This document shows positions 1 through 64,000 of a DNA stretch of 64,000 nt, one piece after another. The stretch is taken from the NCBI GenBank assembly GCA_045122895.1, contig JBGVIE010000008.1, positions 7,602-71,601 on the forward strand. The letters run 5' to 3'. A program made the position numbers and the translations under genes. Below the pieces are notes generated by a model, which worked only from the letters and a program-made list of their open reading frames with translations, did no database searches and was not told where the DNA came from. Numbering within the stretch: position 1 is the first letter of the stretch; every line of letters starts with the position of its first letter. The stretch is from Lachnospiraceae bacterium. GTDB taxonomy: Bacteria > Bacillota > Clostridia > Lachnospirales > Lachnospiraceae.

Positions 1-525
1 GCTGCTTGAGTTGTAAGACCAGGTAACATACACCAAACTTCCCACACAGAATAAAGCGAGCAATGAGTATGCAATCCTGTGATTTTTAGAAACATCAACC
101 ACTTTATTACGTCTTACATATCTCCTTCCAAAAATTATAAACATTGAGCACACAAATAATTCAGAATAAAACGCTACAAAATTCATAGGGATACTCTCAA
201 GAATTCCCCAGGCGTCATTCCTTAGATAAAGCATACCAAAGTCAAAATACTGACCTGTCATATCATAAACAACCACAAACGCAATATCCATAACTGCCTG
301 CACAACGAGGAAAACAGTACATACAAAATATCTTAAAATATTCTTCTTAATAAGAAGTACTATAAATACCACAAGTCCAATCAGCCCCATATACAGTGCG
401 GGGTTCTGGATAATCAATTCTCCTTCAACTGCGTACACTGAAAGTGCTTCCATCAAAAAAGAAAAAAGCACAAATGTAATGACTAATTTGTTTTCTTTAC
501 ACCAATTAACTATTTTATCTTTCAT
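1..525 (-). CDS. polytopic membrane protein, N-terminal 175 codons only (gene continues past the left edge)
   Basis: My own minus-strand translation from ATG 525-523 gives MKDKIVNWCKENKLVITFVLFSFLMEALSVYAVEG... The frame stays open to position 1 and contains several hydrophobic helices. It is absent from the ORF track because it has no stop inside the window. Family not recognised; it resembles the membrane anchors of LTA-synthase/sulfatase-type enzymes, unverified. Confidence 0.5.
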   Translation of the reverse strand, partial: MKDKIVNWCKENKLVITFVLFSFLMEALSVYAVEGELIIQNPALYMGLIGLVVFIVLLIKKNILRYFVCTVFLVVQAVMDIAFVVVYDMTGQYFDFGMLYLRNDAWGILESIPMNFVAFYSELFVCSMFIIFGRRYVRRNKVVDVSKNHRIAYSLLALFCVGSLVYVTWSYNSSS

Positions 526-556
526 CTTCTACACTCTTTCTTTGTATTTTTCTAGA

Positions 557-1237
557 CTACAGAATATAAATCAAAACAACGCATAAAAATGTCTTACTTA
601 CGCTCTCATGTGTAATTCTAAAAATCAAACCATACACAAGGTACAATAATACATATGTCACTGGCAATGTAACAAAAGAAAATGCTACATCAAACAAGCC
701 TGCTGTAAGCATAAGGACAATACCGCCATAAGGCACAATCTCTTTCTTATTAAAATGTGACATAAAGTCTTCAACCATTTCCATCATAATAACAACCCAG
801 GCACATTTAATTACATTACATAAAATAACGGCAATTTTTGCCATAAGCTCATAACCTGTGAACTTAACGCCCAAGTCATAAAATGGTTTAACCTCAAATC
901 CAATCTGAGCACTAATAACAAATATCGATACCATCACAAGACCAATCACTATAAGAAGATTCTTTGTCTCTAACTCTCTTCCAATGGTATCAGGATTTGT
1001 AAGTAAGTTAATTCCGAACTTTGCATATACAACAAGCACCATTATTACAAGCGTTGCTGCCCATGACACACACAATACTATTCCAACGAAGAATTTTGTG
1101 TTCTGACCATAGTTGATTGAGTCAAAATATGGTGCTGTAAGCTTTGATAAAAAATAGCATCCTGCCAAAATCACCCATGATACTACAAACAGAACCACAC
1201 TCAGCTTACACGATAGTACTTTTTCATTTTTATCCAT
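557..1237 (-). CDS. hypothetical polytopic membrane protein (~6 TM helices)
   Basis: Track ORF 557..1249. I moved the start to ATG 1237 (MDKNEK) because the preceding codons are the GGAGG RBS (complement of 1243-1247) read in frame. Strongly hydrophobic throughout; no family recognised. Confidence 0.6.
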   Translation of the reverse strand: MDKNEKVLSCKLSVVLFVVSWVILAGCYFLSKLTAPYFDSINYGQNTKFFVGIVLCVSWAATLVIMVLVVYAKFGINLLTNPDTIGRELETKNLLIVIGLVMVSIFVISAQIGFEVKPFYDLGVKFTGYELMAKIAVILCNVIKCAWVVIMMEMVEDFMSHFNKKEIVPYGGIVLMLTAGLFDVAFSFVTLPVTYVLLYLVYGLIFRITHESVSKTFLCVVLIYIL

Positions 1238-1255
1238 CTTAACCTCCAAGTCATC

Positions 1256-2269
1256 CTACTTAAATCCATACTTTATTGTGCCTCTTCCACACTCAACACT
1301 TACATCAGCCACTGCACCGTTTACAATCGGCATTCTCGGCGGCTTGTGTCCAAAGTCACAATCAAAAACAACCGGAATTTCTAATTTCCCAAAAACATAT
1401 CTGACAGCCTCCTCATAAGATGTGTCAGAAAATGTATTATAAAACATTGGTCTTCCAAAGATAACACCATTACAATATTTAAACCAGCCAATCTCTTTAA
1501 GCTTCCATAAAAACATCATGAGATTTTCCGAGTCCGTCGCAAAACTCTCTAAATACCACACAATACCATCACTTTTGTATTTTTCGATAAAAGAAATCGT
1601 ATTGTCATACTTTGTTCCCTGAATGAAAAGCAGAACATCCAGACAGCCACCTATCATTCTTCCTGAAAAATGGGCACTATCAGAATTCATAATCTTCCAT
1701 TTTACGTTTTTCTTTAGCTCGTAGCTTTCCAAACCGGTATGTCTGTCCGCAAATCCATCCTGATATTTTTCATAACTGCCAAACGTATCCTTCTTACCTT
1801 CAAGCAAATCTATGTTATCCCAAATCGATGGATGCCAATTATCCATACCAAAATCACCAAAGTTATTTCCGTATATTGTAGCAATATCATACACTGTCGT
1901 AAGTGTATGAATAAGCCAGGTATTGTCTGAATAGCCCTGGAACCACACAGGTCTTTTAACAAAGCTGTCAAAATCAAAAAATTCAAGCATCTCATTCAAA
2001 TAATTGCCACCCTTTGCACTTATGATGCACCCCACATTATTATCCTCCAGCAGATGCGAAAACTGTGTAGCACGTGTGACGCCGTCTGAACTTCTTCCTT
2101 TTTCACCTGCAGTGAAGACATTCTGTGTCATCACCACAGGATAACCTGACTTTTGCAATTTTTCTCTTCCGTTATTGAATCTTATCTTATCAAGTTCATC
2201 ACTAACGCCATCTGATACAGCCGTAACACCGATTATATCACCCTGGCTTATCCACTTTGGAAATATCAT
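1256..2269 (-). CDS. LD-carboxypeptidase (peptidase S66, LdcA/MccF-like)
   Basis: 337 aa. It has the S66-type nucleophile motif GYSDNT and a C-terminal FGHKPP...PIVNG His motif. Its ATG overlaps the addA stop by 1 nt. Confidence 0.8.
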   Translation of the reverse strand: MIFPKWISQGDIIGVTAVSDGVSDELDKIRFNNGREKLQKSGYPVVMTQNVFTAGEKGRSSDGVTRATQFSHLLEDNNVGCIISAKGGNYLNEMLEFFDFDSFVKRPVWFQGYSDNTWLIHTLTTVYDIATIYGNNFGDFGMDNWHPSIWDNIDLLEGKKDTFGSYEKYQDGFADRHTGLESYELKKNVKWKIMNSDSAHFSGRMIGGCLDVLLFIQGTKYDNTISFIEKYKSDGIVWYLESFATDSENLMMFLWKLKEIGWFKYCNGVIFGRPMFYNTFSDTSYEEAVRYVFGKLEIPVVFDCDFGHKPPRMPIVNGAVADVSVECGRGTIKYGFK

Positions 2270-5200
2270 TATATACTTTCCTCCTTGGTTAAATGTATTG
2301 AATAGATTATCTTCTCTTTCACTTTTTTACCTGTAATCTTCTCGACAGCTTTTGCATAATATTTGAGCTGTTCACTATATCTGGATTTCAGCTCATCAAA
2401 ATCACTGACGTAGTCTGTTTTGTAATCAACTATTATAAGCTCTCCATCCTCTTCAAAAAGCGCATCAATAATCCCCTGCACTACTATTGTCTCATTCTCG
2501 CTGTATTCACTGTCAATCTCTGATGCTTTAACTCCCACAACGAATTTTTGTTCACGCTTTAAGTTACCATTGTCAAAAGCCTGCTTCATTCGTTTTCCGA
2601 TACCAGAGTGCGCAAAAGATATAAGATCCTCAATATTAACAAGCGCTGTATCGCTTTTTGTAAAACACCCCTTAGAAATCATATCATTCAACATTTTATC
2701 ATAATTTTCAAAAAATGGTACCATAGAATAATTAAATAATTCTAAAATTTTGTGATAAACCGTTCCTCTGTAAGCTCCTGTAACTTCTTCTCTTTCTCTT
2801 GCAAATACAGGAATATACTTATCCTCCGCTTTATCTTCTACCACAAAATCTGCATTCATCTTTTTTATATCTGATACCGACATCTTAGAAGTGGTGAGCT
2901 TCTTAGTTTTATACGGATATTCATATTCTATATATTTCTTCAAAGGATTTACTTTGCTGTCTCCATACTCATAATCGAAATCTGACAAAAATGTTTTCTT
3001 TTCTGATTTGCAGACAGCATCTGTCATCTTATCATCTACAATATCACTGACCTCTTTTACCACAACACCAAATGGCATTCCTATTTTCCTGTCAATTGTA
3101 TAGCCAATCAAATCAAGTATTCCTGATGACTTCATAAGTATGTCTTTTGACAGCTTATCATCCTCCTCATACTTTGCCCCCTCCCACTTCTTAAGGGTAG
3201 TGTCAAGATTCTTTACTGCCCCTGTCATAATAAGCTTTTCCTTAGCTCTGGTAAGTGCAACGTATAAGACTCTTAACTCTTCTGCGATATTATCCTGGTC
3301 AATCGCTTTAGCTACAGCTTTTTTTATGAGTGTATTAATCCTAAGCTTTTCATCAGCCAGAATAAGATCGATACCAATACCTATATCAGGATGGATGCAA
3401 AGTTTTCCTCTTGTGTCAAGCTTATTATGCTTCTTTCCAAGTCCGGATACAAACACAACCGGGAACTCAAGTCCCTTACTCTTATGAATAGTCATGATTC
3501 GCACAGAATTATCATTTTCTGATATAACCGATGCCTCACCACAATCAATATCATACTTCTCTATTCTTTCTATATATCTTATAAAATTAAAAACACCCTT
3601 ATAAGTCCCTGCGTCAAAATCAATAGCCTTCTTAATAAGCATGGAAAGGTTAGCACTTCTTCTCTTTCCACCCGGAAGTGCAGTGACATAGTGCATATAA
3701 TCCGTCTCATCAAGAATCTGTGTAATAATACTGTACATAGATGAGTAAGCTACCTTAGCTCTATATTTATCAAGAAAATGAAAAAATCTTTCTATTTTCC
3801 TGTATACTACTTCTTCCACAACCTCCCTTTTTTCTCTTGCCGCCAAAAGATAATCATAATAATGGGATGTCTTATTATCAAGTTTGGAAATTGTTTTAAT
3901 ATATGCAATATCTGTATCTGTAAAATCAAACATCTTAGATGTAAGTGCCGCTACAAGTGGAATATCCTGAATAGGATTATCAATAACCCTGATTATATTC
4001 AACACATCTACGATTTCGGTAGCATTAAAATATCCTGACTGACTTTCACAATAAGCAGATATGCCTTCGTTCTCAAGTACCTTTTGATAAACCTCAGCAG
4101 TTCCCGATACACTTCTTAGCAAAATCACTATATCAGAATATCTAACCGGTCTGTACTCATTAGTGTCCTTATCTGTCACCATGAATTTGTCTGCTACAAG
4201 CTCTTTAATACGTGTGGCAACCACATATGCTTCCATCTCTTTTGAAGACTTATCCAAAAAAATCTCGTCCATCTCATCTCCGGCTTTTGTATTTACAAGA
4301 ATGATTTCTGCCTTCTCATTCTGCGTGGCACAAACCTCCTTATAATCAGCTCCCTGATTCAATCTGTTGTCTTCATCATACTCGATTCCACCAAGATTTC
4401 TTCCCATAATCTGGTTAAAAATGTAGTTGGTAGCATCAAGCACCTCGCGCCTGCTTCTAAAATTCTTATCAAGAGTAATTCTTCTGGAATTGCCATCTTT
4501 TTTTTCACTTTCTTCTACGTTTTTCACAGGGGTAAACTCATTGTATTTATCAATAAAAATCTCCGGTCTTGCCAGTCTGAATTTATAAATACTCTGTTTT
4601 ACATCACCTACCATAAACATATTTGGTCTTCCAAACCGTTCCGAAGAAATAGACTTCATAAGTGTTTCCTGAACATAATTGCTGTCCTGATACTCATCAA
4701 TCATTATCTCATAGTAATCAAAAGCCATCTCATCAGCCACCTTTGATGGCACTATCACTCCATCTTTTTTTTCTGTCAAAATCTCTAATGCCAAGTGCTC
4801 AACATCTGAAAAATCAACAAGATTTTTCTCCCTTTTCTTCTCCTGATATCTACCCTCAAAATCAAGAACAAGCCTGATTATCACATCAATAGTCTTTTTA
4901 CACTGTTTAATGCAGTCAATTTGAGAGTCTAAATCAGTAAAGAAATAGTCTTTTTTCAGAGTCCTAAGTCCATCCTTCACAGCATTTCTTCTATTTTTTA
5001 CCTCTTCCCTTATGTCAGGATTTACGCCTTCTCCTTTTTTTGTGCTAAGTCTCAATGGCTCATATTTACCAAGCATCTGGGCCATTTTATCATAGTCATC
5101 TAAACAGAGTAATTTCTCAACAAAACTCTTATCATAATTTATCGCCTCTTCATACATATCCGGTCCGCCTTCATCAAGTGCAAGTCTAAGACAGTCATCA

Positions 5201-5889
5201 ATCTCTGACTTGTAAGAAGTGAGCTTTGTAGATATATCATCCATTATAAGCTTCATCCATGGAGTGCTTTTCATATCCTCAACGTAAGTCAAATCATAAT
5301 AATTGACACAGGACTCAAGCCACTTGTGAGGTTCAACATAGCTCATTGAGAAATTATATAATTTCAAAATAATATCTTCGATATCTTTATCAGACCTTGA
5401 GTTTGAATATTGCTCTACAAAATCGATAAAATCTTCACTTTTTTCTGTATAAGCAGCCTCTAAAGTTTCTTTGATGGCATCAGCTCTCATAAGCTTTAAA
5501 TCGCCCTCATCACCAACTGCAAATGCCGGATCTATATCAAGATATGTAAAATTGTCTTTTACCACATTGAGACAAAAGCTATCTATTGTACAAATGTTGG
5601 CATTGTGAATGTACGTAAGCTGCTTTTGCAGATGCTCATTGTCAGGGTCAGCAATCGCCTTTTCTTCAATAGCATTGAGTATGCGCTCCCGCATCTGTGA
5701 AGCAGCCGCATTAGTAAATGTTACAACTAACAATTTGTCGATATCTATGGGATTATCCTTATCAGTAACCATCTGAATAATACGCTCAACAAGTACAGCA
5801 GTCTTACCTGAACCTGCTGCCGCCGATACTAAAATATTCTTATCTCTTAAATCTATAACTGTCTGCTGTGCTGTTGTAAATTTAGGCAT
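2269..5889 (-). CDS. addA: ATP-dependent helicase/nuclease subunit A (AddA)
   Basis: UvrD-type helicase N-terminus (VSAAAGSGKTAVLVERI, VVTFTNAAA) followed by a C-terminal RecB-type nuclease (GIIDALF..IVDYKTD). Start set at MPKFTTAQQ (ATG 5889), preceded by a GGGGGAAG RBS. It overlaps the addB stop by 8 nt. Confidence 0.95.
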   Translation of the reverse strand: MPKFTTAQQTVIDLRDKNILVSAAAGSGKTAVLVERIIQMVTDKDNPIDIDKLLVVTFTNAAASQMRERILNAIEEKAIADPDNEHLQKQLTYIHNANICTIDSFCLNVVKDNFTYLDIDPAFAVGDEGDLKLMRADAIKETLEAAYTEKSEDFIDFVEQYSNSRSDKDIEDIILKLYNFSMSYVEPHKWLESCVNYYDLTYVEDMKSTPWMKLIMDDISTKLTSYKSEIDDCLRLALDEGGPDMYEEAINYDKSFVEKLLCLDDYDKMAQMLGKYEPLRLSTKKGEGVNPDIREEVKNRRNAVKDGLRTLKKDYFFTDLDSQIDCIKQCKKTIDVIIRLVLDFEGRYQEKKREKNLVDFSDVEHLALEILTEKKDGVIVPSKVADEMAFDYYEIMIDEYQDSNYVQETLMKSISSERFGRPNMFMVGDVKQSIYKFRLARPEIFIDKYNEFTPVKNVEESEKKDGNSRRITLDKNFRSRREVLDATNYIFNQIMGRNLGGIEYDEDNRLNQGADYKEVCATQNEKAEIILVNTKAGDEMDEIFLDKSSKEMEAYVVATRIKELVADKFMVTDKDTNEYRPVRYSDIVILLRSVSGTAEVYQKVLENEGISAYCESQSGYFNATEIVDVLNIIRVIDNPIQDIPLVAALTSKMFDFTDTDIAYIKTISKLDNKTSHYYDYLLAAREKREVVEEVVYRKIERFFHFLDKYRAKVAYSSMYSIITQILDETDYMHYVTALPGGKRRSANLSMLIKKAIDFDAGTYKGVFNFIRYIERIEKYDIDCGEASVISENDNSVRIMTIHKSKGLEFPVVFVSGLGKKHNKLDTRGKLCIHPDIGIGIDLILADEKLRINTLIKKAVAKAIDQDNIAEELRVLYVALTRAKEKLIMTGAVKNLDTTLKKWEGAKYEEDDKLSKDILMKSSGILDLIGYTIDRKIGMPFGVVVKEVSDIVDDKMTDAVCKSEKKTFLSDFDYEYGDSKVNPLKKYIEYEYPYKTKKLTTSKMSVSDIKKMNADFVVEDKAEDKYIPVFAREREEVTGAYRGTVYHKILELFNYSMVPFFENYDKMLNDMISKGCFTKSDTALVNIEDLISFAHSGIGKRMKQAFDNGNLKREQKFVVGVKASEIDSEYSENETIVVQGIIDALFEEDGELIIVDYKTDYVSDFDELKSRYSEQLKYYAKAVEKITGKKVKEKIIYSIHLTKEESI

Positions 5890-8800
5890 TCTCACTTCCC
5901 CCTTTCTCATATCTGCTCTCATATTCATCTTTGATATTAGACCATACTTCCTCATTCTTTAACTTACACGCTTTTCTGTACTCAAACCCGCTAAGCTCCA
6001 TATCAAATCTGCACACCCCGCTAAACTCACAATAATCACATGGCGTCTTACCTGAATCCTTGACAGGGTTTATCGAGACACTTCCAGATACTATTTCTTT
6101 TGCAAGACGTTTAGTCTTTTTTTCCATGAAAGCAGACAGCATTTCAAAACCATACGTGCTTGTTGAATTCTTTATTTTAAACTCTCCGTCTTTGTTTTTC
6201 TTAACCTCAATAACACTTGATGAGCTCTGTGACTCAAGTCTCTCATCAATGAGTTTAACAATATGAGGGTCATTGTTTACAAGGCCCGGCATCACATACT
6301 CTTTTTTTCTTCTTTCCTCACTGTCGTCAATTCCTGATTCATTGTATTTATCAATTACAGGGTCTTTTATCATGTAGTAAAGTTCAGCAGCCGGTATAAC
6401 TGTTGCATCAGGATTTTTCCTCTTCTCAAGTTCAAGAACCTCCTTCATATACATTGATAACTGAAGTGATCTTCCATCATATATATCATTCATCTTAAAC
6501 TCTTTTTTACCCGACTTATAATCAACTACTTTTACATATATATTCTCCCTGCCATCTACTATCTCTCTACATATATCAACTCTGTCAATTACTCCATATA
6601 GATTCATATTTGTATCTTCATCAATTTTCATTCTGTCAGAGAATTTAAGTTCAAAATAAGCAGGCACAAACTGCCCACCCTTTATTTGCTCACATATAAC
6701 CTTAGTCGTTTTATTAGTCATATTATAGAGGCGCTCAAGCATATATCTGCTTCTTTCAGTTTCCGAAAAAACAGCAGCCTCCTCGTTTGCTGAAATCTTT
6801 TCTACGCTCTCCTTAACAAGCTTCGTTCTTGTGGGTTCATCAAGCTCACTCCAGGAATATTTCTCATTCACTCTGTTCGAAAACTCCTCAAGTGCCGCAT
6901 GGTAAAGCGTACCGATATCAGATATCTTAATCTCATATATTTTTCTCTCAAGAAGATTAAGACCATATCTTAAAAAGTGGCTGTACGCACAATTAGCATA
7001 CTTTTCAAGTCTTGATATACTGTTAGTCATCTCCTTACCATAAAGCACTCTTGCCACAGCCTCATCAATCGGATTATCAAGATATCTGAAGGTCGCAGCT
7101 TCCACGTAGCTTTCCAGTTTTTCTCTGTCATTTTCACGAATATAGTATGCAAGCAAATCCTTGAAAAACTGGTTATTCTCATAATCTTCATCACCACAAA
7201 GAATATCCCTTATCTTTGATGCAAGATAATCAAGTGCTGCATCTTCACCTACAAGATACCTAAAATCCTTATGGTCAGCAACTATCTTTAGTTTTCCAAA
7301 GACCTTCATAAGTTCACCTATAATATACGATTTTCTATGAGATTTTCCATCAAGATTTACAAGTGCATATGATACATAAAGCTTATTCTTTGGTTTTGTC
7401 ATATTCAGGTAGAGGTAGAATTTTTGTATAAAAGCATTTTCCCTTGCAGATGGTGATAATTCTACATCCACTTTTTTTAAAATCCTTCTATCCTTCTCAC
7501 TTAATATTCCACCCTGTTTTGCACTTTTGGGAACTACACTGTCATTCACACCCACAAAAAAAAGTGCCTTAATATTATTAAGTCTTGTTCTCTCAATATC
7601 TCCTGCCAGCACACAGTCGGGACTAGGTGGAATTATCCCAACCTTAATCTCTTCAAATCCCGCATCTAATATATCTGCATACTCTTTGAGAGATATTCTC
7701 TCATTTCCCATAAGCGCTGTTATTTTTTCAAACAACTCCATCACAAGCCTGTATATCTGTGAATACTCTTTTGCAAGAGCAAGTTCATTATCAAGCTGGA
7801 ATTTTTCAGCATATGAATTAATAATATCATTCATATTAAGTGATTCAATAAATTCATATATAGCCATTGTAATCTCTGAGACTGTGACATTTTTCCTGCT
7901 TAACTTTGCATAAATATCAGAAAAAATATTTACTATTTTCTCCCTTACCTGATTAACCTCTTCACTGCTTTTACTCCACTCCCTGTTATAACCGTCAAAA
8001 CCGCGAATTCCCATTGCCAGTACTGCATTCTCAAGCTTATCAATCTCTTCTGTCTTTATTCCTGTCATACCTCTTCTCAAAAACCTAAACAGCGATTCAT
8101 ATGAAAAATTGGAAGTAACAATTTCCAACATACTCTTTATACTGTCAACAAACGGATTATCAGTAATATTTCTCTTGTTATCAATAAAAAAAGGTATGTC
8201 AGCTTTCGTCAGAGTATTCTCAATAAGCTTATGGTATTCATCTATATCAGCCGTCACAATGGCAATATCTTTGTATCTGTATCCCTCATCCATAACAAGA
8301 CTCTTAATTGTACCTGCAACACTTGATATCTCGTCATTCATAGTAGCAAATTCCAGAATTTTCACGTCATCCTGCTCTTCATCAAATGACTGTTTCTTAA
8401 ATCTGAAAAGATTCTTTTCAAGATGACTTAACGCTTTTGATTCCTTATATCTTATAGGGTTTTCATCATCCATGCATACAGCATCTTCTACTATGACCTT
8501 CGACATAAGTGCCTCATTCATAAGGACATTTCTGGTCTTGATTGACATAAGAAACAAATCCTGTTCCTTTTGCTTTGTATCATTCGCCTTATATGATGGC
8601 AGAGTAACAGATATCGTAACCTTCTTTGCATATTTCATAATATGGCCAATAAGTCTGTACTGAACAGGTGTAAAGCCCGTAAATCCATCAAAATAAAACT
8701 CTGATTTCTTCACGATTTCAGAGTCACTTATATTATCGCAAAGCACTCTTAACAATTCTTCAGACGGAAGATAATCCCTTCCTATCTCTTTTTTGAACGC

Positions 8801-9289
8801 TTCAAAAATATGCTTTACATCAGAAATTTTGCCCTTTAACAGCGGACTTACATCATTCATAGAAAGTATTCTATCTATTTCATCCTCACCAATTCCATAT
8901 TGGTAAAATTCTGAAATCAGTGATTTCATCTCACTTGTAAATCCCTCTTTTGAAGACTTGTTGCCAAAAATCTGTAAATGATTTTTCTCGTGCTCAATCA
9001 CCTTCCTAAGCACAAGATTTTTACCCGTATCGTCAAGAACACTTCCCACGTTGATAAAAAGTTCATTAAACACGTTAAACGCAAATCTTTCAAAGCTTAA
9101 TATATCAATGTTTACTGCGCCGCCACAGGGATGCTTTGTAACGATATCCTTTTGAGTCTCCATTGTAAACTGCTCCGGTACAATCATTATGTAATCGGAG
9201 CTTAAATCCTTTGACTTTTCTATAACATCGTTAAATATATAATTCGTTTTTCCTGAGCCTGACGCTCCATATACAAACCTAAGTGACAT
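5882..9289 (-). CDS. addB: ATP-dependent helicase/nuclease subunit B (AddB)
   Basis: 1135 aa. N-terminal P-loop GASGSGKT. C-terminal nuclease with Fe-S cysteines (PCDYCEFSGVCRFD). Sits immediately upstream of addA. Confidence 0.95.
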   Translation of the reverse strand: MSLRFVYGASGSGKTNYIFNDVIEKSKDLSSDYIMIVPEQFTMETQKDIVTKHPCGGAVNIDILSFERFAFNVFNELFINVGSVLDDTGKNLVLRKVIEHEKNHLQIFGNKSSKEGFTSEMKSLISEFYQYGIGEDEIDRILSMNDVSPLLKGKISDVKHIFEAFKKEIGRDYLPSEELLRVLCDNISDSEIVKKSEFYFDGFTGFTPVQYRLIGHIMKYAKKVTISVTLPSYKANDTKQKEQDLFLMSIKTRNVLMNEALMSKVIVEDAVCMDDENPIRYKESKALSHLEKNLFRFKKQSFDEEQDDVKILEFATMNDEISSVAGTIKSLVMDEGYRYKDIAIVTADIDEYHKLIENTLTKADIPFFIDNKRNITDNPFVDSIKSMLEIVTSNFSYESLFRFLRRGMTGIKTEEIDKLENAVLAMGIRGFDGYNREWSKSSEEVNQVREKIVNIFSDIYAKLSRKNVTVSEITMAIYEFIESLNMNDIINSYAEKFQLDNELALAKEYSQIYRLVMELFEKITALMGNERISLKEYADILDAGFEEIKVGIIPPSPDCVLAGDIERTRLNNIKALFFVGVNDSVVPKSAKQGGILSEKDRRILKKVDVELSPSARENAFIQKFYLYLNMTKPKNKLYVSYALVNLDGKSHRKSYIIGELMKVFGKLKIVADHKDFRYLVGEDAALDYLASKIRDILCGDEDYENNQFFKDLLAYYIRENDREKLESYVEAATFRYLDNPIDEAVARVLYGKEMTNSISRLEKYANCAYSHFLRYGLNLLERKIYEIKISDIGTLYHAALEEFSNRVNEKYSWSELDEPTRTKLVKESVEKISANEEAAVFSETERSRYMLERLYNMTNKTTKVICEQIKGGQFVPAYFELKFSDRMKIDEDTNMNLYGVIDRVDICREIVDGRENIYVKVVDYKSGKKEFKMNDIYDGRSLQLSMYMKEVLELEKRKNPDATVIPAAELYYMIKDPVIDKYNESGIDDSEERRKKEYVMPGLVNNDPHIVKLIDERLESQSSSSVIEVKKNKDGEFKIKNSTSTYGFEMLSAFMEKKTKRLAKEIVSGSVSINPVKDSGKTPCDYCEFSGVCRFDMELSGFEYRKACKLKNEEVWSNIKDEYESRYEKGGSENA

Positions 9290-9341
9290 ATTGTATCTCC
9301 CTCACCATATAATTATATAAAACAATAAAAATCGGAGTCTT

Positions 9342-9452
9342 ATGTTTAAAAAAAATCCAATTCTTGTATTCAAACTAAAAGAGCTTCTTGTAAGTCTTGC
9401 TCTACTAATTGTAACAGTTGCACTCTTAATCACGATTATAGGTGCTCTGTAA
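9342..9452 (+). CDS. possible 36-aa hydrophobic small protein (speculative)
   Basis: My own translation: MFKKNPILVFKLKELLVSLALLIVTVALLITIIGAL, with GGAG 4 nt upstream of the ATG. It lies on the strand opposite its neighbours and is below the track's size cut-off. AT-rich intergenic DNA can produce such ORFs by chance. Confidence 0.2.
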   Translation: MFKKNPILVFKLKELLVSLALLIVTVALLITIIGAL

Positions 9453-9492
9453 AAATTATGCCCTTGTGAACATCACTTATTGTCACAAGGGC
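9450..9492 (-). terminator. rho-independent terminator of nadE
   Basis: 10-bp stem: 9460-9469 (gcccttgtga) pairs with 9483-9492 (tcacaagggc). On the minus strand it is followed by a U-run (complement of aaaaa at 9451-9455). Confidence 0.6.
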
Positions 9493-9498
9493 CTGTAA

Positions 9499-11412
9499 CT
9501 AAATTGTCTCTAACTCATCTAACCACATCTTCACACACCCGTCACTAGGCATTCTCAAATCTCCCCTTGGAGAAACTGCTACAGAACCGACCTTTGGTCC
9601 GTCCGGCAGACATGAACGCTTAAACTGTTGTGAGAAAAATCTTCTGTAAAATGTCTTAAGCCATTTTTTGATGGTATCACTATCATAAATTCCATCAAAT
9701 GCATTTGTCGCCAAATCATAAATCTTTGATGGTGTATAACCAAGTCTTAAAACATAATACATAAAGAAATCATGAAGTTCATATGGTCCCACAAGGTCCT
9801 CTGTTTTCTGTGCTATATTTCCATCTTTATCAGGTGGTAAAAGTTCAGGACTGACCGGCGTATCAAGTACATCTAAGAGTGTTTCTGTCAAATCACTGCT
9901 GTCACATGTATCTGCGTAATATCTGACAAGATGACGAACCAGGGTCTTTGGAACGGATGCATTAACACCATACATCGACATATGGTCACCATTATAAGTA
10001 GCCCATCCCAGCGCAAGTTCTGACATATCACCTGTTCCTATAACCATTCCGTTGTGTTCATTTGCAAGGTTCATAAGATAAAGAGTTCTCTGTCTTGCCT
10101 GAACATTCTCATACGTAACATCATGAACTGACGGGTCATGTCCAATTTCATTAAAATGTGCATTGGCTGCATCTGCAATATTTATCTCTATTAGTGTTGC
10201 ACCTAACTTCCTGATAAGTGTAAGTGCATTGGTATAGGTTCTGTCTGTAGTGCCAAATCCAGGCATTGTAACTGCTATTATATGCTTTCTGTCAATACCT
10301 GCCATATCAAAAGCCCTGACAGTTACAAGAAGTGCCAGCGTGGAATCAAGTCCACCTGAAATTCCTATAACAGCACTCTTAGCCTGTGTGTGAACAAGTC
10401 TTTTCTTAAGTCCCATAGACTGAATCATCAAAATCTCTTCACATCTTTTCTCTCTGTCATGCTTATTGCCAGGAACAAACGGTGCATTGTCATATTTTCT
10501 GGTGAGAGCTATATCCTTCTGTCCCATATCAAATTCTACAACAGTGTAATCCTTTGACGGAAACTGTCTGAAGGTAGTCATTCTTCTTCTCTCATTAATA
10601 ATTCTGTCAAGATCAAGCTCACCGTATATAATCCCATTTTCAAATCTCTTTGATTCAGCAAGCATAGTGCCATTCTCCACAATCATATTATGACCTGCAA
10701 ATACAAGGTCTGTTGTAGATTCTCCTTCACCGGCATCACTGTAAACATAGCCGCATACAAGCTTTGCTGACTGGCTCATTATCATATTTTTCCTATATAT
10801 GTCCTTTCCTGTAACCTCATCGCTTGCTGAAAGATTCGCAATCACTGTAGCACCTGATAGTACATGTGATATACTTGGAGAATCTGCCACCCACACATCC
10901 TCACAAATCTCCGTACCAAGTACAAATCCTTTGATATTAGTTGACTTGAACAAAAGGTTCATGCCCATAGGCACTTTTTTACCATCAAAGCTGACATATA
11001 CTACTTCCCTGTTACCAGGTGTAAAATGTCTTGCCTCATAGAATTCTGAGTAATTTGGAATATTGTATTTTGGTATTAATCCTAAAATCTCTCCCATATA
11101 CAAAACCGCTGCCACATTGTACAGCTTTCCTTCGCATTCATATGGTAATCCTACAAGCACCAATATTTCCTTGTCCTTTGTGTGTTCTGCAATTCTTGTA
11201 GTTGCTTTCACTGCACCTTCAAGCATAAGTGACTGCCAGAAAAGGTCACTGCATGTATATCCTGTAATACAAAGTTCAGGAAACACTATAAGCTGTGTTC
11301 CCTTCCCATAAGCTTCATCTATGGCATCACATATTCTATCTGCATTAAATTCACAGTCTGCCACCCTGATATCTGTAGTAGCTGCTGCTATTCTTATAAA
11401 TCCTCTACTCAT
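9499..11412 (-). CDS. nadE: glutamine-dependent NAD+ synthetase
   Basis: N-terminal CN-hydrolase domain (FPELCITGY...EICED) plus a C-terminal NAD synthetase domain with the SGGLDS PP-loop. Start set at MSRGFIRIAAA (ATG 11412) after a GGAG. Confidence 0.95.
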   Translation of the reverse strand: MSRGFIRIAAATTDIRVADCEFNADRICDAIDEAYGKGTQLIVFPELCITGYTCSDLFWQSLMLEGAVKATTRIAEHTKDKEILVLVGLPYECEGKLYNVAAVLYMGEILGLIPKYNIPNYSEFYEARHFTPGNREVVYVSFDGKKVPMGMNLLFKSTNIKGFVLGTEICEDVWVADSPSISHVLSGATVIANLSASDEVTGKDIYRKNMIMSQSAKLVCGYVYSDAGEGESTTDLVFAGHNMIVENGTMLAESKRFENGIIYGELDLDRIINERRRMTTFRQFPSKDYTVVEFDMGQKDIALTRKYDNAPFVPGNKHDREKRCEEILMIQSMGLKKRLVHTQAKSAVIGISGGLDSTLALLVTVRAFDMAGIDRKHIIAVTMPGFGTTDRTYTNALTLIRKLGATLIEINIADAANAHFNEIGHDPSVHDVTYENVQARQRTLYLMNLANEHNGMVIGTGDMSELALGWATYNGDHMSMYGVNASVPKTLVRHLVRYYADTCDSSDLTETLLDVLDTPVSPELLPPDKDGNIAQKTEDLVGPYELHDFFMYYVLRLGYTPSKIYDLATNAFDGIYDSDTIKKWLKTFYRRFFSQQFKRSCLPDGPKVGSVAVSPRGDLRMPSDGCVKMWLDELETI

Positions 11413-11527
11413 ATTAATCTCCATTCCGCTGCTATTTTTCAATTTTGACACTAATTTTACCTTATGCTATTATAACTTATAGGATATGTGTGGTCAAACG
11501 TAATTATATGAATTTGTGGAGGTACTT

Positions 11528-11872
11528 ATGAAAGAAAGAATAGTCAATTATCTTGCATACATTGATGATATTTTAGAAAAGAATTCAGATACTACTGATT
11601 ATGACAAATTAATAAGAGAACATCTCGTTCAAATCGGCTTCTTTATGCATGAGCGACTTATTCATCTGATAGTAACTGTTTTGTTTGCAATCGGGACTTT
11701 TATGACTGTATTTGCCTATATCTTCTCAGAAAATATAGGACTTTTAGCTTTAGCATTTTTACTTATCATACTTCTTATCCCTTATATTGGTCACTATTAT
11801 AGACTTGAAAATGGGGTTCAGAAAATGTATAAGCAGTATGATGTTATGGTGAATAGAAAGAGAGACACATAG
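11528..11872 (+). CDS. small membrane protein, 2 TM helices, unknown function
   Basis: Track ORF 11516..11872. Start set at ATG 11528 after GGAGG. Two hydrophobic helices (LIHLIVTVLFAIGTFMTVFAYIF and LLALAFLLIILLIPYIG). Confidence 0.6.
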   Translation: MKERIVNYLAYIDDILEKNSDTTDYDKLIREHLVQIGFFMHERLIHLIVTVLFAIGTFMTVFAYIFSENIGLLALAFLLIILLIPYIGHYYRLENGVQKMYKQYDVMVNRKRDT

Positions 11873-11915
11873 ACTTTTGTATCTATGTGCCTCTCTTTCT
11901 TTTATTTATTTTTTC
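11859..11915 (+). terminator. rho-independent terminator (hairpin plus T-run)
   Basis: 14-bp stem with one mismatch: agagagacacatag at 11859-11872 pairs with ctatgtgcctctct at 11883-11896. It is followed by ttcttttatttatttttt. The T-run overlaps the 3' end of the convergent amidase gene. Confidence 0.6.
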
Positions 11916-12552
11916 TTACAACTGCATCAATTCCCTGTCTTTTAAACATTTTTTCCATCTCAACTGCCTTCTCTAACGACTCAATATTCATAACCTCAAC
12001 AGAATATGTCGTGGTTTCTTTATCATCATTTATTGCATCCAGTATTCCATCTGCTATTACCCTTGCCATCTCATCAAAATTCTCATCAAAAAGCTTATTA
12101 TCCACATCACTGTTTATAAATCCAAGTTCCAATAAAATTGCAGGCATCCTGGTTCTTTTAAGTACAACAAGATTAGGCCTTTCAACTACTCCAATATTCC
12201 TAAAGCCTATATTCTCCAATCCTGATAATATATCTCTTGCAATTACTGCCTTCTCTCCTCTGTCATTATACAAAAGAGCAGATACTCCATTATAAGTATT
12301 GCTATTCTCAGAGGAATCCCTATGAAGTGACACGAACAAATCAGCACCTGCGTTATTGCCCATCATAGCCTTTTCAAAAGGCGAATTATACACATCTGTC
12401 AGTCTTGTATATTGAACATTCACACCATTTCTCTCCAATATTTCACCAACGGCAAGTGCCATAGCAAGCACATCATCCTTCTCAAGTCTTCCCTTGTATT
12501 CTGCACCGGAATCTCTTCCTCCATGCCCCGGGTCAATTACTACCTTTTTCAT
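11902..12552 (-). CDS. N-acetylmuramoyl-L-alanine amidase (Amidase_3), CwlC-like: no signal peptide, short SPOR-like C-terminus
   Basis: MKKVVIDPGHGGRDSGA, LFVSLHRDS and LLELGFINS are Amidase_3 motifs. Start ATG 12552 follows GGAGG. The C-terminal ~40 aa (YSVEVMNIESLEKAVEMEKMFKRQGIDAVVRK) look like part of a SPOR fold. Confidence 0.8.
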   Translation of the reverse strand: MKKVVIDPGHGGRDSGAEYKGRLEKDDVLAMALAVGEILERNGVNVQYTRLTDVYNSPFEKAMMGNNAGADLFVSLHRDSSENSNTYNGVSALLYNDRGEKAVIARDILSGLENIGFRNIGVVERPNLVVLKRTRMPAILLELGFINSDVDNKLFDENFDEMARVIADGILDAINDDKETTTYSVEVMNIESLEKAVEMEKMFKRQGIDAVVRKNK

Positions 12553-12620
12553 AATTACCTCCAATTCGAAACTTACTAAGATTAATATATTCTTCCGAAT
12601 TGATATCTGTTACAAATATA

Positions 12621-12649
12621 TTTACATTACTTTGTTTTTCTGATAAAAT
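12621..12649 (+). promoter_or_regulatory. sigma-A-type promoter candidate for lgt
   Basis: TTTACA (12621-12626), 17-nt spacer, TAAAAT (12644-12649). Confidence 0.45.
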
Positions 12650-12705
12650 TACACCTGCAATTTTTTTGACGCGATGCGTCTGCGGAATGGAGAATGGAGG
12701 TTAGT

Positions 12706-13482
12706 ATGCATCCTTTAATACACATTGGTCCTGTTGAATTACCTACTTACGGGACAATTATCTTAATCGGTTTTATTATTGGAGTTATGTTTATGATGCA
12801 CCATGGAAAAATATATGGATACACAAAAGCTGATTTTCTGATAGCATCTATGCTTAGTGCAATCGGACTTATTGTTGGTGCAAAAGTTATTTTCTTTATT
12901 TCAGTTTTGCCTGAGATAATATCCCACTGGGATATTGCAAAGGAAAATATTCCGTATACCATTTACTATTCATTATCAGGATTTGTGTTCTATGGCGGTT
13001 TGATAGGCGTATTACTTATGCTGCTTCTATTCTGTAAACAAATGGAATACAGCTTCTTAGAGTTCACAAACATAGTCGCGCCTGTAATTCCCTTTATACA
13101 TGGGCTTGGAAGAATTGGTTGTTTCTTTGGAGGTTGTTGCTACGGCATTGAATATAATGGTCCGTTTCACGTAAAATTCCCGCCTAATGAATTTGTTACT
13201 GAGTTATCGGGAGTAAACCGATTTCCTGTTCAGCTTTTAGAATGTTTAATCAATATGATTATTTTTGTATGCCTTTACTACTACTCCCGAAAAAAAAGAA
13301 AGCCGGGAAGTATGCTTGGCATGTATTTAATAACATACTCTATTGTCAGATTTTCACTGGAATTCTTACGTGGAGATGTATCAAGAGGGATATTCTTAGG
13401 TGTATCTACATCACAGTGGATTAGCCTTTTGCTTCTACCAATCGGATTATATTTATTGTTCCGGAAGAAGAAGGAACAATAA
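12706..13482 (+). CDS. lgt: prolipoprotein diacylglyceryl transferase
   Basis: Signature GRIGCFFGGCCYG and polytopic membrane topology. Start ATG 12706 after GGAGG. Confidence 0.95.
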   Translation: MHPLIHIGPVELPTYGTIILIGFIIGVMFMMHHGKIYGYTKADFLIASMLSAIGLIVGAKVIFFISVLPEIISHWDIAKENIPYTIYYSLSGFVFYGGLIGVLLMLLLFCKQMEYSFLEFTNIVAPVIPFIHGLGRIGCFFGGCCYGIEYNGPFHVKFPPNEFVTELSGVNRFPVQLLECLINMIIFVCLYYYSRKKRKPGSMLGMYLITYSIVRFSLEFLRGDVSRGIFLGVSTSQWISLLLLPIGLYLLFRKKKEQ

Positions 13483-13488
13483 ATATAA

Positions 13489-13540
13489 AAGGTGTAAAGC
13501 CTTTAATGATTCAATAAAGACTTTACACCTTAAATTTTTG
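13489..13540. terminator. bidirectional terminator between lgt and the convergent lipoprotein gene
   Basis: Stem ggtgtaaag (13491-13499) pairs with ctttacacc (13521-13529). It is flanked by an A-run upstream and ttaaattttt downstream. Confidence 0.7.
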
Positions 13541-13546
13541 TTATTA

Positions 13547-13888
13547 TTATCTGTCTCTTGTTACCTTTGATACACCTTCTTCGATACCATTTCCGATATC
13601 GTCTCCTATATCTTCAACATCATCTACAACATCATTAACGACACCATTTCTTTTTGTATTCACGTCGTTTGTTGCAGTGTCATTTGTTGTTTCTCTTGTA
13701 GTTGTGTCCTTTGTAGTAATCTCACTTGTTGTTTCCCTTGTAGTAGTCTGGCTAGTTGTTTCTCTTGTAGTATCCCTTACAGTTTCCTTAGTAGTCTTCT
13801 CATCATTTTTGTCCCCACCGCATGCAACCATCATCGTCACAGCAAATGTCATGATGGCACATAATGCAAAATATTTAATTTTACGCAT
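13547..13888 (-). CDS. small lipoprotein with Thr/Glu-rich degenerate repeats
   Basis: Signal peptide plus lipobox (MMVACGG). Repeats of the form T(T)RETT / ETTSQTT. AAAGGAG RBS. Last gene of the dapA-dapB transcription unit. Confidence 0.7.
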   Translation of the reverse strand: MRKIKYFALCAIMTFAVTMMVACGGDKNDEKTTKETVRDTTRETTSQTTTRETTSEITTKDTTTRETTNDTATNDVNTKRNGVVNDVVDDVEDIGDDIGNGIEEGVSKVTRDR

Positions 13889-13953
13889 AAAAAAATCTCC
13901 TTTCAGACAACTATTTCAATCTATAGTATATCCAAAAGGAGAAACTTTATTCA

Positions 13954-14709
13954 TTATCCAATTACATCAGACATATCATACATTCCGGCTGGCTTTCCTT
14001 TTAGGAATTTAGCCGCCTGTACGGCACCATTTCCAAATACAGCCTTTGAATATGCTCTGTGACTAATAGTAATTACTTCGTCATTTCCTGCGAAAATAAC
14101 ATCATGGTCACCTACTATTGTTCCACCACGAACTGCACTTATTCCAATTTCCTTCTTTGGTCTCTTAACTCTGTCAGCACTTCTATCGTATTTGTAAGTG
14201 TATTCATTGTTAAGTTCTTCATTGATAGAATCAGCAAGCGCAAGCGCTGTCCCGCTTGGAGCATCAACCTTTAAATTATGATGTTTTTCAACGATTTCAA
14301 TATCAAAACCTGCTGGTGCAAAAACCTTTGTAGCTTCTTTTAACAACTTCATAAGTGTATTTACACCAAGACCCATATTAGCTGATTTCAAAATAGCAAT
14401 TTCCTTTGATGCCTCGCTTACCCTGTCAAGCTGTTCCTCAGAAAGACCTGTTGTACATAATACCAAAGGTAATCTCTTAGCTACACAATAATCTAAAAGT
14501 TTGTCAACTGCTACTGCTGATGCAAAATCGATAACTACGTCTGCATCTACATCCATATCATTAATGTCTGTAAAAACAGGATAATCATTCTTTATTGTAT
14601 CGCAAATATCTACACCGGCTACCATTGTACAATCTTCATCTGCTGCAACTATTCCCGATATTACCTGACCCATTTTTCCGTTGCAGCCATGCATAATAAT
14701 CTTTGTCAT
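13954..14709 (-). CDS. dapB: 4-hydroxy-tetrahydrodipicolinate reductase
   Basis: N-terminal Rossmann GCNGKMG and the DapB core motif EKHHNLKVDAPSGTA. Confidence 0.95.
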   Translation of the reverse strand: MTKIIMHGCNGKMGQVISGIVAADEDCTMVAGVDICDTIKNDYPVFTDINDMDVDADVVIDFASAVAVDKLLDYCVAKRLPLVLCTTGLSEEQLDRVSEASKEIAILKSANMGLGVNTLMKLLKEATKVFAPAGFDIEIVEKHHNLKVDAPSGTALALADSINEELNNEYTYKYDRSADRVKRPKKEIGISAVRGGTIVGDHDVIFAGNDEVITISHRAYSKAVFGNGAVQAAKFLKGKPAGMYDMSDVIG

Positions 14710-14729
14710 AATGATTATATACCTCTCTT

Positions 14730-15614
14730 TTATAAAATTCCGTATTCTTTCATTGCTTTCTTCAAAACTTCCTGATTAGCTTCTTCCATTGTTGTAAGTG
14801 GCATTCTAAGTCCACCAACCCCCATACCCATCAGGTTAAGAGCTGCCTTTACAGGAATCGGATTAACTTCGCAGAATAATGCTTCACAAAGTGGCAATGC
14901 TTCCAACTGAAGTTCAAGACTCTTTTTTACATCTCCCTCAAGATATGAAGCCACGATATTGTGTGTCTGCTCCGGCGCAACATTTGATAATACTGAAATA
15001 ACTCCTTTTCCACCAAGTGACAAAACAGGTACTATCTGATCATCGTTACCTGAATATATATCAAGTTTGCCTTTTGTAAGGCTTACAAGTTTAGCAACCT
15101 GCGAAATATTGCCACTTGCTTCTTTGATAGCAACAATATTCTCACATGTATCTGCGAGCTTAGCTGCTGTTGTAGGAAGGATGTTGCATCCTGTTCTGCT
15201 TGGAACGTTATATAAAATAATTGGAACTTTAACACTGTTAGCAATTGCACTAAAGTGAGCAATAAGTCCGTTCTGTGTAGCTTTGTTGTAATATGGTGTT
15301 ACCAAAAGCAAACCATCTACTCCGTATTTTTCAGCTTCTGTTGAAAGGTAGATTGCTGTATCTGTACAGTTCGAACCAGTTCCTGCTACAACAGGAATTC
15401 TTCCTGCTACTTTATCTACTGCATATTTGATGCATTCCAGATGTTCTTCATGTGTAAGAGTTGAAGATTCACCTGTTGTACCACAAATAATGATACAATC
15501 TGTCTTATTGGCAATCTGGAACTCAATGAGTTCACCAAGCTTTTCAAAATTAACTGTTCCATCTGCATTCATTGGTGTAACTATCGCAACACCTGCACCT
15601 GTAAAAATCGACAT
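14730..15614 (-). CDS. dapA: 4-hydroxy-tetrahydrodipicolinate synthase
   Basis: GAGVAIVTPM, GTTGES, and IVAIKEASG containing the Schiff-base Lys. Start set at ATG 15614 (MSIFTG), 8 nt after GGAGG. Confidence 0.95.
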   Translation of the reverse strand: MSIFTGAGVAIVTPMNADGTVNFEKLGELIEFQIANKTDCIIICGTTGESSTLTHEEHLECIKYAVDKVAGRIPVVAGTGSNCTDTAIYLSTEAEKYGVDGLLLVTPYYNKATQNGLIAHFSAIANSVKVPIILYNVPSRTGCNILPTTAAKLADTCENIVAIKEASGNISQVAKLVSLTKGKLDIYSGNDDQIVPVLSLGGKGVISVLSNVAPEQTHNIVASYLEGDVKKSLELQLEALPLCEALFCEVNPIPVKAALNLMGMGVGGLRMPLTTMEEANQEVLKKAMKEYGIL

Positions 15615-15649
15615 ATAAAATTCCTCCATTCATATTTAGTCTCGTATTA

Positions 15650-15878
15650 TAACAAGAAAAGGACTGTTCAAATGAACAGCCCTCAAAGAATCTACATTAA
15701 TATATCATTCTCTAAGTAGCCCTCCATCTGATGATGACAGTTGCATAACTGTTAATTATGCACCCAAGATTACTCTATCAGGTTGAATAATCTTTCGGCG
15801 TATCCCCCTTTCATCTGTCATCATCTATTCCTGAAATATCAAACAGATTACTATTGTTCAACGCAACCTCTACTTGTT
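15650..15878 (-). promoter_or_regulatory. lysine riboswitch (L-box) with intrinsic terminator, leader of dapA-dapB
   Basis: The minus strand reads GTAGAGGTTGCG...AAAGGGGGATACGCCGAAAG...CTGTCATCATCAGATGGAGGGCTAC, matching conserved L-box blocks. This is followed by hairpin gggctgttca/tgaacagtcc (15661-15682) and UUUUCUUGUU. Confidence 0.85.
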
Positions 15879-15888
15879 ATTTAAATTC

Positions 15889-15917
15889 ATATTATCATCT
15901 ATATATATGTTTGTCAA
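15889..15917 (-). promoter_or_regulatory. sigma-A-type promoter for the L-box/dapA transcript
   Basis: On the minus strand: TTGACA (complement of 15912-15917), 17-nt spacer, TAATAT (complement of 15889-15894). This puts the start site just upstream of the L-box. Confidence 0.55.
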
Positions 15918-15936
15918 CCACTGAATACTAATCTCT

Positions 15937-16074
15937 ATGTCGGAGCAATTTATTGCGGAGACACCGCGAAGAGAAATTCGCGCAGGCGATTTCTCTTCTG
16001 CGATCAGGGCTAATTGAGGCTCCGTCTCAATTAGCTGTATGCAAAATCACCGCATCAGCGTGATTTTTCATACT
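15937..16074 (-). repeat. ~138-bp multi-hairpin intergenic repeat, copy 1 (family A)
   Basis: About 90 percent identical to the reverse complement of 27317-27454. Contains four consecutive hairpins. It abuts the stop codon of the OB-fold gene. Confidence 0.85.
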
Positions 16075-16708
16075 AAACTGCTTCAGATATATACTCTAAT
16101 TTGTTGACTGACACTTCATATGCTACATGTTTCTCTGTCTCTTCTTCGCTAATCTTCTTAATATATTCACGGCTCTGAACTCTTCCCCATACCTGGATTC
16201 TTCCACCCACTTCAAATGTAGATGCAAATCTTGCATTTCTTCCCCATGCAATACATGGAATATAGTCTGATTTGCCGTATGGTCTGTTAACTGCAATAAG
16301 TAAATCAGCAATTTCTCTTCCCAGTGGTGTTTTACGATATACCGGAGCCTTGCAGATAAATCCGTCAAGGAATATCTGATTAGTCTTTCCTGACAATGGG
16401 TTCTCTGCAACAATCTGCCACTCTCTCACAAAAATAGAAAGAACAAGTCTGTTTTTGCTACCATCATGCCTGTTATAAGATCTGAACTGTCCGGCCACTT
16501 CTACTAACTGACCCATCAGATTCTCTTTCACATTCACAAGACGTTCTGAAACCATCATTGGAATAACATCTGATGAATCACTTAATCTGTTAACAGACAC
16601 ATCTACTATGTAGAATCCCTCACCAAACACTTCGTGACTAAATCTGAATTCTGACACGATTTCCCCAATTACACTCACCTTGTTGTTATCAATAACATTA
16701 TCTACCAT
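16073..16708 (-). CDS. SSB-like protein with two tandem OB folds
   Basis: 211 aa. Two internally similar halves, each with an SSB-like pattern (VSVIGEIVSEF...VEVAGQFRSY and IFLDGFICKAP...IQVWGRVQSREY). No acidic SSB C-terminal tail. The family name is not certain. Confidence 0.6.
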   Translation of the reverse strand: MVDNVIDNNKVSVIGEIVSEFRFSHEVFGEGFYIVDVSVNRLSDSSDVIPMMVSERLVNVKENLMGQLVEVAGQFRSYNRHDGSKNRLVLSIFVREWQIVAENPLSGKTNQIFLDGFICKAPVYRKTPLGREIADLLIAVNRPYGKSDYIPCIAWGRNARFASTFEVGGRIQVWGRVQSREYIKKISEEETEKHVAYEVSVNKLEYISEAV

Positions 16709-16850
16709 TTGTATTTCTCCCTTCTTAAATAAAAATGTATTGTGTGTTAGATATGTTTACTTAATTATGTATATTCAACACACGACGTTTTTATTCCAAA
16801 TTTATTTAAGATTTTTTTATTTTTATTCCACTCACTTAAATTTACAATTA

Positions 16851-16879
16851 ATTATGCTTTTAAAACCAAAATATGTCAA
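16851..16879 (-). promoter_or_regulatory. sigma-A-type promoter candidate for the OB-fold gene (about 135-nt leader)
   Basis: On the minus strand: TTGACA (complement of 16874-16879), 17-nt spacer, CATAAT (complement of 16851-16856). The leader contains a 13-bp imperfect hairpin (16742-16754 with 16771-16783). Confidence 0.4.
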
Positions 16880-16889
16880 TAAAAATTTT

Positions 16890-17060
16890 CACGTCAGCTA
16901 CAAGCCATACGAGTTTTCACACGAGATTTTCTGACGAGAGCTTGCTCACAGGCAGAAAATTTTGTGTGAAAACTCATAGGGCGACAGCCCGTGACCGAGA
17001 AAGCCCTGCTTACGAGGTTATGGCTTGTAGCCTTGTTTGCGACAGCCCGTGACCGAATTT
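16890..17060. repeat. nested-hairpin intergenic element (family B) with an 18-bp direct repeat
   Basis: Outer 13-bp perfect stem: 16897-16909 with 17019-17031. Inner stems: 16911-16922 with 16964-16975, and 16926-16933 with 16953-16960. Direct repeat gcgacagcccgtgaccga at 16981-16998 and 17039-17056. Confidence 0.7.
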
Positions 17061-17065
17061 ACATA

Positions 17066-17976
17066 CTAATCCCCTTTAGCTTCAAGCTTAGCTGTAAGCT
17101 CTTCTATCACTTTAGCCATTTTCACATTTTCCGATTTCAGCTTATCCATCTCGCGTTCCATCTCTTCATACCTATCCATCTTATCTGCCCATTCATCCAC
17201 ATCCAATTTAATTGATTGATTGATCCATCTCTTCCTTTATCTCCTTCATATCCTGGCGGTTCGAATACAGATGGTCATACAATGTCGCGAAAAGCTTTTC
17301 CAATCTTTTTGCATCACCCACTGTAATATTTCCCAACCTGCAATTGTCTCTGATGCAACCAATTATATCAGTAAAAATCCTCTCTTTCAACCAGCATAAA
17401 TCCTCTTCTGTCATATTTTCCCTTGATGAAATATACTTCTTCAACTTTATAAGTTCAAAGGGTATAAGTATAACCTATTGAATAATGATCAGGTACATCA
17501 TCATCACCCAAAAACACTATCTTTGACTTCGGAAATGTTAGATAGCATATGTTGTCTTCCACCTTTGCATTTCGCAATGAATGCTTGTACCCATAATCAA
17601 ATATCCTAAGCACGATATCCTCATCCCGATACATTTGTGCCTCGATGTGGTAACTGTGAACACCTCCTATGGTCAAAATAGTATCTGCAATAGTCTTAGT
17701 CAAATTATCATCGTGGAACTCCGTCCAATTGTATGTAATGGTGCTGTCTGTCGGATAATCTGTCTGAAATAGTCCGTTTATAAAATTGATAACGGCCTTA
17801 CTCGAAAGCGTAAGAATCTTCTTAAACATCTTGTCATATATGTGATAGATCTGATTGCTGCTGTTAGAATTAGTATCCTGCGTGTTGGTATTACAAGATT
17901 TGTTATCCATTGTCCTCCTTCTGAGCTGCCAAAAAGATGTACGAATCCCCTGGCAGTTCAGAAAGGATTCATACAT
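17066..17976 (-). pseudogene. Rpn/YhgA-like PD-(D/E)XK recombination-promoting nuclease (putative transposase), split into three frames
   Basis: Fragment 1 (17455..17976) carries the nuclease core (YDKMFKKIL..., HSYHIEAQMYRDEDIVLRIFDYG). Fragment 2 (17208..17444) is in a different frame. Fragment 3 (17066 to about 17203, my own translation LDVDEWADKMDRYEEMEREMDKLKSENVKMAKVIEELTAKLEAKGD) is in a third frame. Their summed length is that of one normal gene. Confidence 0.6.
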
Positions 17977-18225
17977 AAAATATATTCTGTATATGAATAA
18001 TATAATATGTGTACGAATATGTCAAGCATAATTTAAATTTATGAGTATATATTATGCCCACAAATATACCTATCCGAGATTTCAACTCATCCCAGATAGG
18101 GTTTACTTGCTTATTCTCACTTTCCATTCTTCCAAATAAACTTATTAATCCTCTTGTTTTTTTTTCAGAATGTGCTAAACTTGTTTGCGTTACTGTATTT
18201 ACTTATTATAATGGAGGAACGATAA

Positions 18226-20052
18226 ATGCAAACTAAAAGAGAAGATGTTAGAAATATTGCAATTATAGCTCATGTCGACCACGGTAAAACTACATTAGTT
18301 GATGAGCTTTTAAAGCAAAGCGGAACATTTAGAGCAAACCAGGAAGTCGCTGAAAGAGTAATGGATTCAAATGATATCGAACGTGAACGTGGTATCACTA
18401 TTCTCTCTAAAAACACAGCGGTTTATTATAAAGACATAAAAATCAATATTATAGATACACCGGGACACGCAGATTTCGGTGGTGAAGTTGAACGTGTACT
18501 TAAGATGGTTAATGGTGTTATCCTTGTAGTTGATGCCTTCGAGGGAGCAATGCCACAGACAAAGTTCGTATTAAAGAAGGCTCTTGAGCTTGATTTACCA
18601 GTTATAGTATGTATCAACAAAATTGACAGACCTGAAGCAAGGCCTGATGAGGTAATTGACGAGGTGCTTGAGCTTTTCCTTGATCTTGATGCTTCTGATG
18701 AACAATTAGAATGTCCTTTTGTATATGCATCTGCAAAGGCAGGACATGCTATTCTTGATTTAAGTGAAGAACCAGAGAATATGCAACCATTATTTGAGAC
18801 GATAATTAATTATATCCCTGCTCCAGAGGGAGATCCAGAAGCTGATACACAGGTTCTTATCAGCACAATCGATTACAACGAATATGTAGGACGTATCGGT
18901 GTAGGTAAGGTTGATAATGGTTCATTAAAAGTTAATCAGGATGTAGTCGTTGTAAACGCACATGACCCTGAGAAAAAACAGAAGGTTAAGGTCAGCAAGC
19001 TTTACGAATTCGAAGGACTTAACAAAGTAGAAGTAACAGAGGCAAAGATTGGTTCAATTGTAGCTATCTCAGGTATTTCAGACATCCATATTGGTGATAC
19101 ACTCTGCTCTCCTGAGAATCCTGTTGCAATACCTTTCCAGAAGATTTCAGAGCCAACAATTTCTATGCAATTTAATGTTAATGATAGTCCTCTCGCAGGT
19201 CAGGAAGGTAAATTCATCACTTCAAGACATTTAAGAGACAGACTTTTCAGAGAGCTTAACACTGACGTAAGTCTTCGTGTTGAAGAGACAGAGACAACTG
19301 AAAGCTTTAAGGTATCAGGACGTGGCGAACTTCACTTATCTGTATTAATCGAGAATATGAGACGTGAAGGCTATGAATTTTCTGTAAGCAAAGCTGAAGT
19401 ATTATATAAGAAGGATGAAAACGGAAAACTCTTAGAGCCAATGGAGCTTGCATATGTTGATGTTCCTGAAGAATTCTCTGGTACTGTTATCCAGGCATTA
19501 AGCACTAGAAAGGGCGAATTACTTGGAATGTCTGCTGCAAACGGCGGCTATACAAGACTTGAATTCTCTATCCCTTCAAGAGGTCTTATTGGATATCGTG
19601 GTGAATTTATGACTGATACAAAAGGTAATGGAATCATCAACACAATATTTAACGGTTATGGTCCTTACAAGGGAGATATCCAGTACAGAAAACAGGGGTC
19701 ACTTATAGCTTTTGAAAATGGTGAAGCTATTACCTATGGTCTTTTCAACGCACAGGAACGTGGTACATTATTCATAGGACCTGGTGAAAAGGTATACGCA
19801 GGTATGGTTGTTGGTCAGAACGGTAAGACAGATGATATCGAAGTAAATGTATGTAAGAAAAAACAGCTCACAAATACTCGTGCTTCCGGTTCAGATGATG
19901 CTCTTAAGCTTGTACCTAAGAAGGAATTAAGTCTTGAACAGTCACTTGAATTCATAGACACTGATGAGCTTCTTGAGATTACTCCTGTAAGTCTAAGAAT
20001 TCGTAAAAAGATTCTTGACCCTACATTGAGAAAACGTGCAAACAGAAATTAA
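18226..20052 (+). CDS. typA: translational GTPase TypA/BipA
   Basis: AHVDHGKTT, DTPGHADF and NKID GTPase motifs with EF-G-like downstream domains; 608 aa. GGAGG RBS. Confidence 0.97.
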   Translation: MQTKREDVRNIAIIAHVDHGKTTLVDELLKQSGTFRANQEVAERVMDSNDIERERGITILSKNTAVYYKDIKINIIDTPGHADFGGEVERVLKMVNGVILVVDAFEGAMPQTKFVLKKALELDLPVIVCINKIDRPEARPDEVIDEVLELFLDLDASDEQLECPFVYASAKAGHAILDLSEEPENMQPLFETIINYIPAPEGDPEADTQVLISTIDYNEYVGRIGVGKVDNGSLKVNQDVVVVNAHDPEKKQKVKVSKLYEFEGLNKVEVTEAKIGSIVAISGISDIHIGDTLCSPENPVAIPFQKISEPTISMQFNVNDSPLAGQEGKFITSRHLRDRLFRELNTDVSLRVEETETTESFKVSGRGELHLSVLIENMRREGYEFSVSKAEVLYKKDENGKLLEPMELAYVDVPEEFSGTVIQALSTRKGELLGMSAANGGYTRLEFSIPSRGLIGYRGEFMTDTKGNGIINTIFNGYGPYKGDIQYRKQGSLIAFENGEAITYGLFNAQERGTLFIGPGEKVYAGMVVGQNGKTDDIEVNVCKKKQLTNTRASGSDDALKLVPKKELSLEQSLEFIDTDELLEITPVSLRIRKKILDPTLRKRANRN

Positions 20053-20062
20053 CACTTATCAG

Positions 20063-20092
20063 AAAAGGCGTGTGGTTTTCACACGCCTTTTC
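20063..20092. terminator. bidirectional terminator between typA and yigZ
   Basis: Stem ggcgtgtg (20067-20074) pairs with cacacgcc (20080-20087). It has an A-run before it and a T-run after it. Confidence 0.75.
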
Positions 20093-20766
20093 TATATATC
20101 TATATACTCATTCTGTTCTGAAAGGGCAAAATCTATATCGTCTATTTTTTCAAGTTCTGCTCTTGCCGCTGTTGCTTCCGTTAGCTTATTCACAAAAGCC
20201 TGCTCATCATCCTTTTCAACCACTATGATAGCTTGTACATCTTGTCCATATTCTGTACTTCTAAGATAATATCCCTCAGTATTAACTATATACTGAATCT
20301 TGCCCATATCAGCATAATCACTCTTTACACTGTATTTTACACCTTTGTGTTTCTCTATAATGACGCTGTTATTAAGTCCTTCTATCAAAGAGCCCTGATA
20401 AGCTCTTATCAGTCCCCCTGTCCCAAGCAGCACCCCTCCAAAATATCTGGTCACTACAACTACCACATTGTGTATATCCTTTGCCATAAGTACATCAAGC
20501 ATTGGTTTACCCGCCGTTCCCTGTGGTTCTCCATCATCACTGAACCTGGCTGTTTCGTATTTATCACCAAGAACATACGCCATACAGTTATGTCTCGCAT
20601 CCCAGTATTTCTTCTTCATCTCCGCTACAAATTCAATTGCCTCATCTTCTGATGTAATGGGCTTAACCGTGCATATGAATCTTGATTTTTTTTCTACTAT
20701 TTCTCCTTCGCCGCCTCTATATACAACTTTCATCTGACTACTCCATTCCCTATAATTTGAAATCAT
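20092..20766 (-). CDS. yigZ: YigZ/IMPACT-family protein (UPF0029)
   Basis: EIVEKKSRFI...HNCMAYV...DDGEPQGTAG...VVVTRYFGG are characteristic of the YigZ N-domain. A ferredoxin-like C-domain follows. Confidence 0.85.
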   Translation of the reverse strand: MISNYREWSSQMKVVYRGGEGEIVEKKSRFICTVKPITSEDEAIEFVAEMKKKYWDARHNCMAYVLGDKYETARFSDDGEPQGTAGKPMLDVLMAKDIHNVVVVVTRYFGGVLLGTGGLIRAYQGSLIEGLNNSVIIEKHKGVKYSVKSDYADMGKIQYIVNTEGYYLRSTEYGQDVQAIIVVEKDDEQAFVNKLTEATAARAELEKIDDIDFALSEQNEYIDI

Positions 20767-20787
20767 TATACCATCATTTTAAGATTT

Positions 20788-20816
20788 TTGACATATATTT
20801 TGTTTTTTGGTATAAT
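20788..20816 (+). promoter_or_regulatory. sigma-A promoter with extended -10 for the PBP gene
   Basis: TTGACA (20788-20793), 17-nt spacer, TGGTATAAT (-10 hexamer at 20811-20816). Confidence 0.6.
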
Positions 20817-20857
20817 CTAGTGACTAGTATTAAAATTGAATATATTGGAGGAAGATT

Positions 20858-23398
20858 ATGAAGTTTGGCATGAAGCAAGTTACTAACAAGCGACTTGCCC
20901 TTATATCTACTACAAGAAGACTAAAAACCAAATCACTTATGTGGTTACTAAAGGGAGCTCTGCTCATCTTTGTCTTTGTTTGTGTAACAGTAGGATTTGC
21001 AGGATTTGGTATGATAAAAGGTATAATTGACAGTACTCCTGAAGTGGATGATATAAGTATCACTCCTTCCGGATATTATACAGTTGTACTCGATAATAAG
21101 GGTAAACAAATTACCAAATTGTTGAAATCAGGTTCTAACCGAGAAAGTGTTACTATTGATCAGATTCCTGAGCAGCTTCAATACGCATTTATTGATATCG
21201 AAGATGAAAGATTTTATGAGCACAATGGTGTTGATGTAAAGGGTGTCATAAGAGCAGGTTTTGTGGCTCTTGCTACCAGAAGCCTTTCACAGGGTGCCAG
21301 TACAATCACACAGCAGTTACTTAAGAACAACGTCTTTGAAGATGGAGGTCGTGAAAGCAACACAGGTGCTCTTGTAAAGAGAAAGATTCAGGAACAGTAC
21401 TTAGCAATTCAACTCGAGAAAACATTCGATAAGAAGATAATTCTTGAGAACTACCTAAACACTATCAACTTAGGTTCTGATACACTTGGTGTACAAGCTG
21501 CCTCAAAGCGTTACTTTAACAAGAGCGTCGGTAAGCTTACGGTTTCAGAGTGCGCAGTAATTGCCGCAATCACACAGAACCCTTCATCACTTAATCCTGT
21601 TTTACATCCTGAGAACAATGCAAAGCGAAGGAAAAAGGTTCTTAACAATATGCTTAAGAATGGTCATATTACGCAGCAGGAATACGATGAAGCAATCAAA
21701 GATGATGTTTACTCAAGAATACAGTCAACAAACGTTAAGAAGTCAAAAGCAAATCCATACTCATCTTTCGTTGATGCATTGATTGACGAAGTTATGAGGG
21801 ATTTGCAGGAGCAAAAAGGGTATACAGAGACTCAGGCTTTTAACGCACTTTATAGTGGTGGACTTAAGATTTACACAACACAGGACAGAGATATCCAGAA
21901 AATCTGTGATGAGGAAGTTAACAATGAAGCTAATTATCCATTTGCAGCCAAGTATTCTATCACCTGGAACTTTTCTGTAAAAGATAAGGATGGAAACGTA
22001 TCCAACTATTCAGAAGTGAATATTGATTATTTTAACAGAATCACACTTGGTAACTCGAATTTCAAAATGCTCTTTTCTACCAAAGAAGAAGCAGATACCT
22101 ATGTGGAAGCATTCAAAAAGGAATTCGTTAAAAAATCAGATACTGTTTTGGGAGAGAATATTCAATACACATTACAACCTCAGGTATCATTTACTGTTAT
22201 GGATCAAAGCAACGGACAGGTACTTGCAATTGTAGGTGGACGCGGTGAAAAAACAGCCAGCAGAACACTTAATCGTGCTGTATCTACACCTAGACAGCCA
22301 GGTTCGTGCTTCAAGGTACTCTCAACATATGCACCGGCAATTGATAATTCAGGTTATACCTTAGCAAGCGTTATCGATGATGCTCCTTTTGCAGACGTAA
22401 ATGGTCGTCTCGTTAATAACTGGTACAAATCAGGATACAGAGGTCTTTCGTCTGTCCGTGATGGTATTCGTGATTCTATGAACGTAATAACAGTCAAATT
22501 ACTTACTGAGATATCACCACAGCTTGGTTTTGATTATCTGACTAATTTTGGCTTTACTACTCTTGTAGAGAATCAGGAAACAGAGAACGGGACATTTACA
22601 GATATTAACCAGTCATTAGCACTTGGTGGCGTGACTTACGGTGTAACTAACTTAGAGCTTTGCGCAGCATATGCCTCAATAGCTAATAAGGGTGTTTACA
22701 ACAAGCCTGTAATGTACACAAAGGTGCTTGATCACAATGGTAACGTAATACTGGAAAGTGATACAGAAAGCAGAACAGTTCTTAAAGAGACTTCTGCCTG
22801 GCTGCTTACAAACGCTATGCATGATGTTGTAACAAAAGGTACAGGTACTCTTTGTAACGTGCCTGGTATGTATGTAGCCGGTAAAACCGGTACTACTACA
22901 AATGATAATGATATCTGGTTTGCGGGATATACACCTTATCTCACCGCTTCAATCTGGAGTGGTTATGATGATAACGGTTCACTTCCTAACACATCATATC
23001 ACAATTCACTTTGGAGCAAGATAGTGACTCGTATTGACCAGGAAAAAGGCTATTCATACAAAGAATTTGAGATGCCTGATTCAATCGAAACAGTTCAGGT
23101 ATGTTCTATTTCAGGCAAATTGCCTGTAAAGGGCGTGTGTTCACATGACCCTGCCGGAAGTCAGGTGGTTACAGAATATTTTGCAAAGGGAACAGCTCCT
23201 ACTGAAGAGTGTGACCTTCACACCAAGTTAACTGTATGCGAACAAACAGGAAAGCTTGCAAATAAGAGTTGTAAGAAAAAGAAAAATCTGATTTTCAGAT
23301 TACGACCTGAAGGCAGTGATTTAAGTCAGGTAACTTATGATACACCTTATCTTGCACCATCATCACTTCTAAACAGCAAATGTAATAAACACAAATAA
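20858..23398 (+). CDS. class A penicillin-binding protein (glycosyltransferase plus transpeptidase, PBP1A family)
   Basis: N-terminal TM anchor. GT51 motifs (EDERFYEHNG, GASTITQQL, RKIQE). Transpeptidase motifs SCFK, SMN and KTGTT. Cys-rich C-terminal tail. Confidence 0.95.
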   Translation: MKFGMKQVTNKRLALISTTRRLKTKSLMWLLKGALLIFVFVCVTVGFAGFGMIKGIIDSTPEVDDISITPSGYYTVVLDNKGKQITKLLKSGSNRESVTIDQIPEQLQYAFIDIEDERFYEHNGVDVKGVIRAGFVALATRSLSQGASTITQQLLKNNVFEDGGRESNTGALVKRKIQEQYLAIQLEKTFDKKIILENYLNTINLGSDTLGVQAASKRYFNKSVGKLTVSECAVIAAITQNPSSLNPVLHPENNAKRRKKVLNNMLKNGHITQQEYDEAIKDDVYSRIQSTNVKKSKANPYSSFVDALIDEVMRDLQEQKGYTETQAFNALYSGGLKIYTTQDRDIQKICDEEVNNEANYPFAAKYSITWNFSVKDKDGNVSNYSEVNIDYFNRITLGNSNFKMLFSTKEEADTYVEAFKKEFVKKSDTVLGENIQYTLQPQVSFTVMDQSNGQVLAIVGGRGEKTASRTLNRAVSTPRQPGSCFKVLSTYAPAIDNSGYTLASVIDDAPFADVNGRLVNNWYKSGYRGLSSVRDGIRDSMNVITVKLLTEISPQLGFDYLTNFGFTTLVENQETENGTFTDINQSLALGGVTYGVTNLELCAAYASIANKGVYNKPVMYTKVLDHNGNVILESDTESRTVLKETSAWLLTNAMHDVVTKGTGTLCNVPGMYVAGKTGTTTNDNDIWFAGYTPYLTASIWSGYDDNGSLPNTSYHNSLWSKIVTRIDQEKGYSYKEFEMPDSIETVQVCSISGKLPVKGVCSHDPAGSQVVTEYFAKGTAPTEECDLHTKLTVCEQTGKLANKSCKKKKNLIFRLRPEGSDLSQVTYDTPYLAPSSLLNSKCNKHK

Positions 23399-23403
23399 AG
23401 ACT

Positions 23404-23436
23404 AAAAACACCGGTTCATTTAAGCCGGTGTTTTTT
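23404..23436 (+). terminator. rho-independent terminator of the PBP gene
   Basis: Stem caccgg (23409-23414) pairs with ccggtg (23425-23430), followed by tttttt. Confidence 0.75.
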
Positions 23437-23494
23437 CATTTATATTCTTTTCATCACAAAATTCGTAATTTCTTATCAAAAATCTTAGTTTTAC

Positions 23495-23523
23495 GCATAA
23501 AATTACTTTTTTATCAAATAATA
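23495..23523 (+). promoter_or_regulatory. forespore (sigma-G/F-like) promoter candidate for spoVAD-spoVAE
   Basis: GCATA (23495-23499), 17-nt spacer, AATAATA (23517-23523), compared with the consensus GHATR-N17/18-CATNNTA. Weak match in AT-rich DNA. Confidence 0.3.
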
Positions 23524-23543
23524 CTCATAAAGGAGGGATTGTT

Positions 23544-24554
23544 TTGAATCAAAAAAAAGGCAAACAAAGTATTAAGTTTGATAATCCACCATATATATCT
23601 GAAGGTTGTTCTGTAGTAGGTAAAAAAGAAGGCGAAGGTCCTATGAAAAAGACTTTTGACCTAATTGAATATGACCCTTTATTCGGTGGCAAATCCTGGG
23701 AGGAAGGAGAAAGTAATCTTCAAAAGAAAACTGTCGAACTTCTTATCAGCAAGAGTTTTCTAAAAAAAGATGATATCCGATATATTTTTGCAGGAGATTT
23801 ACTAGGTCAGCTCATCGCAACTACCTTCGGGCTTAAATCTCTTAGAATTCCTATCTTTGGATTATATGGTGCCTGCTCTACAATGGGTGAGGCTATGAGT
23901 CTTGCAGCCATTACAGTCTCCTGCGGATGTGCTGATAATGTTATTGCTCTTGCTTCAAGTCATTTTGCAAGTGCCGAAAAGACTTTCAGGTATCCTCTGG
24001 ATTACGGAAGTCAAAGACCATTTTCCTCCACATGGACTGTTACTGGTTGTGGCGCAACAATTATCACTTCTAATAAAGGTTTTGCAAGGATTCCGGGGAT
24101 TACCACAGGAAGAATCGTTGATTATGGTATAAAAGACCCTCAGAATATGGGTGCAGTTATGGCACCTGCTGCCTGTGATGCAATTTACAGAAACTTTGTT
24201 GATTTCGGTATTGAGCCAGAATATTATGACAAAATAATAACAGGTGATTTAGGGTATGTCGGCAGAAAAATTTTAGTCGAACTCCTAAACGAAAAAGGAT
24301 ATGATATAGCTGACAGACACATAGATTGCGGAATTCTGATGTTTGATGCAAATACACAAAACACTAACTGTGGCGGAAGTGGCTGCGGCTGCTCTGCAAG
24401 TATTCTTTGCGGACATATCTACGAAAAGCTTAGAAGTAAAGAATGGCACAGAATTCTTTTTGTACCAACGGGTGCTTTGATGTCAACTGTAAGCTTCAAC
24501 GAAGGAAAAAGCATACCCGGTATTGCTCATTGTGTAATAATAGAAAGTGTATAA
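23544..24554 (+). CDS. spoVAD: stage V sporulation protein AD
   Basis: Thiolase-fold SpoVAD pattern (FDNPPYI...VVGKKEGEGP...YGACST...). TTG start 5 nt after AGGAGGG. Followed by spoVAE. Confidence 0.9.
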   Translation: MNQKKGKQSIKFDNPPYISEGCSVVGKKEGEGPMKKTFDLIEYDPLFGGKSWEEGESNLQKKTVELLISKSFLKKDDIRYIFAGDLLGQLIATTFGLKSLRIPIFGLYGACSTMGEAMSLAAITVSCGCADNVIALASSHFASAEKTFRYPLDYGSQRPFSSTWTVTGCGATIITSNKGFARIPGITTGRIVDYGIKDPQNMGAVMAPAACDAIYRNFVDFGIEPEYYDKIITGDLGYVGRKILVELLNEKGYDIADRHIDCGILMFDANTQNTNCGGSGCGCSASILCGHIYEKLRSKEWHRILFVPTGALMSTVSFNEGKSIPGIAHCVIIESV

Positions 24555-24919
24555 TGGTGATTATTATGGATTATGTAAAAACTTTTTTAATTGGCGGTTT
24601 GATATGTGCAATTGTCCAACTTATTAATGATAAAACAAAGCTTGTTCCCGGTCGAATAATGGTTATTCTTGTTTGTCTTGGAGCAATACTTGGTGGAATA
24701 GGTGTTTATGAACCCTTCTCAGAATTCGCGGGATATGGTGCGACTGTTCCTTTAATAGGATTTGGGAATCTGCTATTTCAGGGAGTAAAAGATGCAGTTA
24801 AAGAGGAGGGACTTATAGGTCTGCTAACCGGTGGATTTAAAGCAGGTGCTGCAGGTATATCAGCAGCCCTGATTTTTTCCTATATCGCTTCTCTAATATT
24901 TAAGCCAAAGATGAAATAA
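24554..24919 (+). CDS. spoVAE: stage V sporulation protein AE
   Basis: FLIGGLICAIVQL...YEPFSEFAGYGATVPLIGFGN...GISAALIFSYIASLIFKPK closely parallels Bacillus SpoVAEb. Start is ATG 24554 (1-nt overlap with the spoVAD stop) or ATG 24566. The longer track ORF from 24443 overlaps spoVAD and is rejected. Confidence 0.9.
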   Translation: MVIIMDYVKTFLIGGLICAIVQLINDKTKLVPGRIMVILVCLGAILGGIGVYEPFSEFAGYGATVPLIGFGNLLFQGVKDAVKEEGLIGLLTGGFKAGAAGISAALIFSYIASLIFKPKMK

Positions 24920-24932
24920 GACAATTCCATCG

Positions 24933-24982
24933 CTCATAGAGAGATTTGGCGTTTGATTCTTTCAATAACGCCCCTCTATGAG
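24933..24982. other. long imperfect hairpin between convergent spoVAE and pepP (terminator-like, no clear U-tract)
   Basis: ctcatagag (24933-24941) pairs with ctctatgag (24974-24982). Inner pairing ggcgtt (24948-24953) with aacgcc (24967-24972). Confidence 0.4.
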
Positions 24983-26725
24983 TTATACCTTACATTTATT
25001 TAAAAGCCACTCTTTTTCTTCCCCATCAAAATACTTCTCCAGATTTTTGTACACTAACTCTTGATACTGCTTAAGCATCTCAATCTCTTCATCAGTCAAA
25101 TAGTCAAAATCTACAGCATCAATATCAAAAGGAACCATTGTCAGATACTCAAATTCCATAAACTGACCATATTCATTCTTTTCTGATTTTTTACATATAA
25201 TCAAATTCTCATGTCTGATTCCATACTCATTCTCAATATATAATCCCGGCTCATCAGACATAATCATTCCTTCTTCCAAAACAGCATCACTCTTTATTCT
25301 TATAGAGTTAGGACCTTCATGTACTGATAACAGATATCCAACCCCGTGACCTGTCCCATGATTGTAGTTTAATCCCTCCCGAAAAAGGGGTTCCCTTGCA
25401 ATATAATCAAGATTCTGCCCTGTATAGCCATATAAAAATTTGGCATTTGCAAGTCTCAAATGTCCTTTTAACACCAATGTATAATGCTTTTTCTGCTCTT
25501 GTGTAAGTTCTGAAAGCGGGTAAGTTCTGGTAACATCGGTTGTCCCTTCCAGATAGTGCCCGCCTGTATCAGATAATAAAAAACCTTTATTTTCTATCTT
25601 TTCATTGCTCTCCTCATCTGCCTGATAATGCACTATAGCTCCATGAGCTCCATACGCCATAATCGGTTCAAAGCTTGGTCCTAAATAATTAGTCTGTTCC
25701 CTTCTAAACTGTTCCAGTTTTTCTGCAGCACTAAGCTCTGTAATGTACTCTTTACCTGCATTTTGTTTTATCCAATGCATAAATTTCGTAACCGCAACAC
25801 CATCTTTTATATGGGCAATCTTTTCATTCGCAATCTCCGTCTCGTTCTTAATTGCTTTAAAATGTGAAATTGGGCTGACTTTATTTACCACTTCGCATTT
25901 TTCAAGCAACGTTACAATTCTGTAGTTTGCTGTTTTTTCATCAACCCACACCTTCTTACCCTCTATCTTTTCCAAATCATCATATATTTTAAAATAATCG
26001 TTAAGGAATACACCTGCTGCTTCAAGCTTTGACTGTATATCTTTGTTAAGCTTACTCTTATCTACATAGAGACAGGCACTATCCATATCAATAATCATAT
26101 ACGCCAAAAATACCGGTGTACATGAAATATCATTTCCTCTAAGATTTAGTAACCATGCAATTTCATCAAGAGCTGTTACTACAATCATATCTGCTTGCTC
26201 TTTTACAGCTTCCCTCAATCTCATTAACTTGTCTTCTCTTGATTCACCTGCATATTCCAGTCCAAGTTCAAAGACTTTTGCTTTTGGTAATTCAGGTCTT
26301 TTTTCGTATAGCAGATCAATTAAATCCTCATTACAAGACAGGGTAAACCTATTTAGCTTCATCGCAAAATCTGATGTTACCGTCCTTGCATCAAATCCTA
26401 TTACAGCATTTTCTTCCATTTCTCTCTCAAGATATTCGCTGATTCCCGGGACACCTTCACATCCCATTTTCATAAGCAGTATGTTGCTGCCTTCAAGCTG
26501 CTTTTCTGCCTGTATAAAATATCTTCCATCAGTCCACAATAATGCTTCCCGCATAGTCACAAGAAGTGTCCCTGCAGAGCCTGTAAATCCCGACATATAC
26601 TCTCTTTCTTTAAAATATTCACCTACATATTCAGAACCATGAAAATCGTTAGTGCACACTATATACGCATCAATATTTCTCTCAGTCATAAGTTTTCTTA
26701 ATCTGTTTATTCTTGTATTTATCAT
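24983..26725 (-). CDS. pepP: Xaa-Pro aminopeptidase (M24B, aminopeptidase P family)
   Basis: Creatinase/prolidase N-domains plus an M24 catalytic core (DTGGHY...TDVTRT, HGTGHGVG, SDEPG, ENLI). Start set at ATG 26725 after GGAGG. Confidence 0.9.
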   Translation of the reverse strand: MINTRINRLRKLMTERNIDAYIVCTNDFHGSEYVGEYFKEREYMSGFTGSAGTLLVTMREALLWTDGRYFIQAEKQLEGSNILLMKMGCEGVPGISEYLEREMEENAVIGFDARTVTSDFAMKLNRFTLSCNEDLIDLLYEKRPELPKAKVFELGLEYAGESREDKLMRLREAVKEQADMIVVTALDEIAWLLNLRGNDISCTPVFLAYMIIDMDSACLYVDKSKLNKDIQSKLEAAGVFLNDYFKIYDDLEKIEGKKVWVDEKTANYRIVTLLEKCEVVNKVSPISHFKAIKNETEIANEKIAHIKDGVAVTKFMHWIKQNAGKEYITELSAAEKLEQFRREQTNYLGPSFEPIMAYGAHGAIVHYQADEESNEKIENKGFLLSDTGGHYLEGTTDVTRTYPLSELTQEQKKHYTLVLKGHLRLANAKFLYGYTGQNLDYIAREPLFREGLNYNHGTGHGVGYLLSVHEGPNSIRIKSDAVLEEGMIMSDEPGLYIENEYGIRHENLIICKKSEKNEYGQFMEFEYLTMVPFDIDAVDFDYLTDEEIEMLKQYQELVYKNLEKYFDGEEKEWLLNKCKV

Positions 26726-26802
26726 GCTAACCTCCATATCGAAGCAATTTCATTATAGTTGTTCAGATACATTATATTTTTATACATTTTTATCGTCAAG
26801 CC

Positions 26803-26832
26803 TGAATATTTTCCTGAAAAAAACAGATACTA
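26803..26832 (+). promoter_or_regulatory. forespore (sigma-G/F-like) promoter candidate for spoVAC
   Basis: TGAATA (26803-26808), 17-nt spacer, GATACTA (26826-26832), compared with GHATR-N17/18-CATNNTA. Confidence 0.4.
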
Positions 26833-26861
26833 ATAAAAATCCATTAAAACAGGAGGTATGT

Positions 26862-27296
26862 ATGACAAACTATAATAAATATGTAGAAAGTATCACACCT
26901 ACAAACAGCACTATCGCAAATGTTCTTAAAGCTTACCTGGTCGGTGGCCTTATATGTATTATCGGACAATTTTTAGGAAATATGTATAAAATGGCTGGCT
27001 TTAACGAAGAGCACGAAGCTATTCTTGTATCAGTTACACTAATAGCATTAAGTGTTCTTTTAACTGGTCTTGGTATATACCAAAAACTGGCTGACTTTGC
27101 CGGTGCCGGGACAATTGTTCCTATTACCGGTTTTGCCAATTCCGTAGCTTCCCCTGCAATCGAATATAAAACTGAAGGTATGGTAGAAGGCATTGGTTGC
27201 AAAATATTCACAATTGCAGGTCCTGTTATTCTTTACGGAATATTCAGCAGCTTCATAGTAGCTATCATATATTTGATTATCACTTACTTCTTTTAG
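26862..27296 (+). CDS. spoVAC: stage V sporulation protein AC
   Basis: Start set at MTNYNKY (ATG 26862) after AGGAGG. AYLVGGLICIIGQ...FAGAGTIVPITGFANS...IEYKTEG matches SpoVAC. The upstream part of track ORF 26652.. is non-coding. Confidence 0.9.
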   Translation: MTNYNKYVESITPTNSTIANVLKAYLVGGLICIIGQFLGNMYKMAGFNEEHEAILVSVTLIALSVLLTGLGIYQKLADFAGAGTIVPITGFANSVASPAIEYKTEGMVEGIGCKIFTIAGPVILYGIFSSFIVAIIYLIITYFF

Positions 27297-27316
27297 CGTC
27301 TGAGAAATGTGAGAAT

Positions 27317-27454
27317 AGTATGAAAAATCGCGCCGATGCGCCGATTTTTCATACGGCTAATTGAGACGGAGCCTCATTTAGCCCTGATCGCAGAAGTGAA
27401 ATCGCCTTCGCGATTTTCTCTTCGCGGTGTCTCCGCAATAATTTGCTCCGACAT
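27317..27454 (+). repeat. ~138-bp multi-hairpin intergenic repeat, copy 2 (family A)
   Basis: Inverted copy of 15937-16074. Hairpins: atgaaaaatcg/cgatttttcat, gctaattgag/ctcatttagc, gaaatcgc/gcgatttt, gcgg/ccgc. It sits between spoVAC and spoVAB. Confidence 0.85.
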
Positions 27455-27464
27455 GAGGATTAGT

Positions 27465-27878
27465 ATGATTTCAAATTTAATTTGTATTATTTTCGGACTA
27501 AGTTCAGGACTTATCGCTGCAGGTGGTGTTTTTGCGCTTCTTACTGTTATTGGTGTAATAACACGAATGACTGCAAAAACAAAAACAACCACCTGGATTA
27601 CAACGTACGAATGGACAATAATTATAGGAGGTGCACTTGGAAATATTGCAACAATTTACAGAATTCCACTTCCTTTAGGGTATCTGGGCGCCGGAATGTT
27701 TGGTTTTTTCAGTGGAATCTTCACAGGCTGTCTTGCAATAGCTTTGTCTGAGTCACTTGATTGCACTGTTATTTTCTCAAGGCGTGTTAAACTAAAGCTT
27801 GGATTTCCTTTTATTATTTTAGCTGTGGCTCTTGGCAAGGTGACTGGATCTCTTTTGTACTATTACCTGGGATTGTAA
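27465..27878 (+). CDS. spoVAB: stage V sporulation protein AB
   Basis: Start ATG 27465, 5 nt after GAGGA. MISNLICIIFGLSSGLIAAGGVFALLTVIGVITRM resembles the N-terminus of Bacillus SpoVAB. About 137 aa, 4 TM helices. The track's N-terminal extension from 27336 is the repeat read in frame. Confidence 0.75.
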   Translation: MISNLICIIFGLSSGLIAAGGVFALLTVIGVITRMTAKTKTTTWITTYEWTIIIGGALGNIATIYRIPLPLGYLGAGMFGFFSGIFTGCLAIALSESLDCTVIFSRRVKLKLGFPFIILAVALGKVTGSLLYYYLGL

Positions 27879-27901
27879 ATAAAAAGAAAGGCGGATACTA
27901 A

Positions 27902-28522
27902 ATGAATGACGATGTTTATATAAAATTAAATCAGAATTCCTTCGTAAGTAAGAATGATATTTTCATAAAAGACATTGCTGATGTTTTTACTTCAAATTCC
28001 TCACTTAAAAACAAAATATGTGCTTTAAAGATTTACTCCTTAAAATCTTCAAAAGATATACATGTTGTATCTATTTTGGATGTAATTGAATGCATTTTGT
28101 CCTCATATCCAAACGTGACAGTAAACAGCATTGGCGAAATGGATTGTGTAATAAGACAAAAATCAAAGATAAACAAATACACAAAAATAATAGAATATAC
28201 AAAAGTTGCTGCTCTATGTGTTATTATATTCTTTGGTGCTGCCTTTGCAATTATGACTTTTAATACTGACGTAAATACAAGAGACTTATTCGGAAAGCTT
28301 TATTATCAGTTCACCGGAAAACAGTCAAATGGTTTTACAATAATCGAAATAAGTTATTCAATTGGACTGGCTGTAGGTATCCTTGTATTTTATAACCACT
28401 TCAGTAATAAAAAAGCTTCAAAAGACCCTACTCCTCTTCAGGTGGAGATGATTAAATATGACAAAGATATTGCTAATGCATTAAAAGACAAAAAAAATCC
28501 CCCTTTACCGAACAATCGATAA
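27902..28522 (+). CDS. spoVAA: stage V sporulation protein AA
   Basis: 206 aa. A soluble N-domain, then FNTDVNTRDLF...ISYSIGLAVGILVFYNHF...PTPLQVEM, which parallels the Bacillus SpoVAA C-half as I remember it. Confidence 0.75.
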   Translation: MNDDVYIKLNQNSFVSKNDIFIKDIADVFTSNSSLKNKICALKIYSLKSSKDIHVVSILDVIECILSSYPNVTVNSIGEMDCVIRQKSKINKYTKIIEYTKVAALCVIIFFGAAFAIMTFNTDVNTRDLFGKLYYQFTGKQSNGFTIIEISYSIGLAVGILVFYNHFSNKKASKDPTPLQVEMIKYDKDIANALKDKKNPPLPNNR

Positions 28523-28530
28523 AAGGGGGC
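28487..28530 (-). terminator. rho-independent terminator of the MCP gene, overlapping the last codons of spoVAA
   Basis: cccccttt (28499-28506) pairs with aaaggggg (28522-28529). The minus-strand hairpin is followed by AUUUUUUUU (complement of the A-run at 28489-28497). Confidence 0.65.
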
Positions 28531-28538
28531 TACATATT

Positions 28539-31016
28539 CTATTCAACCTTGAATATACTTACTGATTCGTCAAGCTCATCAGCATCATTCTTAAGTTTCT
28601 TAACTGCATTGCTAAGATTCTCAACAGCCATCAACTGTCTCTCAGCACTTCTGCTAAGTTCATTTGATGCTGCTTCAGTCTCATTAGATGTAGCTGAAAT
28701 GCTCTCGATAGCTTCCATTGTATCATTCTTAGCATTTTCAATACCGGCAACACTGTCACTGATATTATCAATATCCTTCGCAAGAATATTTACTTTGTTT
28801 CTGATAGTCTTAAATGCTTCAACTGTATTCTCAAGTGCTTCCTCCTGCATCTCAACAATTTCGTCTGCCTTTTCAGCAGTCTGCATTGTCTTAACCATCT
28901 TCTCCTGAATCTGTGCAATTATATCACCAATCTTTGTACCTGCTTCACTTGACTGTTCAGCAAGCTTTCTAATCTGATCAGATACAACTGCAAATCCCTT
29001 TCCTGCCTCACCTGCTCTTGCTGCTTCAATAGATGCATTAAGTGATAAAAGGTTGGTCTCTTCAGCAATATCGTTAATTGTAGCGATAATTCCATATATT
29101 GACTTAGATTCCTTATTAAGTTCACTGATAGCCTGTGTAATATACTTCATTATCTCAGTTGTATCCTGAACCTTTGAATTAAGATCAGAAATAATTACCA
29201 TACCATTATCAATAACTTCCTGTGTAGAGGCTGTTATCTCATTAATCTCATTAGTACTACGATGTACTGCTGTAATCTTGTCTGCAAGGTTACCCATCTG
29301 GTCTAAACAGTTCTCGGTATCCTCTGACTGATGTGTAATACCCGCATCAATATAGGAAACAGCTTCCTTGATGCTTCTTGTTGCTTCCAGAAGTAAATCT
29401 GATGTCTCATCAACCTCAAAGGCTGATTCAGTAACATTACCACTCACTGCCGTCATCTTAACAATCAACTTCTTCATACTATCAATCATATTAAGAATAT
29501 TAAACGAAAGAATTCTAAATTCATCACGTCTCTTCATGGCAATTGTACCTGTAAGATCTCCGTCTGATGTCTTCTTAAGCACCTTGTTAACAGTACCAAG
29601 TGATTTAGACATACCTGTCGAAATAATGGAACCTACCACTATAGCAATAACACAACATAATAAAATAGCAATCAACGTGTAATCAAGGATAACCTTAGCA
29701 CCTGCTAACATCTCATTCTGTGGAACCAGCGCACATACCATTGCTCCTGACTTTGGCTCCTTTGTGTAAGAGAAGAAATACTTCTTGCCCTTATATGTAA
29801 CATACTTATGTCCTGAATCTTTTCCGCTATTAACAGCAGCCTGATAAAATGCCTTGTCAGAAAATGTCATTGTATCGCTTCCACTTATAACCTCTGCTCC
29901 TTCACCAGCTACAAAACCTTTAATACAGCTCTTGCTGATGTCCGCTTCATCAAGGATATCCTGAACAAAACTCTTCTTAACATCTACAATAATGTATCCT
30001 ACAAGCTTATTCCTGTTATTAAGTAGTGGCTTAACATATGCAATTGCATATTCATTAGGATTGAAGCCTGTATCATTATCAATTGTAGGGTGTGACTTAA
30101 TCCATAAATCGTTAAGGCTTCCGGCTTCAGTTACCTTCTTACCTTCTTCTGAAGCCATAAAGTTGTCATACACAGAACCTGTCTTAATGCCCTCGTCTGT
30201 ACAAACGTCAGCCTTAGGTGAAATAATCATAATATGTCTGACGTACAAATCTGCAGTAGCTTCATTGGATATCGTAAGCTTAACATCCATAAGGTCTGAT
30301 TCTGTTGTATCAATTACACCTACTGATGTATAGTAGCTTTCGATATTACCATTTACCATAAGCCTTGTACCCATAAGCTCAATAGAATCAAAACCAAGTT
30401 CTAAATACTGTTCCAATGTAGCAACACTACTGTTTGCTGCTGTCTCGTAAGAATTCGTAAGCGCCTTGCTACTCTTTGAGTAAATCTGTGTACTTGCAAT
30501 GATAAATAATATAACCGGTACTAAGAAAGCCACAATAAGCTTACTCCTTATTCCACGGTACCAGGATGTTTTTCCCTTTTTAAAAGCTTCCTGCATCGCT
30601 TGCTTTCTCTTCTCTGATTCTTCCTTATCTGTGTAGCTCTTAATAAGCTTGATCACCAGTTTTACAAGCTTTACGGCACCTGTGCCAATCATTATTCCAA
30701 GCTTCTTAAGAAAGACTAGCACACCTTTTAGTCTATTACCCTTTTGACCCGAATCCTTTGGTATCTTCACCTTCTTCTCCTTTGGAGGCTTTGGAGACTT
30801 CGGCTCCTTCACCTTCTTCTCCTTCGGAGGCTTTGGCTCCTTCACTTTCTTCTCTTTAGTATTCTTTCCAAAAAGCTTCTTCTTCTCTTTCTCACTATTC
30901 TGCCGTACTTCGTCATCAATTAATACTTTATCCGCTGTACCCGCATCATCTAGTGTTGTAACATCGTTATTGTAATCTTTAATATCATCACGTATCATCT
31001 GTTGCACCACCTTCAT
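28539..31016 (-). CDS. methyl-accepting chemotaxis protein (Lys/Pro-rich N-extension, TM, Cache-like sensor, TM, HAMP, MA domain)
   Basis: The C-terminal signalling domain has the highly conserved hairpin [37 protein letters not shown]. Two TM segments flank a periplasmic domain of about 270 aa. Confidence 0.9.
30764..30856. repeat. in-frame tandem repeat inside the MCP gene (encodes KEKKVKEPK(S)PKPP units)
   Basis: The unit ccttcaccttcttctcctt[t/c]ggaggctttgg recurs at 30764, 30806 and, truncated, at 30839. Confidence 0.7.
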
Positions 31017-31128
31017 TTTAATAGTTCAATTATACTATATCCTCTATAGATATTCTAGTATTATTTTGTATATTTTTCACAGTATTTTCTCGTAACTGTT
31101 AAAAACCAAGCATTTTTTTTAATATCTA

Positions 31129-31157
31129 TTGACATATGTTATCTTATGCTTTATGAT
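31129..31157 (+). promoter_or_regulatory. sigma-A-type promoter for the hemolysin-III gene
   Basis: TTGACA (31129-31134), 17-nt spacer, TATGAT (31152-31157). Confidence 0.55.
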
Positions 31158-31213
31158 GTAGTTATTAAAACTAGATTAGATAGTCTGGTATATTTCGAAA
31201 GGTGGTTATAAGT

Positions 31214-31924
31214 ATGGATTGTCAGTTACATCATTCTAATTTAGATTTACATTCAGATAAAAAAAGTCTTGGAAGATTAAATAGAATTCCAATTCCTTCA
31301 TATACATTAGGAGAAGAATTAATAAGCTCAATTTCACACGGTGTTGGTGCACTACTTGGTATTGTCGCATTGTCATTGTGTCTGACAAGAGCAGCAGCAC
31401 ATGATAACACACCTGGATTAGTCAGCAGTTCTATATTTGGTGCTTCGATAATTATTCTGTATTCAATGTCATGTATATACCATGCGCTTGTTCCTTCTAC
31501 AGCTAAGAAGGTTATGAGGATTTTTGATCACTGCACTATTTTCTTACTTATAGCAGGAACATATACACCATTTACATTAGTATCGCTAAAGGATTCAGTT
31601 GGTCCTGATCTTTTCTCTATAATATGGGGATGTGCTATTATCGGAATCATTCTTAACATAATTGATATGGAACGTTTTAAGATTATTTCAATGATATGCT
31701 ACCTTGCAATGGGTTGGGCAATTATTTTTGCATTTAAGCCACTTATACACTCTGTATCAAAGCCATGTATTACATTTCTTGTTATTGGTGGCATAGCATA
31801 CACAATTGGAGCAGTAATTTACGGAGTAGGAAGCAAAGTAAAATATATGCACTCTGTATGGCATTTCTTTGTACTTGCCGGAACAATATTACATTTCTTC
31901 TCAGTTTATCTATACGTAGTTTAA
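31214..31924 (+). CDS. hemolysin III / PAQR-family membrane protein
   Basis: 7-TM protein with family motifs SHGVGALL...YSMSCIYH...FDHCTIFLLIAGTYTP...HSVWHFFVL. Start set at ATG 31214. Confidence 0.85.
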   Translation: MDCQLHHSNLDLHSDKKSLGRLNRIPIPSYTLGEELISSISHGVGALLGIVALSLCLTRAAAHDNTPGLVSSSIFGASIIILYSMSCIYHALVPSTAKKVMRIFDHCTIFLLIAGTYTPFTLVSLKDSVGPDLFSIIWGCAIIGIILNIIDMERFKIISMICYLAMGWAIIFAFKPLIHSVSKPCITFLVIGGIAYTIGAVIYGVGSKVKYMHSVWHFFVLAGTILHFFSVYLYVV

Positions 31925-31996
31925 AAAAATGAAGCTTCACGTGGGCTTTGGAGGCAAATAACTCTCTACAAGCCCACAAGTGACAGCTTCATTTTT
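31924..31996. terminator. bidirectional terminator (long hairpin) between the hemolysin-III gene and the convergent transglutaminase-like gene
   Basis: aaaaaatgaagct..gtgggctt pairs with aagcccac..agcttcattttt. There are A/T runs on both sides. Confidence 0.75.
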
Positions 31997-32008
31997 CTTT
32001 ATGTGTTA

Positions 32009-33418
32009 TCAATTGTATGCCAAATCTGTAATACTTACTCTGACCTTCTTACCAACATTTGTCTGGCTGAAAGCTTTTTTTACTTTAGTCAGTTCATCTG
32101 GCAGCATATATTTTTTATACAATACAATATTTTTTATGCTTGAATTTTTCAAACAGTTCTTAACGCTTTTCTCGTTCAAATATGAATCCCAAAGATGTAT
32201 CTTTTTTACCTTTGATGATCTTTTAAATGCATTTTGAGAAATACCAACAACATTATACTTTTTGTTTTTCCATTTTATGTCCTCCCATACTGTATAATCC
32301 GAAGTTCTTCCTTCCACATCATACAGATAAACTTTGTTTTTCCCTACAATTTTGTATATCGACGACTCTTCATCATAATCCATAGCTATATACGAACCAC
32401 CACATGAATATCCATACCACACCTGCATAGCTAAATGAGTCTGTCCGAATAACTCCGGTGATACTTCATAATAAGTATAAGTTGCAGGCATTCCCTTGAC
32501 GTTTCTGCTGTCTCTTCTGCCGTAATACTTATTAGTGCAATCCCAACACGCATCTATGTATTTCCATTTTCCACCGACATATACTGCATTCCATGCATGG
32601 CCGTCAGTGTATGTTTTTCCGGATTCTAAATCAGTACCTGCATAACCGAGAATATACACGCAAGGAATTCCTTCTATTCCCAAAAATGCATTCATAAGCT
32701 GTGCATAACCACCACACACTGCACGCTTATTTTTATATACCTTGTAAATATCATTTCCGGGACCTATGTTAGGTGAGTTGTATACGCCGGAATAATCATA
32801 CTGAATATTTTTACATATCCAGTCATGGATTGCCTTTACCTTCTGTTCATCGCTCTTACATCCCTTAACAATCTTCTTCACCCTGGATTTCATCGACTTA
32901 AGTGTAGAAGCCTTTATATAAGCAGGAGCCCCCTTAAAAACATTCTTATTGACTTTATTTAATGAAGATAAAAATTCTTTTTCTGATTTACCTGCTCCCG
33001 AATAAAACTTCGCAGTTCCATTTGTAATTTTAACTTTACATGAATTTTGCACCTGAAATCTGCTTTTTGAGCTTTTTTTGTACCAGGCATATATACAGGC
33101 TATGTTGTTATAATGATTCGATATATTATGTGTGACTGTAGCCCTATGATTTTGTATTTTTACATAGTCGCTTGATCCACAATTTTCACAACCAAACCAT
33201 AACTCAGAGCCATTTGGTGCATCCGGTTTGTAGACACTACAAGTCACTTTACCCCTTGAACAGGTAATGTTCCATCTTGTTCCGTTTGGATCCTTCCTGG
33301 TAATTCTGGTAATACTGGTTCCCTTTGCTGTTTTACTTAATGCATATGCGTCCAGTGGGTTCATCACCACAAGCACAAAACACATCAAAATAATTAATAA
33401 CCTCTTCATTTGCTTCAT
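32009..33418 (-). CDS. secreted transglutaminase-like cysteine protease-fold protein with Cys-rich N-region and LRR-like C-terminus
   Basis: Signal peptide (LIILMCFVLVVMNPLDAYA). Transglutaminase core triad context: AVCGGYAQL, DGHAWNAVY, YIDACWD. The C-terminal ~90 aa look like BspA-type leucine-rich repeats. Confidence 0.8.
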   Translation of the reverse strand: MKQMKRLLIILMCFVLVVMNPLDAYALSKTAKGTSITRITRKDPNGTRWNITCSRGKVTCSVYKPDAPNGSELWFGCENCGSSDYVKIQNHRATVTHNISNHYNNIACIYAWYKKSSKSRFQVQNSCKVKITNGTAKFYSGAGKSEKEFLSSLNKVNKNVFKGAPAYIKASTLKSMKSRVKKIVKGCKSDEQKVKAIHDWICKNIQYDYSGVYNSPNIGPGNDIYKVYKNKRAVCGGYAQLMNAFLGIEGIPCVYILGYAGTDLESGKTYTDGHAWNAVYVGGKWKYIDACWDCTNKYYGRRDSRNVKGMPATYTYYEVSPELFGQTHLAMQVWYGYSCGGSYIAMDYDEESSIYKIVGKNKVYLYDVEGRTSDYTVWEDIKWKNKKYNVVGISQNAFKRSSKVKKIHLWDSYLNEKSVKNCLKNSSIKNIVLYKKYMLPDELTKVKKAFSQTNVGKKVRVSITDLAYN

Positions 33419-34362
33419 ATTTTTTTCTCTCCTCCAACTCTATTTGTCGTCATATTTATTATAATAATTCCGGCACTTACAAGTACCAGAGCCATAACAC
33501 TTACAAACACTCCTATTTGGCTGTCTTCACTCAGCAAAATACTACTTAGTATAACTCCAAACACCGGGTTCATAAAGCCGTAAACTGCCACTTTTGACAC
33601 CTGATTGTACTTTAACAATATGCTCCAGAGTGTATATGCTGCGGCCGATATAAATGCCAGATATAGAAGAACAAGAATCCCCTTAATATTGAATCCGTCA
33701 ATATGTCCTCCCATCACTGCACCTGCCACAGTCATCACAAATCCACCAAACAGAAACTGATACCCACTAAGCATAACCGTATTTTCTTCCTTTGAATAAT
33801 ACTTTATAATTCCTGAAGAAAAAGCGTATGCAACAGTTGATATAAGTATAAAACCTTCACCAGTGAATCTGAAAGAAAGATCAAATCCTTTTCCCCATAT
33901 ATTCACAAGAACAACCCCTGCAAAGCCTACAATACAACCCAACATCTTCCTCATTGTAAGCTCTTCCTGTCTAAACACATACACTGCAACCAAAATTGCA
34001 ATAAACACGTTTGCACCTTCAATAATTGAAGCCTTCACACCTGTTGTATTTGCAAGTCCAATGTAAAAAAAGAAATACTGGAGTATCGTCTGAAAAAGAC
34101 TAAGTACTGCTACTCTTTTTATCGTTCTCCCCCTTGGCACCACTATACTCCTGCTACTTATACATGCGTATGCAATAACCATAAGTCCTGCAATCATAAA
34201 TCTTATACCTGCAAATAACACCTGTGTTTCTCTATCTGACGCTGATATATCAAAAAGCTTGTACCCTATTTTGATAAAAGGAAATGCACTTCCCCAAAGA
34301 AAACAGCTTATCATTGCACATATACAGACTACAACACTATTAGCCAAATTAATTCTCTTCAT
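33415..34362 (-). CDS. EamA/DMT-family transporter
   Basis: 10-TM protein with a duplicated EamA pattern. Its stop overlaps the downstream ATG by 4 nt. Confidence 0.85.
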   Translation of the reverse strand: MKRINLANSVVVCICAMISCFLWGSAFPFIKIGYKLFDISASDRETQVLFAGIRFMIAGLMVIAYACISSRSIVVPRGRTIKRVAVLSLFQTILQYFFFYIGLANTTGVKASIIEGANVFIAILVAVYVFRQEELTMRKMLGCIVGFAGVVLVNIWGKGFDLSFRFTGEGFILISTVAYAFSSGIIKYYSKEENTVMLSGYQFLFGGFVMTVAGAVMGGHIDGFNIKGILVLLYLAFISAAAYTLWSILLKYNQVSKVAVYGFMNPVFGVILSSILLSEDSQIGVFVSVMALVLVSAGIIIINMTTNRVGGEKKI

Positions 34363-34424
34363 AAAAATAAAACCTCTTTATGTAATTTGAATATATCTTA
34401 TCATCAATGTAATTATTTTACAAC

Positions 34425-35147
34425 TTACCTTGCTGCTTCTTCTCTCATTTTGAGTAAAATCTTTTTCTCCATCCTACTGACTTTTACCTGACTTATGTTA
34501 AGAATATTTGCAACCTCACTTTGTGTCATCTCCCGGAAATATCTAAGCACAATAATTTTTCTCTGCTCCTCATCAAGATTTTCTATTAACTGTTTTAGAA
34601 GCATTTTATCAAGCACATCACTAAACCCTGCTTTACTGCCCGGATTTCCTATTTTGTCAAGCAGGTACATCTCATCTCCATCACCTGTATTAACCGATTT
34701 GTAAATAGATTCGACATCCTTGTTAGCTTCCAGAGCTACAACAACTTCTTCTACCGGCATCAACAGTGCTTCTGCTATTTCACTAACCTTCGCTTCTCTT
34801 CCATATTCATTTGAAAGCCTGTCTGCCGTTTTTCTTATCTTATATCCATTTTCTTTAAGACTTCTGCTTACCTTTATCATTCCATCATCTCTAAGGAATC
34901 GCTTTATTTCACCTGTAATTAATGCAACAGCATATGTAGAAAATTGTACATCATAATCCAAATCAAACTTGTCTACTGCCTTAATCAGACCAATACAACC
35001 TATTTGAAACAAATCCTGTAAATCGTATCCTCTGTTTGTAAACCTTTTTACTGCGCACCACACAAGCCCCATATTTTCTCTTATTAACGTATCTCTTGCA
35101 GCTTTATCTCCTTCATGTGCAAGCTTAATAAGATTTGAAGTTTCCAT
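34425..35147 (-). CDS. sigF: sporulation sigma factor SigF
   Basis: Sigma-70 regions 2-4 (DLFQIGCIGLIKAVDKFD, FSTYAVALITGEIKRFLRD). Immediately downstream of spoIIAA-spoIIAB. Confidence 0.9.
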   Translation of the reverse strand: METSNLIKLAHEGDKAARDTLIRENMGLVWCAVKRFTNRGYDLQDLFQIGCIGLIKAVDKFDLDYDVQFSTYAVALITGEIKRFLRDDGMIKVSRSLKENGYKIRKTADRLSNEYGREAKVSEIAEALLMPVEEVVVALEANKDVESIYKSVNTGDGDEMYLLDKIGNPGSKAGFSDVLDKMLLKQLIENLDEEQRKIIVLRYFREMTQSEVANILNISQVKVSRMEKKILLKMREEAAR

Positions 35148-35158
35148 TTTTACCCCTT

Positions 35159-35581
35159 TTACCTCGGAATCATTTTTTTCATTGTTACCTTTGTACCTTC
35201 GCCCGGTTTAGATTCCACCTTTAATTCATCCATAAAAATCTCCATAAACACAAAGCCCATTCCAGATCTTTCATCTTCCGGTCTTGTTGTGTACATTGGC
35301 TCCATTGCCTTATCTACATCCTCTATTCCAACACCTTTATCTTCTATCTCTATAATCACCATATTTCCATCTATATCTATATCCATAGCTACAATTCCTT
35401 CCCCATTTTTGTACCCGTGAATAACTGCGTTAGTAACTGCTTCTGAAACAGCAGTCTTGATATCATTTAACTGTTCTATAGTGGGATTAAGTCTGGCAGT
35501 AATCGATGATACCACCACTCTTGCCAGACTTTCATTCTCCGATACTGCATCAAATTCAATATGAACCATTCTTTTATTCAT
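35159..35581 (-). CDS. spoIIAB: anti-sigma F factor (serine kinase) SpoIIAB
   Basis: Start set at MNKRMVHIEF (ATG 35581), overlapping the spoIIAA stop. SENESLARVVV...SEAVTNAVIHGY...DKGVGI...ERSGMGF are GHKL/SpoIIAB motifs. Confidence 0.9.
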   Translation of the reverse strand: MNKRMVHIEFDAVSENESLARVVVSSITARLNPTIEQLNDIKTAVSEAVTNAVIHGYKNGEGIVAMDIDIDGNMVIIEIEDKGVGIEDVDKAMEPMYTTRPEDERSGMGFVFMEIFMDELKVESKPGEGTKVTMKKMIPR

Positions 35582-35921
35582 TTTCCTCACCTCCATAAGC
35601 TTTAATTGCCTCCTGTCTAGTTTCGAATATATCAACTATTTTGTGCAGTCCTGATATAGAAACAATTCGTGATACGCTCTTTCCCTGATTAGTAAGAGCA
35701 ATTTTTCCTCCAAATGACTTAACTATCTTGTATCGTCCCATAATCACTCCAATTCCCGAACTGTCCATAAATTCTGTTTTTGAAAAATCAAATACGACAT
35801 TTTTAGCGCCTGTTGTCATCAGATATCTGTCAACCTTTGTCCGTATTATACTCGCCATATGATGATCTAATTCTTTGTCTACAACAACCACTACACAGTT
35901 TCCATCTGTAAAACATTCCAT
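35574..35921 (-). CDS. spoIIAA: anti-sigma F factor antagonist SpoIIAA (STAS)
   Basis: 115-aa STAS domain with the phosphorylatable-Ser context FMDSSGIGVIMGRY. Confidence 0.9.
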   Translation of the reverse strand: MECFTDGNCVVVVVDKELDHHMASIIRTKVDRYLMTTGAKNVVFDFSKTEFMDSSGIGVIMGRYKIVKSFGGKIALTNQGKSVSRIVSISGLHKIVDIFETRQEAIKAYGGEENE

Positions 35922-35948
35922 ATTCTTTTCTCTCCTCTTTTAATAATC

Positions 35949-35993
35949 AAAAAGTGAGCTCACATCACCAATCAGGTATGTAAACTCACTTTC
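35949..35993 (-). terminator. hairpin plus U-run downstream of the TPR gene, directly upstream of spoIIAA
   Basis: On the minus strand, agtgagtttacat pairs with atgtgagctcact (2 mismatches), followed by UUUUU. Confidence 0.5.
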
Positions 35994-36002
35994 TTCTGTG
36001 TC

Positions 36003-37496
36003 TTATTCTTCTATTTTTCTGGCTGTCAAATCAGCTAAGTAATTTCTGTATTTCTCCAAATCAGTATCTGTTACAGTCTCTATTTTGCTAAGATTCTCAA
36101 TAAGCTTTGTTATAGCTGTAATTCCGCCCTTCTTGCACTTCTCCGCACTTTCAGGCTTTTCGACAACTGTACAATCATATAGCTTAATGTAGGCATTACA
36201 TAACTTATCAGCCGCATCTAAATAATTTATCTTCTCATAATCATATACAAATACAAGATTTAACTCATCTATTGCCTCAAGCCATTTATCCCTTGAATTT
36301 GCCGCAAAATATTTTACCGACGCACTGCTGTATGCATTTTCTGCCGCTTTAGTAAAAGACTCTTCTTTAAGAGTTTTATACATATTATTAAAAGTCTCTG
36401 ATAAACTGTTTTCTTCGTCTATTGTAGACAAAGCCTCTGCACACTTAATATAATCACCTTTATTATACTCGTCTAACGCCTTTAGTACGTTATCATAAGC
36501 ATCCAAAACAGCATCATTTGCGTTATTGGCATCTTTTAACTGACTCTCAATATCCGACTTCTCACCATTAAGTGAATCTATCTGTCGCTGTTTATCCTCT
36601 GCATCTGCAACCACTTCATCGTATTTCGCATTCAGCTGCTTCATCTCAGCATTATGGTCAGCCGTCACTCTCTTAACCTTTGTAGGCGTTATTAAAAAAA
36701 ATGCAGCAGCAGCACCTATTACAAGGCCAATCAGAATATTGACAACCGTTGTTGACGCCTTACTTGCGTCATTATAAGAATTATGGGGTATTATCACGTC
36801 AAATCCACTAAGTTGCTCCTTACCTCCTGCATTTTTCTCTTCAGGAGGTGTAAGAATATTAGTCGTCTTATCAAGTACCTCTTCTATCTCCTTTTGATAC
36901 ATCTTACTTAACGGATTATTTGCATCCACCTTAAGTGCCTTCTTTATCGCTCTCTTAGCTTTTTCATACTGATTATTGTGCATATATAAAAGAGCTAACA
37001 GCTGATGTCCCTTAACTAAGTTAGGATTGACATTAAGCACCTTCTTAAGCTGTATAACTGCAAGGTCATAACTTCCCTGCTCAGCATAACCAAGTGCAAT
37101 ATTGAATTTCTTAATAGTCTGATTTATTGTATCCAACTTATTTGGGTTAGATTGTAAGGTATTAAGATAAGTATCTGCCAGATTCTTCTCCGGCATAATA
37201 TTCTTGCTTATTACCCACTCTGCCATAGCCTGTACTACTTCGCCCATCTCAAAATATACAAGACCAAGTAAATTACGAGCCTTTATATTATGTTTGTTAA
37301 ACTTAACACTTCGTCTAAGCAAATCTACCGCGCCTGACAAATCTCTTTGTTTAGCTTTCATAAGCGCGCTGTTATAGTAAGTATTAGACATCCTTACTAT
37401 CTTCTTATATTCCTTAACGTCCACTCCACAGCTTGTACAGAAATCGTTCTCAGAAAGGACGTTGCCACAATTATAGCATCTCATGTAAAACACCAA
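36003..37496 (-). CDS. zinc-ribbon / TPR / single-TM / extracytoplasmic helical-domain protein
   Basis: N-terminal CxxC..CxxC (RCYNCGN...CTSCG). TPR repeats from about aa 40 to 200. TM segment VVNILIGLVIGAAAAFFLI. Coiled-coil-rich C-half. The start codon is ambiguous (TTG 37496, GTG 37493 or ATG 37484). Confidence 0.75.
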   Translation of the reverse strand: MVFYMRCYNCGNVLSENDFCTSCGVDVKEYKKIVRMSNTYYNSALMKAKQRDLSGAVDLLRRSVKFNKHNIKARNLLGLVYFEMGEVVQAMAEWVISKNIMPEKNLADTYLNTLQSNPNKLDTINQTIKKFNIALGYAEQGSYDLAVIQLKKVLNVNPNLVKGHQLLALLYMHNNQYEKAKRAIKKALKVDANNPLSKMYQKEIEEVLDKTTNILTPPEEKNAGGKEQLSGFDVIIPHNSYNDASKASTTVVNILIGLVIGAAAAFFLITPTKVKRVTADHNAEMKQLNAKYDEVVADAEDKQRQIDSLNGEKSDIESQLKDANNANDAVLDAYDNVLKALDEYNKGDYIKCAEALSTIDEENSLSETFNNMYKTLKEESFTKAAENAYSSASVKYFAANSRDKWLEAIDELNLVFVYDYEKINYLDAADKLCNAYIKLYDCTVVEKPESAEKCKKGGITAITKLIENLSKIETVTDTDLEKYRNYLADLTARKIEE

Positions 37497-37506
37497 AACC
37501 TTTCAA

Positions 37507-37656
37507 TTACTTATTCTGTCCATCCTTACTGTTCAAAAGTTCAATAATAATATCAGTCATATCTGACATATTATTGTTGTTGTATATTACATCTTCTGCT
37601 TCATCTATCTCAAGACTTGGATGAAACCTTTTAAGTTCCTCTTCAAAGTTAATCAT
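37507..37656 (-). CDS. possible 49-aa acidic small protein (speculative)
   Basis: My own translation: MINFEEELKRFHPSLEIDEAEDVIYNNNNMSDMTDIIIELLNSKDGQNK. Its ATG overlaps the folC stop by 8 nt, and its stop lies about 10 nt before the TPR gene start. This fills an otherwise unexplained 150-nt gap in an operon-like array. Confidence 0.3.
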   Translation of the reverse strand: MINFEEELKRFHPSLEIDEAEDVIYNNNNMSDMTDIIIELLNSKDGQNK

Positions 37657-38953
37657 TGTTCCTATTCCTTTCAATTATACTCTTAATACTACCAACCAGA
37701 TAAAGCGAGCCTGCTACAAATAACACATCCTCTTCATCTTTTTCTTTCACAGCGCTATTAAAAGCCTGTTCTATATCTTCATAAACTGTTATCTTTATGT
37801 TATCTGCGTATTTTCTAAATGTATCTGCAATCAAATCCGCCTTAAGCTTCCTCTGTCCTTCAATCTCTGTTATATATATACCAGAAAAATCAGTTCCATC
37901 AAGTAACAGCTTTATCATCTGATCAAATTGTTTATCTTTGACTGCTGAAAATAAAAGAAGCTTCCTGCCTCCTACACTCATCTCTGACACAGTTTTTGCA
38001 AATTCTCTTATTCCCGGTTCATTATGTGCGCCATCAAGAATTATGCCACCGGCAACTTCTTCCATTCTTCCTTCCCAGCACACATTCTTAATTCCGTCTA
38101 TCACATATTTAGCCGGAATATCAGAGATTGCCTCAATAATACTTACAGCTACTGCAGCATTTTGAATCTGATACTCTGCAATAAATGGTGTTTCAAACAC
38201 ACACGTACAATAATACCCACAATCCATTGAAAAATCAATATGCTTATCTTGTTTTTTTATTAATGTGTAGCAATTCTCATCAACTGCTGTTATTTTTTCC
38301 GTTTTATCCTCTGCCACTTCTAAAATGACATCTCTTACTTCTTCGTCCTCACTCACAAATATAAGCGGGACATTTTTTTTGATAATTCCTGCTTTTTCTA
38401 AAGCAATCTTACCAACAGTATCTCCGAGATACTCTACATGGTCCATCCCGATAGAAGTAATAGCTGTAACTATAGGCTTTTCCACCACATTGGTTGCATC
38501 AAGTCTTCCTCCAAGTCCTGTCTCCAAAATAACATACTCGGTATCACTATTTTTAAATGCAACCATTGCCACTGCAAAAATGTACTCAAAAAAAGTAGGG
38601 TGGTCATAACCATCCTCCTTCATCTTTTGTACTGCCTCGTACACCGTATTAAAAGCTTCCAAAAAATCTTCTTTAGAGATAAGTATGCTATTAACCCTTA
38701 TCCGCTCTCTCATATCCACCAGATGTGGCGATGTAAACAAACCAACACTTTTGCCTGCACTGCACAAAATGTTATTCACCATCATACAAACAGAACCTTT
38801 TCCATTTGTCCCTGCCACGTGGATTATTTTAAATAAATCCTGTGGATTACCAAGGCACTTCATAAGGTGCCTTGTATTATCCATAGGATTCTTCTTGGTG
38901 AACTTCGGTATATCTAATATATATTTTGTAGCTTCATCATAACTATAAACCAT
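37649..38953 (-). CDS. folC: bifunctional folylpolyglutamate synthase / dihydrofolate synthase
   Basis: Mur-ligase-family P-loop HVAGTNGKGS, plus LETGLGGRLD and DGAHNEPG. Confidence 0.92.
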   Translation of the reverse strand: MVYSYDEATKYILDIPKFTKKNPMDNTRHLMKCLGNPQDLFKIIHVAGTNGKGSVCMMVNNILCSAGKSVGLFTSPHLVDMRERIRVNSILISKEDFLEAFNTVYEAVQKMKEDGYDHPTFFEYIFAVAMVAFKNSDTEYVILETGLGGRLDATNVVEKPIVTAITSIGMDHVEYLGDTVGKIALEKAGIIKKNVPLIFVSEDEEVRDVILEVAEDKTEKITAVDENCYTLIKKQDKHIDFSMDCGYYCTCVFETPFIAEYQIQNAAVAVSIIEAISDIPAKYVIDGIKNVCWEGRMEEVAGGIILDGAHNEPGIREFAKTVSEMSVGGRKLLLFSAVKDKQFDQMIKLLLDGTDFSGIYITEIEGQRKLKADLIADTFRKYADNIKITVYEDIEQAFNSAVKEKDEEDVLFVAGSLYLVGSIKSIIERNRNND

Positions 38954-38999
38954 ATTATACCTTCACTTCAACTATTATCAATCGCAAGTTTCGACTTAA

Positions 39000-41639
39000 T
39001 TATTTAGTAAGCTGCGCAAGTCTTTCATTAACCTGAGCCATCATCTGGTTGTATTTTTCCTGCTTTTCTTTTTCTTCATTAATCTTAGCTTCCGGAGCTT
39101 TGTTAACGAAGTTTGGATTAGCTAACATACCATTTACTCTTGCGAGCTCTTTCTCAAGCTTAGTCTGTTCCCTCTTAAGTCTTTCTATTTCTTTTTCTAC
39201 ATCTACAAGCTCTGCAAACGGAATGTAGATTGTGGCATCAGGAATAACTGTTGCTACTGCATCCTCTTCAATTCCCATCTTGTCACTCTGTACTATCATC
39301 TCATTAGAATATGATAATGTCTCAAAGAACACTCTGCCCTCTTCAAAAATCTTTCTAATCTTTTCACTTTCAGATACTACGTATACTTTAGCTTTTCTGC
39401 TAGGTGGAACGTTCATTCCGCTTCTTAAGTTTCTGATACTGCGAACAGCTTCCTTAATTACTTCTACACTTTCTTCCTCTGTCTTAAAGCTTCTGGCTTC
39501 ATCATATACAGGCCACTCTGATACCATAATGGATGCTTCCTTGTCCTGAAGAGTTGTAAAGATCTCTTCAGTTACAAACGGCATATATGGGTGAAGTAAT
39601 TTGAGTGATGTAATAAGCACTTCGTTAAGTGTGTATAAAGCTGCTGCCTTAGTTTTGTTATCCTCGCTGTATAATCTTGGCTTAACCATTTCAATATACC
39701 AGTCACAGAATTCTTCCCAGATAAAATCGTAAAGCTTACTTGCTGCAATACCAAGCTCGTATTTCTCAAGATTCTCTGTTACATCTTTTACAAGGTCATT
39801 CACCTTTGATAAAATCCACTTATCAGCATCAGTAAGTGTACTCTCATCCACTGAAGAAATACCTTTCTCAGGCATATTCATCATAATAAATCTTGATGCA
39901 TTCCATACCTTGTTTGCAAAGTTTCTGCTGGCTTCTACTCTTTCGTAGTAGAATCTCATATCGTTACCAGGTGCATTACCCGTAATAAGTGTAAATCTAA
40001 GCGCATCAGCACCGTATTTTTCAATTACTTCAAGCGGATCAATACCATTTCCAAGTGACTTACTCATCTTACGTCCCTGCGAATCTCTTACAAGACCATG
40101 AATAAGAACTGTGTCAAACGGTGTCTTTCCTGTATGCTCAAGTCCTGAGAATACCATTCTGATAACCCAGAAGGGAATAATATCATAACCTGTTACAAGT
40201 GTATTAGTTGGGTAGAAGTATTCCATCTCTTCTGTTTTCTCAGGCCAGCCAAGTGTACTAAACGGCCAGAGTGCTGAACTAAACCATGTATCAAGTGTAT
40301 CAGGATCCTGTCTCATCTCCTTACCACACTTTGGACACGTACAAGTATCTTCCTTTGTCACTACTAATTCTCCACAATCATCACAATAGAATGCAGGAAT
40401 TCTGTGTCCCCACCATAACTGTCTTGAGATACACCAGTCTCTGATGTTCTCTAACCAGTGGTAATATGTCTTATCAAAATGAGGTGGAACAAACTTTGTA
40501 TCACCATTCTTTACTGCTTCGATAGCAGGTTTTGCAAGTTCTTCCATCTTTACAAACCACTGCTTAGATACTCTAGGTTCTACTGTTGTATGACATCTGT
40601 AACATGTACCTACATTATGGCTGTAGTCTTCAATCTTAATAAGAGCTCCTTCCGCCTCCAGGTCAGCTACAATGGCCTTTCTTGCCTCATATCTGTCCAT
40701 ACCTGCATACTTCTCGTACTCATCAACAATCTTTGCATCATCTGTCATAACATTGATTACTTCAAGATTATGTCTTAAACCTACCTCAAAATCGTTAGGG
40801 TCGTGTGCAGGAGTAATCTTTACAACACCTGTACCAAAATCCATCTCTACATATTCATCTGCAATAATCGGAATCTCCCTGTGAACAATAGGAAGTATTA
40901 CAGTCTTACCTATCATATCCTTGTATCTGTCATCATTAGGATTAACAGCAACAGCAGTATCACCAAGTAATGTCTCCGGTCTTGTTGTAGCTAAGTTGAT
41001 ATAACCACTGCCGTCTGATAACTGATATCTTAAATGCCAGAAATGACCTGCCTGATCTTCATATTCTACCTCAGCATCTGAAATAGATGTAAGACACTTA
41101 GGACACCAGTTGATAATTCTCTCACCACGATAAATCTGTCCCTTGTTGTAAAGGTTTACGAATACTTCCTTTACAGCCTTGTTACAGCCTTCATCCATTG
41201 TGAATCTTTCTCTGTCCCAGTCACATGAAGAACCAATCTTCTTAAGCTGTGAAACAATTCTTCCACCATACTGCTTCTTCCATTCCCAGGCTCTCTCTAA
41301 GAATTTGTCTCTTCCGATATCTTCTTTGTCGATGCCTTCTTCTCTCATCTTCTCAACAATCTTAGCTTCTGTTGCAATAGATGCATGGTCTGTACCAGGA
41401 AGCCAAAGAGCTTCATATCCGGCCATCCTCTTATATCTGATAATTATATCCTGCATTGTATTATCAAGAGCATGTCCCATATGGAGCTGTCCTGTAATAT
41501 TTGGAGGTGGCATCACAATTGTAAAAGGTTTCTTGCTTCTGTTCACTTCTGCATGAAAATATTTATTCTCAACCCAGTTATCGTACCACTTCTGCTCTAT
41601 CTGTGCAGGATTATAGTTTTTCTCTAATTCCTTTGCCAT
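39000..41639 (-). CDS. valS: valine--tRNA ligase
   Basis: Class I HIGH (LHMGHA) and KMSKS motifs, an editing domain and a C-terminal coiled coil. Start set at MAKELEKNYNP (ATG 41639) after GGAGA. Confidence 0.97.
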   Translation of the reverse strand: MAKELEKNYNPAQIEQKWYDNWVENKYFHAEVNRSKKPFTIVMPPPNITGQLHMGHALDNTMQDIIIRYKRMAGYEALWLPGTDHASIATEAKIVEKMREEGIDKEDIGRDKFLERAWEWKKQYGGRIVSQLKKIGSSCDWDRERFTMDEGCNKAVKEVFVNLYNKGQIYRGERIINWCPKCLTSISDAEVEYEDQAGHFWHLRYQLSDGSGYINLATTRPETLLGDTAVAVNPNDDRYKDMIGKTVILPIVHREIPIIADEYVEMDFGTGVVKITPAHDPNDFEVGLRHNLEVINVMTDDAKIVDEYEKYAGMDRYEARKAIVADLEAEGALIKIEDYSHNVGTCYRCHTTVEPRVSKQWFVKMEELAKPAIEAVKNGDTKFVPPHFDKTYYHWLENIRDWCISRQLWWGHRIPAFYCDDCGELVVTKEDTCTCPKCGKEMRQDPDTLDTWFSSALWPFSTLGWPEKTEEMEYFYPTNTLVTGYDIIPFWVIRMVFSGLEHTGKTPFDTVLIHGLVRDSQGRKMSKSLGNGIDPLEVIEKYGADALRFTLITGNAPGNDMRFYYERVEASRNFANKVWNASRFIMMNMPEKGISSVDESTLTDADKWILSKVNDLVKDVTENLEKYELGIAASKLYDFIWEEFCDWYIEMVKPRLYSEDNKTKAAALYTLNEVLITSLKLLHPYMPFVTEEIFTTLQDKEASIMVSEWPVYDEARSFKTEEESVEVIKEAVRSIRNLRSGMNVPPSRKAKVYVVSESEKIRKIFEEGRVFFETLSYSNEMIVQSDKMGIEEDAVATVIPDATIYIPFAELVDVEKEIERLKREQTKLEKELARVNGMLANPNFVNKAPEAKINEEKEKQEKYNQMMAQVNERLAQLTK

Positions 41640-41681
41640 GTTCATTTCTCCTTTTTCTGCTATAAAAAACACTTATTCTAA

Positions 41682-41710
41682 AATATAGTTTTTTTGCTAA
41701 TATTTGTCAA
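41682..41710 (-). promoter_or_regulatory. sigma-A-type promoter for valS-folC
   Basis: On the minus strand: TTGACA (complement of 41705-41710), 17-nt spacer, TATATT (complement of 41682-41687). The -35 lies 8 nt after the upstream stop codon, and the leader is only about 40 nt. Confidence 0.55.
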
Positions 41711-41717
41711 GTCTTGT

Positions 41718-42905
41718 TTAGTAACTTTCCACTACTTCCTGTATCTCTTTTGCATAATCAGGATACTTTAAAAGCAGCTTCTTTATGTTATTTTTGCTTC
41801 TGTCTATCACATCACTATTATACTCAATATTATTTGTAAGTGCGTTTCTCCTTCTGATGAGTTCATCCCTGATTCTCTTCAATTCATTCGAATCAACGAT
41901 TGCATAAGCCTGATTCACCCAGATTTCCGAGTCATTCAGATTATAATTTGAAAGTTCATTAACAAGTTCTTCCTCCGCTTCGTATAATTTGTCCGAAGCC
42001 TTGTGGTATACCTCCTGTTCTTTTTTCACTTTCAAATACTGACCCCATATTTTGTTAAGTTCATATGAATTCTGTACCCCGAATTTTTCATACATATAGT
42101 CAATTCGTGATTTGACATTCACATATCTCAACTTATACTTGTTAATAAGATTTATTGCCTTTGCCTGTTTTCTTTCAATAAGGGATATATTTGAAACTGC
42201 TTCGTGATGTACCACAAAAAGAGTAGTCGCAAGCACCGCTGCTATCCCCATAAGCGCATACAGATAACCTGTCACAAATACATCTGTATTAATCTGTACC
42301 AGAAAAATTATCGCAAGTAATGCTATGAAAGCACCTACAGATATTTTGGAAATACCGGACACCATTCTTATTCTGTCCTTCATCTCCCTCTTTTCCTGTT
42401 TGAGCGCAACCTTTTCACCATTTAGATAATGAAGGTCTGTGTACACTGCATGACAATACTCTTCATCCTCTTTTAAATCTTTAAGTACATCCTTTATCTT
42501 ATCTTCGTATTCCTTCATAAGGTCAAACTGCCTGTTAGACATCTTTGACATTGAACCTCCAAATTCTTTTCTGTCCTTTTCAAGTACCAGTACTTTCTTT
42601 GCAAGATGGAGAATTTTCTGAAAACAGTTATCCGGTAACGACTCTATCATCTGAACATCAGACAGATAGTCACTTACCGCCTGAAATTCAATTTTTGTAT
42701 CCTCGATACGCTTAGCCGATTCCTGCATAATCTCACATTGGTTAATTGTGTACTGCACGACCTGTTCTTTACCGGTAAATGAAACCTTATCTACTTCTCC
42801 AATTTCACTTTCGCTTTCTTTTTTTTCTTTGTAGAGGTCACCGTATTTTTGTTCAAATTCTAAATCATCATTTTTTCTTTTACTTAGCCATTTAAACCAT
42901 TTCAT
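41718..42905 (-). CDS. coiled-coil / 2-TM hairpin / coiled-coil membrane protein, unknown function (4th gene of the unknown operon)
   Basis: 395 aa. Charged heptad-like N- and C-halves flank ISVGAFIALLAIIFLVQI and GYLYALMGIAAVLATTLFVV. 14-nt overlap with the upstream gene. Confidence 0.8.
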   Translation of the reverse strand: MKWFKWLSKRKNDDLEFEQKYGDLYKEKKESESEIGEVDKVSFTGKEQVVQYTINQCEIMQESAKRIEDTKIEFQAVSDYLSDVQMIESLPDNCFQKILHLAKKVLVLEKDRKEFGGSMSKMSNRQFDLMKEYEDKIKDVLKDLKEDEEYCHAVYTDLHYLNGEKVALKQEKREMKDRIRMVSGISKISVGAFIALLAIIFLVQINTDVFVTGYLYALMGIAAVLATTLFVVHHEAVSNISLIERKQAKAINLINKYKLRYVNVKSRIDYMYEKFGVQNSYELNKIWGQYLKVKKEQEVYHKASDKLYEAEEELVNELSNYNLNDSEIWVNQAYAIVDSNELKRIRDELIRRRNALTNNIEYNSDVIDRSKNNIKKLLLKYPDYAKEIQEVVESY

Positions 42906-43725
42906 TTCTGTACTCGTCTTTCCACTTATCTATTATCTTATGAATATCTTCATAATAATCGTCTAAGTTGTGCTTACCATCATATACAAGCGTCTCGCAT
43001 ATCTCATCATATTCAGGCTGTGACATAACACTTTCTCTATAACTTTTTAGCTCTTCGCCCACCAGGTCAAGCACTTCATCACTAACCTTATACTTTAATG
43101 TATCTTCTAACAAATCCTTTTCGTTAGAACTTAGCAAATCAATTTTGATGATTGATTTTACTATGTTTTCATCCTGACATAATTCATAGGCTTTTCTATA
43201 ATATATAACTGCCTCACTGTATTCCATTCTTCTTGCATATATGCACGCCAGATTGTTACATACCTTCCCATAAAAAATATTAGTAAGGGTTTTATCTCTC
43301 TGCATCGTCAGAATCTCTTTGTAAATCTCAAATGCTCTTCCCAGTTTTCCGGCCTCCATAAAAAGGTCTGCTCTCACTTTAAGCCTCTCAGTTACCGACT
43401 TTGTTCCAATCATCCTAAGAGTATTTACAAGTTCTTCAACTTCTTCCTCATTGTAATACCCTGAAGCATTAACTATTGTCATCATAAGCTCCGGAAATGT
43501 TCCTCTATGGTCTGTCAAATATTTAATTTTTCCTGCCAGTCCTTCCATTTCAAGCTGGGTATGTATAAATTCTATCAATTCCTCATCAAAGAATTCTTTT
43601 CCAACCATAAAAATATTGTTGTGCAGATAATATGCCAGTTCCTCAATTGAATATATATCAATATCCGCACTCTCAATATGAAATGGAAGCTTAGCCTCTT
43701 TTCCACATAATAATAATCCACTCAT
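42892..43725 (-). CDS. TPR-like helical protein, unknown function (3rd gene)
   Basis: 277 aa. TPR-like segments (GRAFEIYKEIL, VCNNLACIYARRMEYSEAVIYYRKAYEL). Its start lies 1 nt after the upstream stop. Confidence 0.8.
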   Translation of the reverse strand: MSGLLLCGKEAKLPFHIESADIDIYSIEELAYYLHNNIFMVGKEFFDEELIEFIHTQLEMEGLAGKIKYLTDHRGTFPELMMTIVNASGYYNEEEVEELVNTLRMIGTKSVTERLKVRADLFMEAGKLGRAFEIYKEILTMQRDKTLTNIFYGKVCNNLACIYARRMEYSEAVIYYRKAYELCQDENIVKSIIKIDLLSSNEKDLLEDTLKYKVSDEVLDLVGEELKSYRESVMSQPEYDEICETLVYDGKHNLDDYYEDIHKIIDKWKDEYRNEMV

Positions 43726-43726
43726 A

Positions 43727-45010
43727 CTATATCCATTCCTCAGTATTGATGTTCATTCGAAGTATTTTGTCTGATGCTTCAAAGAAATCACCAAATCCTA
43801 AATCTCTTACAATTATACTCAACTGCTTCTCACTTTTATACGCAACTGTAATCTCTACCTTTGTCGTCTTATTTGGTCTGTCAGGAAATTCTGATAAATC
43901 AAGCTTTATGTCTCTTTCCACCTTGTTGACCGGATTTATTACCTTGACATTGATTTCTTTAGTATCATCAAGAATACATTTCACAATTGCACCTGCTTCA
44001 TACCAGTTAACTCCGGCTTTTGACAGACAAAGCATAACTGTCTTATCTCTGTGGAGTACATTTATCCCGATTGTCACAAAAGTCCTTCCTGTACACATAA
44101 ACTGATAACAATCATTGTTTATAATCGAAAGTTTTTCCATTATGGCATAACAGGCACCTTTTACAAACAAATTATGTCCCTTAAATACTCTTCGCTTATT
44201 GCATAAATAGGGAAGGGAATTCTTTATGAAATCCTCATCATAGAATCCCATACCGGTAAGGAATACTGCTGACACTATGTGAGATTTGAAATCATTTTGA
44301 ACAATAGTTAACAATCTCTCATCAGCTTTTATTCTTCCCTCTTCATTTTTAAGATCTTCGTAAGAGAATTCATCTGACAAATCATATTCTGAAACGTCTA
44401 AGACTTCCGGATTTCTTCCTCTCACCCTGCTAACTTTTCTGTATATAAAGTGATCCTTCGAAAAATCAAACAAGGCAACATCATTTGTCCATATCTCTTT
44501 TTTCTGATTAGTAATAAAATAAAGCAGTGCCTCAGAGTGACCAACAACTCTTATCTTATCCTCTTCTATACCAAGTTCCTTAACAGAGCTGTAAATATTA
44601 TCTATAAGAACCCTGTCCGGGTACTCGATTGTAATACCTATTGCTTCGATACATGATATATTGCATCCTCTTCTTATCTGTTCAAATAAAAGCCTGAAAT
44701 AAATATCTAATATTTCCTTTGCAGTATATTCCCTGCCCTCTATTGTGTCACCTTTGTCAAGAAGAACTTTTTTGAGGATATCATCAACTGCTGTCCCCTC
44801 ATGCCGTCCTGCACGAAGCATGGCCTCATCACCTAAAAGCCACTCATCCTTATCCTTCCATTTGAACAACACAGTAGGAATAAGATATTTTTGTTCATTA
44901 TGTATTGTACTCATAGAATCAGGTTCACTCATACCTGTTACATAATAGCTTATCTGGGTGTAATCCGCTGCCAAATCCACCCCCACTACTATTCCAATAC
45001 TACTCTCCAT
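43727..45010 (-). CDS. Hsp70/actin-fold protein with degenerate nucleotide-binding motifs (2nd gene)
   Basis: 427 aa. Blocks collinear with DnaK: VGVDLAADYTQ, IPTVLF, GHSEALLYF, ALFDFSKDHF, VFLTGMGFY, and a C-terminal beta region KVEITVAYKSEKQLSIIVRDLG. Confidence 0.8.
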   Translation of the reverse strand: MESSIGIVVGVDLAADYTQISYYVTGMSEPDSMSTIHNEQKYLIPTVLFKWKDKDEWLLGDEAMLRAGRHEGTAVDDILKKVLLDKGDTIEGREYTAKEILDIYFRLLFEQIRRGCNISCIEAIGITIEYPDRVLIDNIYSSVKELGIEEDKIRVVGHSEALLYFITNQKKEIWTNDVALFDFSKDHFIYRKVSRVRGRNPEVLDVSEYDLSDEFSYEDLKNEEGRIKADERLLTIVQNDFKSHIVSAVFLTGMGFYDEDFIKNSLPYLCNKRRVFKGHNLFVKGACYAIMEKLSIINNDCYQFMCTGRTFVTIGINVLHRDKTVMLCLSKAGVNWYEAGAIVKCILDDTKEINVKVINPVNKVERDIKLDLSEFPDRPNKTTKVEITVAYKSEKQLSIIVRDLGFGDFFEASDKILRMNINTEEWI

Positions 45011-45030
45011 TCTGTCCTCATTTCCGAAAA

Positions 45031-48000
45031 CTACAAAATATCAAATGCTTTTTTTGCAACATTCAAATTAATATAGTATTCTTTAGTTAATTCTCTAACT
45101 GTCGTCTCTTCCTTCATATCCATACATCTAAGGATATCATTAATCATTCCGTATGCGGTATTATTGACACACACAATATCATCGCCAAGATAATAATTCT
45201 CGCTTTCCGTAATATTAGTTCCTCTTAAGTTCTCTTCAGTAATATAATACCTGATATTTTCACCATAAAAAATCGGAAGTTCTTTAGTATATATCCCCTT
45301 AAATTTTGATTCCATCTGACTTCTTTCGTAATGATCACTGACTGCTCCTTTTTCAGTATTGTAGTGAATATACACCTCACAGTCAGGCGATGTTCTATAT
45401 TCAATAACTGCTTTCATAGCTACAGAATCCGGAATTTCAAACCACTTTCCAAATCTTTTGAAAAATTCAAAATTAATGTTTTTATCAGACATATCCACCA
45501 GAAGTTTTCTGCTAAGGTCAATCTGTTTTTTCTGCGGTTCCTTTAAGTCACATACATATCTGAGATACGCTATTTTGCACAGTTCATGAAGAATATCATG
45601 AGACTTAGCCTGGATTAGAAGTTCTCTTTCTAACTGGATAAAAAACTTATCATTAACCGGTTTTTCTTTTACAAAATAGTTGTATGATACATAAAAATAA
45701 TATGCTTTCTTAACAGTCTCATTTGCACCTTTTTTCTCATAAGAATCAAATATATCAACAAGATATCCTGTATGGGCTCTGCTAAACAGAATCTGTGCGA
45801 TAAGTCTCTCCTCTAAATCTCTGCTCTCTACAGAGTAATCAATTCCTGCCTTCCATATCTCAATCATATCCTTCGTAATACCATTATAATTCTCACAAAG
45901 ATACGAAAGCGTGCTCTCGTTGTACTTGCCCTTAACAAAAGCAAAGGCTGCCAATTCTGTTAAAAGCTCATCACTTTCTGAGCTTACTAACACTAAATAT
46001 CTGCTTACAAGCTTTAATAATTTTCCGGGTGCCATCTGTACATATCCGTAGTTCTTAACTGCTTCATACGACTCTTCATATAGTCCCCGCATAATGAGAA
46101 GCTCTATCACCTTTATTCTTGATTCTAAATCAATCTCATCTAAATCAATGCTCTTAAGATAATCGTCAAGCTCATCACCATCATAATTCTCATAGTAATA
46201 ATCAATAATATCCTTCATAATACTCTTTTTAAACGAATATCTGAACCTGTCCATCTGCATAATATTCTTAAAAGTATTAATCGTGTTCCCTGAGGAGTTG
46301 TGGTATTTTAAGAACTGCTCCGTTATCGCAGCCACATAATAAATATCATCATCACATTTGCCCTCACACATACTCATAAGAGAATTGTTATCGAGTAATT
46401 TTCTGATTGCAAAATTAACTGTTTTAAAATGCCTGTTACCTTCCATATCTTCAGCCATAACAATTGCATCCTCTGTAAAAATCTCTATATTGGCAATCCC
46501 ATCTCTGAGGACATAAACCTTTTCGCTTGCAATCTCTTTATGTATTACAATCACCTTACACATATTCTTATTGTCACAGATCAGCTCATGAGTAGCAAGA
46601 ATATGTGGCAGATTCTTTGCTATTTCATCCTTTATTACAGAACCCTGCAAAAACTCTCTGTACACGATGGCAAGATTTCTGTTCATATTGCCTCTTGATA
46701 AATTATCAAGCGCAAATCTCTCCATATTAGCCTTGTAATTCTTGTAAATATTTGGAATCTTCTCTTTGTTATGAATTATGTTAGCATATAAATAGCTTTC
46801 TCTGTGAAAAAGAAGATTACCATTATACACAAAATACATATATATAATATTCGGAAGAAGCTCCATACTTCTATCTGAAATAGTGAACATATAATACTCA
46901 TAAAGTCTTGTGAGATTAAGTTCCCTCTTTACACCTTCTGCGTACCATTTAAAATATTTACTGCCTGTGATGTTACTTCGAATCAAAACACTGCATATAG
47001 CGTTAAGTATCTCTTTTTTGCCAAACATATCATAAAAGTATGTCAGCACCTTAAACATTATCGGTCTGAAATTCTTCTCCAGCAAAGCAAGCTCTGCTAC
47101 ATGAATTGCAAGCTTCTCCTCGATAATCTCATACTTACATCCAAACATAAGCACCTGAAGTTCAAAATCATTTATAACTCTTAACAACTGTGGCTGTTTG
47201 TTAAACACATTTATCGCCTCATAATACATAAGCGGACTGTAACAGCCTTTGTTAAACTGCTCTTTTATTCTAGCCACCTTAAGACTTACATTGCTCTCAT
47301 ACGAATTATCAAGATACAACAATATCCATAATATTCTCCAGCTATCATATCCGCCATCATAATAGGATTTTATCTTAAGGAAAATATCATTAGTCATTAC
47401 ATGGTCTCTTCTTTGGAGAGTTCTAACATACAGGTAATAACAATAAAGCTCCAGATTATCATCCACATTATCAAGTATATTATTTGCAACACTGTCAAGC
47501 AGCCACGCAGCTTCTGCCTCTTTATTCCTTGTCAAATATATCTGAGCCTGAATAAGCTTTAAGAAATCATAACTGTCATCAAACCCTCTTGCCCTCTCAA
47601 TTATACTAAGAGACTTCTCTGACCACACATCAGCAGTATATCTTCTGCATCTGAAATCGATATACATCTTCATAAGTCTTCTGATACACTTTTTTACTTC
47701 CCTTTTCTCAACACTATAATCATGTGTGTTATCAACTGATATTTGCAAGGTAAGCGACTGGAAAACTGTCTGGAAAATAATTGTTCCATAGTTCATCCCG
47801 TCATGTAGTCTGTCAGTGTCTATCAGATACTTATATTCATAGTTACTTCCTGCAAAATCGTCAGAAGTAATTCTCGTCTTACAATTAGTAATAAAATCGC
47901 CACGCACATCAACCTTAATGTCAACATATCCGGCAACATCCTTTGATATCACCACAACGTCTGAATTAGGCTGTGTAAGATTCACATACTCTCTGTTGCT

Positions 48001-48591
48001 GTCTGAAACCGATAAAGTAACATTGTTTTTTTTCTTAATTCCCACTAAGAATTCTTCGAGTGCCTGTTTCTTATCTTTTGAATTGATTACTCCATCATAA
48101 AGTGCCTGACCATACAAGTCATCTCTTAAGAAAATATCCTTAAATTCCGGCGAAATAAAAATCTTTATCGCTTCCTCGTAGTCATTTTTCATAAGTCCCG
48201 CAAACTGGAATAAGTCGTTTATTTCTCCAACTGAAACATTTATCTTTGGACACACAACTTTAAAGGAGTACCTTAGTATTCCTTCTCCTCCATCGCTTAC
48301 CACACAGAACTTACCATCAACTTTATCGCCTTCATTTAAAACTTCTGCATCTACCTCATACCTGATTACAATATCACTGCCAACAAACTGTCTGTTAATA
48401 ATTCTTACTGAGCGATTAGTAGTGTATACTACTCCTTTTATTTTTCTTAAATCGTCCGTTTTAATATTAAAGCTTCCCTCATACAGACTTCCTGCCGCGA
48501 CTTCGGCTTCAATCTCACTCTCTGTAAAGTCGATAACTGAGCCGTTATATTCTATTATACCTCTTGATAGTTTTCCTACCAGTTCCTTCAT
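45031..48591 (-). CDS. 1186-aa protein: N-terminal beta-sandwich modules, long helical-repeat body, C-terminal beta domain; unknown function (1st gene)
   Basis: Uninterrupted ORF starting 5 nt after the rarA stop. No signal peptide, TM segment, P-loop or metal-protease motif seen. Confidence 0.85.
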   Translation of the reverse strand: MKELVGKLSRGIIEYNGSVIDFTESEIEAEVAAGSLYEGSFNIKTDDLRKIKGVVYTTNRSVRIINRQFVGSDIVIRYEVDAEVLNEGDKVDGKFCVVSDGGEGILRYSFKVVCPKINVSVGEINDLFQFAGLMKNDYEEAIKIFISPEFKDIFLRDDLYGQALYDGVINSKDKKQALEEFLVGIKKKNNVTLSVSDSNREYVNLTQPNSDVVVISKDVAGYVDIKVDVRGDFITNCKTRITSDDFAGSNYEYKYLIDTDRLHDGMNYGTIIFQTVFQSLTLQISVDNTHDYSVEKREVKKCIRRLMKMYIDFRCRRYTADVWSEKSLSIIERARGFDDSYDFLKLIQAQIYLTRNKEAEAAWLLDSVANNILDNVDDNLELYCYYLYVRTLQRRDHVMTNDIFLKIKSYYDGGYDSWRILWILLYLDNSYESNVSLKVARIKEQFNKGCYSPLMYYEAINVFNKQPQLLRVINDFELQVLMFGCKYEIIEEKLAIHVAELALLEKNFRPIMFKVLTYFYDMFGKKEILNAICSVLIRSNITGSKYFKWYAEGVKRELNLTRLYEYYMFTISDRSMELLPNIIYMYFVYNGNLLFHRESYLYANIIHNKEKIPNIYKNYKANMERFALDNLSRGNMNRNLAIVYREFLQGSVIKDEIAKNLPHILATHELICDNKNMCKVIVIHKEIASEKVYVLRDGIANIEIFTEDAIVMAEDMEGNRHFKTVNFAIRKLLDNNSLMSMCEGKCDDDIYYVAAITEQFLKYHNSSGNTINTFKNIMQMDRFRYSFKKSIMKDIIDYYYENYDGDELDDYLKSIDLDEIDLESRIKVIELLIMRGLYEESYEAVKNYGYVQMAPGKLLKLVSRYLVLVSSESDELLTELAAFAFVKGKYNESTLSYLCENYNGITKDMIEIWKAGIDYSVESRDLEERLIAQILFSRAHTGYLVDIFDSYEKKGANETVKKAYYFYVSYNYFVKEKPVNDKFFIQLERELLIQAKSHDILHELCKIAYLRYVCDLKEPQKKQIDLSRKLLVDMSDKNINFEFFKRFGKWFEIPDSVAMKAVIEYRTSPDCEVYIHYNTEKGAVSDHYERSQMESKFKGIYTKELPIFYGENIRYYITEENLRGTNITESENYYLGDDIVCVNNTAYGMINDILRCMDMKEETTVRELTKEYYINLNVAKKAFDIL

Positions 48592-48596
48592 CCCGG

Positions 48597-49958
48597 TTAT
48601 ACCTCTTCATCTTTATTAATATATTTGAAATACTCTTTAATCTCTCTCTCATATCCATTATCCGTAGGAGTATAAAATATTCTGTCTTTAAGCTCGTCCG
48701 GAAGATATTGCTGTTTTACATAGTGCTTATCATAATCATGTGCATATTTATATCCGACACCGTGGTTTAATTCCTCTGCTCCCTTATACGAACCAACCTT
48801 AAGATATGATGGTATATCATAAGTTTTCTCTTTCTCTACAACTCTCAGTGCCTCGTTAATGGCATTGTAAGCTGAATTGCTCTTTGGTGCGCTTGCCACA
48901 TATATCGCCGCCTGTGCAAGTGGTATTCTTGCCTCCGGCATACCAAGCTGATGAACAGCCTGTGCACACGCTACTGCCACCTTCAATGCCAGTGGATCTG
49001 CAAGCCCTACATCTTCTGCAGCACATATCATTATTCGTCTCGCAATGAATGTAACACTTTCCCCCGCATACAACATTCTTGCCAGATAATAAACTGCTGC
49101 CTGGGGATCTGAACCTCGCATACTCTTTATAAAAGCTGAAATAGTATCATAATGATTGTCACCATCTTTGTCATACAATACATTTCTTCTCTGAATGCAT
49201 TCAGATGCCACTTCTGTAGTAATCCTTATCTTCCCATCTTCACCTGGAGCAGTAGTGAGCACACCAAGCTCAACTGCGTTGAGTGCACATCTGGCATCAC
49301 CGTTTGATGCATCCGCAAGAAAATTAACCGCATCGTCATCGATTACTGCACCATAAGCACCAAGACCCTTTTTCTCATCTGTCACCGCTCTTATAATCAA
49401 TTTCTTAATATCATCTGCATCCAGCGGCTTTAATTCAAACACTGCCGACCTTGATATCAAAGCCCTGTTAACTTCAAAATATGGATTCTCTGTTGTAGCC
49501 CCAATTAACACAACAGTCCCATCCTCAACAAACGGGAGTAAATAATCCTGCTGCGCCTTATTAAATCTATGTATCTCATCCACGAACAGAATAGTCTTTC
49601 TTCCATACATAGAATAATTGTCCTTTGCCTTTGCAACCACCTCTTCCATATCCTTCTTGCCCGAGACTGTTGCATTAAGCTGTGTAAATTCACCCTTAGT
49701 AGTCGCAGCAATCACCTTGGCAAGTGTGGTCTTACCGGTTCCCGGAGGTCCGAAGAAAATAATAGACTTAAATTTGTCTGCTTTTATCGCCCTGTATAAA
49801 AGCTTATCCCTGCCTATTATGTGCTCCTGCCCAACCACCTCCTCAAGTGTTTCCGGTCTCATTCTTGAAGCAAGTGGCGACTCCTTTTGTGTGTTAGTTG
49901 TACGCATATATTCAAACAAATCCATAGCTAAATAATCTCGCCTTTCATCAAATCGCAT
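48597..49958 (-). CDS. rarA: replication-associated recombination protein A (RarA/MgsA AAA+ ATPase)
   Basis: FFGPPGTGKTTLA, ILFVDEIHRFNKAQQD and GATTENP, plus the MgsA C-terminal domain (GSDPQAAVYYLARML). Confidence 0.93.
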   Translation of the reverse strand: MRFDERRDYLAMDLFEYMRTTNTQKESPLASRMRPETLEEVVGQEHIIGRDKLLYRAIKADKFKSIIFFGPPGTGKTTLAKVIAATTKGEFTQLNATVSGKKDMEEVVAKAKDNYSMYGRKTILFVDEIHRFNKAQQDYLLPFVEDGTVVLIGATTENPYFEVNRALISRSAVFELKPLDADDIKKLIIRAVTDEKKGLGAYGAVIDDDAVNFLADASNGDARCALNAVELGVLTTAPGEDGKIRITTEVASECIQRRNVLYDKDGDNHYDTISAFIKSMRGSDPQAAVYYLARMLYAGESVTFIARRIMICAAEDVGLADPLALKVAVACAQAVHQLGMPEARIPLAQAAIYVASAPKSNSAYNAINEALRVVEKEKTYDIPSYLKVGSYKGAEELNHGVGYKYAHDYDKHYVKQQYLPDELKDRIFYTPTDNGYEREIKEYFKYINKDEEV

Positions 49959-50006
49959 AATTATTGATATTATACCACAGTCATACGATTATTTCAGTAA
50001 CTATTT

Positions 50007-50148
50007 GCAACTGTTCAGAGCTAAGCATATTTTTACATTTAAACGTGATGAATGCTTGCATTCGTGAACGTTTAAATGTAAAAATATATTTGGCGGATAC
50101 GCCACACCGAGAAAACGACAGTTTTCGAGGTTAGCTCTGAACAGTTAC
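50007..50148. repeat. ~140-bp nested-hairpin intergenic element (family C)
   Basis: Outer 16-bp stem: 50009-50024 with 50131-50146. Inner 19-bp stem: 50027-50045 with 50069-50087. Further small hairpins at 50092-50104 and about 50109-50129. It lies between the ABC ATPase stop and the rarA start. Confidence 0.7.
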
Positions 50149-50150
50149 AA

Positions 50151-50921
50151 TTATTTTATTAATCTAAGTCCAAGTTTATCTGAATATTCGCTAAAAATGT
50201 TTTTCTCAATATGATACAGTCTGCTTATAAAATCAAGTGTAAATACTTCTTCTATCCCGGCGAACTTAATCACTTCTCCTTTGTCCACACAAATCACCTT
50301 ATCCGCAATAATTCTTACAAGCTCAAGCTCATGAAGTGACATCACAACTGTCATTCCACTATCTGCCATATCCTTTAAAATCTCTAATATCTCTATTTTG
50401 TGCTTTATGTCAAGAAAAGAAGTTGGCTCATCAAGGACTATTATGTCCGGTTTCTGGCAAATAGCCATTGCCAGCTTAATCTTTTGCTTCTGTCCGTCAC
50501 TTATCCTTGAAAAATCTTCATTCTTTAAATCATATGCGTTTACCATTTTTAATGCTTTTTCTATCTCTGCTCTATCCTCCATACCAAGTGTACCGAATTT
50601 GTTTGTATATGGATATCTCCCCTGACTTACAATATCGTAACAGCTTGTCATATCTACACTTATTCTGTCAGTGGACACATACGCCATAGTCTTTGCAAGC
50701 TCTGTCTGATGAATACTATCAATATCCGCATCAAGAATTTTAATATCACCACTTATTCTTTTCAACTGCTTTGTAATGCTCTTTAAAATAGTTGATTTAC
50801 CGGCTCCGTTAGGACCGATAAGCGCTACTATTTCACCTTTTTGTATATCGATATTTATATTCTTTATTATTGTTTTTTTTCCATATCCTACTTCTAAATC
50901 AGACGTGTTAATTCTAATCAT
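50151..50921 (-). CDS. ABC transporter ATP-binding protein (FecE/BtuD-type)
   Basis: Walker A GPNGAGKST, signature SDGQKQ, Walker B IIVLDEPTSFLD. Confidence 0.9.
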   Translation of the reverse strand: MIRINTSDLEVGYGKKTIIKNINIDIQKGEIVALIGPNGAGKSTILKSITKQLKRISGDIKILDADIDSIHQTELAKTMAYVSTDRISVDMTSCYDIVSQGRYPYTNKFGTLGMEDRAEIEKALKMVNAYDLKNEDFSRISDGQKQKIKLAMAICQKPDIIVLDEPTSFLDIKHKIEILEILKDMADSGMTVVMSLHELELVRIIADKVICVDKGEVIKFAGIEEVFTLDFISRLYHIEKNIFSEYSDKLGLRLIK

Positions 50922-50927
50922 TTTTCC

Positions 50928-51929
50928 CTACTTAACTCCTGAATTTCTCTTTATCATAATAACAATAACAATCGGTGCACCAAAAACTGCTGTAATTGTA
51001 CTTATACTCATCTCTGTCGGTGCAAACACTGTTCTTGCTATCAAATCACACATAAGACAAAACGATGCACCTGCCAGAAATGACGCCGGTATAATTGTTG
51101 ACGCTTTTGATGTCTTAAACATATTTCTCACAATATGAGGAACCGCAATTCCCACAAAGGACACAGGTCCTGCAAATGCTGTAACTGTGGATGACAATAT
51201 ACTTGATAATACCACAAGCATAACTCTGAGAAGTGAAACATTTACTCCAAGACTTTTGGCATAACTTTCCCCAAGCTGGTATGCTCCTATCGGCTTTGAA
51301 ATCATCATAGACAGGATAACTCCCAATATGACAGCTACAGCTATAACTTTTACATTGTCCATTGTAATCCCCGAAAAACTTCCAAGTGACCAGTTGTGAA
51401 GATTTACAATATTTGAATCATCTGCAAAGGTTACAAGGAAATCTGTTATCGCATTGCAGATATATCCAATCATAACACCACAGATAATTAACGTCGAGAC
51501 TGTGGTGACTTTTCCTGATATAATCAAAATAAACAAAACTGATATCATAGAGCCAATAAACGCTGCAATAATCATAGTTGCACTGTCAACCTTAAGTCCG
51601 TTATCAATAAAATATATCATAACGAAAGCCACTGCCATCTTTGCTCCGTGGGATATACCAAGCACAAATGGACTTGCAATGGGATTTGCAAAGAATGTCT
51701 GTAGCAAATATCCTGAAACAGACAATGCTCCGCCAAGCAAAATGGCAGCAAGTGCTCTTGGAAGACGTATATTCATAACGATTTTTCTATGTACGCCCTC
51801 CTCGCCTTTAAAGATAATATCAACAAGTTCACTGACGCTTATCTCAACGCTGCCAAGAGAAATATTCAAAACAAAAAGCATTATTAATAGCCCTGTCAAA
51901 AAGACATACCATATTTTCTTATTTTTCAT
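50928..51929 (-). CDS. FecCD/BtuC-family ABC permease
   Basis: IRLPRALAAILLGGALSVSGYLLQTFFANPIASPFVLGIS is the hallmark FecCD segment. About 9-10 TM helices. Confidence 0.9.
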   Translation of the reverse strand: MKNKKIWYVFLTGLLIMLFVLNISLGSVEISVSELVDIIFKGEEGVHRKIVMNIRLPRALAAILLGGALSVSGYLLQTFFANPIASPFVLGISHGAKMAVAFVMIYFIDNGLKVDSATMIIAAFIGSMISVLFILIISGKVTTVSTLIICGVMIGYICNAITDFLVTFADDSNIVNLHNWSLGSFSGITMDNVKVIAVAVILGVILSMMISKPIGAYQLGESYAKSLGVNVSLLRVMLVVLSSILSSTVTAFAGPVSFVGIAVPHIVRNMFKTSKASTIIPASFLAGASFCLMCDLIARTVFAPTEMSISTITAVFGAPIVIVIMIKRNSGVK

Positions 51930-53067
51930 CCTTATCCTTTACTCTAAACAAATATCTAAAATCATTATTTCCAGAAATCATATTATGCATATCAAGTATC
52001 ATATTAACAGTTCCTGTAGTCTGCTGAAACATATTTTTTGAAGTGCAGAAAACATTGTTATTCTTTACGGCAACTGAATCTTTCATCTGCGGACATTTCG
52101 TCAAAAGCTCTTCCACTGAATTTAACTCACCGTCAATTGAACTGTTATATATAAGATAATCTGCATTCATAGCTTTTTCAACAAATTCTTCCATCTGGAT
52201 ATTAATTGTTGACAATGCATTTTCATTCGTCAGGTCATCAAACACATATTCTGCACCTGCAGTTTCTATCATTTTAGCAATATAATCACCTGATTTTCTG
52301 ACATTAACCGCACCATTTGAGGTTACAAAAAAATATGCCACCTTAGGTCTTTCTCCCGAACTAATGCTTTCCTGAATCTCCTTAAGACTTTCCAATTGGT
52401 TTTCAAAAAATGCTTCTGCCTCTTTCTCCCTGCCAAAGAGTACACCATAAAACTTTATCCATTCAACCCTTCCTAACGGATGACCCTCCATACTTGATAA
52501 TTCAACAATAACAGGAATTCCCACCTCGTTTAGTTTATCCTTTACTCCCGGATTATGGTAAATCATAGTATTTTGAACAGCAATATCACAGTTTTTTTCA
52601 AGTAAAAGTTCAAAATCAGGCTCATTATACTTTCCTGCATAAAACATTTCACCATTATCAACCGCCTTCTTCGCTTTCTCTATACACAATTCATCATACT
52701 TAGTTCCGGTGAATCTGACTTTATCAGTCACACCAAGCTCACAAACCAAATCCATTGCTGATGATGACACCATATACATATTCTCAATCGGCTGTTTTAC
52801 TACCACTATATCATCATCACATTCAGGTACATCCGCTCCCTGCGGCACAACTAATATATCATCACCTTTATCTACATGAATAACTCTATATCCATCTCTA
52901 TAATAATCAACGCTAAATGCTGTTGCGTATTTCAAATCCATAGAGCCTGTCTTTTCAAGCTCTTTTATCGAAACCATATCAGTATTATTTTTTTTGCACC
53001 CGAAAAGTGCCATACAAATCATAACTATTAAAAATGTAAATATAATTTTTCTCATTCTCATATCCAT
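51919..53067 (-). CDS. ABC substrate-binding lipoprotein (BtuF/FhuD-type)
   Basis: Lipobox MALFGCKK. Class III periplasmic-binding-protein size and layout. In an operon with the FecCD permease. Confidence 0.8.
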   Translation of the reverse strand: MDMRMRKIIFTFLIVMICMALFGCKKNNTDMVSIKELEKTGSMDLKYATAFSVDYYRDGYRVIHVDKGDDILVVPQGADVPECDDDIVVVKQPIENMYMVSSSAMDLVCELGVTDKVRFTGTKYDELCIEKAKKAVDNGEMFYAGKYNEPDFELLLEKNCDIAVQNTMIYHNPGVKDKLNEVGIPVIVELSSMEGHPLGRVEWIKFYGVLFGREKEAEAFFENQLESLKEIQESISSGERPKVAYFFVTSNGAVNVRKSGDYIAKMIETAGAEYVFDDLTNENALSTINIQMEEFVEKAMNADYLIYNSSIDGELNSVEELLTKCPQMKDSVAVKNNNVFCTSKNMFQQTTGTVNMILDMHNMISGNNDFRYLFRVKDKDEK

Positions 53068-53122
53068 ATCCTATTCAAAAAAGCTGCCACAGTCATATAT
53101 GCGACAGCTTTTATTGTTACAT

Positions 53123-53983
53123 TTATTTTATTGTTGTTGAATCAAAGAATAATGTATATTCTATTTCATGTGGTTCACTCATTGCAACTGTATCTGCAAT
53201 AACAGGCATTCTGTAATCAAAACCAATTACAGGAATCTCAAATGTTGAGTCTCCACCTTCGTTAAGATTATTGTACTTAACATCATCAACCTTCATATAG
53301 TCATAATTCTTACTGCTCCACACTATAGTAGCAGTTGTCTTACCATCTTCTACCTTAAGCTTTGCAGGAGAAGATATGCCGGCTTTACCCGAGCCACCTT
53401 CAAGACTTACCTCGACTGTATATTCGCCATCCTTAAGACTTGAAATCTCTGCTACATTAATTACACCATCTGCATACGCATCTGTATCTAATGACTGTGC
53501 CTTAAAACAGAGCTTTCTATCATACCACTGCTCTTTCTTTGCACTAAATGCAGCTACATCTATAGCTTTATCAAGTGCTTCGACAGGTACTGTAAAAGTA
53601 TGTTCTTTGTTTTCATTTTCTACCGGAGTAATGAATGAAGCTTCATCTGCTTTTTCTGCCTCTTCACTTGTTCCCATATATATGTACTTATATCCGGTTC
53701 CACCCATTGTCATAACGGCACTCATCTGTCCAACCTTAACAGTGAGTGTACAGGCAGTGATATTAAACATTGATGAGCTTGATGCAACATCTATGGAATA
53801 TTCACCATCTTTAAGTTTTGAAGCTTCAATCGGTTCCATACCGGCTTCTGTCACTTCCTCCTGCTTTACAGTTGCTTCTTCTGACGTAGTTGTTTCACTC
53901 TTCTTTGAATCACTACTGTTACAGGCTACCATCATCATCACACTTATGCATACGAGTGAAAGTAAATATATTTTCTTCTTCAT
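53123..53983 (-). CDS. lipoprotein with two homologous ~110-aa beta-rich domains, unknown function
   Basis: Lipobox MMVACNSS. Internal duplication: LKDGEYSIDVASSSSMF..CTLTVKVGQMSAVMTM..YKYIYMG versus LKDGEYTVEVSLEGGSG..AKLKVEDGKTTATIVW..YDYMKVD. Confidence 0.7.
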   Translation of the reverse strand: MKKKIYLLSLVCISVMMMVACNSSDSKKSETTTSEEATVKQEEVTEAGMEPIEASKLKDGEYSIDVASSSSMFNITACTLTVKVGQMSAVMTMGGTGYKYIYMGTSEEAEKADEASFITPVENENKEHTFTVPVEALDKAIDVAAFSAKKEQWYDRKLCFKAQSLDTDAYADGVINVAEISSLKDGEYTVEVSLEGGSGKAGISSPAKLKVEDGKTTATIVWSSKNYDYMKVDDVKYNNLNEGGDSTFEIPVIGFDYRMPVIADTVAMSEPHEIEYTLFFDSTTIK

Positions 53984-53997
53984 TCTAGTAATCCTCT

Positions 53998-54987
53998 CTA
54001 TTTGATTTTTTCAATTGCAGACCTTGTGTGTTCTACAAAAATATCTCTAATCGCCTCTATTTCACCAAGTCCCTTTGTAATACATTCCACTTCATAACCT
54101 TCTGCTTCAAATGTCTTCTTCCATGTTCCTTCTTCATCACCTGCCATATCATTATTGGCATGGTCACCTGCCACTATCATAAGAGGCATAAGAACAACTT
54201 TCTTGTATCCTCCGGCTTTTACACCTGCCACTACATCATCAAGAGTAGGAGCAGCTTCTACAGTTCCTATGAAATAATTCTCATAACCGGCATTTGTTAA
54301 TGTATCCTGCATTTTAGGATATACCTGGTTAGAATCGGCAGTAGTACCATGTCCCATAAAACATATAGCTGTTTCTCCATTATCGTATTCCTTTGTGGCA
54401 TCCACAATAGCTTCCATCACTTTTCTAAAGTCATCATCTGATGTAAGAAGCGGTTCACCTATTACCACCTTCTCAAAGGCATCTGAATAATTAGCAATTT
54501 CATCTACTACATCCTTATACTCAAGACCGTTCATAAGATGTGTAGGCTGTACTACAAGCTTCTTAACTCCATTATTGCTGGCTCTGTCAAGTGCTTCCTT
54601 TACGTTGTCAATTGTTACATTATCCCTTCTCTTTACATGGTCAATTATTATCTGGCTAGTAAATCCTCTTCTAACTGAGTAATCTTTTCCAAACTCATCT
54701 TCGAGTCTCTGTTCAATTGCACCGATAGTTAATCTTCTGTTATCATTATAACTGGTTCCAAAAGATACTACCAACAGTTCGTTTTCTCCCATTCCATCTT
54801 CATTCCTTACTTTGTCCAGTGAAGCATCACCTGTGTTGTAATTTTCTTCCTCTTCCTGATCCTCATTAAGGTTAACTGCCTGTGTGGTGGTTGTGGTGTT
54901 TTCTTTCTTATCATCACTCTTTCCACATGACACGGCTGATGCTGCCATACATACGCACATCAATGTTACAAATAATTTCTTTCTCAT
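53998..54987 (-). CDS. cbiK: sirohydrochlorin cobaltochelatase CbiK homologue with lipoprotein signal peptide (exported)
   Basis: Start set at MRKKLFVTLMCVCMAASAVSCGK (ATG 54987) after AGGAGG. Core motifs: LLVVSFGTSY, HLMNGLEY, FMGHG, LMPLMIVAGDHANNDMAGD, GLGEIEAIRDIFVEH. The track's longer ORF runs back through the riboswitch. Confidence 0.85.
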   Translation of the reverse strand: MRKKLFVTLMCVCMAASAVSCGKSDDKKENTTTTTQAVNLNEDQEEEENYNTGDASLDKVRNEDGMGENELLVVSFGTSYNDNRRLTIGAIEQRLEDEFGKDYSVRRGFTSQIIIDHVKRRDNVTIDNVKEALDRASNNGVKKLVVQPTHLMNGLEYKDVVDEIANYSDAFEKVVIGEPLLTSDDDFRKVMEAIVDATKEYDNGETAICFMGHGTTADSNQVYPKMQDTLTNAGYENYFIGTVEAAPTLDDVVAGVKAGGYKKVVLMPLMIVAGDHANNDMAGDEEGTWKKTFEAEGYEVECITKGLGEIEAIRDIFVEHTRSAIEKIK

Positions 54988-55049
54988 TTTTTTACCTCCT
55001 ACTATTATGTGAACAAACCTGTCGAACCACAAAAAGAAATAAAAAATGC

Positions 55050-55342
55050 ACAAAGAAAAAAGGTCAGTATACCTGGAACGATAAACTGACATAAAACAGT
55101 ACGACCAATTCCTCGTGATCTGGATTCTTAATCCGGTACCAACAAAGTGGCAGGTTTCCTGACTTAAAGATCTTCGCATCCATCCGTCTTCCCAAATATC
55201 AATTCAGTGACTGTGCATACACACGTGGATATCAGCTCCCTTATCACAGTGACGAGATCGTACAGGTCTTTCACCTGTTTCCCTTTTAACCATTATATAC
55301 AAAGATATTTTGCACTAATGGCACCACCTGTTTATTCAACTG
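55050..55342 (-). promoter_or_regulatory. cobalamin riboswitch with intrinsic terminator
   Basis: The minus strand reads GGTGGTGCC..AAAAGGGAAACAGGTGAAAG..CACTG, then the B12 box AGTCAGGAAACCTGCCAC (complement of 55146-55165). The terminator hairpin is gtcagttta/tatactgac (55063-55090) followed by CUUUUUUCUUUG. Confidence 0.85.
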
Positions 55343-55348
55343 GCGTGA

Positions 55349-55377
55349 ATTATAGCATATATATTTTAAATTTACAA
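55349..55377 (-). promoter_or_regulatory. sigma-A promoter with extended -10 driving the riboswitch-cbiK-btu operon
   Basis: On the minus strand: TTGTAA (complement of 55372-55377, containing the cobQ TAA stop), 17-nt spacer, TGCTATAAT (-10 is the complement of 55349-55354). Confidence 0.5.
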
Positions 55378-56847
55378 CTGTAATATTTTATAAATGTAAT
55401 CAAGGTCAATATTATATCTGACTTCTCTTGCAAGCTTATCATACTGCATCTCTTTGTATAACACTCTGTCTGCCGATTCTGTCTCGAAGCTGTCAAAATC
55501 AAGTCCTCTCTTCTTATAAAGTGCACGAACAATTTTCTCTGATATTTTTCCGTTATCAAAAATCCCATGAACATAGCTTCCATATATGTTATTCACATTA
55601 CATCCATATATGATATTATTCGTATCAACTCCGCCCTCAATATAAGTTTTACCCATATGAATCTCATACCCTTTCACAGTCTCATCTGCCAAATCTGCAA
55701 AAATCCCATCACACTCTCCAAATGTATCGCAAACTCTTGTTCTTCTTTTCTCTTGGCCAAAAATGGTATTCACCGGCAAAAGTGACAATCCTTCGATTTC
55801 TCCACCAGACTCACTGGCAAGAGGATCTGATATTTTTCTTCCTAAAATCTGATACCCGCCACAAATTCCAAACACAGGTACTTTATTATTAACAGCCCTT
55901 TTTATCAGCACTTCAAAACCAGACTCTCTAAGCCACTTTATGTCTTCAATTGTACTCTTAGTCCCCGGAATAATCACAAAATCAGGATTACCAAAATCGC
56001 CTGTGTTACTGACATATCTGAGTGATACATTTTTGTACTGGTTAAACACATCAAAATCTGTATAGTTCGACATCTTTGGAAGCTTTATCACAGCTATATC
56101 AATTATCAACCTTGAGGATTTTTCAAATTTATCAGACAGACTGTCTTCATCCTCCACATCCACATTCACATACGGCACTACACCTGCAACCTTTATATTA
56201 CTCTTCTCCTCAAGAATATCTATCCCATCACGAAACAGATTCCTGTCTCCCCTGAATTTGTTTACAATCAGTCCCTTAATAAGTGCTCTCTCATCTTCTG
56301 AAAGAAGCTCTACAGTACCGATAAGCTGCGCAAATACTCCTCCTCTGTCTATATCGCCCACCAGCAAAACCGGTGCATTAAGAAGCTTTGCAAGCCCCAT
56401 ATTTACAATATCATCTCGTTTAAGATTAAGCTCAGCAGGACTTCCTGCTCCTTCTATCACGATAATGTCATACTCCTTATCAAGCTTTTCATAAGCGCTC
56501 ATTATATCTTTAAGGAATTCCTTCTTGCGGTCAAAATACTCTTTTGCCTTCATATTTCCAACTACTTTTCCGTTCACGATAACCTGTGAACCCACATCAG
56601 TAGTGGGTTTTAAAAGAATAGGATTCATACACACATCCGGCTCAATCCCTGCCGCTTCCGCCTGCATAACCTGAGCTCTCCCCATCTCAAAGCCGTCCTT
56701 TGTGATAAAAGAATTAAGTGCCATATTCTGAGATTTAAATGGTGCCACTCTATATCCATCCTGTTTAAATATTCTACATAACGCTGCCGCAAATAAGCTC
56801 TTTCCAACATTTGACATCGTTCCCTGTATCATTATGCACTTCGCCAC
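55372..56847 (-). CDS. cobQ: cobyric acid synthase (CobQ/CbiP)
   Basis: IMIQGTMSNVGKS N-terminus, CobQ ATPase domain and a C-terminal GATase (GICGGYQILG...H). Confidence 0.93.
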   Translation of the reverse strand: MAKCIMIQGTMSNVGKSLFAAALCRIFKQDGYRVAPFKSQNMALNSFITKDGFEMGRAQVMQAEAAGIEPDVCMNPILLKPTTDVGSQVIVNGKVVGNMKAKEYFDRKKEFLKDIMSAYEKLDKEYDIIVIEGAGSPAELNLKRDDIVNMGLAKLLNAPVLLVGDIDRGGVFAQLIGTVELLSEDERALIKGLIVNKFRGDRNLFRDGIDILEEKSNIKVAGVVPYVNVDVEDEDSLSDKFEKSSRLIIDIAVIKLPKMSNYTDFDVFNQYKNVSLRYVSNTGDFGNPDFVIIPGTKSTIEDIKWLRESGFEVLIKRAVNNKVPVFGICGGYQILGRKISDPLASESGGEIEGLSLLPVNTIFGQEKRRTRVCDTFGECDGIFADLADETVKGYEIHMGKTYIEGGVDTNNIIYGCNVNNIYGSYVHGIFDNGKISEKIVRALYKKRGLDFDSFETESADRVLYKEMQYDKLAREVRYNIDLDYIYKILQL

Positions 56848-56849
56848 TT

Positions 56850-57884
56850 TTATTCCTCCTGTATAATCTTAACCAGTTCTTCGTTCTCTTTATGTGTTCT
56901 CACAGCTATTCTGTAATATCCTCTGCCGCAAAGCCCTTCAATATTGTCTAAATCCCTTATCATAATGCCATTATTATACAGCTTTTCCACCTGATTTTTG
57001 TCAAATTTTATCATCAAAAAATTAGCAGCACTATCTATTACTCTTATATCTTTTTCTCTAAGTGATGATATTAAATATTTTCGTTCATCCTCAACATATT
57101 CCACTGTTTTTAGAAGATAATCTTTTTCTTTTAGCGCCGCAACACCTGCTAACTGGGCCGGTACAGATACACTCCACTCCGGTCCGAATACAGACATTTT
57201 TCTAATTAGCTCTCTGTTACTACTTATCCCATATCCAAGTCTGAGTCCCGGCATCGCAAAAGCTTTCGTAAATGCATTTACCACTAACAATTTTTCGTAC
57301 TCTAAATATCTGAGAGCAGTTACATGACTATTATCCTTCACAAAGTCAATAAAGCACTCATCTATCACAAGAAAAATATCACTCTCCTGTGCTTTTTTTA
57401 TAATTTTATCAAGCAAATCTTTTTCTATCATGTCGCCAGACGGATTATTGGGCTGACAGAGAATAGCCATATCAATATCAGGAGTCAGATAGTCTATGTA
57501 ATCTTCTCTTAATCTAAAATCATACTCCTCACTTCGGTTGTATTTAACTATGTGTGCCAAAGCTTCGCTAAGTGCCTTCTCATATTCGCTAAAGCAAGGA
57601 ATAGCAAGTAATGCCCTTTGGGGTTTTACCACACTGCAAATCTTATAGATAATCTCAATCGCACCATTGCCACACAAGACACATTCTTCATCCACTTTTC
57701 TAAATGCAGCAATCTCTTTTTTTAATTCTCTATAATCAACATCCGGGTAATGCTCACAGAGAGGAATATTATCAACAATTGTTTGCTTTACCTTAAGAGG
57801 CATACCAAGCGGATTAATATTTGCCGAAAAATCATACTTTATTAAATTGTCATATATATTTCCACCATGTGTATATTTATCCAT
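56850..57884 (-). CDS. cobD: L-threonine-O-3-phosphate decarboxylase (CobD, aminotransferase class I/II fold)
   Basis: HGGNIY N-terminal motif, QPNNPSG, and FTKAFAMPGLRLGY containing the PLP-binding Lys. Lies within the cob cluster. Confidence 0.88.
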   Translation of the reverse strand: MDKYTHGGNIYDNLIKYDFSANINPLGMPLKVKQTIVDNIPLCEHYPDVDYRELKKEIAAFRKVDEECVLCGNGAIEIIYKICSVVKPQRALLAIPCFSEYEKALSEALAHIVKYNRSEEYDFRLREDYIDYLTPDIDMAILCQPNNPSGDMIEKDLLDKIIKKAQESDIFLVIDECFIDFVKDNSHVTALRYLEYEKLLVVNAFTKAFAMPGLRLGYGISSNRELIRKMSVFGPEWSVSVPAQLAGVAALKEKDYLLKTVEYVEDERKYLISSLREKDIRVIDSAANFLMIKFDKNQVEKLYNNGIMIRDLDNIEGLCGRGYYRIAVRTHKENEELVKIIQEE

Positions 57885-58830
57885 ATATTCCTCTAATCAT
57901 AAACCTTATTGCAACACATATAACAAGCACCATAACAGAGGTCACATACATAATGTTATTTACTCTTTTTATGTCACGTGCTTCTATCTCTCTTTTATTG
58001 TCACCAATCGTATCCTTCTTAACAAGCTTCCCAAAATAATATGCATCTCCTGCAAGCTCTAACCCCAGTGCTCCTGCACAAACCGCCTCTGTCTGTGCAG
58101 AATTGGGACTCTTATGTTTTCGTCTGTCTCTTCTCCATATTCTGAATGCAGATTTAAAATCATAGCCAAGTATACCTGACGCTGCTATCATAAATAGTGC
58201 TGTAACTCTTGATGGAATATAATTCAAAACATCATCAAGCTTTGCTGCAAAACGTCCAAAATACATATATTTGTCATTCTTATATCCAATCATGGAATCC
58301 ATAGTATTGACTGCCTTATACAAAAAACCTAGACCTGCTCCACCAATGACAATGTACATAATCGGTGCAGTAACTCCATCTGATGTATTCTCTGCAACAG
58401 TTTCAACTGCTGCCTTTGCTATTCCTTTTTCATCAAGGCTTTCTGTGTCCCGTCCAACTATCATGGACACTGCATATCTTGCTCCCTTTGTATTGCCCTT
58501 TTCAAGCTCTTTACATACCTTCATACTCTCTTTTTTAAGACTTTTAGGTGCTATGAGATAATAACACATCACACCTTCCACAAAAATCCCAATTATTTTG
58601 TTAACCTTGTAGGTAAAAAAAAGAATTATAAGTGGCAGAGACACAGTCACTACAATCACAATAATAGCAAGTATCATTCCCTTTATGAATTTTTTCTTAT
58701 CACTGTCCTCTTCTCTATACATAAGTCTGTCAAGTCCTGATATCAGATTACCTATCCATCTGACAGGATGTGGCAGATTATAGGGATCCCCAAGTATAAA
58801 ATCGATGACAAATCCAATAAGTATTTCCAT
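57877..58830 (-). CDS. cbiB: adenosylcobinamide-phosphate synthase (CbiB)
   Basis: LGDPYNLPHPVRWIG...SPNSAQTEAV...G are CbiB/CobD membrane-protein motifs. Confidence 0.9.
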   Translation of the reverse strand: MEILIGFVIDFILGDPYNLPHPVRWIGNLISGLDRLMYREEDSDKKKFIKGMILAIIVIVVTVSLPLIILFFTYKVNKIIGIFVEGVMCYYLIAPKSLKKESMKVCKELEKGNTKGARYAVSMIVGRDTESLDEKGIAKAAVETVAENTSDGVTAPIMYIVIGGAGLGFLYKAVNTMDSMIGYKNDKYMYFGRFAAKLDDVLNYIPSRVTALFMIAASGILGYDFKSAFRIWRRDRRKHKSPNSAQTEAVCAGALGLELAGDAYYFGKLVKKDTIGDNKREIEARDIKRVNNIMYVTSVMVLVICVAIRFMIRGIYG

Positions 58831-59414
58831 TATTTCTTTAGTTCCTTTTTTACAGTTATTATTCCATTATTATATTCTGTCAGATATCCCTCACCATTTG
58901 ATACCTGATAATCAAAGTAGTTCTTTTTATCCTTATCAAAGGCTTCCATAATAGCCATTATACTGCCGCCATGCACCACAAATGCCAGACATTTACAGCT
59001 ATTATACTTATTCACAATCTCCAAAAAAGCATTTTTGCATCTGTGTTTAAACTCTTCTACACTCTCACCATTTGGAAAAGGAAGTGTACCAATACTGTCA
59101 ATCCATCTCTGATAATCTTCATTGCCATTAAGCATAGCATAATTCTTTCCCTCAAAATCACCAAAGTCACATTCCTTAAGTTCTTCCACTTCTACAATTT
59201 CAACATCATGAAACAAAAGCTTTGCACTCTGTACGCATCTTACCATTGAGCTTACTATTACTTTGTCAGGCTCTATATCATCATACATTCCACCGATGAT
59301 ATTCATATTCATTTCCCTAATACCTTCCTCACATAAGCTCTCATCAGTTCTTCCTACGTATTTTTTTGTAAGATTTCCCTCTGTCTTTCCATGTCTTATA
59401 AATGCAATTTCCAT
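58830..59414 (-). CDS. cobC: alpha-ribazole phosphatase (histidine phosphatase family, CobC)
   Basis: FIRHGKTEGN RHG motif and a C-terminal VVHGG. Lies within the cob cluster. Confidence 0.8.
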   Translation of the reverse strand: MEIAFIRHGKTEGNLTKKYVGRTDESLCEEGIREMNMNIIGGMYDDIEPDKVIVSSMVRCVQSAKLLFHDVEIVEVEELKECDFGDFEGKNYAMLNGNEDYQRWIDSIGTLPFPNGESVEEFKHRCKNAFLEIVNKYNSCKCLAFVVHGGSIMAIMEAFDKDKKNYFDYQVSNGEGYLTEYNNGIITVKKELKK

Positions 59415-59418
59415 TTTT

Positions 59419-59763
59419 TTATTTTCCTTTAATCTCCTGTGCCAAACCGCAAACTACCCTGTAGACATAATCTGCCTTATCAGCCACAAGACATGAGAAG
59501 CTTCCCACATACTCTCTATACATTCTCTCTTCCCTGTCAATCGGAACTATTCCGCTCCCAACCTGATTAATTATTATGCACCAGCCCTCTTTTTCACAGG
59601 TAAGCTTAAAAAACAAGTCCTCAATCGAAAGTCGGGTTCTCATGGCATCAATAAGCATATCTCTGTCTGGAAATATTATGTGTTCATCTGAATAATTTAA
59701 TACTTCCTTTGCGTATTTTGTTTTTCCTTCGAAGGCACCGCCCACTATCAATGTATTTCTCAT
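59419..59763 (-). CDS. short CobU-like protein (P-loop plus C-terminal CobU segment, middle region missing)
   Basis: About 114 aa starting at MRNTLIVGGAFEGKT (Walker A retained). The C-terminus INQVGSGIVPIDREERMYREYVGSF...YRVVCGL matches the CobU C-terminal block. The segment carrying the guanylylated His region is absent. Confidence 0.6.
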   Translation of the reverse strand: MRNTLIVGGAFEGKTKYAKEVLNYSDEHIIFPDRDMLIDAMRTRLSIEDLFFKLTCEKEGWCIIINQVGSGIVPIDREERMYREYVGSFSCLVADKADYVYRVVCGLAQEIKGK

Positions 59764-59794
59764 TTTGCTCCTCATTTCTGAGCGGCGCGATTTT

Positions 59795-60559
59795 TCACAC
59801 TGCTCCTGTTATTAGCACTGTCAACACACAAAACAATTCACATAGCTGTAAAAAATATCCTGCAACATCTCCTGTTATCCCACCGAATGTCCTGTACGCA
59901 AAAATTCTGTAATACACAAAAGTCAATAGAGCCACCACTGTTACTCCTGCTCCAATATATGGATTAATGCACATCATTGCAGCCGTACAGACAATCACAT
60001 AGAGTATTTCAGTCACAATGGTAACTGCTTTATGTGCCGGCTTTGTAAAACTTGTAAGGCTTCCCATTCCGGTGGCACTTTTAAAGGTTACAGCTCCAAG
60101 TCCGCTTAGTGCCCTGGATATTACAAAAATAAATCCGGAACACATTACCGCTTCCTCATCTCCAAGCTGCGTAAACGCTGCAAAAAACAAAATCATATAC
60201 AGACATATATGAATAACAGCAAATGCACCAACTCTTGAATCCTTCATCACTGAAAGCTTTTTCTCTTTATCACCAAGACAAGCCTTTGCATCATTCACAT
60301 CCATAAAGCCATCTATATGAATTCCACCTGTTACAATAATTGGAATGCATAATGCTACTGCTCCAAAAAAATTACCGGATAATCCTAAATAATCACATCC
60401 AAGAAAAGCCAAATATATCAGTGCTCCTATTACCACCCCTATAAGTGGAAAAAAACAAAGTGCATATCTTTTATTCTCTTCCTTCCATTCTACTACCGGC
60501 ATCGGAATTCTTGAATACATCAAAAATGCTGATGCAAAAGATTTTAAAACAGTCATCAT
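59795..60559 (-). CDS. cobS: adenosylcobinamide-GDP ribazoletransferase (cobalamin synthase CobS)
   Basis: Polytopic 254-aa protein. FLMYSRIPMP, GGIHIDGFMD and GGITGDVAG are CobS motifs. Confidence 0.9.
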   Translation of the reverse strand: MMTVLKSFASAFLMYSRIPMPVVEWKEENKRYALCFFPLIGVVIGALIYLAFLGCDYLGLSGNFFGAVALCIPIIVTGGIHIDGFMDVNDAKACLGDKEKKLSVMKDSRVGAFAVIHICLYMILFFAAFTQLGDEEAVMCSGFIFVISRALSGLGAVTFKSATGMGSLTSFTKPAHKAVTIVTEILYVIVCTAAMMCINPYIGAGVTVVALLTFVYYRIFAYRTFGGITGDVAGYFLQLCELFCVLTVLITGAV

Positions 60560-60564
60560 CTCAC

Positions 60565-61083
60565 CTACTTTAATCTATATGGTATTCCACAAACTGCCTC
60601 TATAACTTCGTCTGCTTTTTCAGAAAGCATAGCATTTAGCCTGCAGATGTTTTCAATATACCGCTCTGTCTCATATGGATACTTAACACCATCCTCTGAT
60701 ACTATGTTAGATACTATCACAAGATTATCACATTTTGAATAAAGCTTCATAATATCATTATATATTTTTTCACTTACATTCTCGAGGAAGCCATCAGAAA
60801 ACATTTCGTTAGCTACAAGATTACCCATACATTCCAGTAGCACTACATTATTTTCGGAACTATCCATATTCACTTCGCCAATGTTTCTATATTTTTCAAT
60901 TGTTGTAAATCCTTTATTTTTTCGCATCTGTCTGTGTCTTTGTATAGCTTTATCAGCTTCTTCTGTATAAGGTTCCATAGTGGCAAGATAATATCTTTTT
61001 ACATCACCTTCAATGCCTGCTATTTTATCCTCTGCAATCTTTGACTTACCAGACTTGCTTGCTCCCAAAACCAATACTAACAC
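60565..61083 (-). CDS. cobU: bifunctional adenosylcobinamide kinase / adenosylcobinamide-phosphate guanylyltransferase
   Basis: P-loop LGASKSGKS, YLATMEP...IQRHRQMR (His region), and a C-terminal VSN...G block. Confidence 0.88.
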   Translation of the reverse strand: MLVLVLGASKSGKSKIAEDKIAGIEGDVKRYYLATMEPYTEEADKAIQRHRQMRKNKGFTTIEKYRNIGEVNMDSSENNVVLLECMGNLVANEMFSDGFLENVSEKIYNDIMKLYSKCDNLVIVSNIVSEDGVKYPYETERYIENICRLNAMLSEKADEVIEAVCGIPYRLK

Positions 61084-62126
61084 TATATTAATTCCTCATA
61101 TGCTTCTATTTCAAGGTTATCAAATTTATGTGTGGATTTATAAAGTGAAAGTGCTGCATCAAGCATTGGAAAAATCATAACGGCACCAGTACCCTCACCA
61201 AGACACATATCTGCATTTATTACAGGCTCAAGTCCTATAAATTCAAGCATCCACTTACCTGCCGGCTCCTTTGAGACATGTGATGGAAGCATATAATCTA
61301 CAGAATTATTATCCATAAGCTTTGCAATTGCTGCTGCAACTGCTGATATAAATCCGTCAATCACTACAGGTACTTTATAGATTGCACCTCCTAAAAACAA
61401 TCCAACCATTCCTGCAATATCAAATCCTCCAACCTTTGAAAGAAGATTCAGGGCAAAATCATAATCATTCATATTCCCTCTGTCACATACGTTGTTCTTC
61501 TCTAGTGCCAGCTTTATAACTTCTATTTTTCTGTTCAAGCCATCCGAGGTAAGACCTGCTCCTTTACCTGTAACCTCCTCCACAGTTTTATTCAAAAGAA
61601 CCGCTGCTATAGCTGATGATGTAGTGGTATTGCCTATCCCCATCTCCCCTGTTGCAATGATTTTGTAACCTTTTTCAGTCACAGTTTTAACCATATCAAT
61701 ACCCACATTAATTGCCGCAAGACATTCCTCCCTGGTCATGGCAGGCCCCTTTGCGATATTGTAAGTCCCTCTTCTTATATGCCTGTCTATCACACCACTA
61801 TCCTGTGCCTCCTGCTTCATTCCTATATCAACGGGAAACACATCTGCACCAAAAAGACCGCCTATTGTATTAATATTTCCGTCATTTTTTGCCATAGCAT
61901 TTGCAACAATTGTAGTGACGACAGACTCTGACTGGGTAACACCCATCTCAACAACACCATTGTCTGCACACATTACCACAACACATTTTTTATCCAGGGA
62001 AAAATCACTGTCTGATGTGATTCCTGCAATCTGAATCACCATATCCTCTAATCTTCCAAGACTATGTAATGGCTTTGCAACCATATTCCATCTCTGCCTT
62101 GCCTCATTCATCTTTTCTATATTCAT
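61083..62126 (-). CDS. cobT: nicotinate-nucleotide--dimethylbenzimidazole phosphoribosyltransferase
   Basis: KPLHSLGRLE, MCADNGV, GEMGIGNTT and LGEGTGA are CobT motifs. Confidence 0.93.
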   Translation of the reverse strand: MNIEKMNEARQRWNMVAKPLHSLGRLEDMVIQIAGITSDSDFSLDKKCVVVMCADNGVVEMGVTQSESVVTTIVANAMAKNDGNINTIGGLFGADVFPVDIGMKQEAQDSGVIDRHIRRGTYNIAKGPAMTREECLAAINVGIDMVKTVTEKGYKIIATGEMGIGNTTTSSAIAAVLLNKTVEEVTGKGAGLTSDGLNRKIEVIKLALEKNNVCDRGNMNDYDFALNLLSKVGGFDIAGMVGLFLGGAIYKVPVVIDGFISAVAAAIAKLMDNNSVDYMLPSHVSKEPAGKWMLEFIGLEPVINADMCLGEGTGAVMIFPMLDAALSLYKSTHKFDNLEIEAYEELI

Positions 62127-63461
62127 TTACTCTGCCTCTCGCTTTTTCTTATATTCACTGCATTTTTTTATAAAATTATCTGCCGCCTCTCTATTTCCGT
62201 AGAAATATATGTGTGGAAATCCTGCATACATATTTTCATTAAGATGCACCGACTTGTAATTAGTCTGATTGCTAAGCTTAGTTATATCCATATCACTTCC
62301 GTTATTATCACTGTCAAAATAGTGAAATTCATGGGCGCTTACACAAATATTACTGTCTCCAAACAAACTGTCCTTATCTGATTTCATATTCACATATCCA
62401 AACCTTACAAGACGCTCTTTTTTTGTAACTGTTCCATTAATCACACCCGCCATCTTATACTCATCATCAGTTTTAATGCAGTCGTGAAGATACATAAACC
62501 CACCACACTCTGCAATTATTGGAACTTTATTCACACACTCCCTGACACTTTTTAACATGTCAATATTAGAAGATAATTCAGAAAGATACAGTTCAGGATA
62601 ACCTCCCGGAATAATAATTCCATCTATTTCATCCGGCACTTTTTTGTCTCTAAGTGGTGAAAAATAGCAAACCTCACAGCCGGCTTTTTCAAGATACGAT
62701 ACATTATCATTGTATATAAAACAGAATGCTTCATCTTTTGCAATTGCAATCCTCGGCTTGTTATCTACTACTTTGTCGTATGCTACAGCTATCTCTATAT
62801 TTGCCACGTCTGCCAGATTAACTATATCATCTAACATAAGGTTCTCTTCAACTGCTTTTGAAAGAAGATCTACTTTTTCCTTAAGACCTGCAACCTCATC
62901 TGCTGTTACAAGTCCAAGATGCCTTGATTCTAAGCTGTATTCCCTGTTAAACGGGAGGCGACCAAGATACTTAAGCCCCATCTCCCTGCAAATATCCATC
63001 GCCATACCTGTAAGACCCTCAGGCAGCCTGTTAAATACAACGCCCTTTATGTTATTCTCTTTGTAGTTAACAAAACCACTGATTACCGCACCCATAGATT
63101 CGCTCATTCCCTTGCAGTCCAATACAAGAATCACAGGTGTATCCGTTATTCTGCTTACCTCTGCTGATGAACCCTTTCCCAGCACTCCGTCATAGAAGCC
63201 CATAACACCTTCTATAACAGAAAAATCTTTTGAATAATCCCTCAGCAGATGACATATTGTAGCTTCATCACAAAAGATACTATCAAGATTTCTGCCACTT
63301 GCACCAAGTATTTTTCCATGAAACATAGGATCAATATAATCCGGACCACACTTAAAAGAGGATACCTCATACCCTCTTTTCATCAAGGCACTGATAAGCC
63401 CTATTGTAAGCGTCGTCTTTCCCGAACCGCTGTTTGTTCCTGCAATCATTATTCTTTTCAT
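62127..63461 (-). CDS. cbiA: cobyrinate a,c-diamide synthase
   Basis: IMIAGTNSGSGKTT, FKCGPDYIDP, and a C-terminal GATase with ECGGFMYL. Confidence 0.93.
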   Translation of the reverse strand: MKRIMIAGTNSGSGKTTLTIGLISALMKRGYEVSSFKCGPDYIDPMFHGKILGASGRNLDSIFCDEATICHLLRDYSKDFSVIEGVMGFYDGVLGKGSSAEVSRITDTPVILVLDCKGMSESMGAVISGFVNYKENNIKGVVFNRLPEGLTGMAMDICREMGLKYLGRLPFNREYSLESRHLGLVTADEVAGLKEKVDLLSKAVEENLMLDDIVNLADVANIEIAVAYDKVVDNKPRIAIAKDEAFCFIYNDNVSYLEKAGCEVCYFSPLRDKKVPDEIDGIIIPGGYPELYLSELSSNIDMLKSVRECVNKVPIIAECGGFMYLHDCIKTDDEYKMAGVINGTVTKKERLVRFGYVNMKSDKDSLFGDSNICVSAHEFHYFDSDNNGSDMDITKLSNQTNYKSVHLNENMYAGFPHIYFYGNREAADNFIKKCSEYKKKREAE

Positions 63462-64000
63462 TATCTGTCTCCAATTATAAAAATAGGATTTTCACCATTT
63501 AGAAGCGTATGACTTCCTATTTTTCTCGTGGTGGCAACTGATATCTCTGTAACAAAATATTCTCTGTCATATTTTTTAAACTCACTGATAGCTGCCGACA
63601 AAGTCTCAAGTGATATTGCTGTTACTACCACTCTGCAATTATTATTTTTGCTGACAACATATTCAAATACTTTATCAAGACTTCCGCTGCTTCCTCCTAC
63701 AAACACCACATCAGGTGAAGGCATATCAAAAAGGCCGGCTTTTATATCTTTGTGAACCACAATGATGTTGTCACAGGAGAATTTTTTTGCATTCTCACGG
63801 GTGAGGTGTATGGCATCGCTATTCTTATCAATCCCATACACCTTACCTTTTACCGCCTGTTTTGCCATCTCCACAGACACCGAACCTGTACCACATCCTA
63901 TGTCAACGCAGACGCTGCCACTTTCAACCCTAAGCTTTGACATAACTACCGCCCTTACACAAGACTTAGTCATTGGAACTTCACTTCTTACAAATTCCTC
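63461..64000 (-). CDS. cbiT: precorrin-6Y C5,15-methyltransferase (decarboxylating) CbiT domain, 5' end outside the window or fused to CbiE
   Basis: PMTKSCVRAVVMSKL...VDIGCGTGSVSVE is the SAM-methyltransferase CbiT signature. The reading frame stays open upstream of the track's Met to the window edge (EEFVRSEVPMTK). Confidence 0.85.
   Translation of the reverse strand, partial: EEFVRSEVPMTKSCVRAVVMSKLRVESGSVCVDIGCGTGSVSVEMAKQAVKGKVYGIDKNSDAIHLTRENAKKFSCDNIIVVHKDIKAGLFDMPSPDVVFVGGSSGSLDKVFEYVVSKNNNCRVVVTAISLETLSAAISEFKKYDREYFVTEISVATTRKIGSHTLLNGENPIFIIGDR

Follow-up and report, generated by a model that had tools for sequence, protein, structure and literature searches.

Three genes, which we call A, B and C, form a conserved, obligate core unit in genomes that, going by the titles of the matching records, belong largely to the Lachnospiraceae, and the second of them encodes a lid-less Hsp70-like protein with degenerate nucleotide motifs. 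In the window, the whole stretch of 64,000 nucleotides that was analysed, the triad is followed by a fourth, lineage-variable gene, D (Table 1). The reading that we tentatively favour, while holding it somewhat short of probable, is that the products would assemble into a stable scaffold complex around a non-cycling Hsp70-like subunit, as a vertically inherited housekeeping assembly. An earlier note on this DNA had called all four proteins unassignable; for A and B this does not hold, since Pfam profile searches place them as full-length, high-scoring members of families already catalogued as DUFs (DUF5717_N and DUF5717 for A, DUF5716_C for B). These families are uncharacterised, their entries carrying no function, and the literature searched held no functional study of them, in line with the note's suggestion of an undescribed system.

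Table 1. Features of the cluster and its flanks, in the direction of transcription (positions are those of the window).
Feature	Position	Strand	Evidence or remark
Terminator-like hairpin of the operon preceding rarA	50104-50091		
Candidate sigma-70-like promoter upstream of rarA	49969..49997	-	CTGAAA-17-TATAAT, extended TG; consensus scan 10/12
rarA/mgsA, AAA+ replication-associated ATPase	48597..49958	-	Pfam MgsA_C 8e-71, AAA_assoc_2, AAA
Gene A, 1186-aa DUF5717 scaffold protein	45031..48591	-	Pfam DUF5717_N 1.2e-303, DUF5717 3.4e-85
A residues 20-288: a pair of Ig-like beta sandwiches with a helical insert between them	47728..48534	-	DSSP of AF2 model
A residues 294-665: first alpha-solenoid	46597..47712	-	AF2 secondary structure
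A residues 667-1058: beta domain (667-731) and second alpha-solenoid (736-1058)	45418..46593	-	AF2, Foldseek
A residues 1060-1186: C-terminal beta domain and two terminal helices	45034..45414	-	AF2 secondary structure
Gene B, 427-aa DUF5716 protein, lid-less Hsp70-like	43727..45010	-	Pfam DUF5716_C 1e-93
B residues 1 to ~298: reduced actin-like ATPase domain	44117..45010	-	AF2, hhalign
B residues ~299-427: Hsp70-type beta substrate-binding domain	43730..44116	-	AF2 (all-beta 302-422), Foldseek
Gene C, 277-aa TPR protein, proposed partner of B	42892..43725	-	After B in 78/80 loci
C residues ~110-190: two TPR motifs	43156..43398	-	Pfam TPR, family profile
Gene D, 395-aa predicted membrane anchor, lineage-variable fourth component	41718..42905	-	
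D residues 188-232: a pair of hydrophobic helices with a 7-residue loop between them	42210..42344	-	Kyte-Doolittle
Predicted sigma-70-like promoter of valS	41682..41710	-	TTGACA-17-TATATT; consensus scan 11/12

The positions and spacing of the four minus-strand ORFs given by the earlier note were reproduced: 5 nt separate rarA from A, 20 nt A from B and 1 nt B from C, and C and D overlap by 14 nt. The same four products were obtained from independent gene calls on one NCBI assembly and two Logan assemblies, and Shine-Dalgarno-like GAGG motifs lie 5' of A, B and C. A scan of the region returned nine terminator-like sites against 4.9 +/- 2.3 expected, all of them within coding sequence or outside the cluster and none in the A-D junctions or between rarA and A; rarA is probably the first gene of the transcription unit that contains A-D. 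At the other end, a promoter-like site lies 7 nt past the D stop, with an AGGAGA ribosome-binding site and the start codon (ATG) of valS downstream of it; this predicted promoter marks the downstream boundary of the cluster and agrees with the claim that valS is separately promoted. No T-box or other Rfam element was detected in the valS promoter region.

We compared 80 loci drawn from at least 498 species-representative genomes. The order and strand of A-B-C are kept in 78-79 of them, the exceptions being contig ends, and every sufficiently long locus shows the same order. At the A-B, B-C and C-D junctions the median gaps are 24 nt (n=79), 17 nt (n=77) and 14 nt (n=33), and at the rarA-A junction 29 nt (n=55). 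The tight packing recurs in other genomes and is therefore more than chance. The proposed four-gene unit stands only for A-B-C: D lies directly 3' of C in 33 of the 80 loci, and in 44 it is neither beside C nor found within +/-10 kb. Likewise, rarA is the gene directly 5' of A in 56 of the 80 loci, but this adjacency is lost in whole clades, since Enterocloster-type loci and a distant locus, L084, have engB/lon or an aminotransferase upstream instead.

The AF2 model of B (pLDDT 91.3, pTM 0.89) has an Hsp70 fold. In a Foldseek search of the PDB, the best 50 of 403 matches (E <= 0.001) are all Hsp70-family, with DnaK at the top (7kru_A, E 1.8e-20) and BiP, Hsc70, Hsp110 and Ssz1 among those listed (6sr6, 7x3k, 5mb9). 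Two ciliary central-pair chains also appear among the matches of B and were read as Hsp70s by their length and placement. The alignments, of ~510-550 columns and to lid-truncated Hsp70s, cover both the ATPase and the beta substrate-binding domains, and B fits the docked, ATP-type DnaK structures 7kru/7krv (TMq 0.62-0.63, rmsd ~7 Å) better than the undocked 2v7y and 2kho (TMq 0.47-0.48, rmsd 16-23 Å). The label of Hsp70/actin-fold protein given to B was correct as to the Hsp70 fold and too narrow as to its extent, B having two domains. As the modelled chain stops directly past the beta domain, B has no helical lid. The DUF5716_C match covers residues 124-422 and therefore straddles the two domains, off the structural boundary; the Pfam HSP70 model matched 0 of 40 members of the B family, even at E <= 10.

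The nucleotide motifs of B are degenerate, as had been noticed from the sequence. In an hhalign comparison with E. coli DnaK, GIDLGTTNS corresponds to GVDLAADYT, NEPTAA to GH-SEA and DLGGGTFD to FDFSKDHF; neither the glycines of the phosphate-1 and phosphate-2 loops nor K70 and E171 are kept at the aligned positions, K70 being matched by a non-conserved Asp. Lobe IIB appears shrunk to about one helix (residues 217-241, the only element that joins the phosphate-2 hairpins to the adenosine-motif strand 246-252) where DnaK has ~83 residues, a loss that rests on the predicted model and on segment lengths and not on a residue-level structural alignment. The beta domain, by comparison, carries highly conserved loops (GRT, SKAGxNWYEAGA, FPxRPNKTTR, DLGFGDFF) that are among the best-conserved parts of B, and a weak colinear HMM match pairs FPeRPNKTTrveI...DlGFG of B with IPPAPRGIPQIEV...DKGTG of DnaK. 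The segments lining the former nucleotide cleft are also among the most conserved of the protein, with D12, D16, H158, E160, N176, D177, D182, T252, G253 and G255 invariant or nearly so. Since these polar and acidic residues are kept, a non-canonical nucleotide or ligand site, and with it an active cycle, is possible in B.

The TPR-like character proposed for C holds at the level of the family profile, which matches consensus TPR proteins with E down to 6e-46 and also natural ones, among them the TPR domains of Hsp70/Hsp90 co-chaperones with E of 4e-8 to 3e-6 (Hop 4e-8, CHIP 4e-7, TOM70, FKBP51); single-sequence Pfam TPR matches stay below the gathering threshold (E 1e-5). B and C are fused in 10 of the best 150 family representatives. 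The fusions are 703-727 aa long, fall into 10 separate clusters at 50% identity and come from several lineages and many independent contigs, one complete genome included; L084 is such a locus, with A upstream of the fusion and a D homologue downstream.

Protein A was modelled by AF2 with a mean pLDDT of 85.8 and a pTM of 0.53, as two Ig-like domains and, after them, a pair of TPR-like solenoids broken by small beta domains. Its best-conserved segment, residues 413-486, has a conservation of 0.74 against 0.51-0.62 in the other domains, and its C-terminal region (1060-1186) falls inside the Pfam DUF5717 match (residues 874-1183). Foldseek gave long alignments to TPR superhelix scaffolds (Ski3, Ctr9, Naa15, IFT-A, UNC-45) as well as matches to ASH/PapD-like Ig domains, with E of 1e-6 to 1e-4 and low TM-scores. 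The best Ig-type matches are the ciliary central-pair chains 7sqc, 7som and 9ijj, which we take to be hydin-like ASH/PapD-like Ig domains, and others are the CEP192 SPD-2 domain, 2qsv and RbmA. As the Foldseek output carries no query coordinates, we infer from the alignment length (~280-310 columns) and the type of target domain that these Ig-type matches lie on the N-terminus of A. Walker A, HExxH and HPD motifs are absent from all four proteins, and the only structural matches of A are of Ig-like and TPR-like scaffold type, which bears out its description as a giant helical-repeat protein with no catalytic motif.

D has no match in Pfam, NCBIfam or the PDB. The two-helix membrane hairpin assigned to it is supported by hydropathy and by homologues: of the 33 that lie 3' of C, most have their hydrophobic segments at that same position. 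The flanks of the hairpin carry six and three K+R and its loop none, so that the positive-inside rule predicts a cytoplasmic location for both of the long helical arms. The homologue at L084 shares 28% identity with D (E 2e-43). Membrane tethering cannot be essential to the core function, since fewer than half of the loci have D next to C.

In the scaffold complex that we tentatively propose, B would have no DnaJ/GrpE-driven ATP cycle and would serve as a rigid, permanently docked adaptor, in line with the absence of any J domain or HPD motif from A, C and D. Its conserved beta-domain cleft may clamp either a fixed segment of one of its partners, C or A, or a single dedicated client, by analogy with the grip of lid-less Ssz1 on Zuo1 in the ribosome-associated complex of eukaryotes. 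C would contact B directly, A would supply a large interaction surface as a non-enzymatic platform of Ig-like domains and TPR-like solenoids, and D, where encoded, would anchor the assembly at the membrane, on the cytoplasmic side.

A rather unlikely alternative is an active specialised chaperone, with B cycling through a non-canonical nucleotide site and A and C acting as co-chaperones or client-recruiting platforms, on the model of Hop, CHIP or UNC-45 with Hsp70; its substrates would be one or a few large Lachnospiraceae-specific proteins. The intact beta substrate-binding domain, the cleft conserved strongly in its own way, the co-chaperone matches of C, UNC-45 among the structural matches of A, and the position of the triad in [Clostridium] asparagiforme, directly 3' of clpP-clpX-lon-engB, all point in this direction. 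Against it, the phosphate-loop glycines and the K70- and E171-aligned residues are replaced, the lid and lobe IIB are missing from the model, the cluster encodes no J-domain or GrpE-like partner, and no CIRCE/CtsR heat-shock operator was found upstream in 65 loci. Moreover, C matches generic TPR proteins equally well and its first clamp position is apparently an Asp, and the tail of B is acidic-hydrophobic, not EEVD.

A role in sporulation, division or envelope growth, which the earlier note had favoured, we consider improbable; in this reading the complex would be a cytoskeletal or landmark assembly associated with the membrane. The predicted membrane hairpin of D with its long cytoplasmic helical arms, the large Ig-like and solenoid scaffold of A and the presence of spoIIAA-spoIIAB-sigF ~6 kb downstream in the window would fit such a role; furthermore, spoVID-ysxE lie upstream of valS in B. 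subtilis, so that morphogenetic genes sit in this neighbourhood in other Firmicutes. However, valS, folC and a TPR gene with promoters of their own separate the cluster from the sigF operon, D is wanting in the 44 loci mentioned above, and no homology of A-D to known division or sporulation proteins was found. By record title, the triad is also present in Butyrivibrio, Lachnospira and Roseburia, among others, genera classically described as non-spore-forming, and the sporulation or division role finds no specific support.

Still less probable, and in our view very doubtful, is an accessory module of RarA/MgsA that would aid replication restart or genome maintenance. The same-strand position of rarA directly 5' of A in most loci and the terminator-free rarA/A junction speak for it, but rarA does not adjoin A in the Enterocloster-type loci or L084, the searches of A-D gave neither a nuclease nor a nucleic-acid-binding domain, and within one bacterial family inherited synteny alone can give adjacency. 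An anti-phage or conflict system on a defence island, to which a cluster of large proteins with no clear enzymatic function might point, atypical NTPase-plus-TPR architectures being known in some conflict systems, is effectively refuted already: PADLOC defence models gave no match, no integrase, transposase or tRNA was found nearby, the G+C of the cluster is 0.35 against 0.35-0.40 in the flanks, the neighbours are housekeeping genes, many genera keep the cluster at a chromosomal site flanked by rarA or engB on one side and valS on the other, plasmid matches are 0 with one, fragmentary, match in IMG/VR, and no effector-type domain was found, all of which agrees with the core-chromosome setting first suggested.

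Among known systems, canonical Hsp70s (DnaK, HscA, HscC; PF00012) share with B the order of domains, actin-like ATPase first and beta-sandwich substrate-binding second, with colinear motif remnants in B. They differ in their length (~600-640 aa against 427 aa), in having an alpha-helical lid and C-terminal tail, a full lobe IIB, phosphate glycine loops and the K70 and E171 positions, and in working with J-protein and GrpE partners, which the cluster of B does not encode. The TPR co-chaperones Hop/STIP1, CHIP, TOM70, FKBP51/52 and UNC-45 likewise pair a TPR protein with an Hsp70-type protein, as C may be paired with B, whose tail EEWI (family consensus IEExL) is acidic-hydrophobic; unlike them, C shows only two recognisable TPR motifs, and the first Lys/Asn pair position of the carboxylate clamp is RAD in its family consensus. 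The scaffolds that best match the solenoids and the N-terminal Ig pair of A (Ski3, Ctr9, Naa15, IFT-A, hydin, CEP192 SPD-2) are non-enzymatic assembly platforms, as we propose for A, but the likeness is generic (TM-scores 0.1-0.2 over the query, identity 5-12%), and the matches are to eukaryotic complexes and do not imply shared descent or function. Finally, the Ssz1-Zuo1 ribosome-associated complex is eukaryotic, Ssz1 still binds ATP and its partner is a J-domain protein, whereas the proposed partners of B are TPR and solenoid proteins; nevertheless, Ssz1 and B are both relatives of Hsp70 that lack the lid and have a presumed structural role, and the stable Ssz1-Zuo1 heterodimer parallels the obligate pairing, and occasional fusion, of B with its partner.

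The RarA/MgsA gene of the window is followed by four consecutive minus-strand ORFs, which encode the proteins A to D and were correctly delimited in the earlier note from sequence inspection; the same proteins are called in GCA_045133115.1 and in two Logan assemblies. The ORF coordinates likewise agree with the tight junctions described there, namely 5 nt between rarA and A, 20 nt between A and B, 1 nt between B and C, and a 14-nt overlap of C and D. GAGG-type ribosome-binding sites lie in front of A, B and C, and no terminator-like hairpin occurs in any junction of the cluster. A strong sigma-70-like valS promoter (TTGACA-17-TATATT) starts 7 nt past the D stop.

Features of the window, of protein A and of the fused B family proteins
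Feature	Position	Strand	Remarks
Lysine riboswitch	15709-15880	minus	Rfam, 115 bits; upstream of ORFs 14730-15629 and 13954-14709
valS promoter	41710-41682	minus	sigma-70-like
Gene D	41718-42905	minus	ORF, 395 aa
Gene C	42892-43725	minus	ORF, 277 aa
Gene B	43727-45010	minus	ORF, 427 aa
Gene A	45031-48591	minus	ORF, 1186 aa
RarA/MgsA gene, directly upstream of A	48597-49958		453-aa ORF; MgsA_C 8e-71
Cobalamin riboswitch	55132-55343	minus	Rfam, 105 bits
A: Ig-like sandwich	residues 20-124		predicted model
A: helical insert	residues 127-184		predicted model
A: second Ig-like sandwich	residues 193-288		predicted model
A: first alpha-solenoid	residues 294-665		predicted model
A: small beta domain	residues 667-731		predicted model
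A: second solenoid	residues 736-1058		predicted model
A: beta domain, then two terminal helices	residues 1060-1134 (beta domain)		predicted model
B-C fusion proteins			P0245, P0321, P0344, P0360, P0365, P0378, P0380, P0383, P0386, P0387

Elsewhere in the window, the Rfam search returned the lysine and cobalamin riboswitches only. The latter heads an operon (50151-55179, minus strand) encoding cbiK, a weak NEAT-domain protein and a btuF/C/D-like ABC transporter, which closes with a terminator-like hairpin (50104-50091) just upstream of a candidate rarA promoter. Behind its near-consensus promoter, valS has a leader of about 40 nt (41640-41717, minus strand) with no T-box by Rfam search, in contrast to many Firmicutes aminoacyl-tRNA synthetase genes. 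Directly upstream of spoIIAA, the ORF at 36003-37496 (minus strand) encodes a conserved-looking protein of 497 aa, which carries a zinc-ribbon-like CxxC...CxxC motif in its N-terminal part, contains TPR repeats and a single predicted TM segment, and is helical over a long stretch towards its C-terminus.

None of the four proteins could be placed in a characterised family in the earlier note. D has no Pfam match and C, as a single sequence, has TPR matches below threshold only, but A and B are members of catalogued families. By its profile matches, A is a full-length member of DUF5717_N (PF18984; residues 1-866, 1009.8 bits against a cut-off of 25, E = 1.2e-303) plus DUF5717 (PF18983; residues 874-1183, 286.3 bits against a cut-off of 25, E = 3.4e-85). 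B belongs to DUF5716_C (PF18980; residues 124-422, 314 bits against a cut-off of 34.7, E = 1e-93), which is matched by all 40 aligned B homologues. DUF5716 and DUF5717 are thus already catalogued, without a study that we could find: full-text literature on the two names, their PF numbers, or Hsp70 and TPR in Lachnospiraceae yielded no relevant paper. NCBIfam, PADLOC and PDB sequence searches with all four proteins gave nothing meaningful. Walker A and HExxH motifs are absent from A, as had been noticed, and equally from B, C and D.

The fold of B was predicted by AlphaFold2 from the 40-sequence alignment (pLDDT 91.3, pTM 0.89). The model had 403 Foldseek matches in the PDB at E ≤ 0.001, with Hsp70-family entries in all 50 matches listed; the best was DnaK (7kru_A, E = 1.8e-20), followed by BiP, Hsc70, Hsp110 and Ssz1, and two ciliary central-pair chains among them we take for Hsp70s, judging by their length and placement. 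The structural alignments extend over ~510-550 columns and cover ATPase and beta substrate-binding domains alike, and the predicted model contains the elements that define an Hsp70 fold, an ASKHA nucleotide-binding domain followed by a beta-sandwich substrate-binding domain. By its modelled fold, B is an Hsp70 relative. The DUF5716_C boundary cuts through the ATPase domain of B and extends into the substrate-binding domain, and residues 1-123, which belong to lobe IA/IB and contain the conserved motifs GxDxxxDYxQ and EPxS, lie outside every Pfam model.

At the sequence level, the Pfam HSP70 model (PF00012) is unmatched by all 40 family members even at E ≤ 10, and the link to solved Hsp70s is not significant (E = 0.15 for a DnaK chain with the family profile; nothing by phmmer against the PDB; E = 0.05 for hhalign to E. 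coli DnaK). These weak alignments are nonetheless colinear and sensible, with hhalign pairing DnaK GIDLGTTNS with B GVDLAADYT, NEPTAA with GH-SEA, and DLGGGTFD with FDFSKDHF, while TPSII is weakly aligned with IPTVL and, in the beta domain, IPPAPRGIPQIEV...DKGTG with FPxRPNKTTRVEI...DLGFG. The DnaK signatures D8-x-G-T-T, K70, E171 and D194-x-G-G-G-T are missing from B, where two metal-ligand aspartates alone persist (D12 and D182). The phosphate loops with their glycines and threonines are lost, and in the hhalign alignment E171 corresponds to an invariant histidine (H158) and K70 to a non-conserved Asp.

The computed fold is also strongly reduced. From the phosphate-2 hairpins to the adenosine-motif strand, the model has just one helix (217-241), at a place where lobe IIB of DnaK fills ~83 residues. 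The chain ends at residue 427, five residues past the last predicted beta strand, so the alpha-helical lid and C-terminal tail of Hsp70s are missing from B, and the length of the family is uniform (~400-450 aa) unless it is fused to C. Among the cluster proteins, A, C and D have no DnaJ or GrpE Pfam match, and the HPD tripeptide is absent from all four. Because the sequence and catalytic-motif tests failed, and lid and cluster-encoded J-domain or GrpE partner are lacking, we describe B as Hsp70-like and stop short of counting it as a member of the Hsp70 family. Docked ATP-type DnaK (TMq 0.61-0.63, rmsd ~7 Å) gives a better superposition with the model than undocked ADP-type DnaK (TMq 0.47-0.48, rmsd 16-23 Å), which fits a putative rigid two-domain unit.

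Conservation in B is highest in two sets of segments, one lining the former nucleotide cleft (KRRVFKGxNLFVKGA, QKKExWxNDVxxFDF, LTGxGFY) and the other made up of beta-domain loops equivalent to the peptide cleft of Hsp70 (SKAGxNWYEAGA, FPxRPNKTTR, DLGFGDFF). D12, D16, H158, E160, N176, D177, D182, T252, G253 and G255 show no variation or almost none, and since such residues line the cleft, a non-canonical ligand site in B is possible. This conservation speaks for an active specialised chaperone, a reading that, set beside the degenerate signatures, we regard as rather unlikely.

C is a TPR protein by its family profile, which matches consensus TPR proteins over residues ~110-190 (E down to 6e-46) and recognises two TPR motifs, enough for this assignment, whereas the best single-sequence match stays under the Pfam gathering score (25.6 versus 27.9 bits). 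The family further shows a conserved LxLC-x6-PY...IYSxEELxYY motif in its N-terminal domain and WKxEYR at the C-terminus. Hop and CHIP bind a C-terminal EEVD through a three-TPR domain whose A helices carry five conserved Lys/Asn/Arg clamp residues, in contrast to the two motifs recognised in C, whose first clamp helix has the family consensus ERxKxRADxL (judged by eye), an Asp standing at the position expected for Asn. The C-terminus of B reads EEWI/IEExL and not EEVD, and recognition of this kind between B and C is unsupported by the clamp positions, again judged by eye. The B homologues (alignment A1) share an acidic-hydrophobic C-terminal tail, [IV]x[IV][ED][ED][YWIL][LIF] (residues 424-427 of B, window 43730-43741), which recalls the EEVD tail read by TPR co-chaperones, yet is not identical to it. 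An origin of C as a duplicated piece of A was rejected (hhalign probability 0.4%).

The model of A (pLDDT 85.8; pTM 0.53, as expected of a multidomain chain) alternates beta domains and alpha-solenoids, and conservation peaks at residues 413-486 in the first solenoid. Foldseek matched it to ASH/PapD-like Ig domains (CEP192 SPD-2, 2qsv and ciliary central-pair chains, which we take to be hydin-like) and to the TPR superhelix scaffolds Ski3, Ctr9, Naa15, IFT-A and UNC-45, with E-values of 1e-6 to 1e-4 and low TM-scores; no enzyme was matched. A, by its model, and C, by its profile, have folds of scaffold type, and the resemblance of modelled A to the eukaryotic TPR scaffolds is generic only.

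An alignment-based scan in which each species was represented by a single genome, with a B relative as the criterion, found the family encoded in at least 498 species-representative genomes. The 80 best loci carry Lachnospiraceae-type titles, except for a few Clostridiales/Clostridium and one Agathobaculum MAG contig. A lies upstream of B in 79 of them and C downstream in 78, always on the same strand, and all the exceptions are cut by a contig end. The genes are closely packed (median gaps of 24 nt from A to B and 17 nt from B to C), with an ATGA-type 4-nt overlap at the B-C junction in 13 cases. Of the quartet presented as a unit in the earlier note, the A-B-C order is therefore kept in these loci, but D is next after C in 33 only (median gap 14 nt).

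An exhaustive profile search with the B family across 1.84 billion cluster representatives recovered 1638 representatives at E ≤ 1e-3. Among the 150 best, 10 are fusions of 703-727 aa in which B is extended C-terminally by C (C matches residues ~440-725 by BLASTP, E = 1e-14 to 7e-47). They form at least 10 separate 50%-identity clusters and occur on many independent contigs, including the complete genome of Clostridium sp. KNHs205 (WP_033164862.1) and Candidatus Scybalocola MAGs. Gene fusion indicates that B and C act together physically.

D has two hydrophobic helices (residues 188-205 and 213-232) separated by 7 residues, and because this hairpin is flanked by K/R-rich segments, both long arms are predicted to be cytoplasmic. 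D is fast-evolving, and a word-indexed search returned 11 relatives only. A homologue (28% identity, E = 2e-43) is nevertheless present in L084, a distant locus whose B is only 27% identical to that of the window and whose order is A, a B-C fusion (8001-10154) and D. Being found beyond close relatives, D looks ancestral and repeatedly lost or relocated. No replacement was recognised in D-less loci, where C is followed by unrelated housekeeping genes (shikimate kinase-like, IspF-like, NUDIX-like and YbaK-like on inspection of the sequences) or directly by valS, and an HMM of the D family, run over ±10 kb, did not detect a copy there.

The neighbours of the cluster in the window are addAB, nadE, typA, a PBP gene, folC, valS, the cobalamin-riboswitch operon and spoIIAA-AB-sigF. 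A morphogenetic role in sporulation, division or the envelope is, in our judgement, improbable. A role linked to RarA would draw on synteny, rarA being directly upstream in 56 of the 80 best loci, but this is broken in several clades and we consider such a role very improbable. In Enterocloster-type loci rarA is not adjacent; in L070, the locus of [Clostridium] asparagiforme DSM 15981 (181-5170), the triad directly follows clpP-clpX-lon-engB with no rarA there; and the upstream gene in L084 encodes a divergent aminotransferase. The order lon-ysxC...valS-folC, as on the B. subtilis map, is ancestral in Firmicutes, and together with that of L070 it suggests that the cluster sits in a fixed slot, which in Bacillus presumably holds hem genes and spoVID-ysxE.

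A defence role is effectively excluded and a mobile or defence origin is rejected, in line with the earlier note, by G+C and skews equal to those of the flanks, housekeeping neighbours, no PADLOC-DB match of any of the four proteins at E ≤ 0.1, no plasmid match, no tRNAs in the window and the outcome of the viral search. The one viral-collection match, in locus L085 (58-195; IMG/VR UViG_3300029577_000175), is a 46-residue B fragment at the end of a 12.7-kb contig, most likely a host flank within a prophage call. Regulation by HrcA or CtsR was rejected as well: within 400 nt ahead of rarA or A at 65 loci, the window included, no CIRCE operator was found with up to 4 mismatches, save one sporadic match, and CtsR-like strings amounted to two isolated cases with 3 mismatches each.

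The reading we prefer, tentatively and with somewhat less than even confidence, is that A, B and C would form a stable complex in which B acts as a non-cycling adaptor, its beta-domain cleft holding a fixed partner segment or one dedicated client, and that D, in lineages that retain it, would tie this complex to the membrane from the cytoplasmic side. Ssz1 of the eukaryotic ribosome-associated complex provides a model for such an adaptor. A bolder version, which we think doubtful and put forward as a long shot, would make A-B-C(-D) a previously unrecognised bacterial cytoplasmic assembly, in which a minimal Hsp70 descendant, independent of J proteins, would organise or remodel A at the membrane. 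Such an assembly would be a cell-biological machine found throughout Lachnospiraceae, for which model bacteria offer no characterised counterpart.

At the least, DUF5716 can be re-annotated as an atypical Hsp70-like protein and DUF5717 as a scaffold protein built from Ig-like domains and TPR-like solenoids. The module is best described as an Hsp70-type protein with TPR partners, whose taxonomic range is restricted but which is very widespread. In the human and animal gut, Lachnospiraceae rank among the most abundant bacteria, and the module, at a fixed core-chromosome position throughout this breadth of species, has yet to appear in any published work that we found. Its minimal Hsp70 architecture, its fusions and its breadth across a major gut family make it a good experimental target. 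Should the stable-complex reading prove true, gut microbiology would gain a handle on a family-wide housekeeping complex. DUF5716 would then be among the most reduced natural Hsp70 derivatives, devoid of lid, lobe IIB and cluster-encoded J protein or exchange factor, with a TPR partner and a scaffold of 1200 aa to which it is hard-wired and at times fused, and would offer a natural test of an ATPase-domain and beta-domain core without the canonical Hsp70 cycle. The architecture of A, with its beta domains and alpha-solenoids, recalls coat and scaffold proteins, and under the bolder version the module would be an independent bacterial case of an Hsp70 made into a dedicated structural or remodelling subunit, with eukaryotic parallels in the ribosome-associated complex and in the uncoating of clathrin by Hsc70.

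Follow-up and report, generated by a model that had tools for sequence, protein, structure and literature searches.

Why does a cobalamin riboswitch in a Lachnospiraceae bacterium control an exported tetrapyrrole chelatase and a second surface lipoprotein ahead of what looks like a B12 importer? In the window, the 64,000-nt stretch of DNA analysed here, five co-directional minus-strand genes lie 3′ of the riboswitch (Table 1), with gaps of 14 nt between the genes of CbiK and the tandem-domain lipoprotein and 55 nt between the latter and the substrate-binding protein gene, which the permease gene overlaps by 11 nt, and with the ATPase gene following after 6 nt. These coordinates and gaps bear out the original prediction of five co-directional genes with short junctions, and its claim that two of the encoded lipoproteins lie outside the textbook importer also holds. 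The first three proteins begin with signal-peptide and lipobox-like sequences (AVSC, MVAC and LFGC, respectively). This lipoprotein call is made at the level of sequence patterns and gains support from the exported CbiK orthologues, of which 94 of 105 carry a lipobox-like motif. We put at roughly 0.5 the probability that this module is a B12-repressed surface relay, which picks up an early cobalt tetrapyrrole, or makes one by metalation, and brings it into the cell to feed a B12 pathway whose first steps are missing.

Table 1. Features of the module and its flanks, in the order of transcription; positions count from the first letter of the window.
Feature	Position	Strand	Details
cob/cbi biosynthesis operon directly upstream	55372..64000	-	profile matches; continues beyond the window
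Promoter, sigma-70-type	55349..55377	-	TTGTAA, 17 nt, TG-TATAAT; 10/12 matches, upstream TG present
Cobalamin riboswitch aptamer RF00174	55132..55343	-	covariance-model match
Expression platform	55051..55090	-	terminator-like hairpin 55063-55090, then UUUUUUCUUUG
Exported lipoprotein CbiK, 329 aa	53998..54987	-	PF06180
Lipoprotein with two divergent NEAT-fold domains, 286 aa	53123..53983	-	AlphaFold and Foldseek
Class-III (Peripla_BP_2) substrate-binding lipoprotein, lipobox LFGC	51919..53067	-	PF01497, 111.6 bits
FecCD/BtuC-type permease of a type II ABC importer	50928..51929	-	PF01032, 285 bits
ABC ATPase, 256 aa, short form	50151..50921	-	PF00005, 112 bits
Terminator-like hairpin 3′ of the last gene (ATPase)	50091..50104	-	within a larger palindromic intergenic element

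The leader carries the promoter and the cobalamin riboswitch with its own terminator that had been anticipated before the operon. The −35 hexamer of the promoter-like site overlaps the stop codon of cobQ, the nearest of the upstream genes cobQ, cobD, cbiB, cobC, a truncated cobU, cobS, cobU, cobT, cbiA and cbiET. The Rfam check that had been proposed for the riboswitch gave an RF00174 match over the whole aptamer (model positions 1-189) at 105.4 bits, above the gathering score of 31.5 (E 2.3e-25), and a search of the assembled genome found this single copy, upstream of the five-gene module. The expression platform consists of a hairpin of −13.4 kcal/mol and a run of six U (z −4.06; 0 of 200 shuffles as stable), which a simple terminator scan missed because the loop exceeds 8 nt, and a possible helix sequestering the ribosome-binding site in the leader was not significant (z −1.39).

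The first gene encodes, as predicted, a CbiK homologue with a lipoprotein signal. The signal peptide with its lipobox-like motif and a T/E/D-rich linker of ~45 aa precede a class II chelatase domain (residues 70-327), which matches profile positions 3-262 of PF06180 at 287.5 bits (cut-off 26.2). A 393-aa ORF was rejected as the CbiK frame; it runs into the aptamer, and the true start is an ATG behind AGGAGG. Its relatives in the PDB are CbiK (1qgo), FetB (9b86) and CbiK(P) (2xvx). Alignment to 1qgo places the metal-site residues H145, E175 and H207 (S. enterica numbering) at H213, E244 and H276, and this His/Glu/His set is kept in all 105 exported CbiK orthologues. Against the sirohydrochlorin cobaltochelatase equivalog NF047852 the protein scores 238 bits, below the cut-off of 400, and the sequences in front of its chelatase domain depart from the cytoplasmic location of that family. 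A quick tree sets the exported CbiK class apart from the cytoplasmic class (support 78), and no conserved internal start codon was found in the exported CbiKs. The exported CbiK is the sole CbiK/CbiX gene found in the assembled genome, and no convincing SirC/CysG homologue was found in the module genomes.

The second protein had been described as a two-domain lipoprotein; the tandem domains stand, with the correction that both have a NEAT fold in which the haem-ligating Tyr is replaced. In the AlphaFold model (pLDDT 86), D1 spans residues ~50-165 and D2 residues ~180-285. Foldseek matched, with probability 1.0, the two-NEAT chains of IsdB and IsdH over both domains and single NEAT domains of IsdX1, IsdC, Hbp2 and IsdH-N3, with TM 0.61-0.69 for the single domains and 0.64-0.69 for the first three of them, so that the predicted model has the eight-stranded NEAT beta-sandwich. 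The family profile matches IsdX2-NEAT5 at E 0.002, and PF05031 reaches 28.9 bits, below its cut-off of 32.8 and over only the N-terminal half of D2. A precomputed PF05031 match is present in many homologues, and one database source labels a homologue 'Iron transporter'. In place of the strand beta-8 YxxxY motif that ligates haem iron, D1 carries KxxxY (K150 and Y154, by profile alignment to IsdX2-NEAT5) and D2 carries HxxxY (H272 and Y276, by correspondence between D1 and D2), conserved in 97/99 and 95/99 sequences, respectively. The protein has a lipoprotein anchor and no C-terminal sorting signal of the sortase (LPXTG) type used by Isd proteins.

The last three genes had been labelled BtuFCD. 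That label stands for the class, since the three proteins match PF01497, PF01032 and PF00005 above the respective cut-offs and make up a type II importer, and it does not reach the equivalog level: the best NCBIfam match of the permease is BtuC at 210 bits (cut-off 334), and the ATPase matches FecE, haem and corrinoid ATPases, all under their cut-offs, with BtuD at 108 bits against 281. BtuF is not among the sequence matches of the binding protein, and the fold of its model (pLDDT 90) does not discriminate, being about equally like the siderophore, haem and B12 binders CeuE, YiuA, ShuT, HutB and BtuF. Many ATPase orthologues are 365-390 aa long or fused to CobQ.

The module is an undescribed cassette of hundreds of gut Clostridia and not a local oddity. 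The NEAT-like protein is encoded in at least 593 species genomes, and the survey for riboswitch-linked exported cbiK genes that had been suggested found CbiK upstream of the NEAT-like gene in 76 of the 80 loci examined and RF00174 upstream in 69 of 72 assessable loci of named Clostridia; among Lachnospiraceae, the riboswitch lies upstream on the same strand in 33/33 assessable loci. Our literature search found no published description of a riboswitch–CbiK–NEAT–importer cassette. Cultured carriers include Enterocloster lavalensis, [Clostridium] asparagiforme DSM 15981 and Ruminococcus flavefaciens FD-1, 007c and Y1.

The genomes that carry the cassette were compared across 150 Lachnospiraceae genera, 37 of whose genomes bear the module; the counts were read by eye from long tables, and they overstate independence because the genomes are related to each other. 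CbiD is present in 36 of these 37 and in 44/45 genomes with the NEAT-like protein, and of the 67 genomes without CbiD just one bears the module, in an assembly of 89% completeness. No module was found in the B12 auxotrophs, ~66 Lachnospiraceae genera without corrin-ring genes. Binding-protein orthologues were likewise not found in the auxotrophic genera of this family and are confined to module-bearing or corrin-ring genomes. CobA was not found in 20/37 module genomes, as against ~5/44 module-free genomes with CbiD, and CbiL was not found in 14/37; reciprocally, 17 of 18 genomes with CbiD and without CbiL have the module or a NEAT-only variant. HemC was found in none of five genomes tested, four of them at least 99% complete. 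No CbiK/CbiX gene other than that of the exported CbiK was found in 27/37 module genomes, and the cbi-type CbiM, told apart from a longer NikMN-like type solely by the length of the frame and its gene neighbourhood, occurs in 3/37 module genomes as against 28/48 module-free genomes with CbiD. The module is thus nearly exclusive with CbiMNQO plus cytoplasmic CbiK. In several relatives of at least 99% completeness, HemC, CobA, CbiL and any cytoplasmic chelatase are lacking and CbiH through CbiC remain intact. The window genome shows the same pattern within an 86% complete assembly, in which CbiH through CbiC are intact, B12-binding-domain proteins are encoded, and no CobA, HemC, full-length CbiL, CbiM or cytoplasmic chelatase was found. 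In one 99% complete genome (G119), riboswitch, exported cbiK, NEAT-like gene, importer, cobQ and, further along, cbiC, D, F, G, H, J/ET and A form one operon with every reading frame intact and no cbiL. This distribution points to feeding of corrin-ring biosynthesis rather than scavenging of finished B12. The original suggestion of extracellular capture or remodelling of corrinoids or cobalt is compatible with the evidence; the further suggestion of competition for other tetrapyrroles found no support.

From these observations we infer which ligand is bound, which way it is passed on and that chelation is extracellular, as follows. At low adenosylcobalamin, as the leader anatomy suggests, transcription would pass the terminator. 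The lipid-anchored CbiK would bind an isobacteriochlorin-type intermediate from neighbouring cells (sirohydrochlorin, factor III or their cobalt forms) and, if the intermediate is metal-free, would insert Co2+ extracellularly; FetB, which is likewise a CbiK homologue at the cell surface, has in vitro activity for inserting Co and Mn into porphyrins (PMC13065792). From CbiK the cobalt tetrapyrrole would pass by way of the two NEAT-fold domains to the substrate-binding lipoprotein and on to the ABC importer of type II, and the transfer order CbiK, D1, D2, binding protein is suggested by gene fusions in several genera, in which CbiK is joined to D1, or D2 to the binding protein. Once imported, the compound would join the pathway at the CbiL or CbiH step; the intact CbiH, F, G, D, J, ET, C, A and P would finish it together with the enzymes of the nucleotide loop, and the module would replace CbiMNQO and the cytoplasmic CbiK. 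The boldest form of this scheme, in which cobalt insertion, an early committed step of anaerobic B12 synthesis, happens outside the cell on a metal-free isobacteriochlorin that neighbours supply or the cell itself exports, the axial ligands of the NEAT relay have changed to suit cobalt, and one cassette replaces both transporter and cytoplasmic chelatase, we regard as tentative and less likely than not. Some observations strain the relay. A genome without CbiL would have to obtain cobalt-factor III or something later in the pathway, and a literature search on extracellular uptake of such intermediates found no report of them in gut or rumen samples. Six module genomes (e.g. G002) possess CobA and CbiL and lack both cytoplasmic CbiK and CbiM; the salvage reading would fit them only with export of their own sirohydrochlorin or an unrecognised chelatase.

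The main rival of the relay is capture of finished or late corrinoids, in which the two lipoproteins would act on the cell surface as binders of cobamides, cobinamide or cobyric acid, like Bacteroides BtuG/BtuH, and hand these on to an importer of BtuFCD type, with the chelatase fold as no more than a binding scaffold. Riboswitch control fits this equally well, BtuC is the best family match of the permease, His272 could be a His-on ligand to cobalt, and CbiP, CbiB and the nucleotide-loop genes of the genome could use late intermediates; furthermore, in most module genomes, the window genome included, there is a single riboswitch and the module is the only B12-regulated importer. However, the module and the binding-protein orthologues were not found in the auxotrophic genera, where scavenging would matter most, and corrinoid capture leaves unexplained the exclusivity with CbiMNQO and cytoplasmic CbiK, why genomes that lack CobA, HemC and CbiL keep CbiH through CbiC intact, and the invariant metal site of the exported CbiKs. 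We judge it a serious explanation with a minority chance of being right. Cobalt-ion uptake, in which the exported CbiK catches Co2+ and the importer takes up cobalt or a small chelate as a plain replacement of CbiMNQO, would account for the near exclusivity with cbi-type CbiM, the limitation to corrin-ring genomes and the conserved cobalt-binding residues, and it has a model in CbtJKL, a riboswitch-controlled system with proposed cobalt uptake; cobalt transporters are often under B12 riboswitches (PMC7689651). It is nevertheless unlikely: the 27 module genomes without another CbiK/CbiX have no cytoplasmic enzyme to use the imported ion, there would be no ring to metalate because 20 module genomes also lack CobA and HemC was not found in any of the five tested, and NEAT-fold domains, which bind tetrapyrroles, have no role in ion transport. 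Haem or iron acquisition with an incidental riboswitch link, as proposed for P. gingivalis IhtB, taken as a reverse ferrochelatase, and for the NEAT relays, is very improbable, for the NEAT fold shared with haem receptors, the haem bound by FetB and CbiK(P) and the database name noted above are set against a B12 riboswitch at ~95% of assessable loci, placement within cob/cbi operons, replacement of the haem-ligating Tyr in both domains and the finding that FetB showed no reverse chelatase activity with haemin (PMC13065792).

Gut and rumen communities share B12 and its precursors as keystone nutrients, and genome-based predictions at present class these Clostridia either as producers or as partial producers of a puzzling kind. 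If the cassette is an uptake route for early cobalt tetrapyrroles, it would be the missing transporter of the 'tetrapyrrole precursor salvagers', a biosynthetic chelatase would be working on the cell surface, and the range of NEAT domains would extend from haem to cobalt tetrapyrroles. P. gingivalis IhtB/FetB and D. vulgaris CbiK(P), which have long been puzzling, could be read anew, and the calling of B12 producers from metagenomes would change. Should extracellular insertion of cobalt also be true, hundreds of gut and rumen Clostridia would run B12 synthesis on shared early intermediates. Direct testing is possible because cultured strains encode these small, soluble proteins.

Among known systems, P. 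gingivalis Iht/FetB and D. vulgaris CbiK(P) come closest to the module. The Iht locus comprises the TonB receptor IhtA, the surface CbiK-like lipoprotein IhtB (FetB; PDB 9b86) and the ABC importer IhtCDE, and shares with the window an exported, lipid-anchored CbiK homologue (E 5.9e-42 to the CbiK encoded in the window) that adjoins a binding-protein-dependent FecCD-type importer; FetB adds the Co and Mn chelatase activity. As PMC6461909 cites Roper 2000, P. gingivalis has a corrin pathway but cannot make precorrin-2, and starvation for iron or haem leaves the iht genes without a response (PMC12094164). The Iht system differs in being Gram-negative, in its TonB receptor, in having no NEAT-like protein and in being interpreted as a haem/iron or Mn-porphyrin system. 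The periplasmic CbiK(P) of D. vulgaris (PDB 2xvx) is likewise exported (E 1.4e-31), and in Desulfovibrio one B12 element regulates cbiK-cbiL and btuCDF (Rodionov 2004, PMC545781), whereas D. vulgaris also has a cytoplasmic CbiK and lacks a NEAT-like partner, and the literature proposes haem binding and transport as its function. The salvagers of Shelton et al. 2019 (PMC6461909), mostly Firmicutes, have corrin-ring genes without the upstream tetrapyrrole steps, and dependence on ALA was demonstrated by experiment; that study verified only ALA salvage, named no uptake system and did not consider an exported chelatase, and in module genomes the gap reaches CobA, CbiK and often CbiL. The Isd/IsdX/Hbp relays of Firmicutes (IsdB/H/A/C to IsdE-IsdF) work by relay with tandem NEAT-fold surface domains, a class-III binding lipoprotein and a FecCD permease. 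In contrast to them, the NEAT domains of the module are lipid-anchored rather than sortase-anchored, carry KxxxY/HxxxY instead of the tyrosine ligand, score below the PF05031 cut-off, and are controlled by a B12 riboswitch instead of Fur, with a chelatase as partner. Bacteroides BtuG/BtuH with BtuB, in the account of PMC6143338, also place riboswitch-controlled accessory surface lipoproteins before a B12-type transporter. Their folds are unrelated, and they bind finished cobamides in B12 auxotrophs, whereas the module was found only in corrin-ring genomes. Anaerobic cbi operons canonically start with CbiMNQO and a cytoplasmic CbiK, and these occupy the same operon position behind the riboswitch (riboswitch, cbiM, cbiK, cbiL, cbiD in G021) with the same net purpose, cobalt into the ring; in the canonical system the ion is imported and chelated inside, whereas the only chelatase of the module lies outside the cell.

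The arrangement of a promoter and a B12 riboswitch ahead of five co-directional genes with short junctions, as described in the original prediction, was borne out by the Rfam and Pfam searches, by a promoter-like site and by the gene spacings of +14, +55, -11 and +6 nt along the minus-strand run. Because the riboswitch, the promoter-like site, the hairpin and all five genes could be placed, this anatomical observation is correct as written, and the Rfam check identified the riboswitch as RF00174, the only copy of this family in the assembled source genome (G000), a 1.99-Mb Lachnospiraceae MAG that is 86% complete. A lysine riboswitch (RF00168, 115.5 bits) lies elsewhere in the window, at 15709-15880 (-), and bears no relation to the B12 module.

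Features of the riboswitch-led module in the window
Feature	Position	Strand	Details
Promoter-like site	55377-55349	(-)	TTGTAA, 17 nt, TG-TATAAT; overlaps cobQ stop codon
Cobalamin riboswitch	55132-55343	(-)	RF00174, 105.4 bits, E 2.3e-25, full length (Rfam)
Hairpin, then run of six U	55063-55090	(-)	z -4.06 vs shuffled sequence (more stable)
CbiK homologue	53998-54987	(-)	start is the ATG behind AGGAGG; Pfam
286-aa lipoprotein (NEAT-like)	53123-53983	(-)	
Peripla_BP_2 binding lipoprotein	51919-53067	(-)	Pfam
FecCD permease	50928-51929	(-)	Pfam
ABC ATPase, last of the five genes	50151-50921	(-)	Pfam
Long palindromic intergenic element between ATPase gene and rarA	50007-50148		includes terminator-like hairpin 50091-50104

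In the first gene product, a signal peptide is followed by a lipobox-like motif, a linker rich in T/E/D and a genuine class II chelatase domain (287 bits for PF06180 in Pfam), and its relatives of solved structure are the CbiK of S. enterica, FetB of P. gingivalis and the periplasmic CbiK of D. vulgaris. Equivalents of His145, Glu175 and His207 were found in this protein and in 105/105 exported orthologues collected. The idea that an internal start gives CbiK a second location was rejected, since the Met that precedes the chelatase domain is replaced by Ile in the orthologues ('DEIGENE') and this start is therefore not conserved. The class III chelatase SirC/CysG was likewise rejected as a hidden cytoplasmic enzyme: the module genomes searched yielded no convincing SirC/CysG, just weak partial NAD_binding_7 matches inside proteins of 450-630 aa.

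The 286-aa lipoprotein scores under the Pfam NEAT cut-off. A direct sequence search against the PDB gave no match for it, and NEAT domains were reached solely by family profile and fold search. Its AlphaFold model, built with 35 homologues as input (pLDDT 86), resembles the two-NEAT chains of IsdB and IsdH, and the single NEAT domains of IsdX1, IsdC and Hbp2 match it with TM scores of 0.64-0.69. In the family profile, domain 1 (D1) aligns to IsdX2-NEAT5 (E 0.002), and this alignment places a lysine at the iron-ligating tyrosine of the YxxxY motif (K150xxxY154), while the corresponding position of domain 2 (D2) is a histidine (H272xxxY276). Among 99 homologues scored for these motifs (35-64% identity to the window protein), the former was kept in 97 and the latter in 95. 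By model and profile, both domains are thus NEAT folds but not canonical haem NEATs, the iron-ligating tyrosine being replaced by lysine or histidine. Two other matches of this protein, to the NCBIfam PplA flavoprotein (36 bits vs a cut-off of 325) and to Big_13, were discarded as noise.

For the binding protein, naming a substrate from the fold was rejected, as siderophore, haem, molybdate and B12 binders score alike, and a profile search matched only Lmo2184 and an unnamed binding protein. The ATPase has a C-terminal extension of ~110 aa in most other orthologues, which the window ATPase lacks. At three loci from several genera (L023:2336-4639, L026:2529-4940 and L030:4958-7294), the position following the permease holds a single frame of 767-803 aa whose C-terminal ~490 aa match the cobyric acid synthase CobQ; the N-terminal ~280-310 aa gave no match to the window ATPase, and a fusion of importer ATPase and CobQ is a possible candidate explanation.

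Unnamed homologues of the NEAT-like protein number in the thousands, and a scan of one genome per species located the protein at no fewer than 593 loci (at least; 80 were retained for inspection), the retained ones including those of Enterocloster lavalensis, [Clostridium] asparagiforme DSM 15981, Ruminococcus flavefaciens FD-1, 007c and Y1, Evtepia gabavorous, Agathobaculum hominis and MAGs of Oscillibacter, Blautia and Butyrivibrio. CbiK lies directly upstream of the NEAT-like gene in 76 of these 80 loci, the complete five-gene set is present in 67/80, and the riboswitch was found in 69 of the 72 loci having sufficient upstream sequence. RF00174 was absent from the fetched upstream sequence of the other three (L095, L100 and L124), though they share the order CbiK-NEAT-binding protein; one of them, binned as Prevotella, is probably bin contamination. 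In a survey of 150 Lachnospiraceae genera, one genome each, an exported CbiK adjoining a NEAT-like gene was found in 37, with RF00174 upstream on the same strand at all 33 assessable loci. The module is real, strongly conserved and uncharacterised. Several D1- and D2-type domains and a partial binding-protein-like C-terminus are combined in giant surface proteins of 952-1750 aa (L031:738-3974, L033:4131-9383 and L044:5717-8575), encoded immediately after a B12 riboswitch and before the same importer as in the module; a genome-wide search of the first (G056) found no CbiK.

The same 150 genera were cross-tabulated for CbiD, CbiL, CobA, CbiM and the binding protein, the genomes being mutually related and the tables read by eye. 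CbiD was present in 36/37 module genomes (the lone exception is 89% complete), so that the module is limited almost wholly to genomes with corrin-ring genes. The binding-protein orthologues are restricted in the same way: none was found in the ~66 genera that lack ring genes, and B12 riboswitches are present in most of those genera. Among genomes with ring genes, the module goes along with gaps in the early steps: CobA was not found in 20 and CbiL in 14 of the 37 module genomes, and of the 18 genomes with CbiD and without CbiL, 17 have either the module or a variant with the NEAT-like part only. No CbiK/CbiX gene other than that of the exported CbiK is present in 27/37 module genomes, and a cbi-type CbiM occurs in 3/37 of them vs 28/48 ring-gene genomes that lack the module. 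A search for HemC found none in the source genome or in four others (G005, G063, G119 and G134), each ≥99% complete.

Single genomes illustrate these gaps. In G119, one operon comprises the riboswitch, the exported cbiK, the NEAT-like gene, the importer and cobQ, and further on cbiC, D, F, G, H, J/ET and A, with intact frames and no cbiL. The operon upstream of the module in the source genome contains cbiC, an 89-aa cbiL stump, cbiD, F, G, H, J, ET and A, and then cobT, U, S, C, cbiB, cobD and cobQ. The stump (L010:5630-5899, on contig C8 just past the window's high end), between cbiC and cbiD, retains only positions 1-38 of the TP_methylase profile; CobA, CbiM and a full-length CbiL were not found in this assembly (86% complete), which encodes two proteins with B12-binding domains. 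A truncated CobU paralogue of 118 aa (window 59419-59775 (-), profile positions 103-168 only) adjoins cobS and the full-length cobU. This biosynthesis operon has no riboswitch of its own, and shortly ahead of cbiC there is a hairpin with a T-run after it (L010:6541-6700); in G119 and similar relatives, the biosynthesis genes come after the riboswitch and module. The relative G002 (100% complete) lacks CbiM, and its one CbiK is the exported form. Its early-step cluster (L148:4586-6657; hemC, cobA-hemD, hemB and cbiL) contains, between hemB and cbiL where cbiK would be expected, a membrane protein of the DUF819 type and a 301-aa protein that matches neither a family nor a PDB entry.

Collectively, the module occupies the canonical operon position of cbiMNQO-cbiK, replaces it in distribution, and is retained precisely in cells that are unable to build the ring or metalate it themselves. 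The most economical reading, and a plausible one, is that the module delivers a cobalt tetrapyrrole to the remaining B12 pathway. In this scheme CbiK at the cell surface would either take up a cobalt isobacteriochlorin that is already formed or load a metal-free one with Co2+, and the product would then pass by way of the NEAT-like domains and the binding protein to the importer. Recurrent fusions of CbiK with D1 and of D2 with the binding protein suggest the relay order CbiK, D1, D2, binding protein, and the replacement of the axial tyrosine by lysine or histidine may fit a changed metal and ligand. The reading has several weak points: CbiL-less genomes would require Co-factor III or later intermediates from the gut; six module genomes, G002 among them, possess both CobA and CbiL and lack a cytoplasmic chelatase and CbiM; and the counts, read by eye, come from related genomes. 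Capture of finished corrinoids is a serious rival. Uptake of free cobalt is unlikely, and so is uptake of haem. The hypothesis of cobalt-tetrapyrrole delivery concerns the source of the B12 ring and its cobalt in many gut Clostridia.

Exported CbiK homologues are already known in D. vulgaris and P. gingivalis, and haem binding has been reported for the Desulfovibrio CbiK(P). A single B12 element precedes cbiK-cbiL and btuCDF in Desulfovibrio (Rodionov 2004, PMC545781). Shelton et al. defined 'tetrapyrrole precursor salvagers' and named no transporter (PMC6461909), and P. gingivalis is known to lack precorrin-2 synthesis, as cited in the same paper. Literature searches on CbiK with lipoprotein, riboswitch or NEAT, on NEAT with cobalamin riboswitch and on extracellular sirohydrochlorin uptake returned no description of the cassette, and we found no published account of the Gram-positive cassette, its NEAT-like component or its link to pathway gaps. 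In P. gingivalis, IhtB/FetB adjoins an ABC importer and does not respond to iron or haem (PMC12094164); the protein acts as a chelatase for Co and Mn (PMC13065792). The module is akin to exported-CbiK uptake loci and to NEAT relays.
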